From Candidatus Saccharimonadia bacterium (lineage in GTDB: Bacteria > Patescibacteriota > Saccharimonadia > UBA4664), in NCBI GenBank assembly GCA_041743505.1, contig JBGTMQ010000003.1, forward strand, positions 25,148 through 89,147: a stretch of DNA of 64,000 nucleotides, given 5' to 3'. The notes beneath the pieces are model-generated. The model had not been told where the DNA came from, made no database searches, and worked only from the letters and a program-made list of their open reading frames with translations. Within the stretch, counting starts at the first letter, position 1, and each line of letters starts with the position of its first letter. The position numbers and the translations under genes are program-made. Of this stretch, positions 1-64,000 are shown piece after piece.

Positions 1-754
1 CAGTGTTCAAACCAATCAACGATGGCACAGTAACGCTCCCAAGCATCGATGTCAGCTCACCAAGCATGCCGTTAGACTTCGCCGGGGCATTATCAGGATG
101 GTGCTTGGTAGCAGAAGGAGTCGCCGCAGCCAAGTCCGCCGGCTGCGTTACTGCCGCTGTGATAACTGGCTGAATTGGCAATGGCTTGGACTGATAGTAC
201 ACCACCGGCGCTGGCTCTGCAGCGCTTGCCGCAGGCTCAGTGCGAGAAGACTCTGCAGCTACAACAGTCTCTTTTATCTCTGGAACGCTAGATGCCGGGA
301 CCTGCTTAACTACATTACTCGTAGTACTCAGCTGGTCACGCAACCGCTCTGGAATCACAGTCGTGGCTGGCTTCGTTAGTAGTACGGGCGGCGCCACCAC
401 TGAATCAGCATTTATAATTGCGGGGGTCACAGGGTCTGTAGCAGCCGCCGCAGAAGCACTCTCGACCTCATTCTTGGCAGCTTCGGACGCCACCAATGCC
501 GGCTGTGTTTCTACCTTTTTAGAGTCGGCTTTATCACCTGCATCGGTACTAGTTTTGGTGGTGCTCGTAGATACTATCGCCGTAGTTTTAACCGTTTCAG
601 CTTGGGTTGCGGAAGATTGACTGGCAATTCCGGTATTGACGACAGAAGATGATTCCGCAGCTAAAGCTGCATTACTCAACGACAAAGCCACAGACGCAGA
701 AGCGACCAGGCCAAAAGCAAATTTGATTACATTGGGTATATTCCCAAGCTTCAT
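1..754 (-). CDS. Secreted Ser/Thr/Ala-rich protein, partial; the C-terminus runs off the left window edge
   Basis: I translated it by hand from ATG at 754..752 on the minus strand. The product starts MKLGNIPNVIKFAFGLVASASVALSLSNAALAAESS, a typical signal peptide, followed by low-complexity S/T/A/P-rich sequence. No stop occurs before position 1. SD-like AGGAGAGGGG lies upstream. It is absent from the ORF track because it is incomplete. Confidence 0.6.
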   Translation of the reverse strand, partial: MKLGNIPNVIKFAFGLVASASVALSLSNAALAAESSSVVNTGIASQSSATQAETVKTTAIVSTSTTKTSTDAGDKADSKKVETQPALVASEAAKNEVESASAAAATDPVTPAIINADSVVAPPVLLTKPATTVIPERLRDQLSTTSNVVKQVPASSVPEIKETVVAAESSRTEPAASAAEPAPVVYYQSKPLPIQPVITAAVTQPADLAAATPSATKHHPDNAPAKSNGMLGELTSMLGSVTVPSLIGLNT

Positions 755-947
755 CGCGATCGCTAACCCCTCTCCTGTAAATCCTTATTGGATAACAGAG
801 ACATACGTAGAATAGCCTTTTGGATTCATTGCCAACATTGGTGGTTGTCACCAAAAAATTGCCAAAAATAACTTATTTTATAGTAATTTTGCACATACAA
901 TGCGTCGAGAAATATGTCACTTTTTTATTGTCGCACTGTATGATAAA

Positions 948-3476
948 CTACAGCGCTTCTGACGGTTCAGAAATCTCACCTTCAAGTTGTGCTTCACCCA
1001 CTAAAGCAACCGATGCCACTTTGTCACCGTCAGCCAGCTTCATAATCCGCACACCCTGAGTGGCCCGGCCAATCAACGAAATACCTGCCAACGCTAACCG
1101 GATCACCTGCCCTTGCGTCGATACGATCACCAAGTCATCACGCGCATCCGTAATCGCACGAACATCAACCGTTTTTCCGGTCTTTGCCGTCACCACCCCA
1201 GCCTTAATACCAACACCTCCGCGCGCATGCGTAGCAAATTGATCAACCTTGGTACGCTTGCCGTAACCATTCTCCATCACTACCAACAGCTCCATACCAG
1301 GCCGTACTACATCCATGCCGACCACCCGGTCGCCAGATCGCAAGCGAATACCACGCACGCCTCGGGTCGCCCGGCCCATCGGCCGCACCTCGCCCTCCTT
1401 GAACCGGATTGCCTGTGCGAGTGCCGTCGAGATGATAATCTCATCCTTGCCACTTGTCAGCTTGACCCATCCAAGCTCATCACCATTATCCAGCTTAATG
1501 GCAATGAGACCATTGGCTCGCACGTTAGCGTAATCACTCAAAGCCGTCTTCTTGACCGTACCCTGCCGGGTAGTCATAAACAAATAGTCATGAGTAGTTG
1601 CCGCATCAAACGTTACCAGCGAAGTAACGGATTCCTCAGGGGCCAATTGCAGCAAATTCGGCACTGCTTGACCCTTAGCCGTCCGGGAGGCCGCTGGAAT
1701 CTCGTACACCTTCAGACGAAACACCCTACCCTTGTTCGTAAATAACAGCATGTAGTCATGATTCTGGGTCAGCACCAAATGCTGCACCACATCCTCTTCC
1801 TTTGTCGCCATCCCCATGATCCCCTTGCCACCACGACCCTGACTCTTATATGTATTGGCCGGAATGCGTTTAATGTATCCGCCTGCGGTCAGCGTTACAA
1901 TTACCTGCTCGTTGGGCACCAATTCTTCTTCGCTAAACTTTCCAACCTCACTACCAATAATCTGTGTCCGTCTCTCATCGCCATACTTGGCCTTCAGCTC
2001 TTCCAGTTCTTCACGAATAACCCGCAGAATCTCGCTTTCGCTCGATAGAATCTTCTCAAGCTCCGCAATCAGCTTGTTGAGTTCGGCCAGCTCATTCTCG
2101 ATGGCGGCTCGCTCCAACCCGGTCAATCGTCGCAACTGCATGGCCAAAATAGCCTTGGATTGGATCTCAGACAAGCCAAACTTGGCCATCAAGTTATTTG
2201 CGGCTTCTTCGCTGTTCTGCGATGCCCGAATAACCTTAATAACTTCATCAATGTGATCAAGCGCAATCTTATAACCCTCTAAAATATGAGCCCGCTCCTT
2301 AGCCTTGCGTAATTCAAACTCAGTCCGGCGCCGCACCACTATTTGCCGGTGACCCAAGTATTCGCGCAACATCATCTCCAAGCTCAAAACACGCGGCTGG
2401 CGCTGATTATCTACTAGAGCCAGCATATTCACATGGAAAGCCGTCTGCATCGGCGTCAGCTTGTATAGTTGGTTCAGAATCTTCTTCGGGTAACCGTCCC
2501 GCTTAACATCAACCACAATCCGCGTGCCACCACGAGACGACTCATCGCGCAGGTCACTAATACCCATTATTCGCTTGTCTTTAACGAGTTCAGCAATCTT
2601 CTCCACCAAAGTAGCGCGGTTAACCGCAAACGGAATCTCGGTCACTACAATATGAGCATTGCCCTTCTTATCCTCGTCAATCTCAGCCACTGCCCGTACC
2701 ACAATACTTCCCTTACCTGTACCGTATGCCTGACGAATAGAATCAGCGCCAAAAATAATGCCGCCAGTCGGAAAATCAGGGCCCTTTACGTGCTTCATCA
2801 AATCATCAAGCGTAGCTTCAGGGTTATCGATCAGCTCAACTGCAGCATCTACAATCTCGGTTAAGTTGTGCGGCGGGATATTTGTAGCCATACCCACGGC
2901 AATACCCATTTGGCCGTTTAGCAACAAATTGGGTAACTTGGCCGGCAAAACGAATGGTTGTTTGCGCGAACCATCATAGTTGGGCACAAAATCGACCGTG
3001 TCTTTCTCGATATCGAACAACATTTCTTCGGCAATCGATGACATCCGCGCCTCGGTATACCGCATAGCCGCAGCCGAATCTCCATCCATGGAACCAAAGT
3101 TACCCTGACCATCTACTAGCGGATATCGCATGCTCCACTCTTGGGCCATACGCACCATCGAGTCATAAATAGCCGTATCGCCATGCGGGTGGAAGTTACC
3201 CATGACCTCACCAACAACTGCTGCGCTCTTGCGATACTTCGCGTTGTGCCGCAGACCAAGGGTATTCATGACATACAAAATGCGGCGATGAACCGGCTTA
3301 AGACCGTCCCGTACATCTGGCAAGGCCCGCGCAATAATAACCGACATGGCATAAGCCAGATAGCTCGTTTCCATCTCCGACTCAAGCGTTTGCAAACGCA
3401 CTGTACCAATGTCAGTCTTGATTTCTTCGGGCTCTTCGGCCGGATTTTCCAGATTATTGAGCTGTTCTTCGTCCAT
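948..3476 (-). CDS. gyrA: DNA gyrase subunit A
   Basis: 842 aa. Canonical GyrA N-terminus ([26 protein letters not shown]) with active-site Tyr context. The C-terminal beta-pinwheel repeats and acidic tail are present. Confidence 0.97.
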
Positions 3477-3497
3477 GTCTAGTTCCTCGGCCTCATC

Positions 3498-5609
<2,112 letters not shown>

Positions 5610-5815
5610 TTACCACCTGTCACATTACTCAACAAAAAGGACCTTGGAGCCCTATTAATTCTATTATAGCGTTTTGGCTTATCTGGAGCAAATAGCCGTA
5701 CAGCAATCCTCGCTAGGGCAATATACCGAACAAAAAGCGTACGGTCAAGCTGTTGAGACAATCCTTATAGAATATTGAATACATATTGGCATAAGCAGTT
5801 TGGCGTTGTACAATT

Positions 5816-7321
5816 ATGCTAATGTTCCATCAAATCGTCTCACAGCTTTCGCTCTCCCCCTCTGCCATATCAATGTTGGCCTTCTACGCCAAGCGGCTCA
5901 AGCAGGAACGCATCACCCGGTTTTTCTCGGCCTTCGCGGCCGTACTCATTGTAGGATTACAGTTTGCCACCATTCTGGCGCCGCCGGCCCCATCAAACGC
6001 CGCTTCACCCGGCGATATTATTTATGGTGGGGTTGTCTCCAAAGCCGACCTGCTCAATAAGTATGACGCCAGCCCGGAGCTTCGAGCCCTTTACGAACGG
6101 TTCGGCATCACCCGCCAGGACATGGTCAATACCACCCAGGGTCAAATTAATAGTCGCGACCGCACCCTAAACTCGCTCGGCCGTGTTCACCACGACGCCA
6201 GCGACCAACCCGTTCCCATTGGCGGCACTACCTATTGGGCCCGGTTCCTCTATAAATTTGATACCGGAGCCAACGTACAACGCGGCTCCACCTACGACGT
6301 CTTAACCGGCACCCGGTCACGCGACGGCGGCTACTTTGCCGTCATGCTGCGCTGCGGCAACCTGGTATTCAAGTCTATCCCGCCCGTACCAACGCCACCA
6401 CCTCCGCCTCCACCACCACCTACACCCAAGCCAACCCCACTCCCGACCCCGGTTCCAACCCCCATACCAGCTAAGCCAACCATGACGTGCACCGGCTTAA
6501 CCGGCAACACGAGAACCGGCCAGGTACCACTCACAGTCGCATTCATTGGCTCCGGAGTAGCCACCAACCAAACCATCACCGAGTACCAATTCAGTTTCGG
6601 CGACGGCAAAACCGCTAACCAGCCCGGCGCTACCATCTCGCATACCTACGAAACCCCCGGCGTCTACATCGCCACTCTCCAAGTAAAAGGCTCAACCGGA
6701 ACCGTATCGGCTCCCAACCCGCTTTGCTCCTACACTATTACCGTAACTCCCCCGCCCGCCGCTTTCCAAAAAGGCAAATCAGCTCTTAACCTTACCCAAA
6801 ACATTGACGCTACCACAGCTCCAGCCCGCGCCGGCGATGTCATCCGCTACATCCTAACCACTAAGAACACCGGCGGTGCCAGCGAACAGTACAGCGTGGT
6901 GGAGCACGTCGAAGACGTTCTCGAATACGCCGAAGTCACCGACCCCAATGGTGGCACGCTAACCAACGGTGTCTTAACCTGGCCCGCAGTAGCTATCCAG
7001 CCCGGCCAAACCCTCACCAAGACATTCACCGTCAAGGTCAAAGACCCGGTCCCTGCTACTCCAGTCGGCGTATCTGATAAGTTCTCCTACGACCTGCGTA
7101 TGGACAATGTTTACGGCAACACCGTCCAAATTAAATTGCAGCCACCACTCCCCAAGCAGGTAGAAGTAGCATCGGCTACCTTACCGCAAACCGGCACCGG
7201 CACCACCACCTTTATCATCTTGCTGGTATCAACCCTGACCATCTTCTTCTACCTGCGCAACCGCCAGCTGAGCACTGAAATCAAGCTCTTACGAGGTGAT
7301 TACCACGGAGGACTATCATAA
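5816..7321 (+). CDS. Sortase-anchored cell-surface protein with PKD and DUF11-like domains and a C-terminal LPQTG sorting signal
   Basis: The signal peptide probably begins at M20 (5873; KRLKQERITRFFSAFAAVLIVGLQFATILAPPAPSNA). A poly-Pro/Thr linker (PPPPPPPPTPKPTPLPTPVPTPIP) follows. The PKD-like motif is FSFGDGKT...HTYETPGVYIATLQV and the DUF11-like segment is AGDVIRYILTTKNTGG. The C-terminus is LPQTG plus a hydrophobic helix plus RNRQ. Confidence 0.75.
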   Translation: MLMFHQIVSQLSLSPSAISMLAFYAKRLKQERITRFFSAFAAVLIVGLQFATILAPPAPSNAASPGDIIYGGVVSKADLLNKYDASPELRALYERFGITRQDMVNTTQGQINSRDRTLNSLGRVHHDASDQPVPIGGTTYWARFLYKFDTGANVQRGSTYDVLTGTRSRDGGYFAVMLRCGNLVFKSIPPVPTPPPPPPPPPTPKPTPLPTPVPTPIPAKPTMTCTGLTGNTRTGQVPLTVAFIGSGVATNQTITEYQFSFGDGKTANQPGATISHTYETPGVYIATLQVKGSTGTVSAPNPLCSYTITVTPPPAAFQKGKSALNLTQNIDATTAPARAGDVIRYILTTKNTGGASEQYSVVEHVEDVLEYAEVTDPNGGTLTNGVLTWPAVAIQPGQTLTKTFTVKVKDPVPATPVGVSDKFSYDLRMDNVYGNTVQIKLQPPLPKQVEVASATLPQTGTGTTTFIILLVSTLTIFFYLRNRQLSTEIKLLRGDYHGGLS

Positions 7322-7878
7322 TGTCAGTTGAGCATCAACCTAAGCCCGGCCAAAATCACGAACGAGACCACCAGGCCGAGCTCGCATCCATGGCCAAGGA
7401 GCAGCTGGAACGGCAATCCGTTTCACCCGAAGCTGCCGCAGAACATGCCGAGCAACGAGCCGAAGCCGCCCGTGAGGTCATCAACCAGCCCGAACCCGAG
7501 CAGCAAACTCCAGCCCAAGAACAAGAGGCCGCACCGGCACCCACCTTTGCTGCCCGCATCGATCATGCCCTCAATTACTCGCAAACCATGGCCAGCCTCC
7601 AGCGCAAGCTCACCCCGGCCAGCCGCGCCTTCAGCAAAGTAATCCACATCCCGGTCGTGGAAAAGACCAGCGAGGCTCTCGAACAAACGGTCATGCGGCC
7701 GTCGGTCGTAGCAGGAGCCACCTGGAGTGCGTTTATTACCGGCCTTGTTTTCTACGTCGTTGCTCGCCTCTACGGCTGGACATTATCCGGCACCGAAATG
7801 CTAGTAGCCTTAGTAGCCGGAGGCATCCTTGGCATCGCCCTGGAAGGCCTAGCCCGGCTCCTGCGCCGCAAGGCTTAA
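7321..7878 (+). CDS. Small membrane protein translationally coupled to the LPQTG protein
   Basis: 185 aa. TAATG stop/start overlap at 7319-7323. The N-terminus is acidic and Q/E/A-rich, and the C-terminus has two predicted TM helices. No recognisable family. Confidence 0.55.
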   Translation: MSVEHQPKPGQNHERDHQAELASMAKEQLERQSVSPEAAAEHAEQRAEAAREVINQPEPEQQTPAQEQEAAPAPTFAARIDHALNYSQTMASLQRKLTPASRAFSKVIHIPVVEKTSEALEQTVMRPSVVAGATWSAFITGLVFYVVARLYGWTLSGTEMLVALVAGGILGIALEGLARLLRRKA

Positions 7879-7939
7879 TCCAAACAATCTACTCTGGACA
7901 GCCCCAAAAGCTGCCTGACACTCCTGTCCCAGGTATGCC

Positions 7940-8037
7940 TACTGTACTGCGGGCAGTTTTGTTAAACCATGCATTTTACATGGCTTCGCATAGGAACAAT
8001 TCTGCCACCCAAAACCAAAACTGCCCTCAGTACAGTA
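7940..8037. repeat. 98-bp element with 21-bp terminal inverted repeats, copy A
   Basis: tactgtactgcgggcagtttt (7940-7960) and aaaactgccctcagtacagta (8017-8037) are reverse complements with one mismatch. A same-length, same-orientation second copy lies at 38706-38803. Confidence 0.6.
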
Positions 8038-8086
8038 CCCCTCACACAGGAGTTACTACCAGCACGAGCGCCGAACTTAACCCAGC

Positions 8087-11000
8087 TTACTCACCAACAA
8101 TCACATCGCCTTTTTCATCAACATAGACCTCACCCTTGGCCAATTTAGGTGGCTTTTGCGTCAAAGTGGAGGCGACAGGCTCCGGCTTAGGTTTACGGTT
8201 AGCAGATGGCAATATCAACTTGCCGGGCAAAGAATCAGATTTTTGCTCTGGCTGCTCCTCGGTCTCCTCAGACTTCTCGGACATCTCAGCATGTTCCGCC
8301 GCCGGCACCGCATGCTCATGATGCTCTTCACGTGGCTCCTGAGGTTTAGAGGGCTTCTTAATATCAGCCAACCGATGACGCCTTGGCTGTTCAGCAGGCC
8401 TCTTTGACTGAGCCTCTTCTGCCTTCACGGGCAGCGTTTCGGCTTCAGGTGCTTCTGTTCTAGACTCATGCTCAGGTACCGGCGCCGGCTCTGGTGCTTC
8501 GGCCAACTTGGCCGCTCTGGCCTTAGCCACATCACTAGCCACCAAGGATTCGGCCTGCGGCAACCCCACGTCTGGTTCAAGGAATGAAACTGACGCAGGA
8601 GCTGGTTCCGGCTCAGGCTTTGGTACTGGCGCTGGCGCCGGCGCCGGCCGTGATTCCAGCTTCGGCTCAGGCCGCGGTTCCGGCTGCGGCTTCATCACCG
8701 GCTTTGACACTGGCGGTACCTGCTTAATTGGCGTCTGAACCGGCTTCACTGGGCTACCTGCCGGTCCCGGCCTGGCGCCTGGCGGCGGTGGCGCGTCAGT
8801 CTTGGCGCTCAAAGCAGCCTGTTTCCGCTCAGCCTCCAGTTCTGCCTCCAGCTCCTGCTGCAACTGGTCACGACGAGGCACAATCGGCTCAAGCGGCATG
8901 ATGACCTTTTGGTGTGTGTGAGTAAATGTGTGTTCCATAGACGGCTGGTCACTCCGGGGAGTCTCATCGTCATCCTCATCAGGCATCTGGTCCTTTGGTA
9001 TCGCCGGCCCAACCCAGTGTCTTGAAGAGTCGTCCGCTTCACCATCGTGACCTTTCTTCGAGTGGGTTGCCTCACCAGAGCCCGCCAATGCCCGGTGCTC
9101 TTTCTCCGGCTTAATGAGAGATTCACTCATCAGCTTATCAATCTCTTGCTCTGCCTGAGCCACCGGATTCTCACTGTGTCCGGACTCATCGGACGCGGGA
9201 GCGGCATTGGACTCAGGCGAAGCCTTTGGTTCGGAGTCCAAAGCCGGCACATAAGGCGATGACGTTAAGGCTTGGGCAGCCTTGCGCTTGGCTGCCGCCT
9301 CCATAACTGCAGCCAACGTCTCCTCAGTGCTACGTACGGCCACCGGAGGCTTTGGTTTGACTACTGGAGGAGGCGGAGTAGCTGGTGCTGGAGGCTCGGC
9401 CGGCTTAGGCGTCGGCAATATTGACTCCGATTTCGGAGCAGCAGATACCACCACTTCTGGTGCTAATACAGGTTTCACCGGAACCGCAGGCTTATCCTCA
9501 AACCCAACCCCTGGCGCTACCAGGTTCTCGGGTACTAGCGTGGTGCCCTCCTCTTCACTAAATTGACTCTTTTCCAGCCTTGGCGGTTCAGGTTCCGGCA
9601 ATACCGGTGCAATCGGAGTCGGCTTAGACTCCGGCATAGGAGCAGGCTCAGGCGCCGGTTCAGGAGCTGGTTTTGATACCGGCTCAGGAGCAGGTTTCAG
9701 TATTGGTTCGAAGGCTGGTTTGGGCAGCTCAACCGGCACCGGCGTGGTCTGCGACTGGCCAATAGGTGGCGCACCAATTGGCGGCGGAGCAATTACCTGG
9801 GCTAGCTCTGCTGAAGTAATATCCGACGACTGCTCGGGCGAAGCCGGCGCCACCGGAGCCGAAACCGGAGCTGAAGCGGGCATCGGCAGCAGAGCCGCGG
9901 GTGGAGAAGCCGGCGCATCAGTAGTCAAAGCAGCCGGACCAATAGGAGTCAATGGTAACGCCTTCTCAGATTTCTGATCCGGAACCAGTGTCGGAAATGG
10001 CTCATCAACTGGCCGCTCAAGTACTGTTTCCAGGCTTGGATCTACAAAATGAATAAGTGATCCTACAGCATCATCATAGCTCTGCTCCGGCTGAGCAACC
10101 GCACTGACCGGTTCAGAAACCACCGCGGTAGGTGCCACAGGTTCAGGCACTGCCGCGAGTACCGGCGTCACCACGGAAGCCGGTTTAGGCCTAAATACAG
10201 GCTCAGAAGCTGCCGGCTGATTAGAGACCATGGGCTCCGAAGCCGGATAAAGCGGCTCAGGCTCAGGTATTGGCAACGAAGACAGTGTGGTCACCGGCGA
10301 TGCTATCGCCTGAGGATCGGTAGGCTGCATCGAGGCCGGGACAGGTAGCGGCGGCTTAGGCTCTTCAATCATAGGCGCTGGCTGAATCAGCGCGGTCGCC
10401 GGAGCAGGAGGCGACACAAGAGTTGGAGCCGGCTGTACCTCTGGAGCCGGCTCTGCTATTACCGGAGTCGGCGTCGGCTCTATGACAGGCAATACCGGTG
10501 GTGGCGGAGGTGGCGCAATAGGCTGGTACACCGACGAAACCGACGCCGGAATTGGCTCCGAAGCAGCTACTGACGCTAGCTCAGCCTCAGACGGAGGGCC
10601 AATAGGAGCCGGCGGCCCGATGGGCGCTACAGGCTCGGGGGCAACATCAGGTACAGAAACCGGAACTGGTAGCGGCAAAGCCGCTTCTTCAGGCTCAGGG
10701 ACCGGCTGGGGTGCGCCCAACAAAGGAATCTCCGCCATCGGATCCATAGCAGGATCATACGGCGGTGGTGGCGGCACCGCCGGTTCTGCAGGCTGCTCAA
10801 CCGGAGCCGGTTGGGCTACCCGCGGTTCCGCACCCGGCGGAATCAGTGGGATATTCAACAGGTCATCGCTGGCACCCGACGATGCCAGCGGCACCGGACC
10901 AGGCCGGCGGCCACCGGTAATATCAGTAATCGATAACCGGTTCTGATCACCAGGAACAGGTGCCGGAGGAGCAGCACTCAGCTCAGGAAGCTCTGGCTCT

Positions 11001-13990
11001 TCAGGAATAATCGGCGAAACCGGCTCCATCAGTTGCCCAGCAGTATTAACGATTGGAGGCACATTATCCGCAGCCGGAATTCCAGGTACACCAGCATCAA
11101 CCGGCGGCGCACCAATAGGTGGCGGCGTATGGGCCAGACCCGTCCCACCCACAGGCGCCGAAGTTAGTGGCAGCGGAATGGGCGGCGCACCAATCGGCGG
11201 GGTTACCGCCGACAACGGATCCAGCGTAGGCGCTGGTAATACCGGCGTAGGCACCTGATTAGACTGTAACGCGGGCATAATCAATTCCGGTGCCGCTTGC
11301 ACCACCGGCGGTAACGGCTCTGGCGTAGGCGCAAGTGCCAGTGGCTGATTAATAGGTGGTGCGCCAATCGGCGGAGGCGTCATCGGTGCGGGCTCAGCAG
11401 CCGCAACCGGCGGCGCAGCAGCCGCCGAAACCAGTGCCGGTTGTAGCTCCGGTGCCGCAAGGACTACCGGCACCGGAGCCGGCTCTGGCGCCGGCACAAT
11501 CACCGTCGGCACAGCCGGTGCTGGCACTGCGACCGGAGCCGGAGCTGGCACAATCGGGGCCGGAACAGGAGGCGGGGGCAGACTCGGTGTCACTCCCGGC
11601 TCTCGGCCGGTCAACCTAGCCGCAATATCCGCCTCCACCACATCCTTAGCATGACCAAACTTAGCCGCGCTCAGCTGCTTAATCGCCAGCCCCAATTCCG
11701 GATTAGCCAAGCCCAGCGGCGCCAGGTTATGCACGGTAAATGGCTGGCTTGGCAGGCCACCGATCATCAACCGCATCGCCGCATGATAGTTCGGGATATT
11801 CACCAGATCCGAAGTATCAAACACCGGAGCAAACTGCTTAACCATAAACTCGGCGTCATCCGGACCCATCCGGTGCGCCACAATCGTGCCAATATTACCA
11901 AATACCGCATCCCGGATCTCAGTCGTCAATTGGCCGATAAACTGGTTTGCTACCACCAGGTTAAGCCGGTACTTTCGCGCCTCACTCAAAATACTGGCAA
12001 ACGAGTCAGTCGAAAAGTTCTGAAACTCATCCACGTACAGGCAAAAATCGTTGCGCTCGCCCTCAGGAAGGTCAGCCCGGCTCATAGCCGCAGCCTGGAG
12101 CTTAATCACAAAGATCATGCCCAAAAGCTGCGAGTTGAGCTCACCAACCTTGCCCTTGCTCAGGTTCACAATCAGGATTTTCTTGTTATCCATGATGTCG
12201 CGCAGGTTAAAGGCGCTGTTGGTCTGGCCCAAAATATTGCGCATCATCTCGTTGTTCTGGAAGGCGCCAAACTTACTCACGAACCAACCCAGCATTTCGC
12301 TCTTGTGATAATCCGAAGTCTGGCCCATTTCCTTGGTCCAGAAATCAATAACTGTCGGGTCCTTCAAATAGCGAAATTTGTGCTTGAGATAATCTGTATC
12401 AGTAAATACTTTAGGAATCTCAATAAACGTCGATCCATGCGGGTCGCTCATCAATGTCAGCGCGGCATTGCGGTACCAATGCTCATAGCGCGGCCCAATT
12501 ATACCGGTATGACCGGGATCGTACAGCTTGTACAGCATCCCGATCGTCTCTTGGATAATAAAGTCTTTTTGCGCTGGATCACTAAATTCAAACAGGTTCA
12601 AACCTAGCGGAAACTCAGTATCAGCCGGATTAAAGTACACTACGTCCTCGGCTCGGTTTTTGGGCACCATAGCCAGCAATTTTTCCGCCGTGTCACCATG
12701 CGGATCTATAAACGCAAAACCGTTGCCGGCCAGCATATCCTGCACCGCCAGGTTCTCCAGCAATGTCGACTTACCAGTCCCGGTCTGACCCAAGATGTAA
12801 GTGTGCCGGCGACGGTCCTCCACACTCAGCCGAATCTCTTTCTTAACCCCACGAAACTCGTTATAACCAAACAGCGCACCTTCAGCAGGCAACTGTGTCG
12901 GGCCATCTATCTGCTTACTCTGCTGACGCTCTACATTGCTAGTCGGTATAAACTGCGAATCCGGCAGATGAAACAACGTCGCCAACTCAACCGAATTCAA
13001 AACACTTGAGCGAAGTTCAGGCGGGAAAAACCGGAAGATAAAAGCCGTAACCAACCCCTGAACATCCACAGCCGGCAAAAATTTAAACCCATTCAAGCCC
13101 GGCCGCTCAAACAGCGCAAAAGCCGTCGCGATATCGCGTAGCAACTGCTGGCTTCGGCTCACGCTCTCTGTCGATACAAGCACCCGCACCAGCACCTCAA
13201 ATCCAGGATGCTTAGTTTTCTCCTCAACCGCTTCAATTGCCCCCAGCTCCAGATTCGACAAACCCGTCGACTGAGGCTGATGACTCTGATCCTCCGACCG
13301 CTGCTGGGTCGGGGACTTGAATGCCGCCTTAGCTATATCCATCGGCGTAATCTGCATATTGCCGGCCCGGCCCTTGCGCAGTTTAGTAGTCAAGGTAGTC
13401 GCAGACTTGACCCAGTTAGTGCTAGCCGGCCGCACCATAATTTGAATCGCCGCGCCATCACCTTTGCCCAGCGTCGACAGAGTAGTAATAATTGCTTCCA
13501 TCGGGTCACGCTCGATCTGCTCGTAGGTCGCCAGCGGATAGGCACTAGCATTTTTGAGCACCATTTCGCCACCCATGGTCGCAGCCAGCCGGCCTTCCTG
13601 GTTGAAGATATTGTGATCCTCAACTTCCTCCATACGGGCACCCGGATAAGCCGTCTGGATAGCTTTTTCAATCGTACTCACCATACCCACAGGCACCGCC
13701 GCATAAAAATGCACCAACCCGTTCGCGGCAATTAACTCCAGCGCAATATGCCGCTGTCCGTAGAACGTACTCTTAAAACCCTCCGTAGCAGTTCCGGCAA
13801 TCAAGTTATATAGCACCTCAGCGTGGCTCGTTTTCTCGCGCATAACCTCGCGTACATCCCGGCTGCCCGCCACCGTATCTTCGCTGGGTGGAGGCAAATG
13901 AATCAACACCGGCACCATCTTGAGACCGCGCTCAATCGCCTTAGCCCGCCGCAGCTTCCGCTGATATGTCCAATACGCCACACCCGCCAA
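8087..13990 (-). CDS. Giant T4SS-type P-loop ATPase (VirB4/TraC or VirD4/TraG superfamily) with an ~1100-aa C-terminal proline-rich disordered extension
   Basis: 1967 aa. The N-terminal ~800 aa carry Walker A GQTGTGKSTLLENL, a following FAFIDPHGD motif, Walker B LYVDEFQNF, and ARKYRLNLVVANQF, a T4SS ATPase signature (RKYGxxxxxxTQ-like). The remainder is Pro/Ala/Val/Glu-rich with four PPIGAPP(I/V) repeats, EPAP/KPxP tracts and an acidic DEDDDE segment. The annotated start is TTG. An in-frame hydrophobic segment (IVIVVIIFLLLAAGL) and a strong SD GGAGGTGA lie just upstream, between 13991 and 14065. The true start is therefore probably a non-canonical codon further upstream. Confidence 0.7.
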   Translation of the reverse strand: MAGVAYWTYQRKLRRAKAIERGLKMVPVLIHLPPPSEDTVAGSRDVREVMREKTSHAEVLYNLIAGTATEGFKSTFYGQRHIALELIAANGLVHFYAAVPVGMVSTIEKAIQTAYPGARMEEVEDHNIFNQEGRLAATMGGEMVLKNASAYPLATYEQIERDPMEAIITTLSTLGKGDGAAIQIMVRPASTNWVKSATTLTTKLRKGRAGNMQITPMDIAKAAFKSPTQQRSEDQSHQPQSTGLSNLELGAIEAVEEKTKHPGFEVLVRVLVSTESVSRSQQLLRDIATAFALFERPGLNGFKFLPAVDVQGLVTAFIFRFFPPELRSSVLNSVELATLFHLPDSQFIPTSNVERQQSKQIDGPTQLPAEGALFGYNEFRGVKKEIRLSVEDRRRHTYILGQTGTGKSTLLENLAVQDMLAGNGFAFIDPHGDTAEKLLAMVPKNRAEDVVYFNPADTEFPLGLNLFEFSDPAQKDFIIQETIGMLYKLYDPGHTGIIGPRYEHWYRNAALTLMSDPHGSTFIEIPKVFTDTDYLKHKFRYLKDPTVIDFWTKEMGQTSDYHKSEMLGWFVSKFGAFQNNEMMRNILGQTNSAFNLRDIMDNKKILIVNLSKGKVGELNSQLLGMIFVIKLQAAAMSRADLPEGERNDFCLYVDEFQNFSTDSFASILSEARKYRLNLVVANQFIGQLTTEIRDAVFGNIGTIVAHRMGPDDAEFMVKQFAPVFDTSDLVNIPNYHAAMRLMIGGLPSQPFTVHNLAPLGLANPELGLAIKQLSAAKFGHAKDVVEADIAARLTGREPGVTPSLPPPPVPAPIVPAPAPVAVPAPAVPTVIVPAPEPAPVPVVLAAPELQPALVSAAAAPPVAAAEPAPMTPPPIGAPPINQPLALAPTPEPLPPVVQAAPELIMPALQSNQVPTPVLPAPTLDPLSAVTPPIGAPPIPLPLTSAPVGGTGLAHTPPPIGAPPVDAGVPGIPAADNVPPIVNTAGQLMEPVSPIIPEEPELPELSAAPPAPVPGDQNRLSITDITGGRRPGPVPLASSGASDDLLNIPLIPPGAEPRVAQPAPVEQPAEPAVPPPPPYDPAMDPMAEIPLLGAPQPVPEPEEAALPLPVPVSVPDVAPEPVAPIGPPAPIGPPSEAELASVAASEPIPASVSSVYQPIAPPPPPPVLPVIEPTPTPVIAEPAPEVQPAPTLVSPPAPATALIQPAPMIEEPKPPLPVPASMQPTDPQAIASPVTTLSSLPIPEPEPLYPASEPMVSNQPAASEPVFRPKPASVVTPVLAAVPEPVAPTAVVSEPVSAVAQPEQSYDDAVGSLIHFVDPSLETVLERPVDEPFPTLVPDQKSEKALPLTPIGPAALTTDAPASPPAALLPMPASAPVSAPVAPASPEQSSDITSAELAQVIAPPPIGAPPIGQSQTTPVPVELPKPAFEPILKPAPEPVSKPAPEPAPEPAPMPESKPTPIAPVLPEPEPPRLEKSQFSEEEGTTLVPENLVAPGVGFEDKPAVPVKPVLAPEVVVSAAPKSESILPTPKPAEPPAPATPPPPVVKPKPPVAVRSTEETLAAVMEAAAKRKAAQALTSSPYVPALDSEPKASPESNAAPASDESGHSENPVAQAEQEIDKLMSESLIKPEKEHRALAGSGEATHSKKGHDGEADDSSRHWVGPAIPKDQMPDEDDDETPRSDQPSMEHTFTHTHQKVIMPLEPIVPRRDQLQQELEAELEAERKQAALSAKTDAPPPPGARPGPAGSPVKPVQTPIKQVPPVSKPVMKPQPEPRPEPKLESRPAPAPAPVPKPEPEPAPASVSFLEPDVGLPQAESLVASDVAKARAAKLAEAPEPAPVPEHESRTEAPEAETLPVKAEEAQSKRPAEQPRRHRLADIKKPSKPQEPREEHHEHAVPAAEHAEMSEKSEETEEQPEQKSDSLPGKLILPSANRKPKPEPVASTLTQKPPKLAKGEVYVDEKGDVIVGE

Positions 13991-14061
13991 GCCAGCCGCT
14001 AGGAGCAGGAATATAATAACAACGATAACAATGCCGCTCAGCTTCTCACCTCCGTGGCATC

Positions 14062-14505
14062 CTATTTATCCTCGGGCTTTTTGACCTCATGACCATAGCG
14101 CTTCTTCAGGTAATCCACTTGCAAAGACTCAACCGCCTCCTCCTCGGCATACGGGTTACCAGCAGTCTGCGCGATAGCTTGCTCGGCCGCCTCAACCCAC
14201 TCGGGCTCAACCACGTCCTGATCGGCCGCGATCTGCGGTGCTGAAACAACCGGTGCAGCCGGCGCCGGCGCCGCCGCAATCGCATTCGCCACATCCTGAG
14301 CCGTCAAATGTGGTGGCGTAGCTTGCGGCTGGCCGGTATTTTGCGGTGCAGTCGGCGCGGACTGAGGTGCCGGCACGACTTCAGGCGTGGCCGGCCTCAA
14401 CGCCTGCTCCTGCGTACCAGTACCAATCAATTGATCCGGCGCCACATTTCGGTTCGGCATCTGCTCCGGATTGGGAGTACTTTGTGTGTCCATAATTAGA
14501 TTCAT
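14062..14505 (-). CDS. Small Pro/Ala/Gln-rich protein co-transcribed upstream of the giant ATPase
   Basis: 147 aa. Low-complexity Pro-rich centre and a conserved-looking C-terminus (PEWVEAAEQAIAQTAGNPYAEEEAVESLQVDYLKKRYGHEV). Its stop lies under 30 nt from the ATPase start region, on the same strand. Confidence 0.5.
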   Translation of the reverse strand: MNLIMDTQSTPNPEQMPNRNVAPDQLIGTGTQEQALRPATPEVVPAPQSAPTAPQNTGQPQATPPHLTAQDVANAIAAAPAPAAPVVSAPQIAADQDVVEPEWVEAAEQAIAQTAGNPYAEEEAVESLQVDYLKKRYGHEVKKPEDK

Positions 14506-14631
14506 TATATCATTTCTATCTTAATTTCGCTTGTGTTCCAACAACAAAATTCATAAACAAAAAAATGTCAGAAGGGATTTATAATTAACCCATCCCAACG
14601 GCACGACAAATCAGCCAAAGGAGGTGAAATC

Positions 14632-14736
14632 ATGCTACGAAGGGTAGTTATGAGGCTTCTCGGAGTCCAGATGCCTGCGGGAGCTTCTAGCTCAAGGGCA
14701 TCATGCGATGACTTCTGCTCCCTCCAGACAATCTAG
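14632..14736 (+). CDS. 34-codon sORF with a perfect Shine-Dalgarno (AAAGGAGGTGAAATCATG)
   Basis: Hand-translated: MLRRVVMRLLGVQMPAGASSSRASCDDFCSLQTI. It sits in the intergenic region between two minus-strand genes. Support is the RBS quality only. Confidence 0.25.
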   Translation: MLRRVVMRLLGVQMPAGASSSRASCDDFCSLQTI

Positions 14737-14763
14737 TTGTAGCCATCAAGCTACGGCTAACAA

Positions 14764-14791
14764 GGCCCTTATATCGAAAGGTATAAGGGCC
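14764..14791 (-). terminator. Hairpin directly 3' of the L,D-transpeptidase gene
   Basis: Perfect 10-bp stem ggcccttata/tataagggcc with an 8-nt loop. On the minus strand it is followed by TTGTT. A weak U tract. Confidence 0.4.
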
Positions 14792-14792
14792 A

Positions 14793-16232
14793 TTACTTAT
14801 GCACCCAGACCGGCGTGCCCACATCAGCCCAATTATAAATGAAAGCCGCTGCCGCTTCCGGCATGTTCACGCACCCATGTGAGCCACCATAGTAATAGTC
14901 CGAACCGCCGAAGTTGCCGTTTCGCCAACTGGCATCATGCATTCCATAACCCGAATAGAACGGCATCCAATATTTTACAAAGACATTGTAGTTATAGCGC
15001 GGTCCATAAGCATTGCCTATTAAACGGGTGTTGGTCGTCTTGTGATTAATACTGAACAAGCCCGTTACCGTAGGGAAACCCGCCCCAGTAGCTCCGGAGG
15101 TAATCGGCGTTTCATAAACCACATTGTGGTCCTGCCACACCCACAACCGCTGACGGCTCAGGTTGATCTCGATATACCGACCGTAATCCAACGTCACTAT
15201 TGTGTTTGAAACGGTTTTAAACGGCACCGGGTGTGAGGTAATCGCATAGGTCAAGGGCTGGTTACGCATCACCGCATCAGCTACCGCCTTAACCGCCGCA
15301 TCCTGATCAATCGCCAGTCCATCCACGCCTTCTTGCGTCGTTTTCTTAACGCCGTTCTCTATAGTAATCTTCTTAGCTACGGGTGCTACATCCAACTGGT
15401 TAGAAATAGTCTGGATATAGCCTTTAAGCTGGGCGCTATCTATCTTAGGCATCAACCGCGCCGCCGAATCTTTTTGTGCTTTCTCAAACGCCAACCATTG
15501 GCCAATATCAGCCGCGGTCGGAGTATAGGTCTTGTCCGCGTACGTCAGCACAATCGGTGTTGCCATATGCTGCTTTATCGAGTCAATTGTCGGCGTCAGC
15601 TCAGCTACCTGAATGTCGGCCAATTGCGGGCGGGGCTTTAACTGCATTGAATCCCCCGTAGGGAACTGCAGGTCTTGCTCCACCAGCCGCATTAACCCGA
15701 GCTTATCAACTGTAATACCACTCTTATCCGGAACGGTCTGAATTTGGCCGTCCTTAACTACGACGCCGGCATCAACTGGCTGCACACCAACCTGGTCAGC
15801 CACACTGCCAACAAAACTGGCCAGCTGCCGGCGGTCCAAATGGTAAATCAAAGGCACCGGCGCTGTATGCAATGCCGGATACCAACCGCCACGCCCAACC
15901 TGGTAAGCATTGCTAATGGTAGCCTCAGGGTCAAAAGTGACCCCTAGCTGGACTGCCTTTACCGAATACTTTTGACCTGCCACCGTCAATTTCAGCTCAT
16001 ATGCGGCAGCCTCTTTTTGCAATACAACCCGCGCCTGGTCCACCGGCATTCCACCGATATTTTGGCCAGCCGCCACCACGCCCGGCATGATCTTTCCGTC
16101 ATACCAGGAGCCCAAAGCCAAGTGAAGCGCCAAACCCAAGAAAGCAACACATGCAGCCACACCCACGACGCGGGGCACTGTCGTATAACCATCGGAACCA
16201 TGAAGTTCCAGATCGAGTCTTCGCCTCACCAT
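14793..16232 (-). CDS. L,D-transpeptidase (YkuD family) with N-terminal membrane anchor
   Basis: The C-terminal catalytic domain ends ...GYGMHDASW...GGSHGCVNMPEAAAAFIYNWADVGTPVWVHK. This has the conserved His and the SHGC(V/I) Cys motif. An N-terminal TM helix is present. Confidence 0.8.
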   Translation of the reverse strand: MVRRRLDLELHGSDGYTTVPRVVGVAACVAFLGLALHLALGSWYDGKIMPGVVAAGQNIGGMPVDQARVVLQKEAAAYELKLTVAGQKYSVKAVQLGVTFDPEATISNAYQVGRGGWYPALHTAPVPLIYHLDRRQLASFVGSVADQVGVQPVDAGVVVKDGQIQTVPDKSGITVDKLGLMRLVEQDLQFPTGDSMQLKPRPQLADIQVAELTPTIDSIKQHMATPIVLTYADKTYTPTAADIGQWLAFEKAQKDSAARLMPKIDSAQLKGYIQTISNQLDVAPVAKKITIENGVKKTTQEGVDGLAIDQDAAVKAVADAVMRNQPLTYAITSHPVPFKTVSNTIVTLDYGRYIEINLSRQRLWVWQDHNVVYETPITSGATGAGFPTVTGLFSINHKTTNTRLIGNAYGPRYNYNVFVKYWMPFYSGYGMHDASWRNGNFGGSDYYYGGSHGCVNMPEAAAAFIYNWADVGTPVWVHK

Positions 16233-16320
16233 GACACGATTATAACGGTAATGGTTACTAGAAAGCTAGCATTATTTGAAAGAGGGAGAGAAGCAGGAAT
16301 ATGGACCCCTCAGCGGCTAA

Positions 16321-19053
16321 TTATGCCCGGACCTTAGCCCCAAATTTCCTCGATAAGATTGCCAAAGCCTTTCGCTCAATATCAGCCGCTTCCGCGTCAG
16401 TAGGGGTTCGGTCAGCATGCGCCACCTTCAAATGCAACGCCAAACTCTTGTGGCCGGCCGGCACGCCTTCACCGTAATAATCGCTCACAAAACTAACCTG
16501 GGTCTGCGGCAAGTCAGCCAAGGCCACCGCCACATCCTGCCAAGCCGTACTCGCCGGCACCACAACAGCCAGGTCCCGCCCGACACTGGGGAAGCGCTCC
16601 AAGCCGGCAAACGCGCGCACCCCAAACCGTTTCAACAAAGCGTCAGCATCCAGCTCCACATACGCGGCCTCACCCGCAACCTTCAGCCGCCGCAGCCCCT
16701 CAGGATCAAGTTGACCAATCGTACCCAGCTGCCGTCCGTCCAGCTTAATTTTGGCCACCCGGCCACCAGCATACAGCGCCGGAACCTCCGCCACCGGCTC
16801 CACCGCCAGATTCACACCGAGCTCATCAGCCAACGTATCCAGCAAGCCCTTGGCATGCTGGTACGATTCATCCGGCCGCGCCACCATAATACCCAAATGC
16901 ATTGGCTCATCCGGCTGGTCGGCGGCGCCACGCTTTTCAAACACCCGGCTCAGTTCATAGAAGGCCAGCTCAGCAGCGTACCCACGGTTGCGCGCTAGCA
17001 CACTCAGGTGGCTGGCCAAAAGAGAGGACCGCAAGTACGCCTGCTCAGTCGATAGCGGATTTCTCAGTTTCAAATGCTTCTTCGCGTCCAAACCAGCGCC
17101 GGCCAATTGTTCTTCACTCACAAATGAGTATGTCATCACTTCAAACAACCCGGCGCCATACAACACCTGCTGCAACCGCCGCCGCTTGGACCGCTCCGAG
17201 TCAAATGACACCTCCTGCGGCTGCCACGCCGGAATCTTAGCCGGCACCCGCTCGTAACCCAGCACACGGACAATTTCTTCCACCAAATCCTGAGCTTCTT
17301 TTAGGTCCGGACGCCACCAGGGAATAGCCGGCACCGACAAATAATCATCCAAATTATCCACGTAACGTCGCGCACCCAGGTACTCCGAATGTTTGGTTAT
17401 GACCTCCAACACAGCTTCGTGCACGCCCGGCTGACCAGCATCCGATGCCTGAACGATCTTGCCATCACCAACATACACAGCCACATGGGCAACACCTTCA
17501 CGCTCTTTAGAATCAAGCTTAACCCAATCGCCACCAGCAAATAACAAATCACCCGGCACCAGCTCAGATTGCTTAACCGGCCACCCGGACTTAAATTGCT
17601 GATGCGCCGTATGCCCAATATTCACGCCAATCAGGGAATAGAGGTAGTCGGTTAAGTACGAGCAGTCAAACGCATCGGTCCCATCGGTTTTATAACGAGC
17701 CCCAAACTTATACGGCTTTCCGATGTGGCTCCGAGCCTCCTGAGCCACATCAAATACCCGGGCCTCAATCTGCAGCCGGGCTAGCGTCTGGACAGCCTCA
17801 TGACCCAATACCTCAAAACCCAATAACCGGTTCAGCAATGACCTTCGCAGACCAATCCTTTGCACCCAGGGCCACACGTTCAGCTGCCGCTGAACCGCCC
17901 CAACCCGGCCACCCGCCACTTCAACCAGTAACTCTACTGCCCGCGCCACCGCCACCGGCGCCAATTGCACCGGCAATCCGCGCTCAAATCGTGCGCTGGC
18001 TTCAGTGCGCAAGCCATGCCGCTTGGCCATCTTGCGCACTGTCGCAGCATCAAATGTAGCTGCCTCAAGCACAATTTCCTTGGTCTTTTCATCAACCTGC
18101 GTGCTGGCTCCACCCATCAAGCCGGCCAGCCCGATCGGTCCGGTAGCATCGGCAATAACCAGATCCTGATGGCTTAATTTCCGCTCCACACCGTCCAATG
18201 TCACTAGTTTTTCGCCTTGCCGAGCCAAACGCGCTTCGAGCGGCAGCCTAACCTTAGCAGCATCGTACGCGTGCAGCGGCTGACCGAATTCCAAATTCAC
18301 ATAGTTAGTCACATCCACTATCGGACTAATCGACCGCACACCCACCGCCTGCAACGCACTTGTCATCCAACGAGGGGAGGGGGCCTTCACATCCACCTGC
18401 AACGTCGCCAGCATAAACTGGCTTGCCTTCATGTCATCCAACATCAACTTTACGCCAGCATCCGTCTCCGCCTCCGGTTGCGGCTCCGGCAAATCCTTAA
18501 GCTCCGCGCCGGCAATCGCCCCGATTTCGCGCGCCAAACCAACCACGCTCAACAGATCAAACCGGTTGGCTTGGGTCTTGATATCCACGATTCCACCACT
18601 GGGATATATGTCGCACAATCTTGCCCCAACCACAGCCGTATCTGACAGCTCCAGAATCTGCTCGTGATTTGTCCCTATACCGAGCTCACGCTCACTACAC
18701 AGCATTCCTTCGCTTAACTCACCGCGCAACTTAGCCGCAGCTATCTTGTCGCCACCTGGGAGGGTAGAGCCGACTTGAGCAAAGGCTACCTTAAGCCCTT
18801 TTCGGACATTCGGCGCTCCGCAAACCACCCGCACTTCCCGATCACCCGCATCAACGAACACTAAACTTAGTCGGTCTGCCTTTGGATGCTGCATAACTTT
18901 TTTAACCAGCGCTACGATGACATTTCTATCTATCGGCTCTGAAGAAATAAATTGTTCAACCTCAATTCCAGCCTGCTCCAATGCCTCCACAATCTCATGG
19001 TCCGACATTGTGCGACGTAGCCATTCTTTAACCCAAGGTGTATAAATCTTCAT
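16321..19053 (-). CDS. pheT: Phenylalanine--tRNA ligase beta subunit with an inserted NlpC/P60 domain
   Basis: The N-terminal tRNA-binding domain, B3/4, the B5 motifs (LLGFEV...; VPAIPWWRPDL...DLVEEIVRVLGYERVPA), the core and the C-terminal FDX-ACB-like region are all recognisable. The start is probably M11 (MKIYTPWVKEW) at 19053; the ORF track begins at 19083. Residues ~442-575 (17359-17760) form an NlpC/P60-like block: GKPYKFG, FDCSYL, HTAHQQ, PGDLLFAG, HVAVYVGDGKIVQA. Confidence 0.9.
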   Translation of the reverse strand: MKIYTPWVKEWLRRTMSDHEIVEALEQAGIEVEQFISSEPIDRNVIVALVKKVMQHPKADRLSLVFVDAGDREVRVVCGAPNVRKGLKVAFAQVGSTLPGGDKIAAAKLRGELSEGMLCSERELGIGTNHEQILELSDTAVVGARLCDIYPSGGIVDIKTQANRFDLLSVVGLAREIGAIAGAELKDLPEPQPEAETDAGVKLMLDDMKASQFMLATLQVDVKAPSPRWMTSALQAVGVRSISPIVDVTNYVNLEFGQPLHAYDAAKVRLPLEARLARQGEKLVTLDGVERKLSHQDLVIADATGPIGLAGLMGGASTQVDEKTKEIVLEAATFDAATVRKMAKRHGLRTEASARFERGLPVQLAPVAVARAVELLVEVAGGRVGAVQRQLNVWPWVQRIGLRRSLLNRLLGFEVLGHEAVQTLARLQIEARVFDVAQEARSHIGKPYKFGARYKTDGTDAFDCSYLTDYLYSLIGVNIGHTAHQQFKSGWPVKQSELVPGDLLFAGGDWVKLDSKEREGVAHVAVYVGDGKIVQASDAGQPGVHEAVLEVITKHSEYLGARRYVDNLDDYLSVPAIPWWRPDLKEAQDLVEEIVRVLGYERVPAKIPAWQPQEVSFDSERSKRRRLQQVLYGAGLFEVMTYSFVSEEQLAGAGLDAKKHLKLRNPLSTEQAYLRSSLLASHLSVLARNRGYAAELAFYELSRVFEKRGAADQPDEPMHLGIMVARPDESYQHAKGLLDTLADELGVNLAVEPVAEVPALYAGGRVAKIKLDGRQLGTIGQLDPEGLRRLKVAGEAAYVELDADALLKRFGVRAFAGLERFPSVGRDLAVVVPASTAWQDVAVALADLPQTQVSFVSDYYGEGVPAGHKSLALHLKVAHADRTPTDAEAADIERKALAILSRKFGAKVRA

Positions 19054-19206
19054 CCCATAACTCCAATCATTCGACCATTCCATTCCAACGGCGCACCCAC
19101 TTCCGCGCCACCAAGCATGCCAGTAACTACACCCGTCCGTACTGTATCTAAACTTATCCTCGGGTACGCATCGAGCATATTTGTAGTTTCTACAACACTC
19201 ATCATA

Positions 19207-20235
19207 TTAAAACTGTTCGAGGAATTTAAAATTTGGCCTCCAAAACTCGCGCACATCATCGACACCATATTTAATCGCCGCAATTCGCTCCGGCCCAAAT
19301 CCGAACGCAAACCCGCTGTAAACGTCCGGATCAATGCCAACGTTCCGCAGCACCTGCGGATGCACCATGCCGGCACCACCAAGCTCCAACCAGCCAGACC
19401 CACCGCACAAATGACAAGCCTGATCCTTAACCCGGCCCAAACCCGAACAAGCCGAGCATGTCGCGTCCATTTCCACACTTGGCTCTGTATAGGGAAAATA
19501 GTTCGATCGCAATCGCACCTTAGTATCCTCACCCAAAACTCCTCGCATCATCGCCTCAAGCGTCCCCTTCAAATCCGCTAGGCTAATCCCCTTGTCCACC
19601 ACCAAACCCTCGATCTGATAAAAGCTCCACGAGTGGCGGGCATCCTCATCTTCATTCCGATAAACTTTGCCAGGAGCAATAATTCGAACTGGCAATTTAT
19701 CTTTGTTAAGCTCCAAATGCCGAACCTGTATCCCCGATGTATGAGTCCGCGGCAAATGCGCCTCTTCCAGATAAAAAGTATCCTGCATATCCCGGGCTGG
19801 ATGATCTTTCCCTACTAACAATGCCTCAAAGTTATACCATTCCGTCTCAACCTCCGGGCCTTCAGCCACTTGATAACCCATCTGCCAATACAGATCAATC
19901 AGCTCATCCAACACCACACCCACGGGATGCCGGTGACCCAGCTTGGGCCGGATGCCTGGAGTCGTCACATCAAACGGCGCACTCATCACGGCTGCCGTCT
20001 CGGCTTGCCGCAGGGTCTCTCCCCTCGCATCCAACGCCGTCTCCACGACCCGCCGCAACCGGTTAGCCTCAGCCCCAGCCGCCGCCCTTTGCTCTGCCGG
20101 CAACGCTCCTACAGCCTTAAGCTGCTCAGTCACCTGCCCTTTTCGACCCAACAAGCCAACCCGCAACGCCTCCAGTGCTTGTGCATTCGCCGCCGCCTCT
20201 ATTTGATTCAATAACTCCTGCTCGTTCATGGCCAT
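19207..20235 (-). CDS. pheS: Phenylalanine--tRNA ligase alpha subunit
   Basis: 342 aa, class II aaRS motifs. Its start overlaps the stop of the upstream membrane-protein gene (ATGGCCATGA), indicating coupling. Confidence 0.95.
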   Translation of the reverse strand: MAMNEQELLNQIEAAANAQALEALRVGLLGRKGQVTEQLKAVGALPAEQRAAAGAEANRLRRVVETALDARGETLRQAETAAVMSAPFDVTTPGIRPKLGHRHPVGVVLDELIDLYWQMGYQVAEGPEVETEWYNFEALLVGKDHPARDMQDTFYLEEAHLPRTHTSGIQVRHLELNKDKLPVRIIAPGKVYRNEDEDARHSWSFYQIEGLVVDKGISLADLKGTLEAMMRGVLGEDTKVRLRSNYFPYTEPSVEMDATCSACSGLGRVKDQACHLCGGSGWLELGGAGMVHPQVLRNVGIDPDVYSGFAFGFGPERIAAIKYGVDDVREFWRPNFKFLEQF

Positions 20236-20660
20236 CGAAACCTTACATATACCTCGGCAATTACCAACAATAATCCCAGTAGTATAGCATCTCTAAGGTT
20301 AAATTGGTGCAGCGAGCTCAATGCCATCATCGCCGTAATCCACCAAGCAGCCAGCATCCCCTGCCGCCACGAATACCGCAGCCGGCTAGCCCCGTTCTCG
20401 TGCACCCGCAAAAACCGCTTAATCCCATACAGTACCAACGCAATGATCGCCGACAAGCTAAACAACAGCAACACAAACCATAACGTCACCCCCACCGGCC
20501 CAATGGCCAGCGGATTGGTCAGAAGCACGCTCAACACTAAAATCATCCCTGACATCAGAGACCAGACAACGAGCAAACTCAGCCGCCCAAAAGTGGGCAT
20601 CGGATTCCTCTCTAGGCTTACTATGAACGCATTATGACATCTCAAGCCTTGTATCGGCAA
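20226..20660 (-). CDS. Small polytopic membrane protein, first gene of the pheS-pheT operon
   Basis: 144 aa with 3-4 predicted TM helices. Its stop overlaps the pheS start. Confidence 0.6.
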   Translation of the reverse strand: MPIQGLRCHNAFIVSLERNPMPTFGRLSLLVVWSLMSGMILVLSVLLTNPLAIGPVGVTLWFVLLLFSLSAIIALVLYGIKRFLRVHENGASRLRYSWRQGMLAAWWITAMMALSSLHQFNLRDAILLGLLLVIAEVYVRFRWP

Positions 20661-20663
20661 ACA

Positions 20664-20696
20664 AAAAGCACCCCTAAATGGGTGCTTTTTTCTGAC
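20664..20696. terminator. Intrinsic terminator (bidirectional hairpin) between the leader sORF and the pheS operon
   Basis: The minus strand reads aaaaaagcacccatttaggggtgctttttgtttg. The stem is GCACCC/GGGTGC, followed by a T tract on both strands. Confidence 0.7.
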
Positions 20697-20716
20697 AGGA
20701 CGAGATCTTGAACGTG

Positions 20717-20803
20717 TTAACGCCTGGTGGTCCGGATACAGGTCTCTCTTGGGAATTCATACTGAGATCCTAATTCTTCATAACGAAGTGTTGGCGACAA
20801 CAT
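20717..20803 (-). CDS. 28-codon leader sORF with a perfect SD (AAAAAGGAGGGcaccATG), immediately upstream of the terminator
   Basis: Hand-translated MLSPTLRYEELGSQYEFPRETCIRTTRR, stop TAA at 20719..20717. The terminator begins ~20 nt downstream. The downstream operon start is at 20660. Confidence 0.4.
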   Translation of the reverse strand: MLSPTLRYEELGSQYEFPRETCIRTTRR

Positions 20804-21214
20804 GGTGCCCTCCTTTTTGTTTTGGTTTAGGTTACAAGAGCCGCTTAAATTATTAGGCGTCTCACGACGCTACTAAGCGGCTCAGGAATGATTGCAGAGT
20901 TACGGGGCGAACGATAAGCACCCTATTTTTGTGTAAATTGGCGCACGTCGCCCCGTAGTATTTCCTACCGTATAGGTAAGAAATGGGTTTGGGTTGAGTT
21001 GGCTTGCTGCCTTTTTTACACATTGTGTGTAACGCACTAATGAAATGCTTTATAGACTTGGCCCAAGACCGAACTCGGGTTCCTCCCTACCTGGTTGGTT
21101 TTGGAAGGCATTCGGCTACGATATTAAATCATAACCGCGTGCCTTCCAAAACCGATGGAGTAAGCGCGGCATTTAGGTGTGGACCCCAAATGATACTCCT
21201 GTGTATTGTGACCG

Positions 21215-21272
21215 TAGGGTGAACCCAGGTTAGAAAGTAAGGGGGATACTTCTAACCGGGATCTACCCTACC
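21215..21272. ncRNA. Long imperfect hairpin inside the untranslated trpS-pheS spacer
   Basis: gtagggt...accctac encloses ccaggttagaa...ttctaaccggg. Nested stems total about 18 bp. It is part of a ~1 kb ORF-poor region. Confidence 0.3.
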
Positions 21273-21330
21273 GTCGCCGATGGCTTTATGGGAGAAGAGA
21301 CTAGGCTTTCAATGAACTGCGGACGAGACT

Positions 21331-21416
21331 TGATCGGAACTATGGTCGGGAACTTTGAGGACTTTGGTCGGGACCGTTCGACTGGGAACTTGTGAACTTC
21401 GAACTTGATACTAATG
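21331..21416. repeat. Degenerate tandem array of GGAAC/GGGAC units, seven or more (minus strand AGTTCC)
   Basis: cggaac tatggtcgggaac tttgaggac tttggtcgggac cgttcgactgggaac ttgtgaac ttcgaac. Confidence 0.45.
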
Positions 21417-21601
21417 TAGCACAAGCAGTTTCCAATGTCAACACTTCGGCATATACTATCGCAAAATACATAATATTAGCTCTACAAAGGAATAAAAGTT
21501 CCCTATCCAGCCTATTATGTGCACCATCATCATGAGCCATGTTGATCAATTTACAACATTTATGCACAAAAAATCGAGGCTAAATCAACAAAAATAACTT
21601 G

Positions 21602-21629
21602 GTTATAAACTTTATAGTGATGTTGTCAA
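21602..21629 (-). promoter_or_regulatory. Sigma70-like promoter, TTGACA-16nt-TATAAC, reading leftward into the untranslated region
   Basis: -35 at 21629..21624 and -10 at 21607..21602 on the minus strand. A ~0.9 kb region follows with no credible ORF, ending at the 20664-20696 terminator. Confidence 0.45.
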
Positions 21630-21733
21630 ATTTACTTTTTTTCAGCCACTAACCGCCCCTTACCGAGCCGGCCACTATACAATAATCGCGGCCGAATTGA
21701 CCGCGATTATTAAATTAAATCTTAGGAAATGGC

Positions 21734-22726
21734 CTAGATCAAACCCAGCTTCTCTTTAACGTCAGCCAGTTTAGCATTAGCCAGCTCACTGGCCCTCCAC
21801 CAGCCATGCTCCAAGGCCTTATCAATCTTTTCGTTACCATCTTTCATCAGCTGCCCATGCGAATGCTGTAAAGGCTGTAGTGTCCGGACCACCAACTCGG
21901 CTAGCTCATCCTTAAACACACCATAACCTTGGCCGACATACTGCTCCTCAATCTGCTCAATCGTCTTCCCGGTCAGGCAGGAATATGTCACCAGCAGGTT
22001 GGTCAGCGCCGGCTTATCAGGCCCTGCAGACACTTGGCTACCCGAATCCGTTACCGCCCGGGTAATTTTCTTCGTAATCGCCTTTTCATCATCAGCCAGC
22101 AATATACATCCGCTAAGATCAGCGTCACTCTTACTCATCTTTTTGCTTGGGTCCTGCAAATCCATAATCCGCGCGCCCTCAGTTTGAACAGTTGGCTGTG
22201 GCACCTTGAATGTATCGCCATGAAGATTATTAAACCTCGTAGCAATATCACGCGTTAGCTCAACATGCTGCTTCTGATCATCACCGATTGGCACCTCGTC
22301 GGCGTCATACAGCAAAATATCCGCCGCCATCATCACAGGGTAGTCATATAGACCCACCAACTGACCCTCCGGGCCTTGCTTAGCCGCTTTATCCTTAAAC
22401 TGAGTCATGCGGTTAAGCTCACCCACAGTAGTGTAATTGTTAAGAATCCAGGTCAGCTCAGAGTGAGCTGGCACCTGCGACTGCATAAAGACATATGAAT
22501 GATCATGATCCACCCCCGACGCAATCAACCATGCCACAGCCGACCGGCTGTCATAGTGCAGTTTCTCCGGGTCCGGCCGGACCGTCAAAGCATGCAAGTT
22601 AGGCACGAAAAAAAAGTGCTCGCGCTCAGGATCACGGCTCATCTCACCCCAGCGCTTCATTGCCCCGATATAATTGCCAAGGGTAAGATCACCGGTCGGC
22701 TTCACGCCCGATACGACTCGCTTCAC
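21734..22726 (-). CDS. trpS: Tryptophan--tRNA ligase
   Basis: 330 aa. The N-terminus is VSGVKPTGDLTLGNYIGA (HIGH-region equivalent) and KMSKS-like KMSKSD is present. A hairpin (21682-21713) follows the stop. Confidence 0.95.
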   Translation of the reverse strand: MKRVVSGVKPTGDLTLGNYIGAMKRWGEMSRDPEREHFFFVPNLHALTVRPDPEKLHYDSRSAVAWLIASGVDHDHSYVFMQSQVPAHSELTWILNNYTTVGELNRMTQFKDKAAKQGPEGQLVGLYDYPVMMAADILLYDADEVPIGDDQKQHVELTRDIATRFNNLHGDTFKVPQPTVQTEGARIMDLQDPSKKMSKSDADLSGCILLADDEKAITKKITRAVTDSGSQVSAGPDKPALTNLLVTYSCLTGKTIEQIEEQYVGQGYGVFKDELAELVVRTLQPLQHSHGQLMKDGNEKIDKALEHGWWRASELANAKLADVKEKLGLI

Positions 22727-22792
22727 GTCGCTGTCCTCATTAATGCTTAAGTAAACTATACCCTGTTTGTTTCTACCCCGGCAAACCTGGAC

Positions 22793-23947
22793 CTAGTCAT
22801 CCTGCTGCGGTTTATCTAGCACCAATGCCTCAACCGCAGGTGCAGTATCGGCAATCCTAATCACATCTTTATCAACCTTCTTAAGTTCACGATGGGCATT
22901 ATTAAAGTGACCCACCGTCGTTCCAAGTGAACTACCCAGTTTTTGCATGTATGTTTCGTGAGCTACAATATGCTGACCCAACTCCCCTACCCGCTTCTGT
23001 ATATCCTTGGCTTTTTCCTCAATTTGCAGACTCCGCAAGCCCTGCATTACCGTCTGAAGATAGGCCATAAATGATGTAGGACTTACAATGATTACTCGCT
23101 TATCCCGAAATGCATACTCAATAAGATCCCGCGCATTTGTCTGCAAAGTACCCACCTTATTAATGAGTAAATCATAATAAACAGCCTCACTAGGTATGAA
23201 CATAAAGGCAAAATCCATGGTATTCTCAGCCGGCCGAATGTATTTGGAAGTCTCATCAATCCGGGCTTTAAGGTCATTCTTTATCGCCTTAATTAATGCA
23301 TCCTGACGAGTCTTATCTTTCTCCTCCACCAGACGGTTATAATTTTCCAGCGAAAATTTAGAATCTACTGGCAGCAATTTACCTTTATCCAAATAGATCA
23401 CAGCATCGACAATTTCGCCGTCATTAAACTTGTACTGAAGCGAGAACCGCTCTGGCGGCAAAACATTCTCCAGCACCGTTTGTAAAAAATATTCGCCCAA
23501 AACGCCGCGTTGTTTCGGATTCTGCAGTGTGTTTTGGAGCAGCTTCAATTCATCAGTAATACTCAACACCTGTTTATTACTAGCTTTTAGCTCAGTCAAA
23601 TCACGAGTCACCTCGCCAATCAGCCGCGACGAAGCCGCAAACTGCTGCTGCATCGCCGAACGCATACTGTCGTTTGTTTTATCGAGCCGGGTATTCAGCG
23701 TTTGATGAATCCCCTGCAGGTCCTGCTTGATCAGCCCCAGCGCTGCATCATTCTTCATGCCATCCCGAAGCTCGCGCATCTGCCGGTTCATAACATTAAT
23801 AATAACTACGAAACCACCCACGACCGCAAGCAACACAATCACTAGTAGAATAATCATTTCCATTGCCAAAGTATACCAGTCAAAGCATAACCGAACAAGA
23901 TGCGAACAAACCACCTCAAAAAATAGACCAGGTGACTGTTGTGTCAC
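22793..23947 (-). CDS. rmuC: DNA recombination protein RmuC family
   Basis: N-terminal TM helix, long coiled-coil and C-terminal RmuC-like motif (DFAFMFIPSEAVYYDLL). The likely start is M29 at 23863. Confidence 0.75.
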   Translation of the reverse strand: MTQQSPGLFFEVVCSHLVRLCFDWYTLAMEMIILLVIVLLAVVGGFVVIINVMNRQMRELRDGMKNDAALGLIKQDLQGIHQTLNTRLDKTNDSMRSAMQQQFAASSRLIGEVTRDLTELKASNKQVLSITDELKLLQNTLQNPKQRGVLGEYFLQTVLENVLPPERFSLQYKFNDGEIVDAVIYLDKGKLLPVDSKFSLENYNRLVEEKDKTRQDALIKAIKNDLKARIDETSKYIRPAENTMDFAFMFIPSEAVYYDLLINKVGTLQTNARDLIEYAFRDKRVIIVSPTSFMAYLQTVMQGLRSLQIEEKAKDIQKRVGELGQHIVAHETYMQKLGSSLGTTVGHFNNAHRELKKVDKDVIRIADTAPAVEALVLDKPQQDD

Positions 23948-23964
23948 CTGGTCTCCGGCCTACT

Positions 23965-24459
23965 TCACTTGTCATTGAAGCTGGCAATCACTCGTTCACC
24001 AGGACCTGAAGCTACATCGGACAATTCATAGGCCCACTCACACAGCTCATACATCTCTCTCGCCCACATAGTTTCTGGCTGGTACATAAAACCCTGGAGC
24101 TGACTCCGAAGCTCAGTCAAAGGTTTTATTGTTTCCCCGCTCAGCTGAGCCAGACTGGCAGTGGTATGGCGCAGCGTACCGGGCAGCTGGTCCTGCTTCA
24201 TCACTTCCTTCGCCGCTCGAACTAGCAGATCAACCACCGCACTGGCCGTACCATTCCCATCATCAGAGATAAGCCGGCGGCCATGGCGCCGGATATTAAT
24301 CTCACTTTGAATGTGAGTTCTCAGCCGGCCAATCGCCTCACTCTCCTCCCTTGTCAACACACTACGACCGGTTGCAACAGCTTCAAACACGTTACAAACC
24401 ATGGCCAGGTGCAACATTGGGATTGAACCTCCTGGCTGCATTTTGTCAAGCATACTCAC
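23965..24459 (-). CDS. Hypothetical helical protein, paralog of 25396..25857
   Basis: 164 aa. It shares the N-terminal block with the second copy (LAMVCNVFEAVATGRSVLTREESEAIGRL vs LAQLCNIFEAVSNGRTGLSVEERGAVDRL) and the C-terminal block (QPETMWAREMYELCEWAYELS vs QPDSAWATRMYRLVDRAYDLA). Confidence 0.6.
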   Translation of the reverse strand: MSMLDKMQPGGSIPMLHLAMVCNVFEAVATGRSVLTREESEAIGRLRTHIQSEINIRRHGRRLISDDGNGTASAVVDLLVRAAKEVMKQDQLPGTLRHTTASLAQLSGETIKPLTELRSQLQGFMYQPETMWAREMYELCEWAYELSDVASGPGERVIASFNDK

Positions 24460-24576
24460 CCCTATCGGAAGTCAATGCCGCTTTAGTTTCTATCATCCCG
24501 GATGAAATCTCAAGCATAGCCGGACAAAAAGCGCATAATAGGTGCGGACATATCAACTGGACAGTTCCAAACCATC

Positions 24577-25377
24577 ATGAACTATTCACTCTCCTACCAA
24601 GATAACAACCACGGCCAACCAACCGTTGTATTCCTGCACGGCATGGCCGGATCAAGCCGCTATTGGCAGCCAGTTATCAGCCAACTTCCCCCAACCTACC
24701 GCACTATCTGCCTGGACCTCCTAGGATTCGGCCACTCACCTAAACCAGCCAGCATCGATTATTCTTACGAGGATCATCTTCAAGCCATCACGGCAACACT
24801 CGACCAACTCACCCCCACTAACCCAATTATCTTGGTCGGTCATTCCATGGGAGCGCTATTGGCATTCCGATTGGCCAACCGGCAACCAAATCGAGTCCGG
24901 CATCTGATACTCATTAGCCTACCCCTATTTTTCTCGCCCGAAGAAGCTAAGCACGAGCTTACCCGTGGTCGCTGGCTACTCCGCATAACCTATTACGGGC
25001 CGACTTCCCGCCTGCTTTGTAATACCATATGCGCCAATCCAATCCTCGGCCCTTGGGTCTACCGCCATTTGTTCCCGCATATGCCGGCCGATATCGCTAA
25101 TGACATCCGACTGCATACCTGGACGTCTTACGATCGCTCCCGCCACCAGATTATAGAACATCAAACAGCCCGGCAGGACCTAGAAAACGTTGCGAGCTCT
25201 ACAACAATATTAATGGGCCAAAACGATCAGTTCTATAGCACCCGCAGTAGACGCTTCAAACACCAAACTCCAACCGCCAAGTTAGTCGTCGCCGATGGTG
25301 GCCACCATTTGCCCCTTGAGCAACCTCAACTCGTAGCCGGTATCATTCAACAAAAATCAGCCGGGCAAACCATATAG
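24577..25377 (+). CDS. Alpha/beta-fold hydrolase
   Basis: 266 aa. HGMAGS oxyanion region and a GHSMG nucleophile elbow. Confidence 0.75.
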   Translation: MNYSLSYQDNNHGQPTVVFLHGMAGSSRYWQPVISQLPPTYRTICLDLLGFGHSPKPASIDYSYEDHLQAITATLDQLTPTNPIILVGHSMGALLAFRLANRQPNRVRHLILISLPLFFSPEEAKHELTRGRWLLRITYYGPTSRLLCNTICANPILGPWVYRHLFPHMPADIANDIRLHTWTSYDRSRHQIIEHQTARQDLENVASSTTILMGQNDQFYSTRSRRFKHQTPTAKLVVADGGHHLPLEQPQLVAGIIQQKSAGQTI

Positions 25378-25395
25378 TTCACCCGGCTTCCCGCA

Positions 25396-25857
25396 TTAAC
25401 CTCGGGACAACGCCTCCATCTTGGCCAAATCATACGCCCGGTCCACCAGCCTATACATCCTTGTGGCCCATGCTGAATCAGGCTGTTTGCGAAATCTGCG
25501 AAGGTCAGCCCTGAGATCTGCCAGAGCATCCAAGCCCTGTTGCCCCGCATCACCCAACAACCGGTAACGCTGACGCGACCGGTGTGAAACATCCTCCGAT
25601 CTGGCCAGCTCCCGGGCAGCCTGGGTCAAATGCTCCATGATAACTCTGCCAAAAGGCTCGGGCATCTGTCGCGCTTCGTAGGAGCCCAAAACTCGGTTCT
25701 CTATTTCATGACTTGCATAGCAAGTAAGCCGGTCAACGGCACCACGCTCCTCAACACTAAGGCCGGTCCTGCCGTTGCTAACAGCCTCAAAAATATTGCA
25801 AAGCTGCGCAAAAAACACCGCCAAATCTAGCGGCTCATGCAACTCACTGCCAGACAT
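25396..25857 (-). CDS. Hypothetical helical protein, paralog of 23965..24459
   Basis: The start is placed at MSGSELHEPL (25857); the ORF track extends to 25935. See the paralog evidence above. Confidence 0.6.
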   Translation of the reverse strand: MSGSELHEPLDLAVFFAQLCNIFEAVSNGRTGLSVEERGAVDRLTCYASHEIENRVLGSYEARQMPEPFGRVIMEHLTQAARELARSEDVSHRSRQRYRLLGDAGQQGLDALADLRADLRRFRKQPDSAWATRMYRLVDRAYDLAKMEALSRG

Positions 25858-25951
25858 ACTCCACTCCCCACTCTCGCAGATAGTAGCCCTATAGTTATCG
25901 GCTATTACTGGCCAAGATACAAACCACCATAACAAACTGTCGCTCTTTTTA

Positions 25952-26392
25952 CTACGGCTCCAATGTCTTAATCACCGCATTCAGCGATCGCTCCAGCGCC
26001 GTTTCATCCTGCAAACTCAAGGGCTCCAGCATCCGGTGCTGACAGGCCACTATCACCTTGCCGGCATCAAAGGCCGCCTGCTCGCCTTTCTTGGTCAGCG
26101 CCAGCACATTCTCACGCTTACTTCGCGGATTCGACCGCTGCGTCACCAGGCCGCGCGAACCCAGCACCTCTGCCTGGCGCGTTACGACTGCCGGTGTTAC
26201 CCCGAGACTAGTGGCCAATTCGCGCTGGCTTACCTCCCCCAGCGCCAACAGGCCATTCAGTACCCGGAATTGAGAAAAGGTCAGTGCGAAACTGACCTTT
26301 AGCTCTTGTTCCACCTCTTGCTCAAGTCTGTTTGCGACCCGGGCAATTTTGTTGAGAAGTGATTTCTCGAAATGAGAATTCCTTACCTGCAC
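25952..26392 (-). CDS. MarR-family transcriptional regulator
   Basis: 146 aa. Winged-helix region LTFSQFRVLNGLLALGEVSQRELATSLGVTPAVVTRQAEVLGSRGLV. Confidence 0.75.
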   Translation of the reverse strand: MQVRNSHFEKSLLNKIARVANRLEQEVEQELKVSFALTFSQFRVLNGLLALGEVSQRELATSLGVTPAVVTRQAEVLGSRGLVTQRSNPRSKRENVLALTKKGEQAAFDAGKVIVACQHRMLEPLSLQDETALERSLNAVIKTLEP

Positions 26393-26782
26393 AATTCATT
26401 GAACTCCATAAACAATATACCCCTAAACAATTTAGGGGTCAATACTTTTTATGGTTTTTCTTTGGGTTAAACGCTTAGTTTCCCTGCCCTATCTGGCAAA
26501 ACAGCTGCAGACAGGCATAAAGAACCCAAATATTTTACCCGTACGGACTCTGAATGGCGTAAACAATTACCTTCTGCCGTATCCAACCAACAGGTTATCC
26601 ACAGCCTATGCACACCCCCAATCAAAAACACCGAACACTTGTCATTAACCTCTGACATATGTTCGGTGTGAAACGTAAGCGGTTACTATATTGTACGACT
26701 AACAATAAATTCTCATCCGGCCGGCAATCAGCAAGCAACCGTAAAGCATATATCTACTCAATGGATTAATCCCACAAAAATA

Positions 26783-26813
26783 GACCCTTGTGAGCAACTT
26801 GCTCACAAGGGTC
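26783..26813 (-). terminator. Intrinsic terminator of the desaturase gene
   Basis: Perfect 15-bp palindrome gacccttgtgagcaa c ttgctcacaagggtc, followed on the minus strand by TATTTTTGTGGG. Confidence 0.75.
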
Positions 26814-26823
26814 AAAGCAGCCG

Positions 26824-27816
26824 TTAGACTACTGCTCGCTTGGACTCAATCCGTGCCCGGTCCGGCCACTGTACATGGTACACCAACCGGAAGCGCTCAA
26901 GCAGCCAGATAACACCCGCCGAGATATCAATCTGCCCTCGCAGCACCCCATGACGGGCACTGCTGGAGTCAGCATGATGGTAGTTGTGCCAAGCCTCACC
27001 CAACGAGGGCAACGCCAGCCACCACACATTGCCGGACCGGTCAGTCGACGCAAAGGGCCGCCTACCTGTGACGTGACAGATCGAGTTAATCGAAAACGTC
27101 ACGTGGTTCAACAAGCCAATCCGTACCAAGCCGGCCCAAAAGAATGCCGTTACGGCTCCTTGCCACGACATCCACCACAAGCCGCCAATCAATGCCGGCA
27201 GCAACAACGACACCACCACCAACGCCGGGAATGCCCTCGATACCCGCATAATAGCCCGGTCTTTCACCAGATCGCGGGCATACTTACGCGGCGAGGCATC
27301 CTCGCTGTCGAAAAACCAACCGACATGGGCATGGAACAAACCCTTTAGTAATGCCGAAACCGAGTCACCGTATAACCAGGGCGAGTGCGGATCTCCGAGC
27401 TTGTCCGAAAACAAATGGTGCTTGCGGTGATCAGCCACCCACTGCGCCACCGGACCTTCGATGGCCAAGCTACCGGCTATCGCCAAGGCAATACGAACCG
27501 GCCGTCGAGCCTTAAAAGCACCGTGAGTGAAATGACGGTGATAACCGACAGTCACCCCCAAACAGCTAACCACGTAAAAGATAACCGCCAGCACCACATC
27601 GCGCCAACCCAGACCCCAGCCCCAGGCCACCGGGACCGCCGCGATAAGCGCCAAGAATGGCACCACTATAAACACACCCAAGATGAACAGCTTCGTGCGC
27701 GACTTACCGCCGACTTCAGGCGCCTCACCCGGCGGCTCTCCGGAAGTCTCCGATATTTCAAACTGCTGTGTCATGTACCACTCGCATTCCAGTAGACGAT
27801 AGATTACCTGTAACAT
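26824..27816 (-). CDS. Membrane fatty-acid desaturase
   Basis: Three His boxes: HRHFTH, HRKHH and HNYHH. Multiple TM helices. The likely start is M15 at 27774. Confidence 0.8.
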   Translation of the reverse strand: MLQVIYRLLECEWYMTQQFEISETSGEPPGEAPEVGGKSRTKLFILGVFIVVPFLALIAAVPVAWGWGLGWRDVVLAVIFYVVSCLGVTVGYHRHFTHGAFKARRPVRIALAIAGSLAIEGPVAQWVADHRKHHLFSDKLGDPHSPWLYGDSVSALLKGLFHAHVGWFFDSEDASPRKYARDLVKDRAIMRVSRAFPALVVVSLLLPALIGGLWWMSWQGAVTAFFWAGLVRIGLLNHVTFSINSICHVTGRRPFASTDRSGNVWWLALPSLGEAWHNYHHADSSSARHGVLRGQIDISAGVIWLLERFRLVYHVQWPDRARIESKRAVV

Positions 27817-27916
27817 CCTTATCGTAACAAAAAAGACGCCCTAAAGGCTTGATTCACCAACAAATATATAGTACAAATCAGTTGTATTGCCCCTTTCCAG
27901 ATAGAAGGTACACTCC

Positions 27917-28276
27917 ATGTCCCTAGTCCAGATACTCAAGCTCATCGAGGCCAACCCAAGCCACATCAACCCCAATACCTCCATCGAGGAGGAAATCGGC
28001 TATGGCTATGCCAGGCAAATTGTTGATGCCGCCGAACGAGTACTCAACTTGTATCGCGAATCAATCCAACTCGAACTAAGTGACAAACAGCGCCGGGCTC
28101 TGCACAGGCGTCTGCTTATTGCCGCCGGACGCGTCCAAGGGCTTATCGAATACGATGATACTCATGGCCGCACTGGTAGCATCCGCCAACAGCATGCCCA
28201 GCGTAACCTACGGCTATTCAACAATATCGCCGAAGAATTGGGAATGGAACCACAAGCACTGCATGCACTGCTCTGA
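27917..28276 (+). CDS. Hypothetical protein
   Basis: 119 aa complete ORF, helical, no recognisable motif. Confidence 0.4.
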   Translation: MSLVQILKLIEANPSHINPNTSIEEEIGYGYARQIVDAAERVLNLYRESIQLELSDKQRRALHRRLLIAAGRVQGLIEYDDTHGRTGSIRQQHAQRNLRLFNNIAEELGMEPQALHALL

Positions 28277-28341
28277 CAATCCAAACATGCCACCGGGGCA
28301 CAATCAAGTACTCCGGTGGCATAAATCAATCGAAATAATCC

Positions 28342-28417
28342 TGGTCGGGGTGAAAGGACTTGAACCTTCGACCTCAGCGTCCCGAACGCTGCGCGCTACC
28401 AACTGCGCCACACCCCG
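28342..28417 (-). tRNA. tRNA-Pro (anticodon CGG)
   Basis: Hand-folded cloverleaf: acceptor CGGGGTG/CACCCCG, D-arm GCGC-AGTTGGTA-GCGC, anticodon stem CAGCG/CGCTG with loop TTCGGGA (anticodon CGG, G37), T-arm GAAGG-TTCAAGT-CCTTT, discriminator A, encoded CCA. 76 nt. Confidence 0.9.
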
Positions 28418-28440
28418 ATGCCACAAAGAACCTGGCTATG

Positions 28441-29346
28441 TTACTGCATTTGGCCCCCTTCGTCCAGCTCAACATGCATGATTTGAGCAGCTGTCAGGAC
28501 ATAAGCATGAAGCCAGGCCAACCGGCCGGTAAAAAATGTCGATGATTCAACCGCCTTCTGAAGCTGGGCAACCTGCTCCCGGTGACCATCCAGCCCGCCC
28601 TCAGACTTTGGTGTCTCAATAGCTACCTCACCGTCATAAAACGTGTATCCCAATGCGCCAAGACCCTGCCAACGCATCATCCGCAGCCGGGAGATCACCA
28701 GTGATTCAAGAGTACCCACAATAAGATCACCCGCCACCGACGACTTCAGCACCTCAGCCGCTGGCTCTGCAGGTCGAAAATACTCACCGAGCGTATCCGT
28801 CATTAACCCCATATCAACCGGTTGTAATGAATCGGCCAACACCTTGAGCCGGGCCAGCCCTGAGCGAAAACCAGGCGCCACCCTGAAGAAACCCACCACA
28901 TTAACCGGCTCTACCACAAACGTTGGCCGCTGATCCATCGCGTAACCCTCAGCCACCTCAGCTTCAATGCGCTCACGGGCTGGCTCTACCTCCCGGTCCA
29001 TGTACAGCGCCAGCTGCTGACGGCCTTCAGCATATTCCATCGGCGCCCCGACAACCCGGTGAAGCACCCGGTCCACATAAGCCGTTGTAAAAACTCCATA
29101 GCCCAAATGAAACTGTGATGGAACTCCTACAACAAACAGTTCCTCAGCCCGAGCCGCTCCATTAATAGATTGCCAAAGATTCGTTGAAACGGCCGGCCGG
29201 CCCTCGGCAAACCGCAGCCCTGATTGCAACAGATCGGCAGTGCCCATAGCCGTATCACCGGAGCCGGCACCCGGCACCACAAACCGGACTGCGGACAACG
29301 TTTGATCGCCATGCCCAGATACTAGTTTAAGTCGGGACAAATTCAC
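28441..29346 (-). CDS. Hypothetical protein, last gene of the helicase/SprT-like operon
   Basis: 301 aa. There is a 1-nt gap to the upstream SprT-like gene. No recognisable family. Confidence 0.5.
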   Translation of the reverse strand: MNLSRLKLVSGHGDQTLSAVRFVVPGAGSGDTAMGTADLLQSGLRFAEGRPAVSTNLWQSINGAARAEELFVVGVPSQFHLGYGVFTTAYVDRVLHRVVGAPMEYAEGRQQLALYMDREVEPARERIEAEVAEGYAMDQRPTFVVEPVNVVGFFRVAPGFRSGLARLKVLADSLQPVDMGLMTDTLGEYFRPAEPAAEVLKSSVAGDLIVGTLESLVISRLRMMRWQGLGALGYTFYDGEVAIETPKSEGGLDGHREQVAQLQKAVESSTFFTGRLAWLHAYVLTAAQIMHVELDEGGQMQ

Positions 29347-29347
29347 C

Positions 29348-29836
29348 TTATTCTCCTAAAAACCAAAAGGGTCTTGGTACTTTAATAACTCGGGCCGACG
29401 ACAGCCTCAGCGCCGATTGACGGCGGCTTGCTAACTCACGAGCCACCAGCGCCAACCAATGATCCTTAAGCCAGCACTTTTGCTCTAGATACAAGTCCAG
29501 CAGCCCCCGCTCGGCAAACTCACGCCTCATCACCCCACCGGCGTGCGGATGTTGCTGGCGCTGACTCAGCGGCGAGTTAAAGCCGTGGGCGTAATGAGTC
29601 AGCTCATGCACCAAAGTAGCCAATATCACTGACTCAGGCACCTCAGGCAACCGGAACAATCCATTCATCGTAATGACACTGACATTCGGATCGCGCGGGT
29701 CCAAACCAATACTGCCAAGCCGGCGCTTAGCTCGCCGCCCAAAAATAATCCGCACGTCATTTTGCTGCGGCACATCAGCAAAATAGCTATCCCACGTGCT
29801 GTCCAGCAACTGCTGAAGCCAAGCTTCGTCACGCAT
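29348..29836 (-). CDS. SprT/WLM/DUF45-like HExxH zinc metallopeptidase
   Basis: HELTHYAHGF motif, then further His/Glu residues. The start is placed at MRDEAWLQQ (29836), which overlaps the helicase stop as ATGCGTGA. The ORF track extends to 29962, overlapping the helicase. Confidence 0.5.
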   Translation of the reverse strand: MRDEAWLQQLLDSTWDSYFADVPQQNDVRIIFGRRAKRRLGSIGLDPRDPNVSVITMNGLFRLPEVPESVILATLVHELTHYAHGFNSPLSQRQQHPHAGGVMRREFAERGLLDLYLEQKCWLKDHWLALVARELASRRQSALRLSSARVIKVPRPFWFLGE

Positions 29837-32708
29837 ATTGCTCTTGCTCCTCTGGCTCCTCACCATAATACGTAAAGGCTGGGCACTGATGAAACTCGGA
29901 CACCGGCGCCGGCGCAAAATCCCTCGCCCGAATCCGCTCTGCCAGAGCGCCCAATTTATCACGATGGTTAGCCATAATTCGAGCCGTCAGCTGGGCGCTA
30001 CCCTCCGCACCGGTAACCACATAATCCAGTGTCACCAACGCCGGGGACTGCCCGGTCATCTCCTTATAAGCCATCGCGTATGTCCGAAGCTGGAAATTCT
30101 CCTTGGCATCAACCGCCACCTTCTCCGCATCACGCTTAGAGCCGGTCTTGAAATCCCGGATCTCAATCCCGTCAGGCGTTTCGAAGTACGCATCAATCCG
30201 CCCGCGCAATCGCAGTTTGTAGTCCGGCAACTCCAGTGTAATCTTCAGCTCACTGCCAAGCACGTGACGTGCCTCCCGTTCCTCCCGCTGAACAAACCTC
30301 TGCAATGTCTCATGCGCTTTATCCCAAGCAGCCACCGCTTGAGCCCGCGACTCATATCCCCGGTCGCTCCACAATTCATCCAACCGCACATCAAGTTCAG
30401 CCAATCCAATCTGTTCGTCACGGATTTTGGCTTCATAATAGGCCTGGATCGCTCCATGGATAGCCGTGCCAAAAGCCAGTTGCGGCCCAAATGGTTGAAC
30501 GATGCCCAACACATATTGTAAATAAAACTCGTGCGGACATCGTCGGTAGGCGTCTAACGCTCCCACACCCAACTCAATCCAGCCTTCAATCGTTTCAAAT
30601 GGCAGCCGCCGGTCGGGCAGCTCATGCTTGAGCGGATAAAATCGTTGTAAACGCTGCATCGCTCTATCAATGCTCTTAGTTTCTCCAGCCCCCCGGGCAG
30701 CCGGTGGCATCTCACCCAACAACTCCGTCACCAGGGGGCTAAGAGCTTGCCGCTGGCCACCAGCTGTCTCGCTAGCCGCCGAAATTATTACCGATCGCTT
30801 AGCTCTCGTCACTGCCACATACATCAACCGGCGCTGCTCATGCTCTGGAGGCAATTCTGTACCGGCCGTCATCAGCTCCGTCGGCGGCTCAAGCCCGCTA
30901 CTACTGCGCTCAGCCCAAGCACGTGCCGTACACCCGACGACGTAAACGGTATCAAACTCCAAACCTTTTGAAGCGTGTACCGTCAGAAGCTGCACGCCCT
31001 CAGCCTCACCCAAAGCCTCAGGGGCCTCAAGCTGTGGCGGCTTTGGAAATGTAGCCAGATACCCAGCCAACGTCGGATCCAATGCCACAGTTTCATAGTC
31101 TTGCATCTGCGCTAGCAGCATATGCAAATCCTCAAACACCCGGATAATCCGGTCGCTTCCCTCGGCCGCCACTACCAACCGCTCACTCAAACCGGTCTCA
31201 AATACCAACCGGTAAGCCAGCTGACTGACGTTTAGCTCAGCCGCCCACGCCCGCCAAATATCTAGCTTTTTCGTCAGCTCTTGCGCTTGACTGTCACCAT
31301 CCTCTGCCGCTACCCGGATAATTTCCTCCGGTCCGGCTAATTCCGACTGAGACCGCTCCACAATAGTCCGGTATGCCGCCGTCTTCCAGCCCACAAAAGG
31401 CCCCAACACGACATGCGCAATCGCTTCAGGCTTTGCGCGGTGACCTAGCCACTCCAGCAAGTACCATAGATTGATAATTTCACGCTGTTCAAAAATATTA
31501 ACTTCAGTTGAAAGTGTAAACGGCACATCATGCGCCCGCAACGACTTGGCATAACTACGAAGTACCGCGTTCGAGCGGGCCAGAATAGCAATACTCGCCG
31601 GCACTGCGCCCCCGCTCAGGCTCTTCATGACATCATCTACTACACCCGACTGCTCATCTGCCGGCGTACGGTATCCCACAAATGTCACCTTTGCATCCTG
31701 ATCTTGAGCTGTTAGCCGCTTGTTCAAATGCAGCATCGCCTCAAGCCGGTTCGGATCATTGTTACCAATGAGCCGGTAAGCCGCATCCAGAATCGGCTGG
31801 CCGGACCGGTAGTTTTTTACTAATACTGCCGGTTCATCGACCTTAAAATGCGCGGCAAAATCCATAATATTCGCAATATCTGCACCCCGGAAACCATAGA
31901 TCGCCTGGTCATCATCCCCCACTGCAAAAATGTTGCCGCCCACCGGGACAAATGTGCGCAACAGCTGGTCTTGAACCGGACTCGTATCCTGATATTCATC
32001 CACTAAAACATACCGGTACTGCTTCGTCAGCCGCTCAGCCAAGTTCGGACGCTCGCGCATCGCCCCCAAAGGAATAGCAAGTTGGTCGTTGTAATCGTAC
32101 GTCCCAGTCTCAGCCTTAACGCTCTCGTACAAAGTAAATAAAGCAGCTAGATCCCGCTGTTCCAAAATATCATATTCATGCTGCTCACCGTCTTCGGCCT
32201 TCAAGCCGGCAACAAAATCAGCATATCGCCCGGCACCAATTCCCCCATTTTGCAACCGCTCAATATAACGAACAATCTGCTCCAGGAAATCATAATTATG
32301 GCTTTTTAATGGATAATATTCCAACACAACCCGCTCAATATGTTGTTGCAAAAGCAACGTTTTTTGAGTTGTATTAAGCAAACCACCGCGGGTTGAGCGG
32401 CCAATATGCGACGCAAACCGGCCCAACAACTCAGCACCAAAGGCGTTAAACGTCAACACCGGCACCTGGAACGACTGCCAACCAACTAGATCATATAGCC
32501 GGTCAGCCATCTCCCGGGCCGCCTTCTCAGTAAATGTTAGAGCCAAAACTTCCCCCGGCTTGGCTTGACCTTGCTCAATCAACCGCGCAATCCGCCGCGT
32601 GATTACGCCGGTCTTGCCAGTGCCTGCTCCGGCCACCACAAGCAACGCACCCTCGGTGTGTTCAACCGCAGCCCGCTGCTCATCATTAAGCCCACCTAGA
32701 ATATCCAT
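29829..32708 (-). CDS. UvrD/PcrA-like SF1 helicase fused to a C-terminal RecB-family PD-(D/E)xK nuclease
   Basis: 959 aa. N-terminal Walker A AGAGTGKTGVITRRIA and the UvrD motifs through VTRAKRSV. The C-terminus has GRIDAYFE (motif II), IRDFKTGS (D-x-K) and QLRTYAMAY (QhxxY). Confidence 0.8.
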   Translation of the reverse strand: MDILGGLNDEQRAAVEHTEGALLVVAGAGTGKTGVITRRIARLIEQGQAKPGEVLALTFTEKAAREMADRLYDLVGWQSFQVPVLTFNAFGAELLGRFASHIGRSTRGGLLNTTQKTLLLQQHIERVVLEYYPLKSHNYDFLEQIVRYIERLQNGGIGAGRYADFVAGLKAEDGEQHEYDILEQRDLAALFTLYESVKAETGTYDYNDQLAIPLGAMRERPNLAERLTKQYRYVLVDEYQDTSPVQDQLLRTFVPVGGNIFAVGDDDQAIYGFRGADIANIMDFAAHFKVDEPAVLVKNYRSGQPILDAAYRLIGNNDPNRLEAMLHLNKRLTAQDQDAKVTFVGYRTPADEQSGVVDDVMKSLSGGAVPASIAILARSNAVLRSYAKSLRAHDVPFTLSTEVNIFEQREIINLWYLLEWLGHRAKPEAIAHVVLGPFVGWKTAAYRTIVERSQSELAGPEEIIRVAAEDGDSQAQELTKKLDIWRAWAAELNVSQLAYRLVFETGLSERLVVAAEGSDRIIRVFEDLHMLLAQMQDYETVALDPTLAGYLATFPKPPQLEAPEALGEAEGVQLLTVHASKGLEFDTVYVVGCTARAWAERSSSGLEPPTELMTAGTELPPEHEQRRLMYVAVTRAKRSVIISAASETAGGQRQALSPLVTELLGEMPPAARGAGETKSIDRAMQRLQRFYPLKHELPDRRLPFETIEGWIELGVGALDAYRRCPHEFYLQYVLGIVQPFGPQLAFGTAIHGAIQAYYEAKIRDEQIGLAELDVRLDELWSDRGYESRAQAVAAWDKAHETLQRFVQREEREARHVLGSELKITLELPDYKLRLRGRIDAYFETPDGIEIRDFKTGSKRDAEKVAVDAKENFQLRTYAMAYKEMTGQSPALVTLDYVVTGAEGSAQLTARIMANHRDKLGALAERIRARDFAPAPVSEFHQCPAFTYYGEEPEEQEQYA

Positions 32709-32780
32709 ACCAAGATTGTATCAGGAATTACCCTTGGGTTGATCATGAGTGCTATAATAGGCCATAAGAGGTTCTATTAG

Positions 32781-34823
32781 GTGTCAGAACTCATTACCCG
32801 CACAGCCCGGTTAGTCCCTTACGCCAAACGGCCAAAGCAGGTTCCTAGTTTTGTGACCGCCTATAGCTATGAGCCGCTGGCCGAAGAGCCCGGCGCCGAT
32901 CTCGGCAACCTATTTGTCATCATCGAAGTGCTTGTCTCCGGCCGGTCCAGCGAAGACGTAGCTGACTTGGTCATCAGTACCATGGCCGACCACTACTACA
33001 ACCAAGCCACCGATCAATCCGACCCGCTACGCCGGTTCGAAGCTGCCATCAAGGCCACCAATCAAGAGCTGGCCAACTACGTCAATCAAGGCAATGCCGC
33101 CTGGATCGGCAAAATGAGCGCTGTAGTCGCCATCCAAACCGGATCACAGCTGCACCTGACTCAAACAGGCTCGGCAGAAGCATTCTTGTATCGCGGCAAG
33201 TCAGCTGCCCGCATCTCGGCCAACCAAGGAGCCGCCCGCCCAACCGCTCCCAGCAAGACCTTCGGTTCCATCGCCAGTGGCGATCTGGAGCCCGGCGACC
33301 GGCTGCTGCTAGCCACCCCCGCGCTCGTCCATCAGCTCTCCTTGACCAAGCTTAAAACCATTGTCAGCGACACCAGCCCCAACAATGCTATTGCTGAAAT
33401 TACCCAACTCCTGCGCGGCGGCGCGTCCGGCCGTATCGCTGCACTGGTCATTGAGATCACGACGCCGGAACTAGCCGCCTTGCAAGTCCGGTCTGAGGAA
33501 CCAAGCGAGATCCAGCTCGGCACCCCGGACAACGTGCTTGAGGCCGCCAAAATGGCCGCCGCACCAATCGCCCAAGCCACAGTCAGTTCCAGCCGGCGAG
33601 CCGGCGCTGCCGCTAAAACCGGCTGGAAAAAAAGCCGGCCTCACCTGCAACAAGCGCTCCAGGTTACCACCGGCTTCATCCGCGAGCAACTAGCCCACAA
33701 GGACTCGCGCAAGCGACTATTCGTCGCCGCCGCTATTCTGCTCGGGTTCATCATCGTCCTCTGGCAGTGGCAAACTGGCACTGTCCGCACCAAGCAATTA
33801 GAAACCCGCTATCAAAACGACTATAACCAATACCAGCTAGCCGTCACCGCCGCCAACAATGGCGACAAAACCACCGCCCGGAACATGCTCTCCAGGCTCC
33901 AAGGCGAGCTGACTGGCCTGTTTCAAGCTCCCGGCCGCAAAAGCCTCGATGCCAAACTCAAGCAATCCGCCACTGGACCTAAGTCAGTCGCCGAGCTGGC
34001 TGGCCTAACTGCCACTAAGCTAGACCAAATTGAAGGCCTACACCGCGTCGACGTCAGTACCGTCGCTTCATTTAGTAGTATAAAAAACAGCAAGCCAACC
34101 CATTTTGAGCTCGCCGGCAACAAAGCCTACACCTTCGACGAAGGTAAAAACCCGTCCCTCTACATTGCAAATATCACAACAAATATCATCCAGAAATCCA
34201 AGGCAGACACTTCACGGCTTGGCGCTATCACTGCTACCACCATATCGAGCAGCTCAGATGGTATCTACCTCTTAACCGACAAGCCATCAGTCTGGTTTTA
34301 CAACTTTGCCGCCGATTCCCTAACCGAACAGTCGGTCGGTGTAGGCCAATGGCCGGCAGGCACAGCCATCGCATCATATGCAGGCAATCTCTATATCCTG
34401 GGAGGTGGCATGGTCTACAAACATGTCCGCACCTACAGCGGCTATTCGCCCAAAGCCCCCTACCTGGCTCCACAGACCCCTGGCCTAGCCAACGCCACCG
34501 CCATGGCAGTCGATGGTATGGTGTTTCTATTATCACCCTCAGGGTTGAGAGAATTCTCAGCCGGCGCCTTCAAGCAAGCCGCGGACACTCCTTCAACACT
34601 CAAGAACGCGCGCCTAATACGGTCAAGCGGCGGCGGCAACTCCGTCATCGCCATAGCCGGCGATACCAAGCGCATTGGTTTCTGGGATAACACCAAGACT
34701 CTAAAGTTCGCCAAGCAATACGAGCTAGGCGGCGTCTCGTCCCTGCACGACGCCGCCTACGACCCCAAGACCCAAACTGTTTACGCGTTAGTGAACAGCC
34801 GGCTCGTGAAGTTTACGATCTAA
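32781..34823 (+). CDS. Membrane-anchored PP2C/SpoIIE-like phosphatase with a large C-terminal extracytoplasmic domain
   Basis: The N-terminal ~240 aa show PP2C-like blocks: LFVIIEVLVSG...; GSAEAFLYRGKSAARIS; GDLEPGDRLLLATPAL. A single TM follows (LFVAAAILLGFIIVLWQW), then a ~330-aa beta-rich domain. The call is tentative. Confidence 0.5.
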   Translation: MSELITRTARLVPYAKRPKQVPSFVTAYSYEPLAEEPGADLGNLFVIIEVLVSGRSSEDVADLVISTMADHYYNQATDQSDPLRRFEAAIKATNQELANYVNQGNAAWIGKMSAVVAIQTGSQLHLTQTGSAEAFLYRGKSAARISANQGAARPTAPSKTFGSIASGDLEPGDRLLLATPALVHQLSLTKLKTIVSDTSPNNAIAEITQLLRGGASGRIAALVIEITTPELAALQVRSEEPSEIQLGTPDNVLEAAKMAAAPIAQATVSSSRRAGAAAKTGWKKSRPHLQQALQVTTGFIREQLAHKDSRKRLFVAAAILLGFIIVLWQWQTGTVRTKQLETRYQNDYNQYQLAVTAANNGDKTTARNMLSRLQGELTGLFQAPGRKSLDAKLKQSATGPKSVAELAGLTATKLDQIEGLHRVDVSTVASFSSIKNSKPTHFELAGNKAYTFDEGKNPSLYIANITTNIIQKSKADTSRLGAITATTISSSSDGIYLLTDKPSVWFYNFAADSLTEQSVGVGQWPAGTAIASYAGNLYILGGGMVYKHVRTYSGYSPKAPYLAPQTPGLANATAMAVDGMVFLLSPSGLREFSAGAFKQAADTPSTLKNARLIRSSGGGNSVIAIAGDTKRIGFWDNTKTLKFAKQYELGGVSSLHDAAYDPKTQTVYALVNSRLVKFTI

Positions 34824-34848
34824 AGTCCATCTTTTAAGCCCCGGTCTC

Positions 34849-36525
34849 TTACAGCCGGTCCGGCGCTTCAATTCCCAACACCCCGAGCCCATCCTTCAAA
34901 ACACCGGCATACAAGGCCACCAACCGTAAGCGAACACTCTCGCGGCTATCCCCAATCACCCGGTTATGTTCGTAGAACCGGTTAAATACCTGAGCCAACT
35001 CATACAGGTAAGTCGCAATATGATGAGGCATTAATTCATCGACAGCCCGGTCCAACACATCCGGATACCGGGAGATGATGACCGCCAGACTGCGCTCGTC
35101 ATCCTCTAGCTCATTAAGTCCACCATGCTCCGCATCAGCCGCCTTGCCTAAAATACTTCGAGCCCGTGCATGCGCATATTGCAAATACGGGCCACTGTTG
35201 CCTTCCAAGCTAACTGACTCCTCTGGCGCAAACACAATATCAGCCCCAATGCGCTGCTTCAAAAAAGCATACTTAATGGCGCCCAGAACCGTAACGTCAT
35301 CTGCCGACCCGTTGGCAGCCTTATTCGCCTCGGCCACCACATCAAGCACATCAGACGCCCTCAAGAAGTTACCTTTCCGAGAGCTCATCTTTACCCCGCC
35401 GGCCAACTTCACATTGCCGTGCGTTATATGCGTACTGCGCTTAGCCAATTCCGGCTCATATTGCTCAACGCTCTTCTGCACGACCTTCATATATTCAAGG
35501 ATGTCGTTACCCGTGATAACGACTGAACGGTCAAAATGATAATCCTGCCACTTCGCTAAAATCAGTCCCGTATCCTTGGCCTCATACGTTGGCAAACCAT
35601 TTGAAGTAATAAATACCCGCGTGTGCAAACCATATGGCTCACCCCGAAACACCACCGCCCCATCGCTACGCTCAAACACGCCGTTCTCCAACTGCTTCTG
35701 TACGGTCTGAATACCCAATGGTGCCGTCATGCTTTCAGGATAATACTTATCAAACTTCGTCCCGATCCGGGCATAAAAAACCTCGAAGTAATCGTAGCTC
35801 CATCCCCGGCACGTCCAGTAGATCTGCGCTAACGGCGACTTATGGTCTTCCGCAGCCAAGATACCGTAAATGCGTTTATTGAGTTCAATAATAGCGGTCT
35901 TTGCCTCCTCAGACTCTTCATACGCCTGCGTACCCTTAACGTAGCAGGCCGCCATCCATTCCGGCCGCTCGGCCACAACGATATCTGCTAGCTTCTCGGG
36001 CTTCTCGCCACCCAAATCCTTCAACATCGCCCACATGTTCCTCGCTACATGCAGACCCACATCACCTCCAAAATTCACCGGGTGGACCTTACCACCGGAC
36101 AGCCTTATGAGATTACTAATCGCATCGCCTACCACGCTGGTATACAAATGGCCCACATGCAACACTTTAAACGGGTTCGGATCTGAATACTCCGTAACCA
36201 CTACTTGGCCCTTATGGCTCGCGGGCTTGGTCGCCGGCGCTGTTTCAGTCAGCCGGCTAATACCCTCGTCAGTCAAGGTCATATTAATATAGCCCCCGCC
36301 GGCCGCCTCAACTCGCTCCAACGAATCATGCTTTACCGCCTCTGCCAGTTTAGCCGCAATCTCCCGCGGCGCTTTCTTCAGCTCCTTTGCCAGCCCAAAC
36401 GCCACGTTGCTCGCAAAATCACCAAAGCCCGGCTGCGCATAATCGACCTCAATCAAACCCGGCTTCACATCATATGTTTTTGATACCGCTGTTGATATCG
36501 CTGCGGCTAGCTCATTCTGAATCAT
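34849..36525 (-). CDS. argS: Arginine--tRNA ligase
   Basis: 558 aa. HIGH-type motif PNPFKVLHVGHLYTSVVGD, KMSKS-type KMSSRKGN and a C-terminal DALR anticodon-binding region. Confidence 0.95.
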   Translation of the reverse strand: MIQNELAAAISTAVSKTYDVKPGLIEVDYAQPGFGDFASNVAFGLAKELKKAPREIAAKLAEAVKHDSLERVEAAGGGYINMTLTDEGISRLTETAPATKPASHKGQVVVTEYSDPNPFKVLHVGHLYTSVVGDAISNLIRLSGGKVHPVNFGGDVGLHVARNMWAMLKDLGGEKPEKLADIVVAERPEWMAACYVKGTQAYEESEEAKTAIIELNKRIYGILAAEDHKSPLAQIYWTCRGWSYDYFEVFYARIGTKFDKYYPESMTAPLGIQTVQKQLENGVFERSDGAVVFRGEPYGLHTRVFITSNGLPTYEAKDTGLILAKWQDYHFDRSVVITGNDILEYMKVVQKSVEQYEPELAKRSTHITHGNVKLAGGVKMSSRKGNFLRASDVLDVVAEANKAANGSADDVTVLGAIKYAFLKQRIGADIVFAPEESVSLEGNSGPYLQYAHARARSILGKAADAEHGGLNELEDDERSLAVIISRYPDVLDRAVDELMPHHIATYLYELAQVFNRFYEHNRVIGDSRESVRLRLVALYAGVLKDGLGVLGIEAPDRL

Positions 36526-36608
36526 TGCCCCATTATAGCCGTACTCAACATGAGAACCAACAAAGTCAAAAAATAAAGTCTCCTAATATTGCCAAAAGGC
36601 TTTGCCCG

Positions 36609-37535
36609 CTATGTTAAGACAATACAGCCACGCCGCCTCAACTCCCCAAACCAACCCGGGTCTTCCAGGAACTTATTGAGCCGCACATCAAGCTTCACCA
36701 AATGCGGCAGCCACCGCAAACCTTCCGGCAGAACGCGTAGATCATTCTTCCTCAGGTCAAGATACCGCAGCGATGACAGCAAACCTAGTGACTCCGGAAG
36801 ACGGCTCAGCCGGTTATCGCGAAGGTCCAGGTCAGTAAGCTGGCCTAAATCCCCAATCGACTCCGGCAACATTGTCAGCTGGTTACCTTCCAGCATCAAC
36901 TTGCGCAGCACCACCAGCCCGCCAATCGTATCCGGCAAGCTAACCAACTGGTTATTCATCGCGTAGCACTCTCGCAAACAAGCCAAGTCTCCAAACGATT
37001 CAGGTAAGCCAGTCAGCTGGTTACCAAAGATCCGCACCTCCACCAAGTCAGCCATATCTCCAATACACGCAGGAAGTTCCCTGAACCTGTTTTTAGATAT
37101 GTTCAGATACACCAGTCTACGCAAGTTTCGACAAGTATCCGGCAACACCGTTAGCAGATTTCCTGCCAGGTACAAAAATTCTAGCCGGCCAAGTTCCCCG
37201 AGAGACGCCGGCAGCTGGTCAATCTGATTGTGCTGGACATCCCATACACGCAGGTTCCCCAGTCTACCCAAACCCGCGGACACCATGGTTAACTGGTTGG
37301 CGCTAGCATCCACCGATTCCAGGCTCGCCATCTCAAACAGGGCCTCAGGCAGTGCACTCAGCTGGTTATGAAAAACACTGAGTTTTCTCAACCGTCTTAA
37401 TTTGTTAATACCCAGCGGCAATTCCGGTAGTTGGTTATTATCCAAATACAGTGCTTCGAGCTCAGGATCAGCTAGTACGTCTTCAGACAAAGCGGTCAAT
37501 TGCTTGTCAGATAAATCCAAAATATGCTGCTGCAT
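36609..37535 (-). CDS. Leucine-rich-repeat protein
   Basis: 308 aa containing ~12 consecutive 23-residue LxxLxLxxNxLxxLPxxxGxLxx repeats. No signal peptide. Confidence 0.75.
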   Translation of the reverse strand: MQQHILDLSDKQLTALSEDVLADPELEALYLDNNQLPELPLGINKLRRLRKLSVFHNQLSALPEALFEMASLESVDASANQLTMVSAGLGRLGNLRVWDVQHNQIDQLPASLGELGRLEFLYLAGNLLTVLPDTCRNLRRLVYLNISKNRFRELPACIGDMADLVEVRIFGNQLTGLPESFGDLACLRECYAMNNQLVSLPDTIGGLVVLRKLMLEGNQLTMLPESIGDLGQLTDLDLRDNRLSRLPESLGLLSSLRYLDLRKNDLRVLPEGLRWLPHLVKLDVRLNKFLEDPGWFGELRRRGCIVLT

Positions 37536-37576
37536 ACTCCAATTATATAGTCTCCATTGCCGCTATTACCTATATA

Positions 37577-38026
37577 ATGAACGGCATGAAACTACTGGCT
37601 AAAAATAAACGGGCGACCTTCGACTACGAGCTAACCGAGCGAATCGTGGCCGGTTTAGCCTTGGTCGGTCCCGAGGTCAAGAGCGTCAAGGCCGGTCACG
37701 CCAGCCTCAAAGGCTCGTTCATTGCCCTCCGCGGCGGCGAGGCCTATCTCACCAATGCCCACATCACGCCCTACCAGCATGCCCACGCCAAAGACCAGCT
37801 TGACCCCACCCGAAACCGTAAACTCCTGCTCCACCGCCGCCAGCTCGACGCCCTGATCGGCCAAAAACAATCCGGCCTCAGCGTTGTACCCACTGCCCTT
37901 CTCCTGGACCGAAGCCTGGTAAAGCTAGAGATCGGCATTGGTCGCGGCAAGAAACGCTACGATAAACGCCAAGCCATCAAAGCCCGCGACACCGCGCGCG
38001 ACTTAGCCCGCGGCATCAAAGCCTAA
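37577..38026 (+). CDS. smpB: SsrA-binding protein
   Basis: The product contains MKLLAKNKRATFDYELTERIVAGLALVGPEVKSVK...LLLHRRQLDAL...KARDTARDLARGIKA, the SmpB core plus the basic C-terminal tail. The start is the internal ATG at 37577, or 37586. The ORF track's 37451 start would overlap the LRR gene. Confidence 0.9.
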   Translation: MNGMKLLAKNKRATFDYELTERIVAGLALVGPEVKSVKAGHASLKGSFIALRGGEAYLTNAHITPYQHAHAKDQLDPTRNRKLLLHRRQLDALIGQKQSGLSVVPTALLLDRSLVKLEIGIGRGKKRYDKRQAIKARDTARDLARGIKA

Positions 38027-38535
38027 ATAAAACAGCCCGCTGCAAACTCCAGATGCCGGCGTTTCGCGCCAACATCCAGTTTGCCTGCAACGAGCTTTGT
38101 GTTCTACGACTAGTTACTCTCTACGGAGAAATGTCCGCAAAAACAGAGTGGCACCAAGTACAGCAGGAACACCGAGTTGTATCAGGCACCCACCGCGACT
38201 ATGCGCACCACCACTACCGCCAGTCGGCGGATGTGTTCCAGTCTCGCCTGCCTTGCGCTGCTCCGGAATCTCAGGTCCCGGGTCTTTTGCCACACTACCC
38301 TCCTCAAGAGGTCTGATCTAGGACGCGGCAAACTATAACATAACTTAGTAAATAGTACCAACCCATAATAGTTCTCTCCATACCAATCTCAATCCGGCTC
38401 ATTCCTAAAAAGCATAAGTATTTTAGAATCTTGTTAATAAGTGCTTGACGGTCTTATCATGAGCGTATTAAAGTACTTACAGGTACCTGCACAAAAAAAG
38501 TACTCAACACAAAAAGACACAAACTCCATCACCTG

Positions 38536-38569
38536 AAATAGGCTCTGCAAAGAGCCTATTTCCTTTTTA
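38536..38569 (+). terminator. Strong intrinsic terminator ~510 nt downstream of smpB
   Basis: aaataggctct-gcaa-agagcctattt followed by CCTTTTT. Confidence 0.7.
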
Positions 38570-38705
38570 TAGCACTCTGCCCGTCCGCTTTTACCACTAT
38601 CGAGCTGCCTTTGTATGAAATTATTAGTCTTCATCGGTCCTGCATTTTTTCACATCCAAAGAGCACCCATTTAAGAAATTATTCTCACACGTCCTTGCCA
38701 CCCAT

Positions 38706-38803
38706 TACTGTACTAAGGGCAGTCACAAAAAGACCCGTCTCAATAAAGCCTTGAGATAGGCATAATTATATCCCACACTATCCACACTGCCCTCAGTACA
38801 GTA
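38706..38803. repeat. 98-bp element with 18-bp terminal inverted repeats, copy B
   Basis: tactgtactaagggcagt and actgccctcagtacagta. Same length, orientation and ends as copy A. The interior is ~50-60% similar to copy A. Confidence 0.6.
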
Positions 38804-38836
38804 GGCTACCCATTAGCAAGGCAAAAACCGGCCTCT

Positions 38837-39742
38837 CTACTGGACGCTGGCCTCCGTATCGGTAATCTCTTGCGAATCAAGCGATTTCGATAGCGCGTTA
38901 TATTCATCCACGCCCTGCCTGTACTGCTCAATCCGGCTATTAATAGTATCCACCAAACTATTCTGGCGAGGCACCAGCGCATTGTATTGCTCAACCCTGC
39001 CAGCAGAACGGTAACTATCTAATTGACGGTTTACAACGGCCAGCTGCGCCTTATAGCCACGGATCGCCGCTAGTTCACTCTCTAGTTCCTGTCGCCGCGA
39101 GTTAAACACTCCCTCATACCGCGCATGAGCCGCCACAATCGTACTCCGGTTCTCAAAATACCGGGCATAATACTGCTCCAATTCAGGCGTTAGCCGGGCT
39201 TCCTCTGTCGCCAAAATCGAATGAAGCTCGTTCGCCTCCTGCCCCGGCTCAGTCTTTGCATAGCCAGCCATACGTTGCCTAAGCTCGGCATCTGCCTGAG
39301 CCTGGTATACCTGATCAAGCTGAGCCGCTAACCGCTCACGGTCTTTCTGACCCAACCGCGCCCACGCAGCATGCAGCAATTCGTGAGCGGTTACTACATC
39401 CATCTCCGGCGCCAAGCTGGGATTTGAAATCTCCAAAACATAAATTCGCTCACGATAATAGCAACCCAACTCCAACTCACCCTTGCTCGTCTGGCAGTCG
39501 CGGTTAAAAGTCGCCTTGTCGTCAATCTTCGGCTGAGCCCGGTACAGAATCGCCCGGGCCTTGTCAGTCAAACTCAGCCGCGACTCAATTGCGCCAACCG
39601 CCGGGTCCGGTTTAAAGGTCGCTAGTGCATACTGATCCAGCAAGAACTGATAATTAAGCACCCCCACCACCAAAACAAGCAGCAATCCAAGCTCGAGCGA
39701 CCGGCGTATTGTAAACGGCTGACGTTGCATATTACCGTTCAC
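38837..39742 (-). CDS. Membrane-anchored protein with an HExxH motif and a C-terminal coiled-coil
   Basis: N-terminal TM helix, VVTAHELLHAAW (HExxH), then a heptad-rich Q/E/R-rich C-terminal half. Confidence 0.5.
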   Translation of the reverse strand: MNGNMQRQPFTIRRSLELGLLLVLVVGVLNYQFLLDQYALATFKPDPAVGAIESRLSLTDKARAILYRAQPKIDDKATFNRDCQTSKGELELGCYYRERIYVLEISNPSLAPEMDVVTAHELLHAAWARLGQKDRERLAAQLDQVYQAQADAELRQRMAGYAKTEPGQEANELHSILATEEARLTPELEQYYARYFENRSTIVAAHARYEGVFNSRRQELESELAAIRGYKAQLAVVNRQLDSYRSAGRVEQYNALVPRQNSLVDTINSRIEQYRQGVDEYNALSKSLDSQEITDTEASVQ

Positions 39743-39777
39743 TTTACCGCCTGCAACCGCAGAAAGCCACCTGTATC

Positions 39778-40566
39778 ATGGTGCTCATGCTTGCATTATT
39801 GCTAGGTGGGTGTACGATGATGCATTCGTCAAACGAGGCTGTCCGAACCCCCTTTTGTCCGAACCCCTATATGGAACCACATCGTTATCTATCCTCATAC
39901 CTGGCCACTCCCGACTCTACTAACGGCCCGGCAAAGAAACTGACTCTGCATAAACCCGACCTACGGCGCTACAAGCTCGGGCCTCGGTTCTATGTGCTTT
40001 GGCAGCTCCGACCACACCTGCCCAGCCGCAACTGGGCTGCCCTCAGCCTCTGGGCTGTTCTATTAGTAGTCGGCTTGTACGGCTTCGAAAATCATAGGCT
40101 CCCCAGAGTGCCAGCCGACGTCGCAGCCGCCGACGGCCGGGCCCAACAAACACCGTCCGCCTCTCCGGTCGCTCTAGCCAGCACCGCCAAGGTCACAGAG
40201 CTGCCCGGCGGGCCCACGGACCAGCTCCTGCCACCCGGCACCATGGCCCCCATGCACACCTACAAAAACAGCTACAGCCGCGGCCAATGCACCTGGTATG
40301 TCGCCGGCCGGCGACCGGTACCCAATAACTGGGGCCACGCCCGAACCTGGTTTGCTCGCGCCAAAGCCGCCGGCCGGGCCACCGGCGCCGTACCAGCTGT
40401 TGCTGCCATCGCCTGGACACCCGCCGGGCGGTATGGCCACGTCGCCATCGTCGAAGACGTCAATACCTTCACCGGACAGGTCTTGATCTCCGAAATGAAT
40501 TACCGCGGCCCCTACAAGCTCACCAAGCGGTGGGTGCCCACCGGCAGCTTCAAATACATATATTAA
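39778..40566 (+). CDS. CHAP-domain peptidoglycan hydrolase lipoprotein
   Basis: Lipobox LLGGC. The C-terminal CHAP core has the Cys in GQCTWYVAGRR and the His in GRYGHVAIVEDV. Confidence 0.8.
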   Translation: MVLMLALLLGGCTMMHSSNEAVRTPFCPNPYMEPHRYLSSYLATPDSTNGPAKKLTLHKPDLRRYKLGPRFYVLWQLRPHLPSRNWAALSLWAVLLVVGLYGFENHRLPRVPADVAAADGRAQQTPSASPVALASTAKVTELPGGPTDQLLPPGTMAPMHTYKNSYSRGQCTWYVAGRRPVPNNWGHARTWFARAKAAGRATGAVPAVAAIAWTPAGRYGHVAIVEDVNTFTGQVLISEMNYRGPYKLTKRWVPTGSFKYIY

Positions 40567-40605
40567 TTCAACATCCCCCGTGAGTAACCAGCCGTAGCGT
40601 ATAAT

Positions 40606-42006
40606 TTGCTTATGATTAACCGTCTCCATCCCAAACACTGGCGGCCCGAGCTAATCCTAATCATTGGCCTGGCCATCATTACCCGCCTCTGGTCGGTCAT
40701 GCACCCCAAAGCCGTTGTTTTCGATGAAGTCTACTTCAAAGTTTTCGCCGGCCATTACTTGGACGGACAATACTTCTTTGATATACACCCGCCGCTCGGC
40801 AAGCTACTCCTGGCCGGTTGGTCCTTCCTGGCAGGGATACCTGCCACCGAGCTCGCCGACGGTACAGCCGTAGCATTACGCTTCTTGCCGGCCATCGCCG
40901 GCGTCCTCATCATTCCTGTCTTTTGGGGCATCTTGCGGCGACTCGGCGCCTCCCGGGCCTTCGCCTTCCTGGGTGCAGCCGCCCTCTTGCTCGACAATGC
41001 TCTGCTCGTCGAATCACGCTTTATCCTTACCGACTCCATGCTACTGCTATTCGGTCTTTCGTCACTCTACGCCTATCTGGCAGCCCGCCAGCAAACCGGC
41101 TCCTGGCGATGGGTCTGGCTGAGTCTAGCCGCCCTCATGGCCGGCGCCGCCGTCAGCACCAAGTGGACCGGCCTGACAGCATTAGCACTCATTGGGCTTT
41201 TCTGGATCTACGATCAATTCCGCCGGCCCCTTAATTGGCGCCGTATTATCAGTGAGCTAGCCATCCTGGTATTCATACCGTTACTCATATATGTCGGCTC
41301 GTTCTGGGCCCACTTTGCCTTGCTTCCCCACTCCGGCGATGGCGACGCCTTCATGTCCAGCCGTTTCCAGCAAACTCTCGCCGGCAGCTCTACATATAAC
41401 CCCGGCACCCACCTTAGTTTCTGGGATAAATTTTCCGAACTCAACCAAGTAATGTACCGGTCCAACCAAACCCTCACCGCCACCCACCCGTACGGCTCGT
41501 CCTGGAATACCTGGCCGCTTGAGCTCCGCCCCATCTATTATTGGCAGGGCCCCGCCACCACCGATGGCAAGCAAGCTAATATCTACCTACTCGGCAACCC
41601 TGTCGTCTGGTGGGGCACACTTCTGGCCATCCTGTCCGGCCTGGTCTATGTCTGGACAACCCGCATCAAACTCCGCCCCGCCACCAAGCTCGCTCTCGTC
41701 GTCGCCGGCGGCGCCTACCTCATGAATTTCCTACCGTTCGTCGGCGTTCCCCGCGTCATGTTCCTCTACCACTACTTCTTCTCATTTATCTTTAGTGTCA
41801 TCTTTGCCGTCATGCTCTGGAACGACCTCACTACCTCCCGGTCTGATCCCCAAAAACAACTCGCCACATCCACAAGCCGGCGTATCTACGGAGCCGTACT
41901 TATGGCCATCCTGCTCGGGTTCGTCTACTTCGCACCCCTGTCCTATGGCATCCCCATGAACCCACATCAGCTACAAATGCACATGTGGCTCCCCAGCTGG
42001 CGCTAA
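40606..42006 (+). CDS. GT39 / PMT-family glycosyltransferase (protein O-mannosyltransferase or ArnT-like)
   Basis: 466 aa. N-terminal loop motifs FDEVYF and DIHPPLGK, with more than 10 TM helices. Confidence 0.8.
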   Translation: MLMINRLHPKHWRPELILIIGLAIITRLWSVMHPKAVVFDEVYFKVFAGHYLDGQYFFDIHPPLGKLLLAGWSFLAGIPATELADGTAVALRFLPAIAGVLIIPVFWGILRRLGASRAFAFLGAAALLLDNALLVESRFILTDSMLLLFGLSSLYAYLAARQQTGSWRWVWLSLAALMAGAAVSTKWTGLTALALIGLFWIYDQFRRPLNWRRIISELAILVFIPLLIYVGSFWAHFALLPHSGDGDAFMSSRFQQTLAGSSTYNPGTHLSFWDKFSELNQVMYRSNQTLTATHPYGSSWNTWPLELRPIYYWQGPATTDGKQANIYLLGNPVVWWGTLLAILSGLVYVWTTRIKLRPATKLALVVAGGAYLMNFLPFVGVPRVMFLYHYFFSFIFSVIFAVMLWNDLTTSRSDPQKQLATSTSRRIYGAVLMAILLGFVYFAPLSYGIPMNPHQLQMHMWLPSWR

Positions 42007-42515
42007 CTCACTTCTCCTTCTGCGCATTTTACATTTACAAAGCTATAAACTATTGACAGATGACACATAAATATGCTATAATTAACAGCTGACCTTTTTC
42101 GCTCCTCGACATGTTGAAAGGAATCGTCAGGCGACAGCATCCCCACTGGAGTATCGCGGCTGTTTTGACAGTCTTTTTTGTGCTCTTGAGCCTAGTCGTA
42201 ACCAGCCCAGCCCTTGCATTAATATTGCTTTGGCTAACGCCCCCTACTGAGCCAGCTCCGGTGTTCCCTGGCTGGTTAAAAGACTCGCAATAATACCGTT
42301 TCATTTTATATTGCAACAGTCCAATCCCTACTCGCAGGAAGGCTCAATCATGGGCCAGTATCGCAAGAAGCCCGGCGATGACGACCACTACCGTAAGTCT
42401 GACGAGAGCTGGCGCGCACCCATCGGAGGCTTTCGTGGTCACCCCGAACCGGCTAACCCAGCACCACATGACATTAAACTGGCTCATTATAATTTCACAT
42501 CCTAAGTGGGTACAA

Positions 42516-42905
42516 ATGGAAACTATCAATCAACTTAAGAATGAAGTATTCGCTACTGAGCAACCTTCACGAGAACTGCTGATTACTTATCTCAAGGCAT
42601 TAGTGGCGGAGGCAAGCAAACTACCTGTTCCCAAACGCGACTGGTTTGCGTACGAAATACTGCGGCCGTTTGTTGAATTAGGCATTACAGTAGAGAACGA
42701 CTCTGACCTTGATTACATCATTTTTCAGCTGGTTGGTGGTGAGCTTGATGTGAATACCGAGGAAGCTATCGCTATGAGTGGGACCCCAGCGGATCAAGCG
42801 CAACGCCGGGAGTCTAAAGCAAATACCTGGCGGGAGCTTATTGAGCAAGTCGAGCAGCTGGCAGACAACAGCTCACCCGTTCGCATTCTGCCCAAACAGG
42901 AATAA
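42516..42905 (+). CDS. Hypothetical protein upstream of pilB
   Basis: The start is placed at METINQL. The ORF track's 42378 start would overlap an sORF in another frame. A strong-SD sORF, MGQYRKKPGDDDHYRK..., lies at 42350-42505. Confidence 0.4.
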   Translation: METINQLKNEVFATEQPSRELLITYLKALVAEASKLPVPKRDWFAYEILRPFVELGITVENDSDLDYIIFQLVGGELDVNTEEAIAMSGTPADQAQRRESKANTWRELIEQVEQLADNSSPVRILPKQE

Positions 42906-42968
42906 ACCGCAGCATAGCAAAATGCACATCATTACAAAACCGCTCATGCTCCGTGATATCATACGTAC

Positions 42969-44552
42969 ATGACGGAAGAAGAACGCAACCAATTAGAAAC
43001 CGCCGCTCAAGGCTTTGCTCAGCAGATGGGCTTGCAATACTTCGATACCCGGCCCCCCATTGATATCAAACCCCTCGTCGGCAAACTGACCATCGAGGGC
43101 ATGCAGGCCTATGGTATCGTGCCGGTTGCCATCAACGGCACTACCCTCACACTCGGTACCAGCGAGCAAACCAACCGCAATCTCATGGAGCCCTTGCGTG
43201 CCCGCCTCGGCGCCAGCGGCTATACCGTAGCATATGTATTCATCTCGCAGTATGGCTGGCAACGGCTACTCAACCGGTTCTCCATTGCCTCCAACAGTGA
43301 CCTGCTCGAAAGCGGCAATTTCGAGGCCTTTAGCGAACAAGTCAATAATATCGAACCCAAGTTCATGTTCGAGCCCATCGCCCAAATGGCCTACCAGCTT
43401 GGCTCGTCCGACATCCACGTCGAGCCGGCCGAGCGTGATGCCCGCATCCGCTTCCGCATCGACGGCACGCTGCATCCGGTCATCACTCTCTCCAAGGAGC
43501 GCTACGACCTGTTCGCCTCCGACCTCCAGATTCGCGCCAACGTCAAATGGGGCGCCGACGAGCCCCAAGGCGGCCGCCTCGGCGTCCAGGTTATCAATGA
43601 CGACGGCGACATCGTACCGCTCAACATGCGCCTCGAAACCGTCCCCAGCCTGCACGGCCAAGATGTCGTCATCCGGTTGTTCAACCTCAGCGTCAAATTC
43701 CTTAGCCTCGACAACCTCCAGCTAACCCCCAAACAACGCGACCTGCTCGTCCGCGCCACCTCACACCCTCGCGGCATGGTCCTCACCGTCGGCCCCACCG
43801 GCTCCGGCAAAACCTCTACGCTCTATTCCATCATGAACCATCTCAACAACGACGAAATCAAAGTCGTCACCCTGGAAGACCCCGTCGAGTATGAGCTCGA
43901 AGGTATCTCCCAAATCCCAGTCAAGTCCGACAACGAGCAGTTATTCATCGAAAAACTTCGAGCCGTCCTCCGCGAAGACCCCAACATCGTCATGATCGGC
44001 GAAATCCGCGATGCCGACACCGCCAAAACCGCCCTTCAGGCCTCACTCACCGGCCATCTCGTGCTATCCACCTTCCACGCCAGCTCGTCCAGCGCCGCTA
44101 TCACGCGTCTTATGGACATGATCGGCCAAAACCCCCTACTAGCCTCTTCCATTCGCCTCATTATGGCTCAGCGCCTCGTCCGCAAGGTCTGCCAGGTCTG
44201 CAAGCAGGAATATAAGCCGGGCAAACAAGAGCTCCTCGAAATCAAAACCGCCTTCCACGGCCTGCCCGAAAAAGACCAGCCCGATTATGACAACGCCAAG
44301 CTCTACAAGGCCGTCGGTTGTGATGCCTGCCACCATTTTGGCTTCAGTGGCCGCATCAGCGTTATCGAGCAACTCGATATGACCGTCAAGATGCAAGAGC
44401 TGATCAGCCAAGGCACAAACGCCACAACCACGCAAGCCGTCGAGCAGGCCGCCATCCGGGAAGGTATGCAGACCCTCCTCCAAGATGGCATCCGCAAGGC
44501 CCTCGAGGGCAAAACCACCCTCGAAGAAATCTACGTCAACGTCGGCGAGTAG
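42969..44552 (+). CDS. pilB: Type IV pilus / type II secretion assembly ATPase (PilB/GspE family)
   Basis: N-terminal GspII_E domain. Walker A GPTGSGKTS, Asp box EDPVEY, Walker B IVMIGEIRD and the His box. The tetracysteine CQVCK...CDACHH is typical of PilB/GspE. Confidence 0.9.
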   Translation: MTEEERNQLETAAQGFAQQMGLQYFDTRPPIDIKPLVGKLTIEGMQAYGIVPVAINGTTLTLGTSEQTNRNLMEPLRARLGASGYTVAYVFISQYGWQRLLNRFSIASNSDLLESGNFEAFSEQVNNIEPKFMFEPIAQMAYQLGSSDIHVEPAERDARIRFRIDGTLHPVITLSKERYDLFASDLQIRANVKWGADEPQGGRLGVQVINDDGDIVPLNMRLETVPSLHGQDVVIRLFNLSVKFLSLDNLQLTPKQRDLLVRATSHPRGMVLTVGPTGSGKTSTLYSIMNHLNNDEIKVVTLEDPVEYELEGISQIPVKSDNEQLFIEKLRAVLREDPNIVMIGEIRDADTAKTALQASLTGHLVLSTFHASSSSAAITRLMDMIGQNPLLASSIRLIMAQRLVRKVCQVCKQEYKPGKQELLEIKTAFHGLPEKDQPDYDNAKLYKAVGCDACHHFGFSGRISVIEQLDMTVKMQELISQGTNATTTQAVEQAAIREGMQTLLQDGIRKALEGKTTLEEIYVNVGE

Positions 44553-44691
44553 CGCTCTTTTTGATGGCTCCCCGCTATCAACCTGGTTCTAAGCTCAGCC
44601 AGTACAACGCTAAATATTATCCGTATATCACAACATGGGGGGTATAAAGACTTCTTTATATGCCCTTCCCTAAAAAGATTTGGTTCCCCGG

Positions 44692-46329
44692 CTAGAATCC
44701 GGGCAATACCTTCCGTCCTTGCAACTCGGCTGGAATAGCATGCCATTGAGGCGAGCACCCGCTCACGATCAAAGTCGGCTGGGCCAGAGGCGCCACTGGC
44801 GAAGTCGCGCTACACTTGGCATGATCAAACCCGAGCCAATGCCCAATCTCATGATTAATCAACTCAGCCCGGTATTCCTCAAGGCTCCCCTTCCAATCCG
44901 CCGGAGCTTTGGCCCAATTCGACGCATTTATCACAACGTTATTGCCAACTTGGCAGGTCGACTGCTTCGCGCAAGCCGGCGCGAACCCGGCCATCTCGCT
45001 AGCTGATGCAACCCAGATAGTTACATTACAATTACTGCTTGAGGATAAGAATTTAAGACTACCCCCGAGCGTCCAGCCATGCGGATTATCCAGCGTTGCC
45101 TGAGCTTTCGTTGTTAACGAAGCAACATCCAAACCAGCCGCCCCCCGAACTGCAGAACAAAAGGAATAGGTTTTAGCAGCCGGTGGCAACGGCACAATGG
45201 TTCGAGCTGCTACATTGCGCCTCGTCGTCGCGGCAGTGTACACCAAAGGTTGCTTCGCTTGAATCGACGCGAGAATAGCAGCCTCAGCAGCCGGCCGGTC
45301 AAACCTCCCGGGAATTCCCGCCACATATGCCGCCACCTTACCGGGATCAGGCTGCGCACCACTTCCCGGCTCCCCAAACCGAAGCCATCCGGCAATAACC
45401 TCAGCCGACGGCGAAATGGTGGCCGTCCTGACTTTAACACTCAAACTCAAGCCAATCTTAGCTTGAGCATTCTCTGCGTCCGCCGCATACGAAGCCGCCG
45501 CAATAGCCGGCGTCAGCTTCGTCGCACTTATGGTCACCTTCTGGTGCCTCTTCAAGGCCGTCAGCAGGCCCTCGTTCAGCTTAGCCCGGTCAACTTGCAA
45601 GCCGGCTTTCTCGGCGATCACCACGGGTGTCGTACCCACAATTATGGGCGCCGCATCTACCGCCGGATGATTATTATCCGCCGCCAACCGGTCGGCCACT
45701 GTCCCCACCGTCCGCTCATCCACCTGGTATTGCGGCTGCAGCGGCTTCGACATCAATGTCTCAGCCACACCAAAAAGCGCAAAAGGATTAGTTCTACCCG
45801 CATCCCGAACCTGCTGAACTAACTCCGCCGCATTCGTTGTACCACCTAGTTCACTTGGCTTCATCGCATACTCCGTTGTACCGATAGTAAAACGAACAGT
45901 ATCAACCGGCAGTGCCTGTTTAATCGCCACGTCAACAGCATCCAGCGGCTGGCCACCCAGAGCGCGGTTAGCCACCTGAACACCAGGATAGACTCGATCC
46001 TGATAGTACGACCTCGCCAGGACGTTCCCAACCACCACTACGGCTATAAGCGCCAATCCAACTATCAGTGGCCACGGCAAGTATCGTCGGTGCCACCCGC
46101 TTACTGCCGGTTGTTCCACCGAACCTGGCTTTGCCGGAACAACCCGTGGCCCGGCAATACCAGCCGCCCGGGACACCAGATCCGCCACCGGCTTTCGCAC
46201 AGGTGTCGGCAACAGCGCCGGCTGGCCTTCCGGCTCAGCAGCCGAATCAGCTATGATCTCACCGCACTGCAGACAAAACAATTGACCCTTAACGGGCAAC
46301 AATCTTGCGTGACAGGTTGGGCAATTCAT
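44692..46329 (-). CDS. Membrane protein with an N-terminal zinc ribbon and a C-terminal metzincin-like HExxHxxGxxH domain
   Basis: The N-terminus is CPTCHARL...CLQCGE, followed by a TM helix, and the C-terminus has HEIGHWLGFDH. Confidence 0.55.
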   Translation of the reverse strand: MNCPTCHARLLPVKGQLFCLQCGEIIADSAAEPEGQPALLPTPVRKPVADLVSRAAGIAGPRVVPAKPGSVEQPAVSGWHRRYLPWPLIVGLALIAVVVVGNVLARSYYQDRVYPGVQVANRALGGQPLDAVDVAIKQALPVDTVRFTIGTTEYAMKPSELGGTTNAAELVQQVRDAGRTNPFALFGVAETLMSKPLQPQYQVDERTVGTVADRLAADNNHPAVDAAPIIVGTTPVVIAEKAGLQVDRAKLNEGLLTALKRHQKVTISATKLTPAIAAASYAADAENAQAKIGLSLSVKVRTATISPSAEVIAGWLRFGEPGSGAQPDPGKVAAYVAGIPGRFDRPAAEAAILASIQAKQPLVYTAATTRRNVAARTIVPLPPAAKTYSFCSAVRGAAGLDVASLTTKAQATLDNPHGWTLGGSLKFLSSSSNCNVTIWVASASEMAGFAPACAKQSTCQVGNNVVINASNWAKAPADWKGSLEEYRAELINHEIGHWLGFDHAKCSATSPVAPLAQPTLIVSGCSPQWHAIPAELQGRKVLPGF

Positions 46330-46415
46330 CTTTAAATCAAGCCGCTTACATCTCTAATTTTAGCACAAGCGGAATAATTCGCGTATTGTTACTTGAGATG
46401 TTGTGAGGATTACAA

Positions 46416-48053
46416 CTACTTCAAAGTTCGCATGAGCTCGTACAGCCGGCCCTCATAAGCCTTGAGCCTAATCTCACCCTGGTCATGAGGCTGTCCATCC
46501 CCCTCAATGAGATGAGTACCCGCAATCCAAATGCCAATCTCCCGCAAGCTAATTCGTTGTTCAGTATTGGCAAAATTCAGCATCACATAGCATTTACCCC
46601 ATGGTGCCTCGCGAATAAAGACAAATACATCCGGATTACCGCCGGCAATCGATCGGTACGCGCCATCTGCCAGCGGCTCACACGCAGCGCGCAAATGTAT
46701 CAAGTGCCGGTACAAAGCCAACATTGACTCTGGTTGACGTTCCTCCAACTCCACATTGTGCATCGCGTAATCCGGCGATAACGGCAACCATGGACTCCCT
46801 TCACTAAAACCTCCGTTATATCCGCCGCTCCATGGCATCGGTGTACGGGATACATCACGTTTCAGAAGCGGTCCCTGTAGCTTACGCAAGCTAATATCAC
46901 GTTCATTTGTTGTAGAAATTACACCATTTTCCAGCCCGAGTTCTTCCCCGGCATACACCACTGGCAAACCTCGCAAAGTCATTTGCAAAAATGCCAACAA
47001 CCGGGCCCGTTTCTGTCCGCGCCGGGTCGCTATGCGCTGCTTATCATGATTACCCAATACATAGTTCGGCCAGTCATTCGGGCCAAGGCTGCCTTCATAC
47101 TCATCGATAAATTGACGGTATACTTCCGCGCTCCAGTCGAGGGTTATCAAATTGAAGTTGAATGGCGCATGAATCGGATGTCTCTCGCAAGCCCCATAAA
47201 GCTCTTTCAAGCCACTGATATTAAGGTAGGCTTCCGACAGCAAAAACGTGTCTTCCTTCTCGGCCAGCACATCACAAAACGAACCAACCAGGCCACCCAG
47301 CCCTCCCTGCACATTGCTATAAATTCGCAAATTGGCCAATGACGGCAGTGAGGTGGCCGGATCAAAATCAGGGTTTGGTGGGTCATTACGCAGAGCCTGA
47401 TCCTTAATCAAAGCCGTCACCGCATCTGTTCTAAATCCATCAACACCCCGTCGCAGCCAAAACCTTAAAACTTCCAGCATGGCAGCCCGGACCTCCGGAT
47501 TTCGCCAGTTCAAATCCGGCTGATCAGCCAGGAAAGTATGCAAATAATACTGACCCGTAGCATCATCCAGCGTCCACATCGGTCCGCCAAACCGGGACAG
47601 CCAGTTGTTCGGCATACTACCGTCCGGCTTAGGATCAGCCCAAATATACCAATCACGCTTTGGGTTGCCGCGGCTTTTGCGCGCCTCCACAAACCATGAG
47701 TGCTTGCTAGAGGTATGATTGGGCACGTAGTCGAGCAATAACCTCATACCCCGCTTGTGAACCTCACGCAACAACACATCAAAATCAGCCATCGTCCCAA
47801 ATAACGGGTCAATCGCACAGTGATCAATGATGTCATAGCCCCAGTCAGCCAGGCCTGAGCGATAAATCGGTGACAGCCAAATCGCTCCCACCCCTAGTGA
47901 TCCAGCCGTACCATCATTCAAATAATCCAGGCGCTCAATAATACCGCGCAAATCACCATACCCATCGCCGTTCGAATCGGCCCAGCTCAACGGATAAATT
48001 TGATACAACACCGCCTTGCGGTACCACGGGTCGTGACGCTTAGGATTAACCAT
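46416..48053 (-). CDS. GH13 alpha-glucosidase / oligo-1,6-glucosidase / trehalose-6-phosphate hydrolase family
   Basis: YQIYPLSWADSNGDGYGDLRGI, GVDGFRTDAV (catalytic Asp region) and the GH13 conserved regions. Confidence 0.85.
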   Translation of the reverse strand: MVNPKRHDPWYRKAVLYQIYPLSWADSNGDGYGDLRGIIERLDYLNDGTAGSLGVGAIWLSPIYRSGLADWGYDIIDHCAIDPLFGTMADFDVLLREVHKRGMRLLLDYVPNHTSSKHSWFVEARKSRGNPKRDWYIWADPKPDGSMPNNWLSRFGGPMWTLDDATGQYYLHTFLADQPDLNWRNPEVRAAMLEVLRFWLRRGVDGFRTDAVTALIKDQALRNDPPNPDFDPATSLPSLANLRIYSNVQGGLGGLVGSFCDVLAEKEDTFLLSEAYLNISGLKELYGACERHPIHAPFNFNLITLDWSAEVYRQFIDEYEGSLGPNDWPNYVLGNHDKQRIATRRGQKRARLLAFLQMTLRGLPVVYAGEELGLENGVISTTNERDISLRKLQGPLLKRDVSRTPMPWSGGYNGGFSEGSPWLPLSPDYAMHNVELEERQPESMLALYRHLIHLRAACEPLADGAYRSIAGGNPDVFVFIREAPWGKCYVMLNFANTEQRISLREIGIWIAGTHLIEGDGQPHDQGEIRLKAYEGRLYELMRTLK

Positions 48054-48070
48054 AAGCTTAGTTTATCAGA

Positions 48071-49417
48071 CTACGACGATGAGAAACGGTTCAACGTCGC
48101 CTTGGCTTTCTTCAGCCCAATCCGCGGATCACGCAGCACATTCCGGATGCCAGGCCGGCTATGCACACTCACCACATCGGGCAGCTCAGCCGGCGTCAAA
48201 AACGTCTTCGCAAGCCGCACAAATATCGCATTTGTCCAACCAAAACCAACCTGGCCGGGGTACACCCCTTCAGCCGCCTCATCACGAATATTCACAACGT
48301 TATACCGCTCATGAAACACCCCGTCATCCTCAAACTTCACTAAGTTGGCGTTCAGCCACTTACGAGCAATCCGCTCAGCGTCGGTCTTATACCCATAACG
48401 CTCCATAGCCTCCAAACAGACCAAGTGCAATGGCGCCCACCCATTAGGATAAGCCCACTGGGTCGGCAAACTCATCTTAATGTTCGGCTTGGCGGTTGAA
48501 GCGCTAAGCCCACCTTCAAACTCAAACCAATGCATGTTACTCATAACCCGGGTGCTAGTCTTCGCATCTTCCATCCCAGCCCACATCGGATAAAAACCAG
48601 CCAATGACCATACTGGGCTCCGCTTACCAGTCATAAAATTGAAATCAAACCAGAAACCTTTATCCTCGTCCCACATATACTGGCGCATCATCAGCCGGCG
48701 CATCGTCGCCCGCTGCAGCCACTCCTTGGCCTCTTCCTCGTCACCGAGAATAGTTGCAGCTTCCTCAAAGTCCTTCTCGTACTTGTACAACAACGCGTTC
48801 AGATCTACCGGTAAATAACTCAATGCCCGGCGATCAAACCGTGTATTCATATCCCAGCCACTCTCGGCCTCAGCCAGGTCATCAAGCACGTTGATATCAT
48901 AATTGCGCGACAAGCCGTTAAACACTTGCCGCCAGTTCGGCTGTGCGGTACCCATCCAAACTGTTCGGTACTCTTCCTTAGCCACGTTCATGCTGTCGCG
49001 CAGCCAACGCTTATTCCCTTCGAGACGATAAACCTGCAAAATAAAGGATGTTAAAAATGGCGGCTGAGAATGACTTGTATGATAGGCACGCCCCCCATTT
49101 GGAATAATCCTAAATCTCTGCATCAAAACCATCAAATCCTCTACCAAGCCCTTAATCAAGTGCTGGCGCGGCGTACCAATTAAGCCTTGGGCTATGAAGT
49201 AGGTATCCCAATAATATATTTCTTCGAACGCAAACCCTGAACCAGTACTAGCACTCGGCACAAAATAAGGCTTAGGCAAGCCGATAAGCGTCCCGTCATC
49301 ATTCGGCTTAAATCTTTCGAGCTTATCCCAATAACGGTCAATGTACTCGAGCGCCGGTCTCAGACGTTCAGGGTCAAATTGTGGTCCAGGATCAGTACTT
49401 TGTGACATGAGGCTCAA
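48071..49417 (-). CDS. Trehalase (GH37)
   Basis: Both GH37 signatures are present: SGFAFEEIYYWDTYF and TQWAYPNGWAP. Confidence 0.85.
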   Translation of the reverse strand: MSLMSQSTDPGPQFDPERLRPALEYIDRYWDKLERFKPNDDGTLIGLPKPYFVPSASTGSGFAFEEIYYWDTYFIAQGLIGTPRQHLIKGLVEDLMVLMQRFRIIPNGGRAYHTSHSQPPFLTSFILQVYRLEGNKRWLRDSMNVAKEEYRTVWMGTAQPNWRQVFNGLSRNYDINVLDDLAEAESGWDMNTRFDRRALSYLPVDLNALLYKYEKDFEEAATILGDEEEAKEWLQRATMRRLMMRQYMWDEDKGFWFDFNFMTGKRSPVWSLAGFYPMWAGMEDAKTSTRVMSNMHWFEFEGGLSASTAKPNIKMSLPTQWAYPNGWAPLHLVCLEAMERYGYKTDAERIARKWLNANLVKFEDDGVFHERYNVVNIRDEAAEGVYPGQVGFGWTNAIFVRLAKTFLTPAELPDVVSVHSRPGIRNVLRDPRIGLKKAKATLNRFSSS

Positions 49418-49484
49418 ACAGGTTACAGTTACGTTGGTTTAGCCCTAGCGTAGTTGCACTGCCCGCCATTGTAAAGCCAGCTAT

Positions 49485-50591
49485 CTAGGACTCCGGCACA
49501 TCCCCTGGCTGCGGAGGAACACTAAATATATTCTGTACCCTCTCCTGGATTGCGTCAAAGGTTCCATCAGCCGGCAAGAGATCACCGCCACTACGAGATC
49601 CCTTGAGGTATCCACCCTTGGCCGTACTAAGCACCAAGTGGATCGGCTGATTCTTCTGAGCCGCTTGCCAATCCAATGCCAACTGAATCAGTTGTACGGC
49701 CCCCATATCAGTCTCAAGACCGTCGCGCAGAGCCGCCGTCACCGGAGTCAGCTTGGCTGGATCAACAATGGTCTGCCAGTTAGCCGCCTTATCACGCACC
49801 AACCCGATGATCTCTTGCTGGCGCTTAGCCCGGCCAAAATCATCACCACAGGTGCCTTTGCGACAACGCGCGTACTGCAATGCCTTAGCACCATCCATAT
49901 GCTGCCGGCCCGCCTCAATCACCAAACCGCAAGACTTACCCGGGTTATCATCACACGGGTATTCCCGGTCAACCAGCCGCTGCTGCACATCTACGTCCAC
50001 ACCACCCACCGCATCAACCAATTTTTTCAACCCGGTAAAGTTCGTCTCCACGTAGTAATGAAGCGGTATACCCAGCGTATCGCTAACCGTCTGCTCAGCC
50101 AGCTTGGGGCCGCCCAGTGCATTTGCCAGGTTAACCTTGTTGTAACCATAACCCGGCACTTTCACCCGTAGATCCCGTGGGAGGCTGATTTGCGCCACCT
50201 GTTTGGTCCGTGTATCCAAACTCACCACCATCATACTATCGGATAATTTCTCTCCCGAATGACCCGGGTCGCCGACCCCCAGCACCAGAATATTCGTCCG
50301 TCCAGTCGTATCAGTCGCCAAGCCGGTCAAGTCAAACGGTTGTGTTGAAATTCTCGCAACGTTATTAATAATAACCGCTGCATAACCCACCACCGCCACT
50401 GTCAACAACACGAAAACGACAGCCAAAAACCGCCTCCATTTACGACGACGTGGCGGCCGTGACCGGGGCAGCGGCACAGGCTGTTCAAGTGCTGGCTGGC
50501 CAAGCGAATTCACGTATTCATCGGGCGTCGGCATATACGGCCGCTGACCAGAGCGGCTTTCTGGTGGATTAGGCGATGATTCCATGGCCAA
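49485..50591 (-). CDS. LytR-CpsA-Psr (LCP) family cell-wall polymer ligase
   Basis: N-terminal TM, then NILVLGVGDPGHSGEKLSDSMMVVSLD...ISLPRDL, the LCP core. Confidence 0.85.
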   Translation of the reverse strand: MAMESSPNPPESRSGQRPYMPTPDEYVNSLGQPALEQPVPLPRSRPPRRRKWRRFLAVVFVLLTVAVVGYAAVIINNVARISTQPFDLTGLATDTTGRTNILVLGVGDPGHSGEKLSDSMMVVSLDTRTKQVAQISLPRDLRVKVPGYGYNKVNLANALGGPKLAEQTVSDTLGIPLHYYVETNFTGLKKLVDAVGGVDVDVQQRLVDREYPCDDNPGKSCGLVIEAGRQHMDGAKALQYARCRKGTCGDDFGRAKRQQEIIGLVRDKAANWQTIVDPAKLTPVTAALRDGLETDMGAVQLIQLALDWQAAQKNQPIHLVLSTAKGGYLKGSRSGGDLLPADGTFDAIQERVQNIFSVPPQPGDVPES

Positions 50592-50701
50592 ATTATACTC
50601 CTAATCCTTAATCTAAGCACAACACGACACTTGGCCATAGCCCATCAATGTGGTATAAAGGTACGGTTGCACCCAACCGTACCATGCCGTAGGGAGATGA
50701 T

Positions 50702-51334
50702 ATGTCTCGGAAGATAGTCAGGGCAACAGTTTTGTTGCTGGCGCTCCTCACAGCAATCCTCACCGGCTGTAGCAGCCACGATGTCAGCGGCACCTCGGCC
50801 ACCAAGTCATTTCCTGACACTCCGCCCGTTACACAACCCCCGGTTACACCGACACCAACGCTCAGCACACCGCCGGCAACCGAGCCACAAGCACCCCCGG
50901 CGACAACTGCTAAAGCCTCAACCACCGCTGAGTCTCCAAGCCCAACTTACTCAGAACCAGACCCCGCGGAAGACTACCAGGCAGTAGTCAACCGAAACGT
51001 CTGTTGGCTGCCCGGGCCCAATTACCTTACCTACGTCAAGCCATCTGACCACAGGTACTTATGGTTCTTCGTGCGCAACATCAGCCCAGCCACTCAAATC
51101 CAGACCCCGGCTTGGCCTCACTGGACCCAGTACCAGGATGGCGAGTACCGGATCGAAGGCCAATACAAGGATTCAAACGGCCAGGACATGTGGACCGAAT
51201 CCGACTTCTTTACAGCCCCGTTCTGGACTAATCAGAAGCCATCAAAACGACGAGACCAGACTGAGGCATACGATCAAATCAAGGAACGCTGGCATTATGG
51301 CATCGAGGCAATCAACCTCGCCTCCCAGTGCTAA
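50702..51334 (+). CDS. Lipoprotein, unknown function
   Basis: Lipobox LTGCSS, then a Pro/Thr-rich linker and a ~120-aa globular domain. Confidence 0.55.
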   Translation: MSRKIVRATVLLLALLTAILTGCSSHDVSGTSATKSFPDTPPVTQPPVTPTPTLSTPPATEPQAPPATTAKASTTAESPSPTYSEPDPAEDYQAVVNRNVCWLPGPNYLTYVKPSDHRYLWFFVRNISPATQIQTPAWPHWTQYQDGEYRIEGQYKDSNGQDMWTESDFFTAPFWTNQKPSKRRDQTEAYDQIKERWHYGIEAINLASQC

Positions 51335-51396
51335 GCAGGCAGGCCGGTAACGAACGCTGTTCGTTACCGGCCTTTTCTACCTTCCAACAAACGAAG

Positions 51397-52137
51397 TTAT
51401 GAATCCAGCAACGGGTGGCTCATGCTAATTCGAATAAACGGCTCAGCGTGAGTACAACCATGCCGCTGACCCATCTCGCGACCCAAATCATCCGTCCACG
51501 AACTAGCTGCAACCATATCAACCTGGCTGACATGAGCTGCAATCGCCCTCAACTTTGCTTCATATGTTGTAGAAATATCTACATAATAGTTGGCGTTATC
51601 AAACACCATCGTCAAAAGAAGCTCTCTAGTTTTATGCGGCTCCAAGCCCTCAGCCATCAGTTCCGGGAAGCTCAAATGATCCCGCGCCAATGGATAAACC
51701 GCATCCATAGTAGCCAGACCTACATTACGATGGTCACTATGGTTTATCATGTTGCGCGCTGCACTATAAAGAAACATCGGATCCAACGTTACCACCGTAT
51801 CAGGCTTAACTTGTCGAATCACCCGGACAATGTCCCGTTTCAGTACTGCGCTAGCCTCAGTCACACCGTCTTCGTAATCCAAAAACTGAACGCTTTTCAC
51901 GCCCAAGATATCTGCCGCATCCCGCTGCTCCTGACGGCGAATCTCAGTCAGCTCATAACTGGCTATTTTGCGGTCTTCCGAACCCTTGCCACCGTCAGTA
52001 CATATCAAATAATGAACCTCGGCCCCACCTTCTATCCACTTCGCCACACTACCCGAGACCATAAATTCCAAGTCATCCGGATGGGCTGCTACGCATAACA
52101 CAATATTGGGCTTAAATTCAGAGTTTTTGGGTTTCAT
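51397..52137 (-). CDS. PIG-L/LmbE-family N-acetylglucosaminyl deacetylase
   Basis: VLCVAAHPDDLEFMVSGSVAKWIEGGAEVHYLICTDGGKGS. Confidence 0.8.
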   Translation of the reverse strand: MKPKNSEFKPNIVLCVAAHPDDLEFMVSGSVAKWIEGGAEVHYLICTDGGKGSEDRKIASYELTEIRRQEQRDAADILGVKSVQFLDYEDGVTEASAVLKRDIVRVIRQVKPDTVVTLDPMFLYSAARNMINHSDHRNVGLATMDAVYPLARDHLSFPELMAEGLEPHKTRELLLTMVFDNANYYVDISTTYEAKLRAIAAHVSQVDMVAASSWTDDLGREMGQRHGCTHAEPFIRISMSHPLLDS

Positions 52138-52167
52138 GCGACCATAATAACACGTTCAGTCCTACAG

Positions 52168-52545
52168 CTATCTTTTCGCCATGCTCAGTCCCGCCTTAAC
52201 CACCCACATCATCAAACCCACCACCACAAGACCGCCCATCAGTACCCGGTTGCGATCGACAATCGGCACAAATTGCGGGCCATCCGGTGTACGCCTTATG
52301 TACCCAACCGGCGAGGTGACGATATTAAGCCCTAGGCCCATACCCCGGCCCCTGCCTCGCTGCTCAAGCTCACCGGCTACGCCAACCGCGTCAGTACCAC
52401 CACCGCCGCCGCCACGGATCATCACCCGCGACACCGGGATGATAATGTTCACACCCTCTCCTATTGGCTCACCAAATACCGCTCGCACATTTGCTGTTTT
52501 CTCAATCCGGTCTGCCAACTCTTTGATTAACTCGCTTGCATCCAT
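52168..52545 (-). CDS. GerW/YtfJ-family protein
   Basis: 125 aa, Gly-rich centre (GGGGGGTDAVGVAGEL). The family assignment is tentative. Confidence 0.5.
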   Translation of the reverse strand: MDASELIKELADRIEKTANVRAVFGEPIGEGVNIIIPVSRVMIRGGGGGGTDAVGVAGELEQRGRGRGMGLGLNIVTSPVGYIRRTPDGPQFVPIVDRNRVLMGGLVVVGLMMWVVKAGLSMAKR

Positions 52546-52652
52546 AACTAACCCTCCTTACCCTAAAAATATGCCTCAAACGAGCCACCCATAGATACGT
52601 CACAAACACTAAATAATGTCGGATTTTTTATTTTTATTGCATTAATTATTCA

Positions 52653-53312
52653 TTATTCGCTCTGTGCAGCCACCAGTTCCAGGTCAAAGACCAGCAACGA
52701 GTTTGGCGGTATTGGGTCTTTGCCTTGCTGACCATAACCACCCGCTGGCGGCACAATCAGCCGGCGGCGGCCACCCACCTTCATCCCTAACACACCCGCT
52801 TCAAAACCAGAAATTATCTTACGCTCGCTCGGAGCAAACACAAACGGCTGGCCCTTAGCATACGTATCATCAAACTTACGACCATCAGCCAGCCAGCCGG
52901 TATAGTTAATCACCAGCTTATCCGTAGCCTTGGCCTCAACGCCTTTTCCCGGCAAATAATCTATAAAGTGCACTTCTTTAGAATCTTGGTACTTGGCATA
53001 ATCCGCCAGTTCCTTGGCAGTTGGCACCGGACCTGGCCGCCCCGCGCTCACCACCCCATCAGAACCACTAACAGCCCCTGAACCGCCGGCAGATTGGCCG
53101 GCCAATGGCACGCCTTGGGTCCCACCGCCGGCCTCACCAACCCTCAACCCCGAAGCGTCGCTATCCTTGCCGCCCGAACCCTCTAGCGCCACCGTCCCAC
53201 CTTTAGAGTTAACCTGTTCCGGCGCGGGTCTTGTCATCCACCACGCGGCGCCACCACCGCCCAACAAGGCAGCGGCCGTTACACTCCCGGCTATCAGAAT
53301 CATCTTACGCAT
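52653..53312 (-). CDS. FKBP-type peptidyl-prolyl cis-trans isomerase, membrane-anchored
   Basis: The C-terminal FKBP domain ends GFEAGVLGMKVGGRRRLIVPPAGGYG...LVFDLELV. The start is placed at MRKMILIAG (53312) to avoid overlap with the upstream gene. Confidence 0.8.
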   Translation of the reverse strand: MRKMILIAGSVTAAALLGGGGAAWWMTRPAPEQVNSKGGTVALEGSGGKDSDASGLRVGEAGGGTQGVPLAGQSAGGSGAVSGSDGVVSAGRPGPVPTAKELADYAKYQDSKEVHFIDYLPGKGVEAKATDKLVINYTGWLADGRKFDDTYAKGQPFVFAPSERKIISGFEAGVLGMKVGGRRRLIVPPAGGYGQQGKDPIPPNSLLVFDLELVAAQSE

Positions 53313-53373
53313 ATATCTGATTGTAACCCACAAGCGAAAGGCCGGACCAAAATTCGGTCCGGCCAAGTACTTG

Positions 53374-53901
53374 TTACCACAGCTCAGGGTGAGTGAAGCG
53401 CGCCAAGGCAATCAGGGTCGCCATCGCATAGGCTTCTGCTCGCGGCATATGACCATTAGTCTGATAGCCGAAAAACCCACCGCCGGTGCCAATCTTTGCG
53501 ATGCCGGTCTCAACTTCCATTGCCTCGTTGAGATTTCTACCTAGCTGAACATGCGTCATCAGCCTGGGCGGCATTTGAAAGCCATTCGTCGTACCGATGC
53601 ACTCCCTGCCCCCGCGGTCTACAACCACAACCCAGCCACATTCAAGCTCCCGGTCGAGAACCTGGTACAGCCCGCCTTCCATACCAACCCCGTAGTCAGA
53701 CTCCGGTACGGCAAGTATCACCGCGCGAGCCCGGTTGAGAGCTCCTTCAAGGCTCTCTTCAGCCGTCCTAGGCTGCTCAGAGACTCCGGAGTCAACCTTG
53801 ATACCCTGAACCTCAACTGACAAATCAGGCCACGCCATAGTAAAGCCAAGGCGCGCGGCTTCCAGCTTTGGACCGGTTTTGCTGCCAACAGCCACTAGCA
53901 T
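53374..53901 (-). CDS. Inosine/xanthosine triphosphatase (DUF84, YjjX-like)
   Basis: 175 aa. VAVGSKTGPKLEAAR...KVDSGVSEQP...TNGFQMPP match the non-canonical purine NTP phosphatase family. Confidence 0.7.
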   Translation of the reverse strand: MLVAVGSKTGPKLEAARLGFTMAWPDLSVEVQGIKVDSGVSEQPRTAEESLEGALNRARAVILAVPESDYGVGMEGGLYQVLDRELECGWVVVVDRGGRECIGTTNGFQMPPRLMTHVQLGRNLNEAMEVETGIAKIGTGGGFFGYQTNGHMPRAEAYAMATLIALARFTHPELW

Positions 53902-54027
53902 ACAAATCCTTCCTTCTGCTACAGATAAACCTCTGTCGCCAACAGTATATCATCACGCTTTCGCCACAACAGTCGCCACTACAATCAGCCCAACAATCAG
54001 TCCGTTTATTGATTTATGTAACGCCAT

Positions 54028-56166
54028 ATGTCAAGCTATCTCCGTCTCGGGAACTCCCGCGATCCTTTACATCTATGCAGAGGAGATAACATGGCTTCCG
54101 CCGCTAGCGTGGCGCTGTCTTGTGGTATCGTCCCGCTAATCGACCGGGTAATGGCCGTACTTGAGATCACTCCTGAGGTCAATCGCGCCAGGTTCCGCCA
54201 TAACGTGCTAGTCCTCGACTGCTCCGGCAGTATGTGGAGCTCCATCGAGTCAGTCAAAACGGATGCCTGCCAATTCATCAATGAGCTGGATGAAAACAAC
54301 TACGTCTCAGTAGTCATCTTCTCAGGACATGACCGGGCCAAGCTCCTGACAGGGCCGGTACTTTGCCGGGCTAACGGCCGGCAAGTCCTCGTCCAGGCCA
54401 TCCGCCAAGGTGTCCACATCATGGACACCACCGTGTTCTCGGAACCGCTGGAGCTCGTCCTCGAGCACCTGAACCGGCTCAGCGATGATCACATTGCCTC
54501 ACAAGCCGTCCTCTTCACCGATGGCCGCGCTGTTCCAACCCGCTGGGGCCTCGAAACCGAGGAGACCAAGGCCCTCGTCGCCGCTAAGGCACTATATGAG
54601 CACGGCGCCGCCGTCTCAGTTATGGCCTACGGCGCCCACTACGACGAGGACTTCGTCCGGCGCCTCGTCATGGCTGGTGGCTCCACCGGCATCTTCCGCC
54701 ACATGTCCAGGGCCGAAGACTTCGCCGAAGTTGTCCGCGACATTCAAGGCACCTTCGCCAAGATCGAGTTGAGCAACATCAAGCTCACCATTACTCCCGG
54801 CCAAGGCGAAGTCACCGCTATTTACCGCGCCCTGCCCGAAGTCCTCAAGCTCAGCACCGGAAAGAGCTTCTCAGCCCGCGGCCTCTACGACCAGAAACTG
54901 GTTTGCTACATCGATCTAACCGCCGCCACCGACAAGATTTATGTCACGGGAAGCATCGACGGACAAACCATCAAGCAGATCTGCGAGCCCAATCCGCTCA
55001 CCTCGCAGCAGCAACTGGACTGCCTCCGCCTCATCGCCTCCCACCTGGCCGCCAGCGGTCAGACCACCGAAGCCGCCGAGCTGTTCATTCAGCTAGACGA
55101 GCCCGGCCTGGCCGAAATGCTTACCCAGGCCTACACCCGCCAGGAGCAACGCCGCAACCATGACTGGGCCCGCCGGGCTTTCCGTACCGTCAGGTTCATC
55201 GGCGCCGGTCTCAAGCCCAGTGGGCCGAATCGCTGCGTCATGAACGTCCTGGCGACCCTCGCCAACGACCCGTCAGTAGTGATGAGTTTGCCAGCCGGCG
55301 CGTACAAGCGTGGAGGTATACGACGAGAAGACCCCCGCATCGTCGCCTCGCCCATGGGCAGCACCCTCAAAGTTGTCAGCTACACCGGCAACGAACAGCG
55401 CTTTAACTTCTCCGTTACCACTCAGAAAGATGTAAAGGTACTACCCGCAGGCGACGATGGCAACATCATCGAGGGCGCTCCAGTGCCAGCGGTAGTCTAC
55501 CGCACCTACAACCTCATCCGCGACGGAGAGTTGGTCATGGATGAAATTGTCGCAAGTATGTCCGAACCCAGCTTCACCGTACTCCAAGCCGCCGGCGCCA
55601 TTGACGCTCATGAAGTCTATAAGCCAGGGCGAAGCTACACACTGCGCCTGGCCGACATGCCAATGGTGTCGTCAAACTGGGCCCGTCCCGGCAGCCTGGG
55701 CCTCATCGAGGTGCTGCAACAAATCGCCGAGATCAAGGTCAAGCAAACGGCCCTCAACAGCCACACAGGTTTACTCGGCAAGCCCAACATCCCGGAATTC
55801 GACGGTAATGTTTACAACGAACGCGCCGAAACGGTCGCGGGCGCTGAACTGGAATACTACACTGCCAGCCACATGGAGCTGCGTCTGATGGGCTACAAGG
55901 CCCGTAAGTACACCGATGAGGTTAGTCAGTTCAACTTGGATGATGCCACTGCCGCCGTCAAACACATACGCCGGGAGCTGCGCCGGCTCCGCTTCCGCGC
56001 TCGCTGCATTGCCTTCGCCTGCGAAGCCACCGGCTGGAACACCGTCAACTGGGGCGAACCCGTTCAAACGCAACGTGGCACATTCCCCAAGCAGGAATAC
56101 ACCGCCAGTCTCGGCGGCCAACGCGTCAAGCGTGTTGTGTGGGAAGCCGACGTCCCCTTCTCATAA
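54028..56166 (+). CDS. Large von Willebrand factor A (VWA) domain protein
   Basis: MIDAS DxSxS at VLVLDCSGSMWS. The likely start is M22 (54091), where GAGGAG is spaced correctly. A ~500-aa C-terminal region of unknown function follows. Confidence 0.7.
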   Translation: MSSYLRLGNSRDPLHLCRGDNMASAASVALSCGIVPLIDRVMAVLEITPEVNRARFRHNVLVLDCSGSMWSSIESVKTDACQFINELDENNYVSVVIFSGHDRAKLLTGPVLCRANGRQVLVQAIRQGVHIMDTTVFSEPLELVLEHLNRLSDDHIASQAVLFTDGRAVPTRWGLETEETKALVAAKALYEHGAAVSVMAYGAHYDEDFVRRLVMAGGSTGIFRHMSRAEDFAEVVRDIQGTFAKIELSNIKLTITPGQGEVTAIYRALPEVLKLSTGKSFSARGLYDQKLVCYIDLTAATDKIYVTGSIDGQTIKQICEPNPLTSQQQLDCLRLIASHLAASGQTTEAAELFIQLDEPGLAEMLTQAYTRQEQRRNHDWARRAFRTVRFIGAGLKPSGPNRCVMNVLATLANDPSVVMSLPAGAYKRGGIRREDPRIVASPMGSTLKVVSYTGNEQRFNFSVTTQKDVKVLPAGDDGNIIEGAPVPAVVYRTYNLIRDGELVMDEIVASMSEPSFTVLQAAGAIDAHEVYKPGRSYTLRLADMPMVSSNWARPGSLGLIEVLQQIAEIKVKQTALNSHTGLLGKPNIPEFDGNVYNERAETVAGAELEYYTASHMELRLMGYKARKYTDEVSQFNLDDATAAVKHIRRELRRLRFRARCIAFACEATGWNTVNWGEPVQTQRGTFPKQEYTASLGGQRVKRVVWEADVPFS

Positions 56167-56281
56167 CACGCTCACCGCATAGCAATAACGACTCTAGATT
56201 CTCGAGCTCAGCTCGTTAATCTGGAGTCGTTTTTCATCCACTTTCGTTGTAATTACAACAACAAAAATGAATTAATCCCCT

Positions 56282-56665
56282 TTAGTCGGTCCAAACCACC
56301 CGGTACGGCAATCCTTGGGCAGCCACTGCCTGAATAACTTCCTCGTAGGTGTAGTTAAACGTTCCCTTATTCTCGAAGCCCGGCAAGCCGTTAGCTTCAA
56401 GAAGCTCGTTGAGCTGCTCCCAGTACGACATGTAACCCACCCGGCGCCACAACACCCTGCCTTCAGCTTCAGCCGCTTCAATCGCCGCCCGGACAGTCCG
56501 GTACACGTTATCATCAACACCCGCAGCCAACATGAATTCCCTAGTGCAACCGAAGTAAAACAACGCCCCTTCAAGCTCGTTCGCCATAACCTTGCCGCTC
56601 CGCATCGCCCGAAGCAGCCCGCTATAGGAAATGAACAGCGTGGTAGTCTTAACGCTCGTTCTCAC
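56282..56665 (-). CDS. Hypothetical protein
   Basis: 127 aa ORF. Alternative starts are at M21 and M27. Confidence 0.4.
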   Translation of the reverse strand: MRTSVKTTTLFISYSGLLRAMRSGKVMANELEGALFYFGCTREFMLAAGVDDNVYRTVRAAIEAAEAEGRVLWRRVGYMSYWEQLNELLEANGLPGFENKGTFNYTYEEVIQAVAAQGLPYRVVWTD

Positions 56666-56812
56666 AAGAACCTTCCAATCAAGAGCACCAAATACCAGGA
56701 CGCTGATTACATTAACATAATTTATTTATAGTCGTATCTATTGACTTTATATATATAATATGTTAATATGTAGAAGCATTGACATCGGCATCCGTCCTAC
56801 CCAGGAGGCGCA

Positions 56813-57136
56813 ATGAGCCCGGCCGCAACCTTCTTCCGGAAAGATGATGTTATCATCTGGAATCCTGATCACATCGGTAAAACCCCGTGGCTGCAGCAAG
56901 AGCTGGGTAACGGACCGTTCACGGTCATCGAACCCATCGATGTACCCAACGAATGCCAATTTCCGGACACCCATTGCTCCAACGGCGAACACCCACCACA
57001 CTGCCCCGTCAAGTCAAGCCAGTCGGTTGGCCACCCTCAATGGGTAACTATCCGGCAGCCTAATGGACATGTATCACAAGGCACAATCCACCACGACAAT
57101 GCACAATACTCAGGATGGTGGTTCATCCACGCCTGA
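56813..57136 (+). CDS. Hypothetical Cys/His-rich small protein
   Basis: SD GGAGG is 6 nt upstream. The product contains PNECQFPDTHCSNGEHPPHCP. Confidence 0.45.
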   Translation: MSPAATFFRKDDVIIWNPDHIGKTPWLQQELGNGPFTVIEPIDVPNECQFPDTHCSNGEHPPHCPVKSSQSVGHPQWVTIRQPNGHVSQGTIHHDNAQYSGWWFIHA

Positions 57137-57151
57137 TCCGCCCCGCACCGT

Positions 57152-57853
57152 TCAAGCGAACACCCGTTGGCTGAATTGGCCAGCGGGGCGTTCGCTTTTC
57201 TGCCCAAAATACTGCGCTTCCCAAAGCAAAGCGCCCCCACGATGAGGGCAGCAATGCCCGCCCGTGAGGGCGAAAAACGAACAACGTCGGCCAAACCAGC
57301 CTTCAATCAGGCGGCCGATGGACCCTAGCAAACCCGTTGTGAGGATATAGATCCGGTATACACCCGACCCCACACCGTAATAAGCTGTCTCAAGCTCGAC
57401 CTTCAGACAGCTTTGGCCGTACAAAGATCCCAGGACATACGAGAATCCGTCCTCAGCCAGCTGCCTGGCGCAAGAAGCGAGATCCGAAGCAACAACCACC
57501 ACGTAGCCCCCGCCTCCAGGCAAGCCGAGGCCATTTGATGTCACCAGTGCTAGACTCGGCAAAAGATTGCCGTACCACCAGCCCAGCTTAGAATCCACGG
57601 CCTGAAAGCCAGCCATAGCAGTACCACCCTCGGGCAAACAGAACTGATACGGATTCACCAGCCGGCCGGCAAACTCATCCCGAAGGGCCAGATACTGCTC
57701 GCTGGTGACACAAAAGCCGAAATGGTCAAGACGGGTGTTAGGAAGCACAGGTACACCCCGCGTCCGTACCGTCCATTCCACTGCATGCAGACAGTCGTTA
57801 ATGACACCCTGAGGCGTAACAATAGCAGTCAGTTTACGCATCTCGCACCTCAA
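57152..57853 (-). CDS. Hypothetical protein
   Basis: 233 aa ORF, no recognisable motif. It is adjacent to the IS element. Confidence 0.4.
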   Translation of the reverse strand: MRCEMRKLTAIVTPQGVINDCLHAVEWTVRTRGVPVLPNTRLDHFGFCVTSEQYLALRDEFAGRLVNPYQFCLPEGGTAMAGFQAVDSKLGWWYGNLLPSLALVTSNGLGLPGGGGYVVVVASDLASCARQLAEDGFSYVLGSLYGQSCLKVELETAYYGVGSGVYRIYILTTGLLGSIGRLIEGWFGRRCSFFALTGGHCCPHRGGALLWEAQYFGQKSERPAGQFSQRVFA

Positions 57854-57927
57854 TCGTGAGAAGGAACTAGGAATATATAATTATAGCATAAAAATTTAAT
57901 ATTTGCAATATCACGTAATACCTCACC

Positions 57928-58873
57928 ACCTTTGCAACAAAAAGTAGCAGGCCTCTAAGCTAGAAGTTGGAAGCAACTAATCTAGGAGACCTGCTATGTC
58001 ATACACTAGCAACCCCTTTGCCCCACGGGCAAGACGTGAAGCCATTAATCTCGTGCGCCAGCGCGGCTGGACTAAGGCTCAGGCCGCCCGGTACACCGGG
58101 GTTCACCGTTCAACTATTGGCCGCTGGTTAGCCCGGGCACCCCGTCATGCTGCCTCAGTCATTCCAACTAAGTCATCCCGGCCACATCATCCTGCCGGTA
58201 CGCTTGACCCGGCCATTGTCCGTCGCATTATCGAACTCAGATACCAGTACCGGCGCTGTGCGCCGGTACTGGTGGCCTATCTCATAAGAGAAGGTATCCG
58301 AGTGAGCCGGTCGAGTGTTGAGCGGACTCTCAAGCGGCATGACCTGACCCGTAAACAGGGTGGACACGGCCGCTACCGCAAAAGCCTGCCCCGGCCTCGT
58401 GCAGAGGCTCCGGGTGACCTTGTTCAAGCTGACACGATTCATTTTGTGGACAATAACGGCAAACGCTTCTATATCTACACTCTCATTGACCTTTACTCCC
58501 GCTGGGCCTATGCCGAATACCATGCCAAACTCAGCCACCAAACCAGCGTAGGCTTTGTTTTACGAGCCCAAGAGAAAGCCGGATTTGCCTTCCAGATGCT
58601 CCAAACCGACAACGGTCCGGAATGGAGCCGGTGGTTTTCGGACCAGATGCATTACCGGGGCATTCCCGTACGGCATTCACGGGTGCGGCAATGCAATGAC
58701 AATGCTCATATCGAGCGGTTCAATCGCACCTTACAGGAAGAAGGCGTGGGCCGGTGGCCCACGCCACAGTTGCTCCCGGCATTGATTAAAGAGTACCTAG
58801 ATTATTACAACGAGGAGCGGCTACACTTAGGATTGAATCTAGTTTGTCCAAGGCAAGCTATTGTTGCAAAGGT
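57928..58873 (+). mobile_element. IS481-family insertion sequence
   Basis: Perfect 13-bp terminal inverted repeats, acctttgcaacaa (57928-57940) and ttgttgcaaaggt (58861-58873). Imperfect extension outward to ~57912 and ~58892. A single transposase ORF. Confidence 0.75.
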
Positions 58874-58883
58874 CCTGACGTAA
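57996..58883 (+). CDS. IS481-family DDE transposase
   Basis: N-terminal HTH and rve core (DTIHFVDNNGKRFYIYTLIDLYSRWAYA...LQTDNGPEW...E). SD AGGAGAC. Confidence 0.85.
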   Translation: MSYTSNPFAPRARREAINLVRQRGWTKAQAARYTGVHRSTIGRWLARAPRHAASVIPTKSSRPHHPAGTLDPAIVRRIIELRYQYRRCAPVLVAYLIREGIRVSRSSVERTLKRHDLTRKQGGHGRYRKSLPRPRAEAPGDLVQADTIHFVDNNGKRFYIYTLIDLYSRWAYAEYHAKLSHQTSVGFVLRAQEKAGFAFQMLQTDNGPEWSRWFSDQMHYRGIPVRHSRVRQCNDNAHIERFNRTLQEEGVGRWPTPQLLPALIKEYLDYYNEERLHLGLNLVCPRQAIVAKVLT

Positions 58884-58917
58884 ATACGTATCAGACTGCC
58901 AGTGATAGGATATCAGC

Positions 58918-59694
58918 ATGCCAAGCTACCAAATATTCGCCAAGTTCTACGATGCCTCCATGGGCGATTCATCAGCCAAGATAGAACACATTCAAGGATG
59001 GATTAAACAATACCACCCATATGCAAAATCCCTGCTCGAGCTGGCCTGCGGCACCGGCACAATTCTTAAGGGTCTTGGCAACGAGTACACTCTTACCGGC
59101 CTCGATCTCTCACGCGAAATGCTCGACATTGCCAAAGCCAAAGTACCAAGCGCCCAGCTACATCATGGCGACATGGCAAACTTTGAGCTTGACCGCAAGT
59201 TTGATGTCATTATTTGCGTATTCGATTCCATAAACCATCTGAAAACACTCCCGGAGTGGCAAAGCATGTTCCAGCACGTCGCCGGCCATCTCAACCCAAA
59301 CGGCGTTTTCATCTTTGACTTCAATACTATCGGCCGGTTCAAGCGGCTTGTAGCAAGCACTCCCGGAATCCTAAATATGGGAGATGATTACCTTATTATG
59401 CACATCACCGAAGCCGCCACATATACCACAAACTGGAATATCAAAGTTTTCGAAAACACCGGCAAAGATAATTTTCGTCTCCATCATGAGGATATTGTTG
59501 AAATCTCTTTTCCGCTTGCACAAGTCAAACAAGACTTAACCAAACACTTTGAGATCCTCAACATCATAGACCAGCACGGCGGCCACGCCTCCGATGAATC
59601 AGATAGGCTGCATATTATCTGTAAAAGAAAGCGCTCTCACGAGCAGAACCAAAGCGGCCCGCTCGCAAGAGCAATAAAAAAAACACAGCCCTAA
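58918..59694 (+). CDS. Class I SAM-dependent methyltransferase
   Basis: Motif I LELACGTGTILKGL and motif II DVIICVFDSINHL. Confidence 0.75.
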   Translation: MPSYQIFAKFYDASMGDSSAKIEHIQGWIKQYHPYAKSLLELACGTGTILKGLGNEYTLTGLDLSREMLDIAKAKVPSAQLHHGDMANFELDRKFDVIICVFDSINHLKTLPEWQSMFQHVAGHLNPNGVFIFDFNTIGRFKRLVASTPGILNMGDDYLIMHITEAATYTTNWNIKVFENTGKDNFRLHHEDIVEISFPLAQVKQDLTKHFEILNIIDQHGGHASDESDRLHIICKRKRSHEQNQSGPLARAIKKTQP

Positions 59695-60107
59695 TCGCTG
59701 GAACTAGCTCTGCAACAATCGCGGCTCTGTCCGGCCCTTGTCGTTAGCCGGACAAAGCGGGTCATGAACAGCTGGGTCGTACACAGCCTGACCACATGGC
59801 AAATGATGCAACGGGATCTCGCTCCCCTGTACCCCTGGATTCCAGTACCCTGCCTCATGCAACAAATCGATCCCTCTGCTATACGCCAACCGGCCCGCGG
59901 CCTCGCGGGGCGACTCCATTTCGCCAGCATAGTGCCCCATAATGTACTCCTGACCTGTCGTATAGGTTATGGGATAATTATTGTAAATAATGCATCACCC
60001 GATTACAAATCGCGCTGTAAAAAATAGAACACCCCGCCGGCTACAGATGAATTGCGAGTAACCGCAACACATTCTGTAACCGGTAGGGCGATGAAAGCCG
60101 GCACTAC

Positions 60108-60329
60108 TTACCTGTTTGGGAAGTTTGGCCACCTGTCTCCGAGAATCTCCCGCTCGGACTTATTGAAGGAGCGGCGGGCAAACGCAGAAAGTATGCCTAC
60201 GAGTACCAGTATTCCAGCCCCAGCCCACATCAGGATAAGTCCCACCTGGGGCGCCTGAAGGAAGAACGGCGGCTCGACGTACTTCAGTATTGCACCACCG
60301 ATAAGGAGCAAGACTGCAAAAATAAACAT
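60108..60329 (-). CDS. Small two-TM membrane protein
   Basis: 73 aa. Strong SD (AGGAGGT) 8 nt upstream of the ATG. Confidence 0.55.
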   Translation of the reverse strand: MFIFAVLLLIGGAILKYVEPPFFLQAPQVGLILMWAGAGILVLVGILSAFARRSFNKSEREILGDRWPNFPNR

Positions 60330-60862
60330 AGTTCAAACCTCCTGTTTTCAGCGCCGGTACGAGCTATTTTCGGAGTCCAAGGTGCACGGAACCTCTTCGG
60401 GCAAATGGCCAAAGACCAACTAATACTAACATAAAATAGTCAGATTGTAAAGCAGAATGAAAAACCGGACCCCAAATGAAGGATCCGGCCAAAGATGAGC
60501 CTGTTTGGCCGCTAGTCATGTACCCTGCGATTGGGCCTGACCCTCTTAGCCGCCAAAATTGAAGCTGAACGCCGGCTGTAGCGACTGCCCCTGCGGCTAA
60601 TAGCCGCAGTCTCAAGACCATCCCATACCAATTCTACAAATCGCACTGCGTCGAAACGATCCGTCGGCGCAACACGAAACGTACGCTGAGCCTCGCTCAC
60701 CCACGCGCCCGTATGTCTCACCTCGCGGATAATCTTCTGGGTGCGAAGCGGCAGAGACACAGGATTAACAATTACTATGTCAGGCAAGATAACCCCCTCG
60801 GGTTGCAGGATCTACGCACTAAACATCAAAGTAATAATAGTATAAAAACTCAGAATGTCAAT

Positions 60863-61330
60863 CTAGAAACTCTGGTACTTCTCCGTCTTCATCAGCCGCT
60901 CAATCTCGATACGCAGCTCTCTTATATCCCCATCATCAAGCGGCTTAAACCCCTCGTAGAAGCCCGTCTCCAGATGCGGCAAGTTAACCGCATCACCATA
61001 CTTCTGCGTAACGGCATTCTTTGCCCGGCCGAAAACCTGCGTATGCATCTTCGGCCCATCAGGTTTAAAAACACTCCAATTACCCATCTCCTGGTAATTA
61101 ATAATGCCAATATCAATTCCCCGCCTGCCCAGAGCTATCTTCATAGCCTCACCCACCACCATAGACAGTTTCATATATTCTATGGCCAGCTCGGGCGAAA
61201 GCTTGGTCCGGTCAGATATCGCAACTTTCGCCTTAATCTGAATATGGCCACCATCTTTACGGTCAACATAGACATGCGGAAGCTCAGCCGACTTGATAAT
61301 AAAGTTAGGGGTTTCATATATTAGCGCCAT
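60863..61330 (-). CDS. Hypothetical protein, possibly HIT-like fold with a degenerate histidine triad
   Basis: 155 aa. GIDIGIINYQEMGN...KMHTQVFGR resembles the HIT core, but the HxHxH triad is not intact. Confidence 0.35.
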   Translation of the reverse strand: MALIYETPNFIIKSAELPHVYVDRKDGGHIQIKAKVAISDRTKLSPELAIEYMKLSMVVGEAMKIALGRRGIDIGIINYQEMGNWSVFKPDGPKMHTQVFGRAKNAVTQKYGDAVNLPHLETGFYEGFKPLDDGDIRELRIEIERLMKTEKYQSF

Positions 61331-61351
61331 GCTAAGAAGTATATAGCAATC

Positions 61352-62905
61352 TCAAATGACAACTCGTTCATTAACATAAAATTTTGAACTCAGAAAAGAC
61401 ACCGAAAATATTATAGTAGCATCCTCAATCTGCCCGCTTTCGCTACTACGAACACTTACCTGCCATGCCCCGGGAGACAATCCAACCGTTGCCGAATTCC
61501 AAACCACACTGGCGTTGCCTTCCTCATCGATTTGATATGTGCCTAATACCACCGATGTACTATTTGGCCCAGTCAGTTCAACCCAGCAGGTAGTATTCGC
61601 TCCCCCCTGACAAGCCGTTTCTAACGGTAGCATCCCCTCAACCACCTGTACCAGATTGCTGCTGCTCACATTAATAAACTGACCCGTAGGGTCAGCTAGT
61701 GAGGCGGTCAAGAACGACGAATACGGCGCGACTACTCCATATCCATACCCATCAGTCCGCTCCAGGCCGCTCATTGCGGGCTTCTTAGTAGCGCTAATCA
61801 GAATAAACCGTGTCAGATCTGCCGGGCTATAGCCAGGATCCTGATTAAGCAGCAATCCGGCTAAGCCGGCCACAATCGGCGCAGACAAAGATGTACCTGA
61901 GTAAGCACAAGTGATGCCGGTTTGCGGATTCGATGGATTGTAGTAGTTACTACAAACATCGCCCGCCGTGCCCGGCGCCAATACATCCAGAGCGGCGCCA
62001 TAACTGGAGAAAGACGCCCGGTTACCAGCCGCATCACTAGCCCCAACCGCTAGTACCTCCGGGTAAGCAGCCGGGTAAGCCATACAATTGCATCCGTCAT
62101 TCCCAGCAGCAGCCACCACCAAGGCGCCTTTGCCAATAGCATAATTAATCTCTTGCCGCATATACGGGTCATCGAAATCCGAACCCAAGCTCAGCGAAAT
62201 AACATCAGCCCCATGGTCAGCTGCATAGCGGATTGCGGCCGCCACCGTATCCGTTGTTCCGCTACCCGAATCATCGAGTGCCTGAAGCGGCATAATCAAA
62301 GCCGTCGGATCCATAAGTGCCACTAAACCGGCCATAGCCGTCCCATGCGACACAGCCGACGAATAGGGCTGCGACGTACCCGCCATTGGATCATTGTCGT
62401 CTTCAACAAAATCCCACCCCGCTTGCGTACCCGTTGTAAAACGATCAACAAGATCCTCATGAACCAGATCAAACCCGGTATCAACCACTGCAATAACTGG
62501 TCGCACATCCGGATTATCAGACGCCGAACTCCAAACTTCCGGCACGGACAAGCGGTTCACAAACGGCGCCACAGAAGCAACGCTGCTAGTCGGAGTCATC
62601 AAAGCCCGGTAAGGATAAACCACATGCGGCTTAACCTCCGGCCGGGCCGGCTCGGCAGCAAGCGCCTCCTTAGCCGGAACCGGCGCGTGTACTGGCGCCT
62701 CTGCCAGCGTTACCGCCGCTAACCGCGCCTGCCCAGCCGGATTACTCGCCGGCCGAATACCGCCATTGTCCTCAAAGAACGTCCCTGCTGACCCCTTAGG
62801 ATAAACCACGGTCTCCGGACTCCGGCCACTCAACCAGAAAGCAGGCACCAGGCCACCAACAGCCAGGATACCAATAAGCGGGATGATTAATAACTTGTTT
62901 TTCAT
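61352..62905 (-). CDS. Subtilisin-like S8 serine protease, secreted or membrane-anchored
   Basis: Catalytic triad contexts VAVVDTGFD (Asp), HGTAMAGLV (His) and GTSLSAPIVAG (Ser). N-terminal signal/TM. Confidence 0.85.
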   Translation of the reverse strand: MKNKLLIIPLIGILAVGGLVPAFWLSGRSPETVVYPKGSAGTFFEDNGGIRPASNPAGQARLAAVTLAEAPVHAPVPAKEALAAEPARPEVKPHVVYPYRALMTPTSSVASVAPFVNRLSVPEVWSSASDNPDVRPVIAVVDTGFDLVHEDLVDRFTTGTQAGWDFVEDDNDPMAGTSQPYSSAVSHGTAMAGLVALMDPTALIMPLQALDDSGSGTTDTVAAAIRYAADHGADVISLSLGSDFDDPYMRQEINYAIGKGALVVAAAGNDGCNCMAYPAAYPEVLAVGASDAAGNRASFSSYGAALDVLAPGTAGDVCSNYYNPSNPQTGITCAYSGTSLSAPIVAGLAGLLLNQDPGYSPADLTRFILISATKKPAMSGLERTDGYGYGVVAPYSSFLTASLADPTGQFINVSSSNLVQVVEGMLPLETACQGGANTTCWVELTGPNSTSVVLGTYQIDEEGNASVVWNSATVGLSPGAWQVSVRSSESGQIEDATIIFSVSFLSSKFYVNERVVI

Positions 62906-63063
62906 GAGAAAGCTTTTTGTTTTGATGCAATCGTACTTCTATTATGCCATTCCTAGACGGTATATCAATAGCTAAACCTGATATTGAACAAGTCTATTGG
63001 TCATTTTTAACAGTAAAAACCCCGGCATATCTGGTCCAGAGACCGTAATACACCGGGGAAAAT

Positions 63064-63879
63064 CTAGTCGGCCAAGCGGCGGAGTATGAGTCGCCGCCAG
63101 CGGCGCGACGCCCTCTCCGGCTCAGCCGGCTCATTAATGGCGCGAACTGCGTCCAAACTTTCGGCATAGCACCGGAACCAGTCAACAATCTCGTGGTATC
63201 TCGGGAGACCGATTTTACCGTCACTTAGCCGCTTTGACGCCTGCAGTCGGAGAGCTACATCGTATATCACCTGAAGCGAATCAACGCAGTAAAGGACTCG
63301 CTGCCTAAGCTCATCTACTCCCGGAATTGCCGCCGCATCCGTAGGCAGCCGCGGCAGGCCGAGCCGCAGAGCTAGACTCTTGGACTCGACGTTAGCTACC
63401 AAAAGGTCAGCCAGACTCAGATCAATCATGGCATCCCACTCGAGAAACGGTCGGCACTGAGCAAACAGGGCCGAAAAACCTGATAGCGCTGACCCGTCAA
63501 TATCACCGCGCAAAATATCGGTCACTTGATCGAGCAAATCATGAAGCCGGAAGTATACCAGCTGGGACTGAGGCGCAAGCTGGTCCCAACGAAGCTCATC
63601 GGCGCCAAACAGAGTCGGCGCCACGTCGTCGGGACGATAAAGCCAAGCTTGCCTCGGTCGCGGCGACGCTTTGCTCATAAGCACCGCCCGTTCCCATGAC
63701 GTCGGCTGCATCGCACTAACAGCGCGGGCTACCAATCGCCTTGCCTGTCCCGCTAAGCCGGTATCCGTTCGAACAACTACCGCATCAGCCCGGCGTGACA
63801 ATGGCACTGGCGGCAGTTGAGGCTGTACGACATCAATCTTGGTCATGATAACTCCAAGCCTAGGATTGTAGAGAAGCAA
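63064..63879 (-). CDS. Hypothetical protein
   Basis: 271 aa ORF. The likely start is at MTKIDVV (63846). No recognisable family. Confidence 0.4.
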   Translation of the reverse strand: MLLYNPRLGVIMTKIDVVQPQLPPVPLSRRADAVVVRTDTGLAGQARRLVARAVSAMQPTSWERAVLMSKASPRPRQAWLYRPDDVAPTLFGADELRWDQLAPQSQLVYFRLHDLLDQVTDILRGDIDGSALSGFSALFAQCRPFLEWDAMIDLSLADLLVANVESKSLALRLGLPRLPTDAAAIPGVDELRQRVLYCVDSLQVIYDVALRLQASKRLSDGKIGLPRYHEIVDWFRCYAESLDAVRAINEPAEPERASRRWRRLILRRLAD

Positions 63880-64000
63880 ATCTGTACGCAGATTAGGCGG
63901 TCACTTGTGCAGTGATTGTATATATTATAACAGAAATTATTTCAAATAACAAATATTTGTCCACAAAAAACTGGCCTCGCACATCATCTCTCGGATGTGC

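Follow-up and report, generated by a model that had tools for sequence, protein, structure and literature searches.

A membrane-anchored DUF8128 ATPase with a long disordered proline-rich tail and a small operon partner in Saccharibacteria

Gene model of the ATPase and its neighbours

The window analyzed here, a 64,000-nt stretch of Candidatus Saccharimonadia DNA, contains on its minus strand a complete ATPase coding sequence of 1,984 codons (8087..14041), obtained from an ORF call and its in-frame upstream extension and running from a CTG at 14041-14039 to a stop codon at 8089-8087. The annotated-type ORF begins at a TTG (8087..13990, minus strand) and is uninterrupted for 1,967 aa; residue positions below follow the 1,984-aa numbering from CTG 14041. 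A GGAGG sequence (14053-14049) lies 7 nt upstream of the CTG codon (14039..14041, minus strand). In alignments this CTG coincided with the GTG or ATG starts of relatives L005, L001, and L002, and homologues begin M/L-S/N-G-I-V at the same position. A previous reading made without database searches (the sequence-only reading) had placed a transmembrane (TM) segment upstream of the TTG and had proposed either a non-ATG start or a frameshift. The segment is indeed encoded in frame upstream of TTG 13990 and the non-ATG start agrees with the ATG/GTG starts of relatives, but the frameshift did not hold, as two assemblies have exactly the same sequence there. The true start of the 1,984-aa ATPase is CTG 14041, with which the N-terminal membrane helix is regained.

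The second assembly, the Logan assembly of SRR28170470 (L085), was 100.000% identical to window positions 23505..11461 over 12,045 nt with no gaps. The start region, which the sequence-only reading had marked for re-inspection, and the ATPase part of the gene are thus confirmed independently. The SRR28170470 contig breaks off at 11461 and covers 45 aa of the tail. Support for an unbroken tail therefore comes from relatives of the same layout in other assemblies (L005, L032, and P0190-P0198), in which the C-terminal hairpin follows in frame after 760-1,200 tail residues. That contig end, and the fact that this exact tail sequence comes from a single assembly, could be taken to mean that a chimera or frameshift near 11.6 kb had joined two ORFs, or that the gene is a pseudogene with a disrupted start. 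Such an artefact is hardly credible in view of the layout shared with those relatives, the agreement of two assemblies across the start region, and the alignment of the CTG with orthologue starts. A chimera at ~11.6 kb, which the sequence-only reading had named as a way in which it could be wrong, is excluded by the relatives, and ATPase and tail form a single minus-strand gene as it had described. A search of the protein collection for the exact window protein, with either a TTG or a GTG start, gave no match.

Directly upstream on the same strand is a gene for a small acidic protein (14062..14505; 147 aa, pI 4.3), the stop codon of which lies 20 nt before the ATPase start. It consists of a variable, proline-rich N-terminal half and a conserved C-terminal domain of ~50 aa (...EWVE..PY.EEEAVESLQVDYLKKRYGH.VKKP). 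In 70 of 84 related loci, HMM searches placed it immediately upstream of the ATPase and in the same orientation, so that the earlier assignment of both genes to one operon was upheld; ATPase and small acidic protein constitute a conserved two-gene operon. Among the partner's 69 database homologues, none has its own Pfam domain; a single long one carries an unrelated PF00829. The C-terminus of the partner was also seen to co-vary with the class of the ATPase hairpin, an observation confounded by phylogeny and not counted as evidence. A 12-bp hairpin (14764..14791) after a YkuD gene separates that gene from the partner-ATPase transcription unit.

On the other side, a convergent gene (7321..7878, plus strand) encodes a 185-aa protein that is acidic in its N-terminal half and has membrane helices towards the C-terminus; it adjoins the ATPase in 49 of 84 loci (HMM). 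Beyond it lies the gene of a PKD/DUF11 surface protein (5816..7321, plus strand), which carries an LPQTG-like sorting signal and is found in the same position in L001-L004. The syntenic genes of Southlakia epibionticum, SEML1_0143 and SEML1_0144, respectively, are both non-essential, and the 185-aa neighbour is probably not part of the core machine. The sequence-only reading had seen no structural genes for type IV secretion in the window. In agreement with this, no VirB4, VirB6, VirB8, or relaxase family was found among ORFs of at least 150 aa in the 64 kb (short VirB2- or VirB3-like genes may still be present), no relaxase or mating-pair apparatus was linked to the ATPase within the window, and the flanks of L001-L004 contained no VirB3-, VirB6-, or VirB8-type genes. 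Rfam and tRNA scans detected nothing near the locus.

Membrane anchor and folded domains

The ATPase begins with a single TM helix (aa 2-24; 13970..14038, minus strand) followed by RKLRRAK, giving an N-out, C-in orientation. With a Kyte-Doolittle score of 3.12, this helix is the sole segment of the protein above 1.6; in the AF2 model of homologue P0068 the anchor is a helix spanning residues 2-35. Next comes the DUF8128 domain (aa ~36-370; 12932..13936, minus strand), which has the fold of the VirB4 N-terminal domain, and then a RecA-type ATPase domain (aa ~383-812; 11606..12895, minus strand). The motifs listed in the sequence-only reading are all present on the minus strand, namely Walker A GQTGTGKS (aa 418-425; 12767-12790), FIDPHGD (aa 444-450), Walker B DEFQNF (aa 671-676; 12014-12031), and RKYRLNLVVANQ (aa 689-700; 11942-11977), and the catalytic residues were all invariant in an alignment of 116 sequences. 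In the P0068 model the ATPase domain carries a helical insertion (P0068 aa 483-598).

Local searches of Pfam, NCBIfam, PADLOC, and PDB sequences returned weak matches only, around the P-loop. Scores stayed below the curated cut-offs for TIGR00929 VirB4_CagE (15.1 bits vs 643, E 0.0049), TIGR03743 (40.3 vs 366 bits), PF10412 (17.7 vs 20.5 bits), and NF045973 (24 vs 250 bits), and the threshold of PF02534 was missed as well. The best profile scores were to TraD, TrwB, and DotL, that is, not to an unrelated P-loop family, the outcome that would have undermined the original assignment. Because sequence searches did not separate VirB4 from VirD4 or HerA, a structure comparison was needed, and in this both folded domains were closest to VirB4; other structural relatives are HerA and FtsK, both DNA translocases, and DptH, which is linked to DNA modification.

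The protein shares with VirB4 an N-terminal domain of the VirB4 type and a C-terminal RecA-type ATPase domain with Walker A and B intact, and with coupling proteins a TrwB-like nucleotide-binding domain. It has one TM helix, and a 335-aa VirB4-like domain separates this helix from the ATPase domain. The alpha, beta, and gamma domains and the 4-TM N-terminal domain of FtsK/SpoIIIE proteins were not found in it, nor was the HAS-barrel that precedes the ATPase domain in HerA. Since the DUF8128 domain has the VirB4 N-terminal fold, the window protein is VirB4-like in build, though its sequence scores are nearest to coupling proteins.

The proline-rich tail and its distribution in the family

The ATPase domain is followed by a cytoplasmic tail of ~1,150 residues (aa 815-1964; 8150..11599, minus strand), judged to be disordered from its composition. 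It consists of 24% Pro, 14% Ala, and 9.5% Glu, with a net charge of -74 and a pI of 4.5, and aromatic residues and Cys together make up 1.2% of it versus 8.9% of the folded part. The equivalent linker in the P0068 model has a pLDDT <50. Identity to relatives was 27-43% in the tail vs 67-84% in the DUF8128 domain (aa 25-380). Neither self-BLAST nor Tandem Repeats Finder revealed long internal repeats in the tail, which has short EPAP-type runs only. The heptapeptide PPIGAPP occurs in exactly four exact copies, at aa 890-896 (11354..11374), 948-954 (11180..11200), 974-980 (11102..11122), and 1420-1426 (9764..9784), all on the minus strand, the third of which is conserved across the clade with giant tails. 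Neither 5,000 shuffles of the tail residues nor 3,000 first-order Markov simulations ever yielded a 7-mer present four times, and a search of relatives found PPIGAPP motifs in the window protein and its close relatives only. The earlier description of a proline-rich extension with four such repeats was sound. Three further minus-strand islands are conserved within the tail: LSITDITGG (aa 1036-1044; 10910..10936), IMPLEPIVP (aa 1714-1722; 8876..8902), and LPQAESLVASDVAKA (aa 1827-1841; 8519..8563).

The tail ends in a beta-hairpin, ...KLAKGEVYVDEKGDVIVGE (8090..8149, minus strand), which forms the extreme C-terminus of nearly all homologues irrespective of tail length. It is kept across tails of 66 to 1,200 aa; in tail-less members the last strand comes straight after the ATPase domain, and in the P0068 model a hairpin is predicted, with a pLDDT of ~77, after the linker.

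The sequence-only reading had imagined the tail as spanning the envelope, and its EPAP and KPAP runs do resemble the spacers of TonB; fully extended, 1,150 residues would by our own estimate exceed the diameter of the cell. That the tail crosses the envelope as a TonB-like EP/KP rod, or threads out through a secretion channel, is nevertheless very unlikely. The only TM helix is N-terminal with its positive flank on the ATPase side, and the tail comes after the ATPase domain with no further hydrophobic segment, which places the ATPase domain and the whole tail in the cytoplasm. Members that have no tail, moreover, also conserve the terminal hairpin along with the ATPase core.

Membership of the window protein in DUF8128 (PF26449) is inferred from precomputed PF26449 matches in homologues 58-80% identical to it; the protein itself gave no such match in the local Pfam copy, which probably lacks that model. 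It also has the upstream partner and the C-terminal hairpin after a disordered tail, features that were defined in this analysis. The family comprises >7,000 database matches, with Saccharimonadia at the top, and 1,424 clusters of the DUF8128 domain at 50% identity. It is universal in Saccharibacteria, occurring in at least 600 species-level genomes, and the supposition that no architecture of this kind had been described did not stand. Some homologues have precomputed PF10412, PF02534, or PF12696 matches. PGAP names the family 'TraM recognition domain-containing protein' and relatives 'type IV secretory system conjugative DNA transfer family protein'. Our literature search found no papers on 'DUF8128' and nothing relevant on proline-rich or disordered proteins in Saccharibacteria. 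Disordered tails in the family are ~100-600 aa long, tail-less members also exist, and the giant-tail clade, with tails of 760-1,200 aa, has at least 10 diverged members. Taken together, the family forms a natural series of tail lengths from 0 to ~1,200 residues with ATPase core and terminal hairpin fixed, which is unusual in bacteria and should be useful for asking what long disordered tethers do.

Proposed function and comparison with known systems

Gene order at the window locus is the same as in S. epibionticum, where a small gene, the ATPase gene, a convergent gene for a ~190-aa membrane protein, a DUF11 surface protein gene, gyrB, and gyrA follow one another. The P-loop domain of SEML1_0142 (aa 381-800) has the same boundaries as that of the window protein, and a relative (L051) that shares 53% identity with the window protein across aa 1-814 has both the length (1,019 aa) and the PGAP name of SEML1_0142. 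From this synteny, the same-named and same-length relatives, and the 53% identity to one of them, we infer that the pair corresponds to SEML1_0141/0142. In published Tn-seq data, SEML1_0142 was scored ES/ES/ES, its 114 insertions in the input dropping to 11, 11, and 9, and SEML1_0141 was scored GD/ES/ES, with insertions falling from 9 to 0 (Wang et al. 2023, PMC10633639, Table S1); the essentiality of the two genes was scored but not discussed there (PMC10633639). The 9-11 insertions tolerated in SEML1_0142 may sit in its tail, which would make the tail dispensable. SEML1_0142 and the oral Saccharibacterial proteins XMT17169.1 and WP_285441665.1 are 1,019 aa long with a tail of ~200 aa and an '...ISIKLR' hairpin, whereas in the window protein the tail measures ~1,150 aa and the hairpin is of the 'GEVYVDxxGxV' type.

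The pair is distinct from a non-essential paralogue, SEML1_0293, whose type a later survey treated as 'the' coupling-protein homologue ('T4CP homologue'; Quinonero-Coronel et al. 2025). This, too, is a CPR ATPase with ~360 residues before its P-loop domain, and the C-terminal 20 residues of its published model are parsed into that domain. Unlike the window protein, it has clear Pfam coupling-protein matches (PF10412, 3e-15), is non-essential (NE/NE/NE), and lies at a different locus, beside CRISPR-Cas in S. epibionticum. Substitution of FtsK by the DUF8128 ATPase was considered and rejected, as S. epibionticum has a canonical, essential FtsK.

The window protein is a membrane-anchored DUF8128 ATPase in which a TM helix, a VirB4 N-terminal fold, a VirB4/VirD4-type RecA domain with its catalytic residues intact, a tail, and a hairpin follow one another. 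Saccharibacteria, like other Patescibacteria, are ultrasmall and live as obligate parasites of bacteria; their type IV secretion system is essential to them. The Saccharibacterial secretion cluster is without a recognisable coupling ATPase (PMC10633639), and the function of the system has been called 'completely unknown' (PMC11665869). We propose as the most likely reading, with a probability of about one half, that the protein is a ring ATPase serving this separately encoded system, its tail acting as a flexible tether. The ATPase would assemble as a ring at the membrane, like its structural relatives, and would be the energising or substrate-receptor ATPase of the system. The cytoplasmic tail would show short motifs to partners, and the terminal hairpin would pack back on its own or a neighbour's ATPase domain, or on the small partner. 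Such an arrangement would resemble that of the coupling proteins TraD, which binds TraM, and DotL, both of which have a disordered tail at the C-terminus. Tail length would drift freely, with the window genome at the long extreme. The link to type IV secretion has no support from genomic context, as no gene of such a system was detected among ORFs of at least 150 aa in the 64 kb, and a further point against a secretion role is that, for all VirB4 and coupling-protein models, the score of the ATPase falls far short of the curated cut-off.

A translocase independent of type IV secretion is possible, though rather unlikely. The ring would then transport nucleic acid or protein, either through the membrane or along it, by itself or together with other membrane proteins, possibly in the uptake of the host-derived RNA or DNA that these parasites depend on. 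The gene is never found with the secretion cluster and always occupies a block of the core genome flanked by pheST and gyrBA; HerA, FtsK, and DptH are among the structural relatives, and a Patescibacterium is known from the literature to take up host RNA by a route that is unresolved. Among 5,713 Patescibacterial coupling-protein homologues, 148 lie near virB4, and it was suggested that such homologues were possibly exapted for other functions (Quinonero-Coronel et al. 2025). On the other hand, VirB4 is the best match of both folded domains, and no VirB4 protein is known other than as a part of a type IV secretion machine; one TM helix alone makes no channel, and the conserved neighbouring membrane protein is non-essential in S. 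epibionticum.

The top profile matches (TraD, TrwB, and DotL) and the PGAP name 'conjugative DNA transfer family protein' on relatives would suit a canonical conjugative coupling protein (VirD4/TraD/TraG) of an integrated mobile element, but this explanation is close to refuted by the absence of relaxase and mating-pair genes among the ORFs of at least 150 aa in the 64 kb, the fixed chromosomal position across at least 600 species, the essentiality of the apparent S. epibionticum counterpart, the missed curated cut-offs, and a VirB4-type N-terminal domain foreign to coupling proteins. We regard as highly improbable an FtsK-like pump for chromosome segregation, an idea that arises from the adjacent gyrase genes and from the published domain parse, in which DPAM puts the SEML1_0142 P-loop domain in ECOD e2iutB2 (FtsK). 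FtsK ranked well below VirB4 and TrwB in the structure comparison, FtsK alpha and gamma domains are absent, the N-terminal domain is VirB4-like, and SEML1_0096 is a canonical, essential FtsK in S. epibionticum.

An extension of the secretion-ATPase proposal is speculative and, in our view, unlikely as a whole: the ATPase and its partner would be the missing essential motor and receptor of the Saccharibacterial system, and the hypervariable tail a cell-spanning tether or a scaffold that forms condensates and brings cargo or machinery together where the cell contacts its host, with PPIGAPP, DITGG, PLEPIVP, and the hairpin as a docking code. On this extension, the part played by the system in parasitising host bacteria could be the import of host macromolecules such as RNA. 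Whatever the function, the operon is a concrete, genetically testable candidate, the apparent counterparts of which are scored as essential in the only available Tn-seq data set; S. epibionticum is the one genetically tractable relative, and these apparently essential genes are unstudied there.

Compared with VirB4/TrwK/TraC proteins (R388 TrwK, PDB 7o42/7o43; T. pseudethanolicus VirB4 CTD, 4ag5), the window protein is only 10-14% identical and differs in having its own fused TM helix instead of relying on VirB3, in a gene away from any secretion genes, and in the ~1,150-aa disordered tail with terminal hairpin and a dedicated small partner. An N-terminal membrane anchor is common to the window protein and the coupling proteins TrwB (1e9r), F-plasmid TraD, and Legionella DotL (6sz9/7ovb), but these are without the VirB4-type N-terminal domain, and the window locus is without a relaxase/oriT context and is core, chromosomal, and apparently essential. 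TraD has a flexible, acidic, cytoplasmic C-terminal tail, the conserved end of which, with a turn, docks the small protein TraM (PMC7555446). By analogy, this pairing would be the closest functional parallel for the tail, hairpin, and small partner described here. The TraD tail is ~140 aa long, and the window tail would be ~8 times longer. Stretches of low complexity, hundreds of residues long and rich in EP/KP or PQ, also occur on the membrane-anchored proteins TonB and E. coli FtsK. In TonB the spacer is periplasmic, and in FtsK the linker lies between membrane domain and motor; the spacer of the window protein, unlike either, is cytoplasmic and comes after the motor.

Gene model, start codon and family of the ATPase

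The ATPase ORF was found at 8087..13990 on the minus strand, with all of the motifs that the sequence-only reading had quoted. In the numbering of the 1,984-aa protein, counted from a CTG start, these are Walker A (GQTGTGKS, aa 418-425), FIDPHGD (aa 444-450), Walker B (DEFQNF, aa 671-676) and RKYRLNLVVANQ (aa 689-700); the catalytic motifs are intact. In frame upstream of the annotated TTG the sequence reads stop (14068-14066)-IGCHGGEK-L-SGIVIVVIIFLLLAAGLAGVAYW, which comprises the whole hydrophobic helix, and homologues begin with M/L-(S/N)-G-I-V at the exact point of the CTG. DNA alignment showed that this CTG (14041-14039) shares a column with the GTG start of one related locus (L005) and the ATG starts of two others (L001 and L002). 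A purine-rich Shine-Dalgarno sequence precedes each aligned start, that of the window being GGAGG (14053-14049), 7 nt upstream of the CTG. In addition, the Logan assembly of SRR28170470, from the same organism, was 100.000% identical to the window across 12,045 nt, start region included. The aligned starts, the Shine-Dalgarno sequences and the identical independent assembly therefore establish initiation at a rare CTG codon; of the two explanations offered earlier, the non-ATG start holds and the frameshift does not. In two giant-tailed homologues (P0190 and P0198) the gene calls miss part or all of the membrane helix ('VAYFVYQGKL' and 'MSAYYVYRRKL'); their clade may therefore contain further cases, like that of the window, of a rare start codon or a miscalled start.

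Database searches with the first 830 residues gave >7,000 relatives. Those most similar (58-80% identity) are from Candidatus Saccharimonadia and are assigned to PF26449 (DUF8128) in precomputed Pfam annotation; searched by itself, this domain finds 1,424 clusters at 50% identity. When one genome per species was scanned, a relative was found in at least 600 species, complete genomes among them, nearly all labelled Saccharibacteria or Patescibacteria. PGAP names these proteins 'TraM recognition domain-containing protein' or 'type IV secretory system conjugative DNA transfer family protein'. Sequence-model matches were weak and centred on the P-loop, with the coupling proteins TraD, TrwB and DotL as the best. 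All of these matches lay far under curated cut-offs.

The AF2 model of a 63% identical homologue (P0068; pLDDT 87.7) consists, from N- to C-terminus, of a helix, an alpha/beta domain, a RecA-type ATPase with a helical insertion, an unstructured linker and a beta-hairpin. Structural comparison of the ATPase scored highest with the VirB4 CTD (29.4), followed by DptH (28.3), TrwB (26.5), HerA (24.7), DotL (24.0) and FtsK (17.6). Residues 25-380 of the window protein were modelled separately (pLDDT 87.4, pTM 0.85); ATPase-only structures were absent from the match list of this model, and Foldseek independently ranked 14 TrwK/VirB4 chains at the top. These matches show that DUF8128 has the VirB4 N-terminal-domain fold. 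The architecture of the protein is VirB4-like and its sequence signature coupling-protein-like; we file it under the VirB4/VirD4 superfamily, as first proposed, and outside both curated families.

The proline-rich tail and its terminal hairpin

At ~aa 815 the sequence changes character (24% Pro, 14% Ala, 9.5% Glu). The tail has a net charge of -74 and a pI of 4.5, and aromatic residues plus Cys make up 1.2% of it versus 8.9% of the folded part. Four copies of PPIGAPP are present, as first described; when the tail was shuffled 5,000 times or simulated 3,000 times as a Markov chain, four copies of a 7-mer never arose. Long internal repeats were not found in the tail itself. Tail length among 115 close homologues had a median of 342 aa and a maximum of 599 aa; in more distant species the median was ~160 aa, and some members are tail-less. 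The window belongs to a giant-tail clade that also includes L005 (747-aa tail) and a further related locus, L032 (1,021-aa tail); its representatives P0190-P0198 have tails of 764-1,206 aa in a total length of 1,584-2,006 aa. These relatives exclude a chimera at ~11.6 kb, continuity of the tail in this genome being based on one assembly together with the relatives. The short-read Logan contig (L085) ends at window position 11461, 45 aa into the tail, a low-complexity, GC-rich stretch that is evidently hard for short-read assemblers.

Within the giant-tail clade, identity is 27-43% in the tails and 67-84% in the DUF8128 domain (aa 25-380), and strongly conserved islands hold just ~4% of tail residues. 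The islands are PPPIGAPPV, which extends the PPIGAPP motif to related genomes, ITDITGG, IMPLEPI, LPQAESLVASDVAKA and the C-terminus PKLAKGEVYVDEKG. The C-terminal element, predicted as a hairpin in the P0068 model (pLDDT ~77), is conserved family-wide in three sequence classes: 'GE[IV][YF][IV]DxxGN[IV]', 'DTI[YF]IDxxGN' and 'LDLR...[IV]S[IV]KLR'. The tail is disordered, carries conserved motifs and ends in the conserved hairpin. Two tail-less relatives (L074 and L076, 817-826 aa) finish '...EERMSIKF/L' right behind the last ATPase helix, retaining the last hairpin strand with no linker, and the published model of the Southlakia epibionticum paralogue SEML1_0293 has its final 20 residues parsed into the P-loop domain. 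Together with the hairpin prediction, these observations suggest packing of the hairpin against an ATPase domain, which would in effect make the tail a giant tether from the core to the last structural element.

Operon partner and genomic neighbourhood

The 147-aa Pro-rich partner gene (14062-14505) stops 20 nt before the ATPase start and encodes a variable Pro-rich half followed by a conserved ~50-aa acidic C-terminal domain. HMM searches found it on the same strand, directly 5' of the ATPase, in 70 of 84 related loci; it is a conserved operon partner. A 12-bp hairpin behind the YkuD gene sets the pair apart from upstream genes. Gene order is kept as pheS-pheT-(YkuD)-partner-ATPase, a convergent ~185-aa membrane protein, a DUF11/PKD surface protein and gyrB-gyrA, and this pheS-to-gyrA block is conserved down to ~50% identity. 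Across the 84 loci, the partner C-terminus reads '...KD[IV]K...' with the IDxxG hairpin class and '...[ET]LG...' with the KLR class, which could reflect co-evolution or the confounding effect of phylogeny. The surface protein (5816-7321, plus strand; PKD and DUF11/DUF7927 domains, a polyproline run, an LPQTG-like sorting motif and a C-terminal membrane helix) adjoins the ATPase across the family; the S. epibionticum gene at that position is non-essential.

Elsewhere in the window, pheT (16321-19083, minus strand; 920 aa) has an NlpC/P60 peptidase-type domain (PF00877; aa 455-549, E 3.8e-14) inserted after B3_4 and before B5. L085, the independent assembly, shares this insert; PF00877 was not matched in the same-position pheT of related loci L001-L004 (667-779 aa). 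A lone PilB/GspE-type ATPase (42969-44552, plus strand; T2SSE, E 1e-104) lies downstream of genes for a PMT-family glycosyltransferase (40606-42006) and a CHAP-domain protein (39778-40566), and no other pilus families were recognised beside it among ORFs of at least 150 aa. The sole obvious mobile-element gene encodes an IS481-type transposase (57996-58883, plus strand; rve integrase core and HTH), and a 680-aa ORF (32781-34823, plus strand) matched nothing in Pfam at a threshold of E 0.001.

Essentiality in Southlakia epibionticum and possible function

S. epibionticum has the identical gene order (Wang et al., 2023, Table S1; PMC10633639). In that table, SEML1_0141 (139 aa) scored GD/ES/ES by Tn-seq, with 9 insertions in the input and then 0, and the apparent ATPase counterpart, SEML1_0142, was essential (ES/ES/ES, with 114 insertions in the input and then 11, 11 and 9); the convergent neighbours SEML1_0143 and SEML1_0144 were non-essential, and gyrB and gyrA (SEML1_0145/0146) were essential (ES/ES/ES and GD/ES/ES). 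A protein with the length and name of SEML1_0142, from an oral Saccharibacterium (L051), is 53% identical to the window ATPase over aa 1-814. By synteny and homology, the ATPase and its partner are probably essential. The main text of Wang et al. (2023) is silent on SEML1_0141 and SEML1_0142, and the authors stated that the essential type IV secretion cluster is without a recognisable coupling protein (PMC10633639). Quinonero-Coronel et al. (2025) described 'the' t4cp homologue of strain ML1 as non-essential, which fits the paralogue SEML1_0293 (NE/NE/NE; PMC10633639), not SEML1_0142. S. epibionticum has two such ATPases, one essential and one non-essential; the 2025 survey refers to one t4cp homologue only, a non-essential one.

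The architecture had at first been taken as undescribed; the family is catalogued as DUF8128, has been counted with coupling-protein homologues and is scored in a Tn-seq table. We found no description in the literature of its VirB4-like N-terminal domain, the tail-plus-hairpin design, the partner, the giant-tail clade or the essential/non-essential split of the two paralogues.

We propose, with a probability of about 0.5, that the protein would form a membrane-bound ring ATPase serving the type IV secretion system, encoded far away, as energiser or substrate receptor, and that its tail would be a flexible tether displaying short motifs and a latch. In line with the sequence-only reading, no type IV secretion genes were recognised among ORFs of at least 150 aa in the 64-kb window. 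A translocase role independent of any secretion system is possible, if rather unlikely. A coupling protein of a mobile element would match the sequence signature; the locus lies in a conserved block from pheS to gyrA, and we consider this reading highly improbable. Substitution for FtsK is scarcely credible; a canonical essential FtsK is also present in S. epibionticum. An assembly artefact is also very improbable, the giant tails recurring in relatives. The envelope-spanning tail of the sequence-only reading was unsupported: the sole hydrophobic segment (aa 4-22) is followed by RKLRRAK, so that the N-terminus lies on the outer side of the membrane and all the remainder, tail included, in the cytoplasm, which leaves that idea very little probability. 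For a secretion-system ATPase with a tethering tail, the nearest precedent is TraD, whose acidic, flexible C-terminal tail has a conserved end that docks the small protein TraM (PMC7555446).

Follow-up and report, generated by a model that had tools for sequence, protein, structure and literature searches.

How does the gene for an aminoacyl-tRNA synthetase subunit come to enclose what looks like a cell-wall peptidase, and would the enclosed domain still be able to work? This question is raised by pheT of a Saccharimonadia bacterium, found in the 64-kb stretch of DNA that was analysed here as a whole and is called the window below. A sequence-only reading of the window had claimed that the gene is intact, that a block of about 130 aa with the signature of an NlpC/P60 peptidase lies between the two halves of its B5 domain, and that the synthetase has either acquired a moonlighting peptidase or holds a degenerate structural copy of one. 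The features on which the answer depends are collected in Table 1.

Table 1. Location of pheT, its B5 halves, the nested domain and the flanking genes in the window, with the basis of each assignment.
Feature	Position	Strand	Basis
pheT, PheRS beta subunit with nested NlpC/P60 domain	16321..19083	(-)	ORF, Pfam domains, TIGR00472
N-terminal half of B5 (aa 403-442)	17758..17877	(-)	First TIGR00472 stretch, E. coli PheT, B5 of insert-less relatives
Inserted NlpC/P60 (C40) domain, aa 443-575, ~133 extra residues	17359..17757	(-)	Absent from 48 insert-less relatives; PF00877
PF00877 envelope in the insert, aa 455-549	17437-17721	(-)	Pfam
Catalytic Cys474 codon (D473-C474-S475)	17662..17664	(-)	Aligned with DCS motif of solved NlpC/P60 enzymes
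Catalytic His533 codon	17485..17487	(-)	Translation, family alignment
Gln545 codon, third triad position	17449..17451	(-)	12 residues after catalytic His
Linker and C-terminal half of B5 (aa 576-610)	17254..17358	(-)	Pfam B5 positions 43-67; E. coli PheT from residue 447
pheS, PheRS alpha subunit	19207..20235	(-)	Directly upstream of pheT, same strand; Pfam Phe_tRNA-synt_N and tRNA-synt_2d on identical gene in locus L001
L,D-transpeptidase gene (YkuD + PG_binding_4)	14793-16232		Downstream of pheT

The pheT gene and the position of its insert

The open reading frame was confirmed to be intact, at 920 aa from the first ATG, as had been claimed. The true start is probably M11 at position 19053, which shortens the product to 910 aa: a database protein of that length (P0001) is identical to the product from M11, and the alignment with E. 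coli PheT (3pco_B) begins at residue 11. The bacterial PheT model TIGR00472 (pheT_bact) scores 594.6 bits against a cutoff of 402.65, in two stretches of which the first ends at aa 442. Pfam finds the full bacterial domain set (tRNA_bind, B3_4, B5, tRNA_synthFbeta and FDX-ACB), the B5 match being partial, with model positions 43-67 only, at aa 586-610. The AF2 model of the full-length protein has a pLDDT of 93.7, with the insert at 94-98, and a fold comparison matches it to solved PheT chains (E=1e-74). Moreover, pheS and pheT are adjacent in each of the 50 related loci, out of 52, in which the DNA extends to the position of pheS, and the window holds one pheT only. The gene is best explained as the housekeeping pheT, coding for the PheRS beta subunit, of a bacterium in the Saccharimonadia (CPR/Patescibacteria).

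With canonical bacterial PheT (TIGR00472; E. coli 3pco_B and T. thermophilus 1pys_B) this protein shares its complete domain set, its editing-site residues and the pheS-pheT operon, but some 133-145 residues stand where the canonical protein has a B5 loop of about 10. R240, T249, N250, H261 and E330 (P0001 numbering), which correspond to the editing residues of PheRS in T. thermophilus and E. coli, vary little or not at all among sequences with and without the insert. The canonical B3/4 editing site is therefore intact, which rules out the idea that the insert replaces a degenerate one.

Against 48 insert-less close relatives, aa 453-575 fall below 20% occupancy, and by eye the extra block extends over about aa 443-575. 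The alignment with E. coli PheT is split around it, query residues 11-440 pairing with 1-436 and residues 586-919 with 447-794. The junctions read ...EAR/VFDV... and ...RRYV/DNLDD..., the slash marking the point of insertion. Profiles, insert-less relatives and the E. coli alignment thus bear out a block of about 130 aa between the B5 halves, alignment to bacterial PheT confirms its boundaries there, and the extent given in the sequence-only reading, 17359-17760 (aa 442-575), holds. Insertions and splits have been reported to arise readily in the B5 region of PheT (PMC4975002). Altiarchaeales, with a split pheT, and several taxa with short insertions are altered in the same poorly conserved, indel- and fission-tolerant region next to or within B5 (PMC4975002), but these are splits or short insertions, and in no such case has a whole enzymatic domain with its catalytic residues conserved been inserted.

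Distribution and evolutionary history

The same insertion recurs widely among homologous pheT genes. It is found at the same site in 98 aligned PheTs of Saccharimonadia, Parcubacteria and other Patescibacteria, and in 72 of the 120 nearest PheTs; insert-bearing proteins occur also in further classes, and PheTs with the insert but without the tRNA_bind domain are present in Parcubacteria and Terrybacteria. A locus search with a narrower query alignment, which reached only Saccharibacteria-like genomes, found insert-bearing PheT in 52 GTDB species genomes. The 'Aenigmarchaeota' labels among cluster members of the divergent classes probably reflect mis-binning.

The catalytic Cys and the catalytic His are each kept in 96 of the 98 insert-bearing PheTs, down to about 30% domain identity. 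The only sequences without the Cys, P0013 and P0017, have lost the His and the third residue as well. Mean pairwise identity is 0.518 for the insert against 0.37-0.63 for the other PheT domains and, on this measure, purifying selection acts on the insert as strongly as on the essential domains of PheT.

In the domain tree the inserts all group together as a single clade, which mirrors the host PheT lineages. An insert-less protein (P0006) falls inside the P0001-P0006 clade, with an NJ bootstrap of 92/100 and identical synteny, and such nesting of insert-less among insert-bearing PheTs points to precise losses. The nested architecture is old; it looks vertically inherited and was repeatedly and precisely lost, and these losses show that many lineages can do without it. 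The insert is on this evidence an old, widespread and patchily lost CPR trait and not a peculiarity of one genome. The structural and evolutionary description of the insert can be given with high confidence.

Fold and catalytic residues

The Pfam model NLPC_P60, with a cutoff of 23 bits, scores 53.0 when the whole protein is searched and 58.1 (E=9.8e-16) when aa 442-575 are searched alone, and every signature motif quoted in the sequence-only reading is present: GKPYKFG, FDCSYL, HTAHQQ, PGDLLFAG and HVAVYVGDGKIVQA. The AF2 model of the insert (pLDDT 95.2, pTM 0.89) has the canonical NlpC/P60 fold. Foldseek comparison with solved DL-endopeptidases, such as C. difficile Acd24020 (7cfl), B. cereus YkfC (3h41), E. 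coli MepS/Spr, B. subtilis LytE/CwlO and M. tuberculosis RipA/RipB, gave target-normalised TM scores (TMt) of 0.75-0.86 for isolated catalytic domains, with an rmsd of 2.1-2.8 Å. Against the PDB there were 65 matches at E<=1e-3, the best 50 of which are all NlpC/P60 proteins; 7cfl, 3h41, MepS, LytE, CwlO and RipA are the best among those listed.

The Cys-His-His/Glu triad that had been proposed stands in two of its three positions, as Cys474 and His533 are present and the third residue, Gln545, is neither His nor Glu. The spacing of this Gln from the catalytic His equals that of His291 and His303 in YkfC, and the third triad residue of NlpC/P60 proteins has been described as polar and most often His (PMC2954226). 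Across the 98 inserts this position is occupied by His in 63, Asp in eight, Glu in seven, Asn in six, Gln and Met in five each, Phe in two, and Thr and Ala in one each (D/E/N/Q in 26/98). Profile score, fold, D-C-S motif, catalytic His and a polar third residue at canonical spacing are therefore shared with the DL-endopeptidases. The insert is, however, no secreted or lipoprotein hydrolase: it is nested in a cytoplasmic aminoacyl-tRNA synthetase subunit and lacks an SH3b, LysM or other wall-binding domain; the 'GG' of the PYxWGG motif is changed to 'GA', and the loop before the catalytic His is extended and variable.

As to whether the domain is functional or degenerate, its conservation and the near-universal retention of Cys and His favour the first half of the earlier claim, an acquired functional peptidase, over the second, a degenerate copy. 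Nor is the extra length an ordinary B5 extension devoid of Cys and His, as the catalytic residues are present. It is likely that the nested domain is catalytically active.

Substrate pocket and likeness to YkfC

The subset of NlpC/P60 proteins acting on gamma-D-Glu is marked by strictly conserved Tyr226, Trp228, Asp237 and Ser239 and a small residue at 257, in BcYkfC numbering (Xu et al., 2010; PMC2954226). The corresponding residues in the window are Y458, F460 (at the Trp228 position), D473, S475 and A493. Among the 98 inserts, the Tyr is kept in 96, the Asp in 97 and the Ser in 83 (the rest having Gly), and the Trp228 position holds Trp in 50, Phe in 18, Leu in 14 and Tyr in 11; the small residue at 257 is likewise kept. 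At the position of the highly conserved Arg255, Saccharimonadia have His, Phe or Tyr (His491 in the window). Judged by alignment, most of the published gamma-D-Glu pocket signature is kept.

For a C40 domain that has no export signal, the nearest functional parallel lies in the cytoplasmic murein-peptide peptidases YkfC of B. subtilis and DPP VI of B. sphaericus. In the YkfC subfamily a free N-terminal L-Ala is recognised by Asp256 and by a Tyr of the SH3b domain (Tyr118 equivalent), and both markers are absent here: position 256 is Thr492 in the window (T/S/V/N in the family), and a Pfam search of PheT gave no SH3b match. With Thr or Ser at this position and no SH3b, any N-terminal substrate restriction would differ from that of the YkfC subfamily.

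Free-standing relatives and genomic neighbourhood

A family of free-standing B5::NlpC/P60 proteins of about 200 aa also occurs in CPR (P0182, P0184, P0240, P0253, P0261 and P0392-P0400), and its members are the closest relatives of the PheT insert in the domain tree. Like the insert they keep the Cys and the His and, unlike the Saccharimonadia inserts, they keep the canonical Arg ('LPR'). They carry no other PheT domain, every tRNA-binding and catalytic part of PheRS being missing, they contain no signal peptide or transmembrane segment, and their genes sit in unrelated genomic contexts. The local profile alignment between this family and the PheT module spans both B5-like flanks, and the flanks alone match B5 with P from 4e-6 to 1e-4; the C-terminal flank tested by itself shows no significant B5 similarity and aligns only within the local alignment of the whole module.

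The order pheS-pheT-ykuD is widely conserved among related loci. The L,D-transpeptidase gene downstream of pheT was considered as an insert-specific clue and rejected, since it lies equally beside insert-less pheT (L054, L055) and is absent from a Parcubacteria locus (L056). No insert-specific neighbour was found among the related loci compared. A type IV pilus-type ATPase is also encoded in the window.

Possible functions of the nested domain

The main explanation that we infer from these findings is that the insert, tethered to PheRS, acts in the cytoplasm as a peptide hydrolase of the gamma-D-glutamyl type; we give this explanation about an even chance of being right. The insert would be an active thiol hydrolase, and it would work in the cytoplasm because PheT has no export signal (neither a signal peptide nor a transmembrane segment was seen on direct reading of the sequence). 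It would cleave gamma-D-Glu peptides, that is, peptidoglycan stem peptides or muropeptides, whether from the cell's own turnover or derived from a host, and PheRS, or just B5, would serve as a scaffold for an activity independent of aminoacylation chemistry. The specific substrate class and the role in cytoplasmic recycling, drawn by analogy from YkfC and DPP VI, are more tentative and fall somewhat short of an even chance. Most NlpC/P60 enzymes act outside the cytoplasm, which counts against the explanation, as do the replaced Arg255 equivalent, the Phe at the Trp228 position, the Gln as third residue, the missing YkfC markers, the repeated losses and the failure to find any neighbouring gene specific to the insert.

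A different and rather unlikely possibility is that the nested hydrolase acts on the ester of aminoacyl- or peptidyl-tRNA, with PheRS or B5 positioning the tRNA, either as an extra proofreading or deacylase site or in acyl transfer, for example of an aminoacyl group toward a peptidoglycan precursor. The NlpC/P60 superfamily does include acyltransferases and amidases, and in many lineages the domain is part of the same polypeptide as an enzyme that handles tRNA. The B5 halves, kept even by the free-standing relatives, belong to a proposed nucleic-acid-binding fold, although B5 is also reported to have no direct part in aminoacylation (PMC10880493). With the B3/4 editing residues fully kept, moreover, nothing is being replaced; the conserved pocket residues are the gamma-D-Glu binders of peptidoglycan peptidases, the nearest structures among the matches listed are all DL-endopeptidases, and the free-standing module does without any tRNA-binding or catalytic part of PheRS.

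Equally unlikely is a non-catalytic module, which like the inactive RipD would serve for binding or structure and might sense muropeptides or stabilise PheRS. The insert has been lost in places while pheT stays, the Arg255 equivalent is replaced in Saccharimonadia, and in P0013 and P0017 the domain persists although its triad is destroyed. Loss of both catalytic Cys and His, by which RipD-like proteins are recognised, is nevertheless seen in these two only and not in the window; such joint decay against retention everywhere else is the pattern expected if catalysis is normally maintained by selection. The NCBIfam RipD model gives a weak match (36.6 bits against a cutoff of 215) and is outscored by models of active enzymes.

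The free-standing family suggests one further and still less probable reading, in which B5::NlpC/P60 would be a self-contained module, within PheRS as well as on its own. The winged-helix-like B5, as a proposed nucleic-acid binder, would then bring a cysteine hydrolase or acyltransferase to a substrate linked to tRNA or to another nucleic acid. It would also be quite improbable that the domain is a lysin directed outwards or at a host, for which PheRS would have to reach the surface or the host by lysis or non-classical export and cut peptidoglycan there in aid of an epibiotic lifestyle. PheRS is an abundant cytoplasmic heterotetramer, PheT and the free-standing relatives carry no signal peptide or transmembrane segment, and no conserved neighbour is related to secretion. 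Consistent with a lysin, on the other hand, the nearest solved relatives include autolysins and a contractile-system hub hydrolase (7cfl, 8v3w_H, 9ubf), and an ATPase of the type found in the window is a feature of episymbionts (PMC11623550).

An artefact or selfish element (misassembly, frameshifted chimera, intein or recent mobile insertion) is effectively refuted, although GC in the insert is slightly lower (0.507, compared with 0.568 overall; for third codon positions 0.52, compared with 0.61), since the same in-frame architecture recurs in independent NCBI, JGI, ENA and Logan assemblies and in the 52 species genomes, Pfam gives no Hint or intein match, the junctions, read directly, lack a Cys/Ser ... 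His-Asn motif, and the insert clade follows the host PheT lineages.

Significance and annotation

Aminoacyl-tRNA synthetases are known to gain additional functions from appended domains, but a cysteine peptidase that lies within a core domain of a bacterial synthetase, intact and maintained by selection, is unusual, and no published description of an NlpC/P60 insert in PheT or PheRS was found in the open-access literature searched. The insert is a mark of much of the CPR/Patescibacteria. With their minimal genomes and their dependence on hosts for building blocks, these bacteria have reason to save by fusing functions. If gamma-D-Glu peptides are cleaved in the cytoplasm, as in the main explanation, the domain would point to muropeptide salvage or cell-wall turnover where the pathway is uncharted, whereas tRNA-linked substrates would make it a new type of synthetase-associated activity. 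Should B5::NlpC/P60 be a self-contained module, it would form a new enzymatic link in Patescibacteria between aminoacyl-tRNA metabolism and peptidoglycan-peptide chemistry, for example in a new form of aminoacyl-tRNA proofreading, tRNA-dependent remodelling of stem peptides or translation controlled by muropeptides. The patchy presence and absence of the insert, together with the free-standing relatives, provide natural experiments.

Public annotation of insert-bearing pheT genes could also be corrected. As the insert replaces the short B5 loop, NCBI names are inconsistent, and some of these PheTs are entered as 'beta subunit-related protein', 'hypothetical protein' or 'C40 family peptidase'.

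Domain architecture of PheT

The window PheT carries a nested domain inside a cytoplasmic enzyme, at an insertion-tolerant site, and this domain is a complete C40 (NlpC/P60) domain with its catalytic residues and most of the gamma-D-Glu pocket. The sequence-only reading had described the protein as intact at 920 aa, and this is borne out by an uninterrupted reading frame in which Pfam recognises every bacterial PheT domain (tRNA_bind, B3_4, B5, tRNA_synthFbeta and FDX-ACB). The motifs and coordinates that it quoted for the insert proved exact when the translation was checked. Against NCBIfam TIGR00472 (pheT_bact), PheT scores 594.6 bits (cutoff 402.65), in a match split into two stretches, the first of which ends at aa 442. 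Alignment to E. coli PheT (3pco_B) likewise places the extra block within B5, as that reading had proposed: residues 11-440 pair with 1-436 and residues 586-919 with 447-794, and from this split an E. coli loop of ~10 residues is seen to be replaced by ~145 residues. Insertions and even gene fission are known at the B5 region (PMC4975002). The predicted structure of full-length PheT is confident throughout (pLDDT 93.7; 94-98 in the insert region), and its fold agrees with that of solved PheT chains. Translation probably begins at M11 (19053), which yields a 910-aa form identical to the database protein P0001; starting at the first ATG of the ORF would add ten N-terminal residues (19053-19083), MEWSNDWSYG, that are absent from homologues and from the E. 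coli alignment.

Coordinates of pheT, its domains, the surrounding gene order and the free-standing relatives
Feature	Coordinates	Strand	Description
pheT ORF	window 16321-19083	minus	920 aa, no interruption
NLPC_P60 in PheT	aa 455-549		Pfam, 53 bits (cutoff 23)
B5 C-terminal part	aa 586-610		Pfam model positions 43-67, sole B5 portion matched
Conserved gene order	window 14062-20660	minus	small-TM protein, pheS, pheT, L,D-transpeptidase, Pro/Ala/Gln-rich 147-aa protein
Free-standing gene, locus L057	6001-6618		
Free-standing gene, locus L059	7001-7663		
Free-standing gene, locus L060	7001-7582		
Free-standing family members			P0182, P0184, P0240, P0253, P0261, P0392-P0400

Fold and catalytic residues of the nested domain

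Searched alone, aa 442-575 match NLPC_P60 at 58.1 bits (E=9.8e-16, Pfam cutoff 23), in agreement with the family assignment first made from the sequence, and several NCBIfam peptidoglycan endopeptidase models match the insert as well. The insert model (145 aa; pLDDT 95.2, pTM 0.89) has as its best PDB matches only NlpC/P60 DL-endopeptidases, among them C. difficile Acd24020 (7cfl; target-normalised TM 0.86, rmsd 2.4 A), YkfC (3h41), MepS, LytE, CwlO, SagA, RipA and RipB. A Cys-His-His/Glu triad had been suggested, of which two members stand: profile alignment to solved enzymes pairs D473-C474-S475 with the DCS motif and His533 with their catalytic His. The third residue is Gln545, 12 residues past His533, a spacing equal to that of the third residue of YkfC.

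The gamma-D-Glu (S1) pocket consists of Tyr226, Trp228, Asp237, Ser239 and a small residue at 257 (Xu et al., PMC2954226). The equivalents in the window PheT are Y458, F460, D473, S475 and A493. Across the insert family Tyr is kept in 96/98, Asp in 97/98 and Ser in 83/98 (otherwise Gly), and the position of Trp228 is W in 50, F in 18, L in 14 and Y in 11. The conserved Arg255 is replaced by His491. Between the PGDxxF motif and the catalytic His lies a loop (window 17488-17535, aa 517-532) of highly variable length, from ~16 aa here up to ~55 aa in other Saccharimonadia, with its own conserved W/Y..K....R.GV motif.

Distribution and evolutionary history

The names of the nearest proteins and loci place the window in a Saccharimonadia (TM7, CPR/Patescibacteria) genome. 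The insert is present in 72 of the 120 nearest PheTs (PF00877; 896-959 aa) and missing from the other 48 (678-795 aa), and further insert-bearing classes span 930-970 aa. A search with one member of a second architecture (770-845 aa), which lacks the N-terminal tRNA_bind and has NlpC/P60 at the identical place in B5, traced it by name to Parcubacteria-type lineages (Parcubacteria, Terrybacteria), where insert-bearing PheTs (776-876 aa) occur alongside insert-less ones (~650-740 aa; Nealsonbacteria, Pacebacteria, Minisyncoccales). All classes share the insertion point and the motifs FDCS, GDxxF, HxGxYxG and (G)ARR. With the insert as query, an exhaustive phmmer search returned 599 cluster representatives at E<=1e-10; PheTs, complete or fragmentary, make up 39 of the best 150, among them the second architecture and the 930-970-aa classes. 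When one genome per GTDB species was scanned for a sequence pattern, 52 loci came up, nearly all labelled Saccharibacteria, Saccharimonadia or Patescibacteria or without a lineage name, with one under an archaeal label. CPR-type bacterial pheT genes occur in MAGs labelled 'Candidatus Nanoarchaeia archaeon' or 'Candidatus Aenigmarchaeota archaeon' (locus L017, DATIHE010000064.1, whose synteny is Saccharimonadia-like; proteins P0267 and P0268); these contigs are probably mis-binned.

All PheT inserts fall in one single clade of an NJ tree of NlpC/P60 domains. In an NJ tree of PheT with the insert columns left out, insert-bearing sequences are basal and paraphyletic, with insert-less ones nested at several places. 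The insert-less protein P0006, for example, lies inside the clade P0001-P0006 (bootstrap 92/100), shares 66-70% identity with the insert-bearing sequences around it and is encoded in a locus with the gene order of the window. The simplest reading is that the insert was acquired once, long ago, has been inherited vertically and was lost precisely on repeated occasions; as the trees are NJ, the number of losses is approximate. The insert (17359-17757) has a GC of 0.507 against 0.568 for the rest of pheT (16321-19053), and a third-position GC of 0.521 against 0.612; given the age of the insert, this is not read as recent transfer.

Free-standing relatives

The insert clade also includes complete genes of ~190-220 aa from Patescibacteria, including Vogelbacteria, annotated merely as 'NlpC/P60 family protein'. 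These closest relatives of the PheT insert consist of a B5-like N-half, NlpC/P60 and a B5-like C-half, and when entire proteins are aligned as profiles, the local alignment spans all three. With NlpC/P60 left out, the N-flank is similar to the B5 N-half (P 4e-6 to 1e-4) and the C-flank gives no significant match to B5. Compared with a profile of full-length insert-less PheT, the N-flank falls on columns 303-361, where the Pfam B3_4/B5 coordinates of related PheTs lead one to expect B5. The proteins retain Cys and His, inspection of the sequences revealed no signal peptide, and in the loci inspected the genes are not adjacent to pheST. Since it occurs without the rest of PheRS, B5::NlpC/P60 behaves as an evolutionary module able to exist on its own. 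The loci L056 (Parcubacteria-type, insert-bearing pheT) and L060 (free-standing gene) have rplK, thyA, DHFR, dCMP deaminase and CTP_transf_like genes as common neighbours, which could be conserved CPR synteny or the trace of a rearrangement around pheT.

Both component families are already known; apparently new are their nesting, the wide spread of the nested form among CPR bacteria, and the free-standing module. Searches of open-access full texts found no description of NlpC/P60 inside the B5 of PheT/PheRS in CPR bacteria or Saccharibacteria, and public names of insert-bearing PheTs are inconsistent ('beta subunit-related protein', 'hypothetical protein', 'C40 family peptidase').

Proposed function and alternatives

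The nested domain is probably an active thiol hydrolase, whose putative activity would be independent of aminoacylation. By analogy with the cytoplasmic enzymes YkfC and DPP VI, it may act in the cytoplasm on gamma-D-Glu-containing peptides, a substrate that we propose tentatively. The YkfC subfamily is marked by Asp256 and an SH3b domain, whereas the insert has Thr at this position and no SH3b, and it is therefore not a YkfC-type enzyme limited to free N-terminal L-Ala.

A non-catalytic binding module is an unlikely alternative: Cys and His are each kept in 96 of 98 aligned insert-bearing PheTs, and only in P0013 and P0017, which are sisters, are Cys, His and the third residue lost together. 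Both still have the nested domain, in which Ser stands for Cys, Ala or Val for His and Phe for the third residue, and they look like a natural pseudo-enzyme variant. We give equally little credence to a hydrolase or transferase directed at tRNA. The literature describes B5 as having no direct part in aminoacylation and as a putative DNA/RNA-binding fold (PMC10880493, PMC6035289). A host-directed lysin, placed as it would be within a cytoplasmic enzyme, is more improbable still. An artefact, intein or mobile element is effectively excluded. Selection on the insert is comparable to that on essential PheT domains (mean pairwise identity 0.518 in 72 Saccharimonadia sequences, against 0.37-0.63).

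PheRS function and gene neighbourhood

The window holds a single pheT, with pheS directly upstream on the same strand. Of 52 related loci, 50 extend far enough to cover the pheS position, and all 50 have pheS there. PheTs that carry the insert and PheTs that lack it both conserve R240, T249, N250, H261 and E330 (P0001 numbering), the residues that we assign to the B3/4 editing site after T. thermophilus and E. coli PheRS, so a role for the insert as substitute for a degenerate editing site is ruled out. The gene order around pheT is kept in most of the 52 Saccharibacteria loci, also beside insert-less pheT. Its L,D-transpeptidase (YkuD + PG_binding_4, 479 aa) was rejected as an insert-specific clue, since it adjoins pheT with or without the insert and is absent from the Parcubacteria locus (L056). 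Elsewhere in the window, neither an ORF of 1967 aa (8087-13990, minus) nor one of 680 aa (32781-34823, plus) matches a Pfam family at E<=1e-5; at the corresponding position downstream of the pheST-ykuD block, the related locus L055 encodes a DUF8128 protein of >1600 aa.

Follow-up and report, generated by a model that had tools for sequence, protein, structure and literature searches.

The gap between trpS and the pheST operon

The window analysed here, the whole stretch of 64,000 nt (64 kb) of DNA, comes from a genome of the Saccharibacteria (TM7/Patescibacteria), ultrasmall bacteria of which most are uncultured. On its minus strand, a gap of 1,073 nt is bordered by trpS on one side and, on the other, by a small membrane-protein gene that is followed by pheS-pheT. 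The membrane-protein gene (20226–20600, minus strand) encodes 124 aa with four predicted helices. An exact match of the 124-aa product to the database protein P0001 assigns its start to the ATG at 20600. Its stop overlaps the pheS start, and it displays a promoter-like motif of its own together with translational coupling to pheS; the protein matched no family in Pfam or NCBIfam. The flanking genes on both sides of the gap run in the same direction, and the cumulative GC skew shows no turn.

In line with a preliminary description of the region, no long ORF occupies the gap, the largest being 75 aa long and unconserved. Gene callers placed no gene on the same gap in eight independently annotated contigs (L035–L038, L040, L042–L044) and sometimes put false reverse-strand ORFs on the RNA described below (L045). 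Moreover, the conserved RNA parts carry 1-nt indels (alignment A1). Compared to shuffled sequence, the region folds far better, with z = −7.1 for the minus and z = −9.2 for the plus strand; that both strands fold well follows from the symmetry of the hairpins. No repeats of the gap were found elsewhere in the 64-kb window.

Comparison of the spacer across relatives reveals a homologous structured RNA at ~38 loci, with place and strand unchanged even in lineages where PheS identity drops to 47%. Matches obtained by blastn, nhmmer, and covariance model fall on the pheS-sense strand, in the interval that separates trpS from the membrane-protein gene, and the latter is always downstream of the RNA across the loci examined. 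Syntenic loci comprise the window, L001–L015, L017, L018, L035–L038, and L040–L045, as well as 10/13 pattern-search loci with visible neighbours. An unbiased DNA-pattern scan of metagenomes yielded 11 true matches, with the membrane-protein gene or pheS downstream in 10 of them. The pattern matches L024 and L027 were discarded as chance, as they show neither a model match nor syntenic genes. Across Saccharibacteria, the RNA is kept as a single copy whose place and strand do not change; it occurs once within the 64-kb window and, as the loci were mostly reached via neighbouring genes, copies elsewhere in the genomes are possible. A gap of ~700–1,100 nt, including an RNA gene of 430–570 nt, is kept in dense ~1-Mb genomes at 47% PheS identity, which argues for strong selection.

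Promoters, hairpins, and reading strand of the RNA

The RNA locus is composed of a conserved promoter, five conserved hairpins (A–E), and an intrinsic-terminator hairpin. The RNA is ~430–570 nt long in relatives; in the window genome, it measures ~570 nt up to its own hairpin, or ~745 nt should transcription continue as far as the next terminator. Its fold is a chain of independently closed hairpins A–E, joined by linkers that are C/A-rich and unconserved.

Two promoter-like sites precede the RNA. The upstream site P1 (TTGACA-16-TATAAC; 21602–21629, minus strand), read from the sequence with its −35 at 21629–21624 and its −10 at 21607–21602, lies where the preliminary description had placed a good sigma70-like promoter. 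Among 23 loci, in which the whole 230 nt upstream of the RNA promoter align without gaps, the TTG of the P1 −35 is invariant and the −10 is variable. P1 is missing in distant lineages, where the distance from the trpS end to the RNA promoter is 55–75 nt. It may give rise to a longer transcript. The best conserved promoter is instead P2 (TTGACA-17-TGc-TACATT; 21413–21441, minus strand), with its −35 at 21441–21436 and an extended −10 at 21418–21413, which matches the consensus at 10 of 12 positions and adds the TG. Upstream of the RNA, TTGACW-N10-GCTTGTGCTAMNTT recurs in 23 loci; L017, L018, and L035 carry variants of it. Among other promoters in the window, the motif CTTGTGCTA is not a general feature. 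The orientation of this near-consensus sigma-70 promoter agrees with the RNA strand; initiation is predicted there, presumably near 21407. Between P1 and P2, an invariant element, TTTGTGCATAAAYGTTG-N9-CAACA (21540–21573, minus strand), contains a 9-mer (21560–21568) that fits the DnaA-box consensus, and TGTGCATAA occurs 127–130 nt upstream of the RNA −35 in 18 of 24 loci. The element is possibly an operator or an upstream promoter element.

The RNA begins with a variable 5′ segment (21320–21407, minus strand) of (A/C)AGUUC-like units, which form a weak tandem repeat and differ in length. It accounts for the GGA-rich tandem array noted before at 21331–21416, which is present but weak (Tandem Repeats Finder score 30, 2.9 copies of a 7-mer) and reads as these units on the transcribed strand. 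The segment varies between lineages, being present in the window, L005, L013, L014, and L033 and missing in most other loci. It is followed by the single-stranded 5′ motif CAGUUCAUUGAAAGCCUAGU (21300–21319, minus strand; consensus GUUCRUUGAAAG), whose columns are nearly invariant in alignments A1 and A2 and at which distant lineages retain GUUCAUUAAAA.

Hairpin A (21210–21275, minus strand), the strong hairpin that had been reported at 21215–21272, comprises ~26 bp with regularly spaced mismatches. Its base GGUAGGG/CCCUACC is invariant, and so is its apical loop with CCCCCUU (21246–21240). Compensatory changes occur in 9 of the 26 pairs, and 97% of the cells are paired. In distant lineages, the upper stem is wholly swapped for compensating sequence, with loop and base retained. 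By eye, hairpin A looks like the 3′ end of 16S rRNA (GUAGGG...CCUCCUU); the motifs are short and the pairing differs, and the 16S rRNA of the organism lies outside the window.

Hairpin B (21158–21199, minus strand) exposes the conserved loop GUCCAAAC (GUCCACAC in the window) and shows compensatory changes in 13 of 13 pairs (helices 2 and 3). The adjacent hairpin C (21097–21153, minus strand) is a 20–22-bp helix with a conserved 2×2 internal loop and conserved G-U pairs (CGGUUAUGA/UCGUAGCCG); 11 of its 20 pairs are compensatory and 98% of the cells are paired (helix 4). Further downstream, the conserved motif GGUAGGGAGGAA (21076–21091, minus strand; alignment A1), with the counterparts GGCAGGGAAG and GGUUGGGAAG in L017 and L018, provides one of three copies of GGUAGGR in the RNA; hairpins A and D each have a further copy in their stem. 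A variable C- and A-rich linker (20987–21066, minus strand), unconserved in sequence and length (A1 columns 470–670), leads to hairpin D (AUUUCUUACC/GGUAGGAAAU; 20960–20984, minus strand). The sequence GGUAGRRAU of its 3′ strand is conserved, and only part of the family retains the pairing. Hairpin E (20901–20957, minus strand) is built of an outer stem UACGGGGCGA/UCGCCCCGUA and an inner stem GCGCC/GGGUGC beneath a conserved CCAAUU loop. Its 15 pairs are 99–100% paired; the inner stem and pair 728–779 show compensatory changes (helices 5 and 6), and distant lineages carry GGGCCAGC/GUUGGCCC in place of the window stem. A single-stranded conserved 3′ tail (20884–20900, minus strand) reads CCCGUAACUCUGCAAUCAUU together with the end of hairpin E and holds CCCGUAAC, which is invariant family-wide, as are the CCCCCUU apical loop and the GUAGGG/CCCUAC stem base.

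Covariation across the loci supports this fold. RNAalifold predicted 82 pairs, 44 of them compensatory. By pair counting, 97.2% of the cells are paired and double changes are seen in 45 of 83 pairs; none of 500 shuffles reached the observed pair-count value, and the paired share falls to 30–44% when the partners are slid. Long-range pairs and pseudoknots did not emerge: a first all-against-all pair screen gave an uninformative signal, and mutual information with average-product correction returned only local helices and signals of a two-clade split. G-U cells number 181 versus 15 A-C cells, and covariance-model scores are 110–160 bits on the forward and 20–45 bits on the reverse strand. This asymmetry and the strand-specific scores indicate selection on one RNA strand and identify the minus, pheS-sense strand as the reading strand.

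The 3′ end of the RNA, the small ORF, and the operon promoter

The RNA terminator hairpin (20838–20883, minus strand) encloses a nested CGUCGUGAGACG tetraloop hairpin and shows compensatory changes in helices 7 and 8. It had been overlooked in the preliminary description, where only the terminator further downstream was listed. A U-run follows the hairpin in relatives, and in most of them this 3′ end reads as an intrinsic terminator belonging to the RNA. In the window and L040, the U-run is lost (CUCUUGUAAC), which suggests read-through.

Two features described before are present beyond this point in the window: a small ORF of 28 codons (MLSPTLRYEELGSQYEFPRETCIRTTRR; 20717–20803, minus strand) with the Shine-Dalgarno sequence AAGGAGGG at 20815–20808, and an intrinsic terminator (20663–20696, minus strand; first given as 20664–20696) consisting of a perfect 11-bp hairpin (20663–20690) and a T-run. 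L039 and L040 share the peptide, its Shine-Dalgarno sequence, its frame, and its stop (tblastn E 2e-7 and 5e-9), the differences there falling more often on third than on first or second codon positions; no match to the ORF was found in loci other than these two and the window. Together, ORF and second terminator constitute a ~180-nt addition that, besides the window, only the two nearest relatives possess. The ORF is probably translated and co-transcribed with the RNA in the window lineage, where the terminator, kept in L039 and L040 with compensating changes, would end the transcription unit. Being palindromic, this terminator is able to act in both directions.

Downstream of both terminators, the membrane-protein/pheS/pheT operon has an independent putative promoter (TTGCCG-18-TG-CATAAT; 20631–20660, minus strand). 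Position 20660, previously taken as the start of the operon, lies within this promoter, the ATG of the first gene being at 20600. Every aligned relative retains the promoter-like motif TTGC...TGnnATAAT directly before the membrane-protein gene, as the operon's own. Between RNA and operon, unrelated inserts of 100–500 nt, some with reverse-strand ORFs, are found in L002/L041, L008, L012, L018, L039, and the window.

Function and comparison with known RNAs

The gap probably contains an independent gene, on the minus strand, whose product is a structured non-coding RNA. Of the two readings offered in the preliminary description, a long regulatory RNA and an attenuation leader, the first is supported: the locus encodes a covariation-supported RNA that is read on the pheS-sense strand and has a promoter and a terminator of its own. 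From the conserved promoter, a stable RNA would be made that ends at its own terminator in most relatives. We infer that it acts in trans, as a regulator or a scaffold. As exposed motifs rather than helices are held invariant (CCCCCUU, CCAAUU, CCCGUAAC, GUUCRUUGAAAG), we prefer a riboregulator or scaffold in which these motifs would serve as contact sites. The CCCCCUU loop could pair with a G-rich Shine-Dalgarno-like AAGGGGG, or with AAGGAGG at one mismatch, comparable to RNAIII and RsaE; binding of a protein partner via the motifs is about equally likely. Within the 64-kb window, sequences complementary to the conserved loops and tails are no more frequent than expected by chance, and no AAGGGGG-type site precedes a start codon, the CCCCCUU loop being invariant. 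In the window lineage, the RNA's terminator has lost its U-run and is followed by an added segment with the conserved 28-codon ORF and a terminator of its own; here the RNA is probably also the 5′ part of a small-protein mRNA.

Alternatively, the RNA might be a cis-acting leader of the membrane-protein/pheST operon, either an attenuator, a T-box-like or other riboswitch, or an operator bound by PheRS or tRNA, whose terminator tunes read-through. Its place directly upstream of the operon on the same strand, even at 47% PheS identity, fits such a role, and this strict linkage over a long evolutionary distance could reflect a local (cis) function and not mere synteny. Further, the 3′ module of hairpin E, conserved tail, and terminator is laid out like an aptamer with an expression platform, and pheST leaders are common in other phyla, the E. 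coli pheM attenuator and the T-boxes of Firmicutes being examples. Nevertheless, we consider a leader unlikely, as the conserved operon promoter lies behind the RNA terminator and, in several lineages, RNA and operon are kept apart by unrelated DNA in which reverse-strand ORFs occur. T-box RNAs are characterized by Stem I with a specifier loop, the T-box sequence, and mutually exclusive antiterminator and terminator. The T-box model (RF00230) found no match in window positions 20300–22000 (E ≤ 10) or in five relatives (E ≤ 1), in agreement with the earlier statement that no T-box was seen, and there is no leader continuous with the synthetase gene. Conserved antiterminator complementarity is also absent, because the terminator arms, including the 5′ arm, vary freely and the preceding tail is constant. 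The sole match to the Phe leader (RF01859), at 23.8 bits against a threshold of 55, lies on the plus strand and covers only the palindromic terminator hairpin. A pheM-type leader ORF is likewise not kept with the operon, being limited to L039, L040, and the window. Consequently, the proposed attenuation leader built around the small ORF does not hold: ORF and terminator at 20663–20696 are lineage-specific, and the region folds no better than shuffles (z = −0.65), with no alternative antiterminator pairing or other structure beyond the terminator. The peptide, as noted before, is not Phe-rich: the window version has 1 Phe among its 28 codons, and those of L040 and L039 have at most one.

With still lower probability, the RNA is a very divergent housekeeping RNA (RNase P RNA, tmRNA, 6S RNA, or SRP RNA) missed by the Rfam models. 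It occurs once per genome in every lineage sampled, behind a strong conserved promoter or possibly two in tandem, as in stable-RNA genes. No Rfam 15 family explains the region: the gathering-threshold scan of the whole window returned one tRNA only, and searches of window positions 20300–22000 (E ≤ 10) and of five relatives (E ≤ 1) gave chance-level microRNA and snoRNA matches, with not even a weak match to the four housekeeping families. This is weaker evidence here than elsewhere because neither Rfam nor ARAGORN detects a tmRNA beside smpB in the window, so that sensitivity in this phylum is imperfect and divergent RNAs of this lineage may be missed. However, the housekeeping RNAs named above are all built on long-range or end-to-end helices, whereas this RNA is a string of local hairpins without a 5′–3′ closing helix and without long-range covariation. 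tmRNA has an acceptor stem closed by its 5′ and 3′ ends, a T-arm, CCA, and a tag reading frame; on the gap, ARAGORN found nothing, including no tRNA-like domain or tag, there is no end-to-end helix, and hairpin E is followed by GUAAC rather than by a discriminator base and CCA. RNase P RNA possesses the long-range helices P1–P4 (universal GAGGAAAGUCC and ACAGAA...GGCUUA strands), and it is rejected for want of an Rfam match and of long-range covariation; the nearest RNase P-like motif, GGUAGGGAGGAA, varies between relatives. 6S RNA, one extended hairpin of ~180 nt with a large central bubble, is likewise rejected, given the consensus of five separate hairpins over 430–570 nt and no Rfam match.

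It is very improbable that the RNA is mainly the long 5′ UTR of a small-protein mRNA with the 28-codon ORF as its functional product. In the window, L039, and L040, the strong Shine-Dalgarno sequence, the conserved peptide, the terminator after the ORF, and an RNA terminator without U-run all suit this idea. In contrast, all other loci miss the ORF and their RNA ends at a good terminator before the pheST promoter; the RNA long predates the ORF and is the better conserved of the two. Finally, a DNA-level element (replication origin, DnaA-binding region, or mobile-element relic), to which the DnaA-box-like 9-mer at a fixed upstream distance, nearby DnaA-box matches in L018 and L035, and the folding of both strands might point, is likewise very improbable in view of the strong G-U/A-C asymmetry and strand-specific model scores, a single perfect DnaA box in the gap without clustering, co-directional flanking genes without a skew turn, and the lack of element repeats in the window and of matches of the hairpin-A loop pattern to viral contigs.

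Apart from those of the ribosome, RNase P, and tmRNA, bacteria have few large structured RNAs, and every one of them has led to new biology. The RNA described here was not found in the literature on Saccharibacteria and Patescibacteria searched with ncRNA, riboswitch, and RNA-motif terms. A 2022 preprint presents the model strain TM7x as without validated small RNAs, and a 2024 perspective on the group contained none of the ncRNA-related terms searched. As far as we found, no large structured RNA has previously been described for Patescibacteria. Tentatively, and with low probability, we propose that it has a core function in these reduced-genome epibionts, as a master riboregulator whose anti-Shine-Dalgarno-like CCCCCUU loop controls the translation of a group of mRNAs or as an RNP subunit, perhaps with the always adjacent membrane protein; if true, it would be one of very few large bacterial RNAs of new function. 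The family, defined by its promoter together with five hairpins, four invariant motifs, and two covariance models, can now be searched for and tested in cultivated Saccharibacteria. Moreover, the local annotation is corrected: pheST in this group has its own putative promoter, and there is no evidence of attenuation.

Among known systems, T-box and pheM/pheL attenuators are alike in position, upstream of pheS-pheT on the same strand with an intrinsic terminator at the end and, in the window genome, a short ORF before the last terminator. They differ in that the RNA has no model match, no Phe-rich peptide, and no antiterminator, is followed by a promoter after its terminator, and is 2–3 times longer. 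With 6S RNA (ssrS), it shares the character of a single-copy, apparently highly expressed stable RNA with possibly two tandem promoters, which E. coli ssrS has; yet it consists of five hairpins rather than a single rod with a central bubble, is 2–3 times longer, and shows no model match. The CsrB/RsmZ sponges resemble it in their beads-on-a-string hairpins, a repeated short motif (here three copies of GGUAGGR), and variable spacers, but two of the three copies are base-paired in stems and the GGA motifs lie outside loops.

With RNAIII of S. aureus (RF00503), the likeness is in working principle only: both are stand-alone RNAs of ~0.5 kb with their own promoter and terminator and, in the manner of RNAIII and RsaE/RoxS-type RNAs, many local hairpins and a C-rich apical loop suited to G-rich ribosome-binding sites. 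RNAIII carries hld, and the window-lineage RNA also carries a small ORF. In contrast to RNAIII, the Saccharibacteria RNA has only one C-rich loop and no quorum-sensing genes nearby, its small ORF occupies the 3′ end and is confined to the closest relatives, and sequence or model similarity is lacking. OLE RNA with OapA likewise gave no model match, and the membrane-protein gene here has its own putative promoter and is coupled to pheS. In adjacency the two systems agree: each pairs a large, highly conserved structured RNA of one bacterial group with a neighbouring small multi-pass membrane protein of unassigned family.

Locus and conservation of the RNA gene

By its PheS, which shares 68-79% identity with that of 16 metagenome-assembled genomes, the sequence belongs to Saccharibacteria (class Saccharimonadia, Patescibacteria/CPR). 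RmuC (22793-23947), TrpS (21734-22726), a 124-aa membrane protein (20226-20600), PheS (19207-20235), and PheT (16321-19083) are all encoded on the minus strand. The 1,073-nt gap between trpS and the membrane-protein gene is the largest in the otherwise tightly packed 64-kb window. The membrane-protein gene starts at 20600, since its product equals the database protein P0001; at 20660, where the preliminary description began the operon, lies the −35 of a promoter (TTGCCG-18-CATAAT) and no gene start. The protein has four helices and a basic loop and belongs to no known family. Further along the operon, PheT residues 455-549 (window 16321-19083, minus) make up an NlpC/P60 (cell-wall peptidase) domain that is inserted between B3_4 and B5. 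The insert also occurs in the relatives L038, L042, and L043, and is missing from L035, L044, L045 and, as judged from split tblastn matches, about half of L001-L015.

The central part of the gap (about 21445-20856) retains 70-88% nucleotide identity in the PheS-derived loci (blastn) and keeps its position and orientation in each of the 15 loci that include the upstream region. Alignment of the relatives reveals an almost invariant promoter, TTGACW-N10-GCTTGTGCTAMNTT, a terminator hairpin with T-run directly 3' of the conserved tail ...CCCGUAACUCUGCAAUUAUU, and a second conserved promoter (TTGC...TGnnATAAT) immediately after this terminator and before the membrane-protein gene. A metagenome DNA-pattern scan with only hairpin E, the last of five hairpins (A-E), as query returned 13 loci; 11 are true, and 10 of these carry the membrane-protein gene or pheS downstream. 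In all loci reached via membrane-protein homologues, the gap spans roughly 680-1,460 nt, holds both RNA modules in the right order, and contains no called gene except reverse-strand ORFs in L041 and L045. Such ORFs in L039, L041, and L045 are public gene calls of 79-101 aa. Those of L039 (275-514, minus) and L041 (2052-2357, minus) belong to inserts specific to their lineages that separate the RNA from the pheST promoter; that of L045 (2064-2303, minus) overlaps the RNA (model matches at 1935-2096 and 2216-2338) and probably represents a miscall. The distant lineages L017 and L018 (PheS identity only 47%) and the four more distant L042-L045 retain the promoter, the GUUCAUUAAAA motif at the 5' end, hairpin A, a GG(U/C)AGGGAAG motif, hairpin E, CCCGUAAC, and a terminator. 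The window holds one copy, and a search of viral contigs found none.

The promoter-like site TTGACA-16-TATAAC named in the preliminary description is present at 21629-21602 (minus), but TTGACA-17-TACATT with TGn, at 21441-21413 (minus), is the better promoter. Within the window's family, no gap interrupts the alignment of the 230 nt that precede the RNA promoter, although much of their sequence varies; in this stretch, the promoter-like site has an invariant −35 TTG and a variable −10. An invariant element, TTTGTGCATAAAYGTTG-N9-CAACA (21540-21573, minus), occupies the same place in L001-L038, and its core TGTGCATAA, which fits the DnaA-box consensus 9-mer, lies 127-130 nt from the RNA promoter −35 in 18 of 24 loci. 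A single perfect DnaA box, unidirectional genes, and an unbroken GC-skew trend speak against a replication origin here. The 230-nt region is absent from the distant lineages and is read here as promoter architecture particular to one lineage, possibly an operator or a second promoter. It also includes a CATAAGA motif that adjoins the RNA promoter −35. The promoter spacer holds CATAAGCATAAGCG in L017 (4917-4945) and L018 (1397-1425); the related GCATAAGA motif of the window's family stands just upstream of the −35, not in the spacer. A 9-mer of the RNA promoter, CTTGTGCTA, recurs at 46369 in the short gap between two adjacent minus-strand ORFs (44692-46329 and 46416-48053) of exactly 545 aa each.

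Covarying helices and reading strand

The gap is strongly structured on both strands (z = -7.1 and -9.2 versus shuffled sequence), and the previously reported hairpin was recovered at 21210-21275; the supposed GGA-rich array is only a weak 7-nt repeat. The alignment of relatives shows five hairpins with visible compensatory changes. RNAalifold predicted 82 pairs from 23 sequences, 44 of them with compensatory changes. For the named 83-pair structure on the MAFFT alignment, 97.2% of cells are paired and 45 pairs show double changes, values reached by 0 of 500 column shuffles, and pairing falls to 30-44% when the partners are slid; hairpins A and B taken by themselves agree with this. There are 181 G-U pairs against 15 A-C combinations, and covariance models reach 110-160 bits for the pheS-sense strand versus 20-45 bits for the opposite one. 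It follows that the minus strand encodes the RNA, which fits the promoter and terminators. In the distant lineages, hairpin A (upper stem) and hairpin E (stems) are built from other sequence that is still complementary, while the loops CCCCCUU and CCAAUU, the stem base GUAGGG/CCCUAC, and the motif CCCGUAAC are fixed.

These comparisons demonstrate an independent single-copy gene on the pheS-sense strand, with conserved promoter and terminator as predicted from sequence, and selection that acts strongly on five helices and four exposed motifs. They bear out the non-coding RNA reading of the preliminary description, now with covariation-backed helices. That the gap harbors a stand-alone structured RNA gene is highly probable.

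Relation to pheST and the sORF

The other earlier reading, an attenuator or leader of pheST, fails because in all aligned relatives a separate promoter for the operon follows the terminator. The inserts between RNA and operon promoter also differ by lineage: L002/L041 carry about 500 nt that include a reverse ORF, L039 has a reverse ORF, L018 has about 450 nt, and the window has the sORF unit. An antiterminator is not conserved either, since the terminator arms vary between relatives and the preceding tail does not. Rfam models of T-box and Phe leaders matched neither the window gap nor the relatives; the lone "Phe_leader" match is the palindromic terminator on the wrong strand, below half of the threshold. 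The observation behind the earlier note holds, and its subject is of greater interest than an attenuator would be.

The 28-codon sORF itself was located correctly at 20717-20803 (minus), preceded by AAGGAGGG, as was its terminator, a perfect 11-bp hairpin with T-run at 20663-20690. The sORF region folds no better than shuffled sequence (z = -0.65). Together with the 20663-20696 terminator, the sORF occupies a segment of roughly 180 nt that is missing from most relatives; it was found in no locus beyond the window and its two nearest relatives, L039 and L040 (membrane protein 76% identical). These keep its Shine-Dalgarno sequence, reading frame, stop codon, and peptide core (L/F)RYEELGS...P(R/K)xTCI(R/K) (tblastn E 2e-7 and 5e-9), as well as the downstream terminator with compensating changes. 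Differences among the three sORFs fall more on third than on first or second positions; by its sequence conservation, the sORF is not noise. The terminator belonging to the RNA itself has an intact hairpin in the window and L040 but has lost its U-run there. In this small lineage, transcription may run through the sORF to 20663-20696, and the product would be an RNA of roughly 745 nt doubling as a small-protein mRNA.

Identity and possible mode of action

Rfam 15 contains no match for the RNA in the window or its relatives, and ARAGORN found nothing in the gap. The consensus fold strings local hairpins together without a closing helix, and a search for long-range covariation in the alignment found none, unlike RNase P RNA, tmRNA, 6S RNA, or SRP RNA. 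A literature search found no description of this RNA, which constitutes a new large structured RNA family with conservation across Saccharibacteria. A tmRNA gene often adjoins smpB; ARAGORN and permissive Rfam searches found no tmRNA in the 810-nt gap without long ORF that follows the smpB-like gene at 37451-38026 (plus; region 37451-38836), and model sensitivity in this phylum is therefore imperfect. Two further large gaps, 56731-57152 and 59694-60713, have −35 and extended −10 promoter matches at 56741 (plus) and 60451 (minus), the latter gap with only short overlapping ORFs; Rfam found nothing in either, and they could hold further non-coding RNAs. According to a 2022 preprint, TM7x has no validated small RNAs.

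The RNA would serve as a stable trans-acting regulator or scaffold, although the specific trans mechanism is much less certain than the stand-alone RNA itself. Its invariant CCCCCUU loop tops a long hairpin and could pair with AAGGGGG, or with AAGGAGG at one mismatch, a design shared with C-rich-loop regulators such as RNAIII. Complements of its loops and motifs revealed no target in the 64-kb window, so binding to a protein partner is as plausible as base pairing. The constant neighbor, a four-helix membrane protein of no known family, invites comparison with OLE/OapA, but given the separate promoter of this protein and its coupling to pheS, the likeness stays an analogy.

Follow-up and report, generated by a model that had tools for sequence, protein, structure and literature searches.

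The DNA analysed here, a window of 64,000 nt from the genome of a Saccharimonadia bacterium (TM7, CPR), contains a three-gene operon followed by a tRNA gene (Table 1). All the features given in an earlier note on this stretch were located where the note had placed them: the helicase-nuclease, HExxH and 301-aa genes follow one another on the minus strand, and the tRNA-Pro gene, recognized by both ARAGORN and Rfam, lies on the same strand, 23 nt past the last ORF. The helicase/HExxH junction, read directly, is ...CAATATGCGTGA; the helicase stop and the ATG of the HExxH gene thus lie within 8 shared nt, as the note had claimed, and the helicase TGA sits within protease codons 1-3. The protease TAA occupies 29350-29348 and the GTG of the third gene begins 1 nt later, again in agreement with the note. 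A terminator-like hairpin comes after the tRNA. On the opposite side of the operon, a -10-like hexamer, TACAAT, was read just ahead of the helicase ATG; it was not called by the promoter scan, and its position suggests that the helicase transcript may be leaderless. As to regulatory RNAs, the Rfam search returned the tRNA only.

Table 1. Features of the operon and its flanks, in window positions
Feature	Position	Strand	Remarks
Helicase-nuclease ORF	32708..29829	-	959 aa
PcrA/UvrD-type SF1 motor	30771-32690		residues 7-646
C-terminal RecB/AdnB-type PD-(D/E)xK nuclease	29880-30566		residues 715-943
HExxH gene	29348..29836	-	ATG at 29836, stop at 29348; 162 aa
HELTH	29594-29608		residues 77-81
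C-terminal PRPFWF tail	29360-29377		residues 154-159
Start/stop overlap, 8 nt, ATGCGTGA	29829..29836	-	sequence read directly
Third gene, 301-aa orphan protein	28441..29346	-	GTG start at 29346
tRNA-Pro (CGG)	28342..28417	-	ARAGORN; Rfam tRNA 67.5 bits
Terminator-like hairpin, then T-rich tail	28286..28302	-	consensus scan; pattern match only
Divergent intergenic region, 72 nt	32709..32780	.	read from sequence
-10-like hexamer TACAAT	32720-32715		6 nt ahead of the helicase ATG

The first gene does encode, as had been proposed, a UvrD-type helicase and a RecB-family nuclease on one chain. Pfam recognizes UvrD-helicase (7e-65), UvrD_C (3e-34) and PDDEXK_1 (1.5e-28) domains; all SF1 motifs are intact (GTGKT29, DEYQD237, GDDDQ264, TVHASKG576, VAVTRA631), as are those of the nuclease (GRID836-839, D852-x-K854 (DFK852), Q873xxxY877 (QLRTY873)). 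A UvrD-like SF1 motor joined to a C-terminal RecB-type nuclease with the D...(D/E)xK...QxxxY signature is the architecture of AddA, RecB and AdnB, and the nuclease part, searched alone, has AdnB as its nearest relative (0.0046). In contrast with AdnAB, AddAB and RecBCD, the motor resembles PcrA/UvrD far more than it does AdnB or AddA, its PDB relatives by sequence being PcrA (4.5e-57), UvrD (2.6e-52), AdnB (3e-32) and AddA (1.6e-19). All NCBIfam equivalog cut-offs are missed (addA_Gpos, 141 vs 708 bits; recB, 167 vs 696; pcrA, 296 vs 911; uvrD, 246 vs 1144), and the protein, having just 3 Cys, lacks the cysteines for an Fe-S cluster. The cognate partner subunit of AddA, RecB or AdnB is normally encoded in the same operon; here, no partner of the AddB, AdnA or RecC/RecD type adjoins the helicase gene in any of the ~35 related loci, in line with the earlier note, and no second UvrD/PDDEXK gene was found in the 64-kb window or next to the helicase gene in those loci. 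The divergent 680-aa neighbour was considered as an AddB-like partner and rejected, carrying neither a nuclease nor a helicase signature; its N-terminus is weakly PP2C-like, a single TM segment is present and the C-terminus is rich in repeats.

The product of the second gene belongs to a small, unannotated family: its 613 homologs are all "hypothetical" and have no Pfam assignment, and out of 1.84 billion representatives, a profile search collected only 204 clusters, without reaching canonical SprT. Among 115 diverse members, E78 shows no variation and H77, H81 and H98 are conserved to 90% or more, while H84 is conserved within the clade only; H98 is the probable third ligand, and the alignment features the HExxH helix with a downstream third His ligand that is typical of SprT-like and SPRTN/Wss1 proteases. 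At the C-terminus, a disordered basic linker ends in a PKPFWF-type peptide; the protein has a pI of 9.6 and its tail one of 12. No signal peptide or TM segment was recognized in the sequence.

The earlier note had described this protein as a SprT/WLM/DUF45-like metalloprotease, and had named a match to a YgjP-type family as a possible refutation. SprT-like is indeed the closest Pfam family, mostly below threshold: at E<=0.1, it is matched by 80 of the 115 members (best 3.6e-7), as against 19 for YgjP-like, all sub-threshold (best 8.1e-5), and 9 for WLM. The window protein itself scores 13.9 bits (E 0.052) with SprT-like (PF10263), below the gathering threshold of 25.6, and does not match YgjP-like/DUF45 (PF01863; gathering threshold 26 bits); among the sampled members, P0172 (26.1 bits) is the only one seen to pass the SprT-like cut-off. 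Alignment by hhalign with enterobacterial SprT, which carries PF17283, spans a strand and the active-site helix (60% probability, E 8.5e-5). The AF2 model (pLDDT 85.8) has the human SPRTN protease domain, 6mdw, as its top Foldseek match in the PDB, a weak match of a predicted model (E 8e-3, prob 1.0, 108 columns, TM 0.48). Searching the PDB by sequence with the family profiles produced nothing meaningful, the best match being a chance one to CDKL3, along with MJ1213, presumably selecase, at E 0.25. The assignment therefore stands as a remote relationship to the SprT-like family, closer than that to YgjP; it does not extend to a score above threshold, nor to the ssDNA-binding Zn module: neither the SPRTN ZBD nor the Zn ribbon of bacterial PF17283 is present, the 162 aa containing a single Cys. 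We regard the protein as a SprT-like minimal zincin and a putative protease.

Compared with E. coli SprT (PF10263 plus PF17283), the protein is of similar size, aligns over the "strand, loop, HELxH" core and shares a "PH[GA]" His past the active-site helix (A6 consensus, A1); unlike it, it has no C-terminal Cys4 Zn ribbon and belongs to a separate small family. We know of no established function for bacterial SprT. With SPRTN and Wss1 the protein has in common an HExxH zincin core, followed by a further His, and a basic, DNA-binding-like region; among PDB folds, the SPRTN protease domain matches its model best, if weakly. Its gene is coupled to that of a helicase translocating on ssDNA, and in relatives to that of a helicase of the DinG/XPD family, to which FANCJ belongs. 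It differs from SPRTN and Wss1 in its size of just 162 aa, in lacking the Zn-binding subdomain and the UBZ, SIM, PIP and SHP modules, in the absence of a ubiquitin system, in having its partnership encoded by operon coupling and in a sequence similarity below the Pfam threshold.

The genomes of CPR bacteria are compact, and their housekeeping genes often overlap. In Saccharimonadia the helicase-to-HExxH order was found in 35 of the 36 related loci having upstream DNA, with a start/stop overlap of 1-14 nt in 33 of 35, and in 24 of 28 a tRNA-Pro gene comes after the operon, in the same orientation; the arrangement, recurring to this extent, is more than chance, and the pairing is conserved and, as the earlier note had it, translationally coupled. 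The pair is kept even where helicase identity drops to 30-34% and the flanking genes differ. Among loci, identity is 49-81% for the protease and 30-72% for the helicase, and the protease is, judging by these values, under the stronger constraint. The locus shares synteny involving ArgRS, RmuC, MarR and TrpRS and occupies the same place amid core genes in ~35 genomes. The PKPFWF tail is present in 30 of 33 helicase-linked proteins and in none of 48 unlinked single-domain relatives, a correlation confounded by phylogeny.

Whether the trio is conserved as a unit, a check proposed in the earlier note, was answered in the negative: just ~10 of 37 loci contain the 301-aa gene, always 1-2 nt past the protease stop. 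Its product has 30 homologs, all from Saccharimonadia, and matches nothing in Pfam, NCBIfam or PADLOC, in keeping with its description as a protein devoid of recognizable motifs. The AF2 model is confident (pLDDT 91.8, pTM 0.91); no similar fold was found in PDB or BFVD, nor was a PDB profile match. An ADP-ribosyltransferase-like R-S-E reading of the alignment was dropped for lack of conservation at the candidate residues. We propose that the protein is an optional accessory to the helicase-protease pair, encoded by a variable third gene.

Coupling to a repair helicase is not confined to the UvrD-nuclease. In Armatimonadota-type contigs, two-domain relatives of the HExxH protein are encoded immediately after a 4-Cys YoaA/DinG-type helicase at 5 distinct loci, two of which feature overlaps of 4 and 8 nt. 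This coupling is a second and independent one, involving a repair helicase that is not homologous to the first and occurring in another phylum; FANCJ belongs to the same DinG/XPD family as YoaA and DinG. About 12 of the 17 two-domain loci have no helicase neighbour, and the same is true for all of the 40-odd single-domain loci outside Saccharimonadia, where the neighbours are leuS, comEA, tsaD, sua5 or MBL genes. In other CPR lineages, relatives lie between leuS and comEA, before an MBL hydrolase or sua5 gene, or after tsaD, leuS preceding the family gene in 6 of 10 sampled loci; no helicase was found within 5 kb at these loci. At least 4 of them feature a leuS-HExxH-comEA order with 8-11 nt overlaps, comEA being another DNA-binding function. 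Universal helicase linkage across the family was thus rejected by the metagenome sample.

The best reading of the pair, which we hold tentatively, is that of a helicase-coupled, DNA-directed protease. It has to be weighed against a housekeeping protease functionally independent of the helicase: adjacency and overlap would be a frozen accident of CPR operon compaction, and the enzyme would have some other cytosolic substrate. The helicase-free loci of other CPR lineages and of most two-domain relatives speak for this explanation, along with the housekeeping character of the whole neighbourhood at the window locus. However, the pair has stayed coupled across deep divergence as its flanks changed, and the family was independently coupled to an unrelated repair helicase in another phylum; two such couplings among few context types would be unlikely by chance (~1e-3, a rough estimate, not a computed value), and we consider this explanation unlikely, if still a serious contender. 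Rather improbable, in our judgement, is a regulatory protease acting on its operon partners, by maturing, limiting or destroying the helicase-nuclease, or else with the 301-aa protein as its inhibitor or substrate. Tight stoichiometric co-translation and the joining of an optional third gene to the same translational unit would suit such a role, for which ClpXP, limiting HsdR, and the COG1451/YgjP-type zincins, recurrently linked to HsdR helicase-nucleases, offer analogies. The latter, small HExxH proteins adjoining a nuclease plus translocase polypeptide, resemble the present pair, which differs in favouring another Pfam family and in its core-genome context, not a restriction-modification locus. 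Yet the family also occurs without helicase or 301-aa partner, the 301-aa gene is absent from most loci, and no conserved linker resembling a cleavage site is evident.

CPR bacteria scavenge DNA, and a processive helicase-nuclease degrading imported DNA could supply nucleotides, with the protease acting in a competence pathway, as the overlapping leuS-HExxH-comEA loci might indicate; but ComEA is extracytoplasmic, whereas the HExxH protein has neither signal peptide nor TM segment, the comEA link involves few loci only, and leuS adjoins com/holA genes in many bacteria in any case, all of which makes this explanation quite improbable. That the protein is not a protease but a YgjP-type metal-dependent nucleotide hydrolase of the same HExxH fold seems very improbable: Pfam SprT-like and YgjP-like belong to one clan, and the 19 sub-threshold matches point in this direction, while matches to SprT-like outnumber them fourfold and are stronger, the window protein does not match YgjP-like and its top structural match is SPRTN. 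Equally little can be said for an anti-phage module, in which a Gabija-like or Nhi-like helicase-nuclease would have the protease as effector. Helicase-nuclease and protease combinations do occur in defence systems, and the helicase matches PADLOC GajB models at 5e-82; these matches reflect generic UvrD similarity, no GajA accompanies them, and the protease, the 301-aa protein and the 680-aa neighbour all lack a PADLOC match. Given also the synteny and fixed position of the locus among core genes, and the absence of viral copies in two scans of viral contigs, the locus is a core-genome operon and not a mobile or defence element, and we hold a defence role to be extremely improbable.

If the pair is a helicase-coupled, DNA-directed protease, the operon would yield, in fixed proportion, a 3'-5' PcrA/UvrD-type motor that carries a RecB-type nuclease, along with a SprT-like zinc protease that is small and basic. 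The motor would load on ssDNA, meet a protein bound covalently or very tightly to DNA and push on it, partly unfolding it; the protease, held at the motor by physical contact or on DNA, via the basic linker and the clade-specific C-terminal PKPFWF peptide, would cut the obstacle down by a DNA-dependent proteolytic activity, and the nuclease, with the recombination or excision machinery, would then complete repair. FANCJ has been reported to translocate into a DNA-protein crosslink (DPC) and unfold it, enabling cleavage by SPRTN (PMC12279946), and the helicase-protease pair may be a bacterial counterpart of this arrangement. The role in DPC repair, suggested in the earlier note, is a putative one, to which gene context points. 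A more elaborate version is possible, if somewhat doubtful: operon coupling and a docking peptide at the C-terminus would have recruited an undescribed SprT-like family to the UvrD-nuclease of Saccharimonadia and, in Armatimonadota-type bacteria, to YoaA/DinG, the helicase unfolding the adduct for the protease as a prokaryotic equivalent or forerunner of FANCJ-SPRTN, with the 301-aa partner as an accessory of new fold.

In bacteria, nuclease-based routes, namely NER and recombination, alone have genetic support in DPC repair, and E. coli lacking cytosolic ATP-dependent proteases is not sensitised to crosslinkers (PMC6945406). No paper describing a bacterial SprT-helicase module was found. Because a helicase-nuclease is made together with a conserved zinc protease distantly related to SPRTN, the pair is a concrete candidate for the clearing of proteins from DNA in bacteria, as a two-protein system amenable to testing. 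The 301-aa protein, confidently modelled and with no known structural relative, deserves attention as well. The SprT-like candidate protease, small, very conserved and tied to two different repair helicases, would provide a plausible role for a conserved "hypothetical" gene of CPR bacteria.

The elements of the locus named in the earlier note were all borne out: four consecutive genes lie on the minus strand, ending with a tRNA-Pro, as reported in the table below. The ATG of the HExxH protein gene overlaps the TGA of the helicase gene by 8 nt, as read directly at the junction, CAATATGCGTGA, and a 1 nt spacer separates the protease gene from the GTG of the 301-aa one (TAA-G-GTG). The divergent intergenic region 5' of the helicase gene is 72 nt long. 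It contains a TACAAT hexamer at 32715-32720, 6 nt upstream of the ATG of the helicase gene, and the gap lacks a Shine-Dalgarno sequence, an arrangement suggesting that the helicase mRNA may be leaderless.

Features of the helicase-protease locus and of one locus encoding a two-domain relative
Feature	Position	Strand
Helicase-nuclease ORF, 959 aa	32708..29829	minus
HExxH protein ORF, 162 aa	ATG 29836 to 29348	minus
301-aa ORF	GTG 29346 to 28441	minus
tRNA-Pro(CGG)	28417..28342	minus
Terminator-like hairpin, 3' of the tRNA	28302..28286	
Example of YoaA/DinG-type helicase with two-domain relative	L040 2947-5837	

By the source names of homologs, the window is assigned to Saccharimonadia (TM7, Patescibacteria/CPR). 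The locus is part of the core genome, not of an island: surrounding genes have housekeeping or envelope functions (TrpRS, RmuC, MarR, alpha/beta hydrolase, fatty-acid desaturase, ArgRS, gyrase, PheST, L,D-transpeptidase), and relatives also show the order ArgRS, divergent 680-aa protein, helicase, HExxH protein, (301-aa protein), tRNA-Pro, MarR, RmuC, TrpRS. No protease relatives were found in viral contigs in two scans. Over positions 1-64000 the GC skew of the plus strand is negative, strong and uniform (about -0.2), most genes being on the minus strand. A 1967-aa ORF (8087-13990, minus) lies in a stretch of G+C 0.58-0.61, above that of its surroundings. PheT, the phenylalanyl-tRNA synthetase beta subunit (16321-19083, minus), carries an inserted NlpC/P60 cysteine-peptidase domain (residues 455-549, 53 bits), placed between the B3_4 and B5 domains; a weak match to the NlpC/P60 family is also found in PheT of a related genome (L002).

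The 959-aa protein matches the Pfam families UvrD-helicase (7e-65), UvrD_C (3e-34) and PDDEXK_1 (1.5e-28). The motor retains every SF1 motif intact, and the nuclease part its triad of GRID(836-839), D852-x-K854 and Q873xxxY877; with three Cys in total, the protein has no Fe-S cluster. Judged by sequence, the motor is far nearer to PcrA (4.5e-57) and UvrD (2.6e-52) than to AdnB (3e-32) and AddA (1.6e-19), while the nuclease part, searched alone, is closest to the AdnB nuclease (0.0046). The protein falls below all NCBIfam equivalog cut-offs, and is a further member of an already known type. No second helicase-nuclease gene was found in the 64-kb window, or beside this one in some 35 related loci, in agreement with the earlier note, which described the protein as one without an AddB/AdnA partner. 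The divergent 680-aa neighbour, evaluated as an AddB-like partner, was rejected, being a membrane protein with neither nuclease nor helicase signature. This protein (32781-34823, plus) belongs to no Pfam family; its N-terminus is weakly PP2C-like, its C-terminus is rich in repeats, and it has one TM helix. Its synteny with the helicase gene, from which it is divergently transcribed, is kept in about 30 related loci.

For the HExxH protein 613 homologs are detectable, at 65-88% identity, all annotated as 'hypothetical' and with no Pfam domain on record. The family is small and self-contained, since its profile matched only 204 clusters among 1.84 billion cluster representatives; canonical SprT and YgjP proteins were not reached in the same search. 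Among 115 diverse members E78 is invariant, and H77, H81, G85, S88, H98, E106 and R110 are conserved at 90% or more, while H84 is conserved within the Saccharimonadia clade only. H77, H81 and H98 likely form the metal site, with E78 as catalytic base. The AlphaFold model, which is confident (pLDDT 85.8), consists of an N-terminal helix, three strands, the active-site helix, two further helices and a disordered basic tail. Its best Foldseek match in PDB is the human SPRTN protease domain, 6mdw (E 8e-3, probability 1.0, 108 columns, TM 0.48), all remaining matches having an E no better than 0.09. The window protein scores 13.9 bits against Pfam SprT-like, below the 25.6-bit threshold; within the 115 members, 80 match SprT-like (best 3.6e-7), 19 YgjP-like, 9 WLM and 3 M78, and when ten members were scanned separately, one of them, P0172, slightly exceeded the SprT-like gathering score with 26.1 bits. 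Comparison with an enterobacterial SprT alignment by hhalign gave 60% probability and E 8.5e-5, spanning a strand and the active-site helix. Taken together, the Foldseek, Pfam and hhalign results indicate, at the level of sequence and predicted fold, a distant SprT-like zincin. A YgjP-type enzyme, the outcome that by the earlier note would refute its reading, fits less well, both by Pfam counts and by top fold match; a YgjP-like hydrolase, which would not be a protease, is one of the lesser alternatives. Compared with SprT and SPRTN, the protein shares the motif and gives a weak match to the SPRTN fold, but stays below the Pfam threshold and has a single Cys and neither the Zn ribbon nor the ZBD. 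The family is an unannotated one, at the margin of the SprT-like family.

Scanning GTDB with one genome for each species yielded 34 loci, all Saccharimonadia-like, to which three earlier loci were added. By tblastn, the helicase-nuclease gene lies directly 5' of the HExxH gene in 35 of the 36 loci holding upstream DNA, the exception being L036, and 33 of 35 loci retain the start/stop overlap, most commonly as ATGA, with 8 and 11 nt also seen. The pairing survives helicase identities of 30-34% and differing flanking genes; of the two proteins, the protease is the better conserved (49-81% identity). In contrast, only about 10 of 37 loci contain the 301-aa gene, and the conserved unit is hence the helicase-protease pair: of the trio proposed in the earlier note, the first two members stand together, and the third does not belong to the unit. 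Where present, the 301-aa gene starts 1-2 nt past the protease stop in seven loci, and in the remaining three the tblastn match starts within 10 nt of it; in loci devoid of it, tRNA-Pro usually follows the protease gene by about 40-180 nt.

The 301-aa protein is an optional, translationally fused accessory. It has no match in Pfam, NCBIfam or PADLOC, and its 30 homologs (36-59% identity) come from Saccharimonadia only. AlphaFold models it with very high confidence (pLDDT 91.8, pTM 0.91); Foldseek found no neighbour for the model in PDB (best E 1.6) or among BFVD viral models (best E 0.33), and a profile search of PDB sequences was empty. The protein (28441-29346, minus) may represent a new fold, restricted to Saccharimonadia.

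Some members of the protease family are 280-300 aa long and consist of two domains, the catalytic one and, behind it, a degenerate copy that has lost HExxH. In five distinct loci (L038/39, L040, L042, L074 and L076), on Chthonomonadales-like contigs, L040 being from Chthonomonadales, the two-domain gene lies directly 3' of a gene for a helicase of about 680 aa, overlapping it by 4 nt in L040 and 8 nt in L042. These helicases feature DEAD_2 and Helicase_C_2 domains, and their best NCBIfam model is the YoaA repair helicase (566-590 bits, cut-off 680), followed by DinG; the four Fe-S cysteines are present in that of L040. In these two-domain loci the family is coupled for a second time, and independently, to a DNA-repair helicase, one unrelated to the first.

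The helicase link is not universal in the family. No helicase was found in about 12 of the 17 two-domain loci having enough upstream sequence, nor any UvrD- or DinG-type helicase within 5 kb of single-domain relatives from other CPR lineages. Upstream of the latter LeuRS is found in 6 of 10 sampled cases; the downstream gene, for ComEA or a metallo-beta-lactamase, overlaps by 8-11 nt, and Sua5 and TsaD occur once each. The leuS-HExxH-comEA arrangement, in which the comEA start overlaps the HExxH stop, is seen in L090 (655-4306), L105 (296-3880), L102 and L091, a small metallo-beta-lactamase taking comEA's place in other unlinked loci. Thirty of the 33 helicase-linked proteins carry the C-terminal peptide PKPFWF, against none of 48 single-domain relatives that lack the link, and the tail is confined to the helicase-linked clade. 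In the window (29360-29377, minus) and in loci L004-L037 the tail is a basic disordered linker with a conserved PKPFWF[IL]G, while in other CPR relatives a basic stretch leads to a hydrophobic/aromatic end (e.g. RRIIIKWI). A docking role for the peptide fits this distribution, a correlation confounded by phylogeny.

From anatomy and context we infer, tentatively, that the protease works on DNA with a translocating helicase, which is the best-supported reading. The protease would act jointly with the moving helicase, and the attached nuclease could resect DNA after the block is trimmed. The main rival, which we regard as unlikely, is that adjacency is a frozen accident of compact genomes and that the protease has another substrate, a view supported by the varied gene contexts of the family elsewhere. 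Lesser alternatives are a protease that regulates its own operon partners, a part in the uptake of DNA and the salvage of nucleotides, to which the comEA link would point, and a defence system, for which PADLOC finds only a generic GajB/UvrD similarity.

The proposed joint action of protease and helicase on DNA would have a counterpart in vertebrates. PcrA, UvrD and Rep are accessory helicases displacing proteins, and FANCJ is a member of the DinG/XPD/YoaA helicase family. FANCJ loads on ssDNA, translocates into the crosslinked protein and unfolds it, so that SPRTN can cut (PMC12279946). In the family described here, the helicase to which the SprT-like protease is coupled is of the YoaA/DinG type in one lineage; in another lineage the partner is a PcrA/UvrD-type motor that carries a nuclease. 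Bacterial tolerance of DNA-protein crosslinks (DPCs) is known via NER and recombination, the loss of cytosolic ATP-dependent proteases having had no effect (reviewed in PMC6945406), and our literature searches retrieved no publication on a helicase-coupled SprT-like protease from bacteria. The pair is of value as a two-protein system open to testing, a candidate for the proteolytic repair of DPCs or roadblocks in bacteria.
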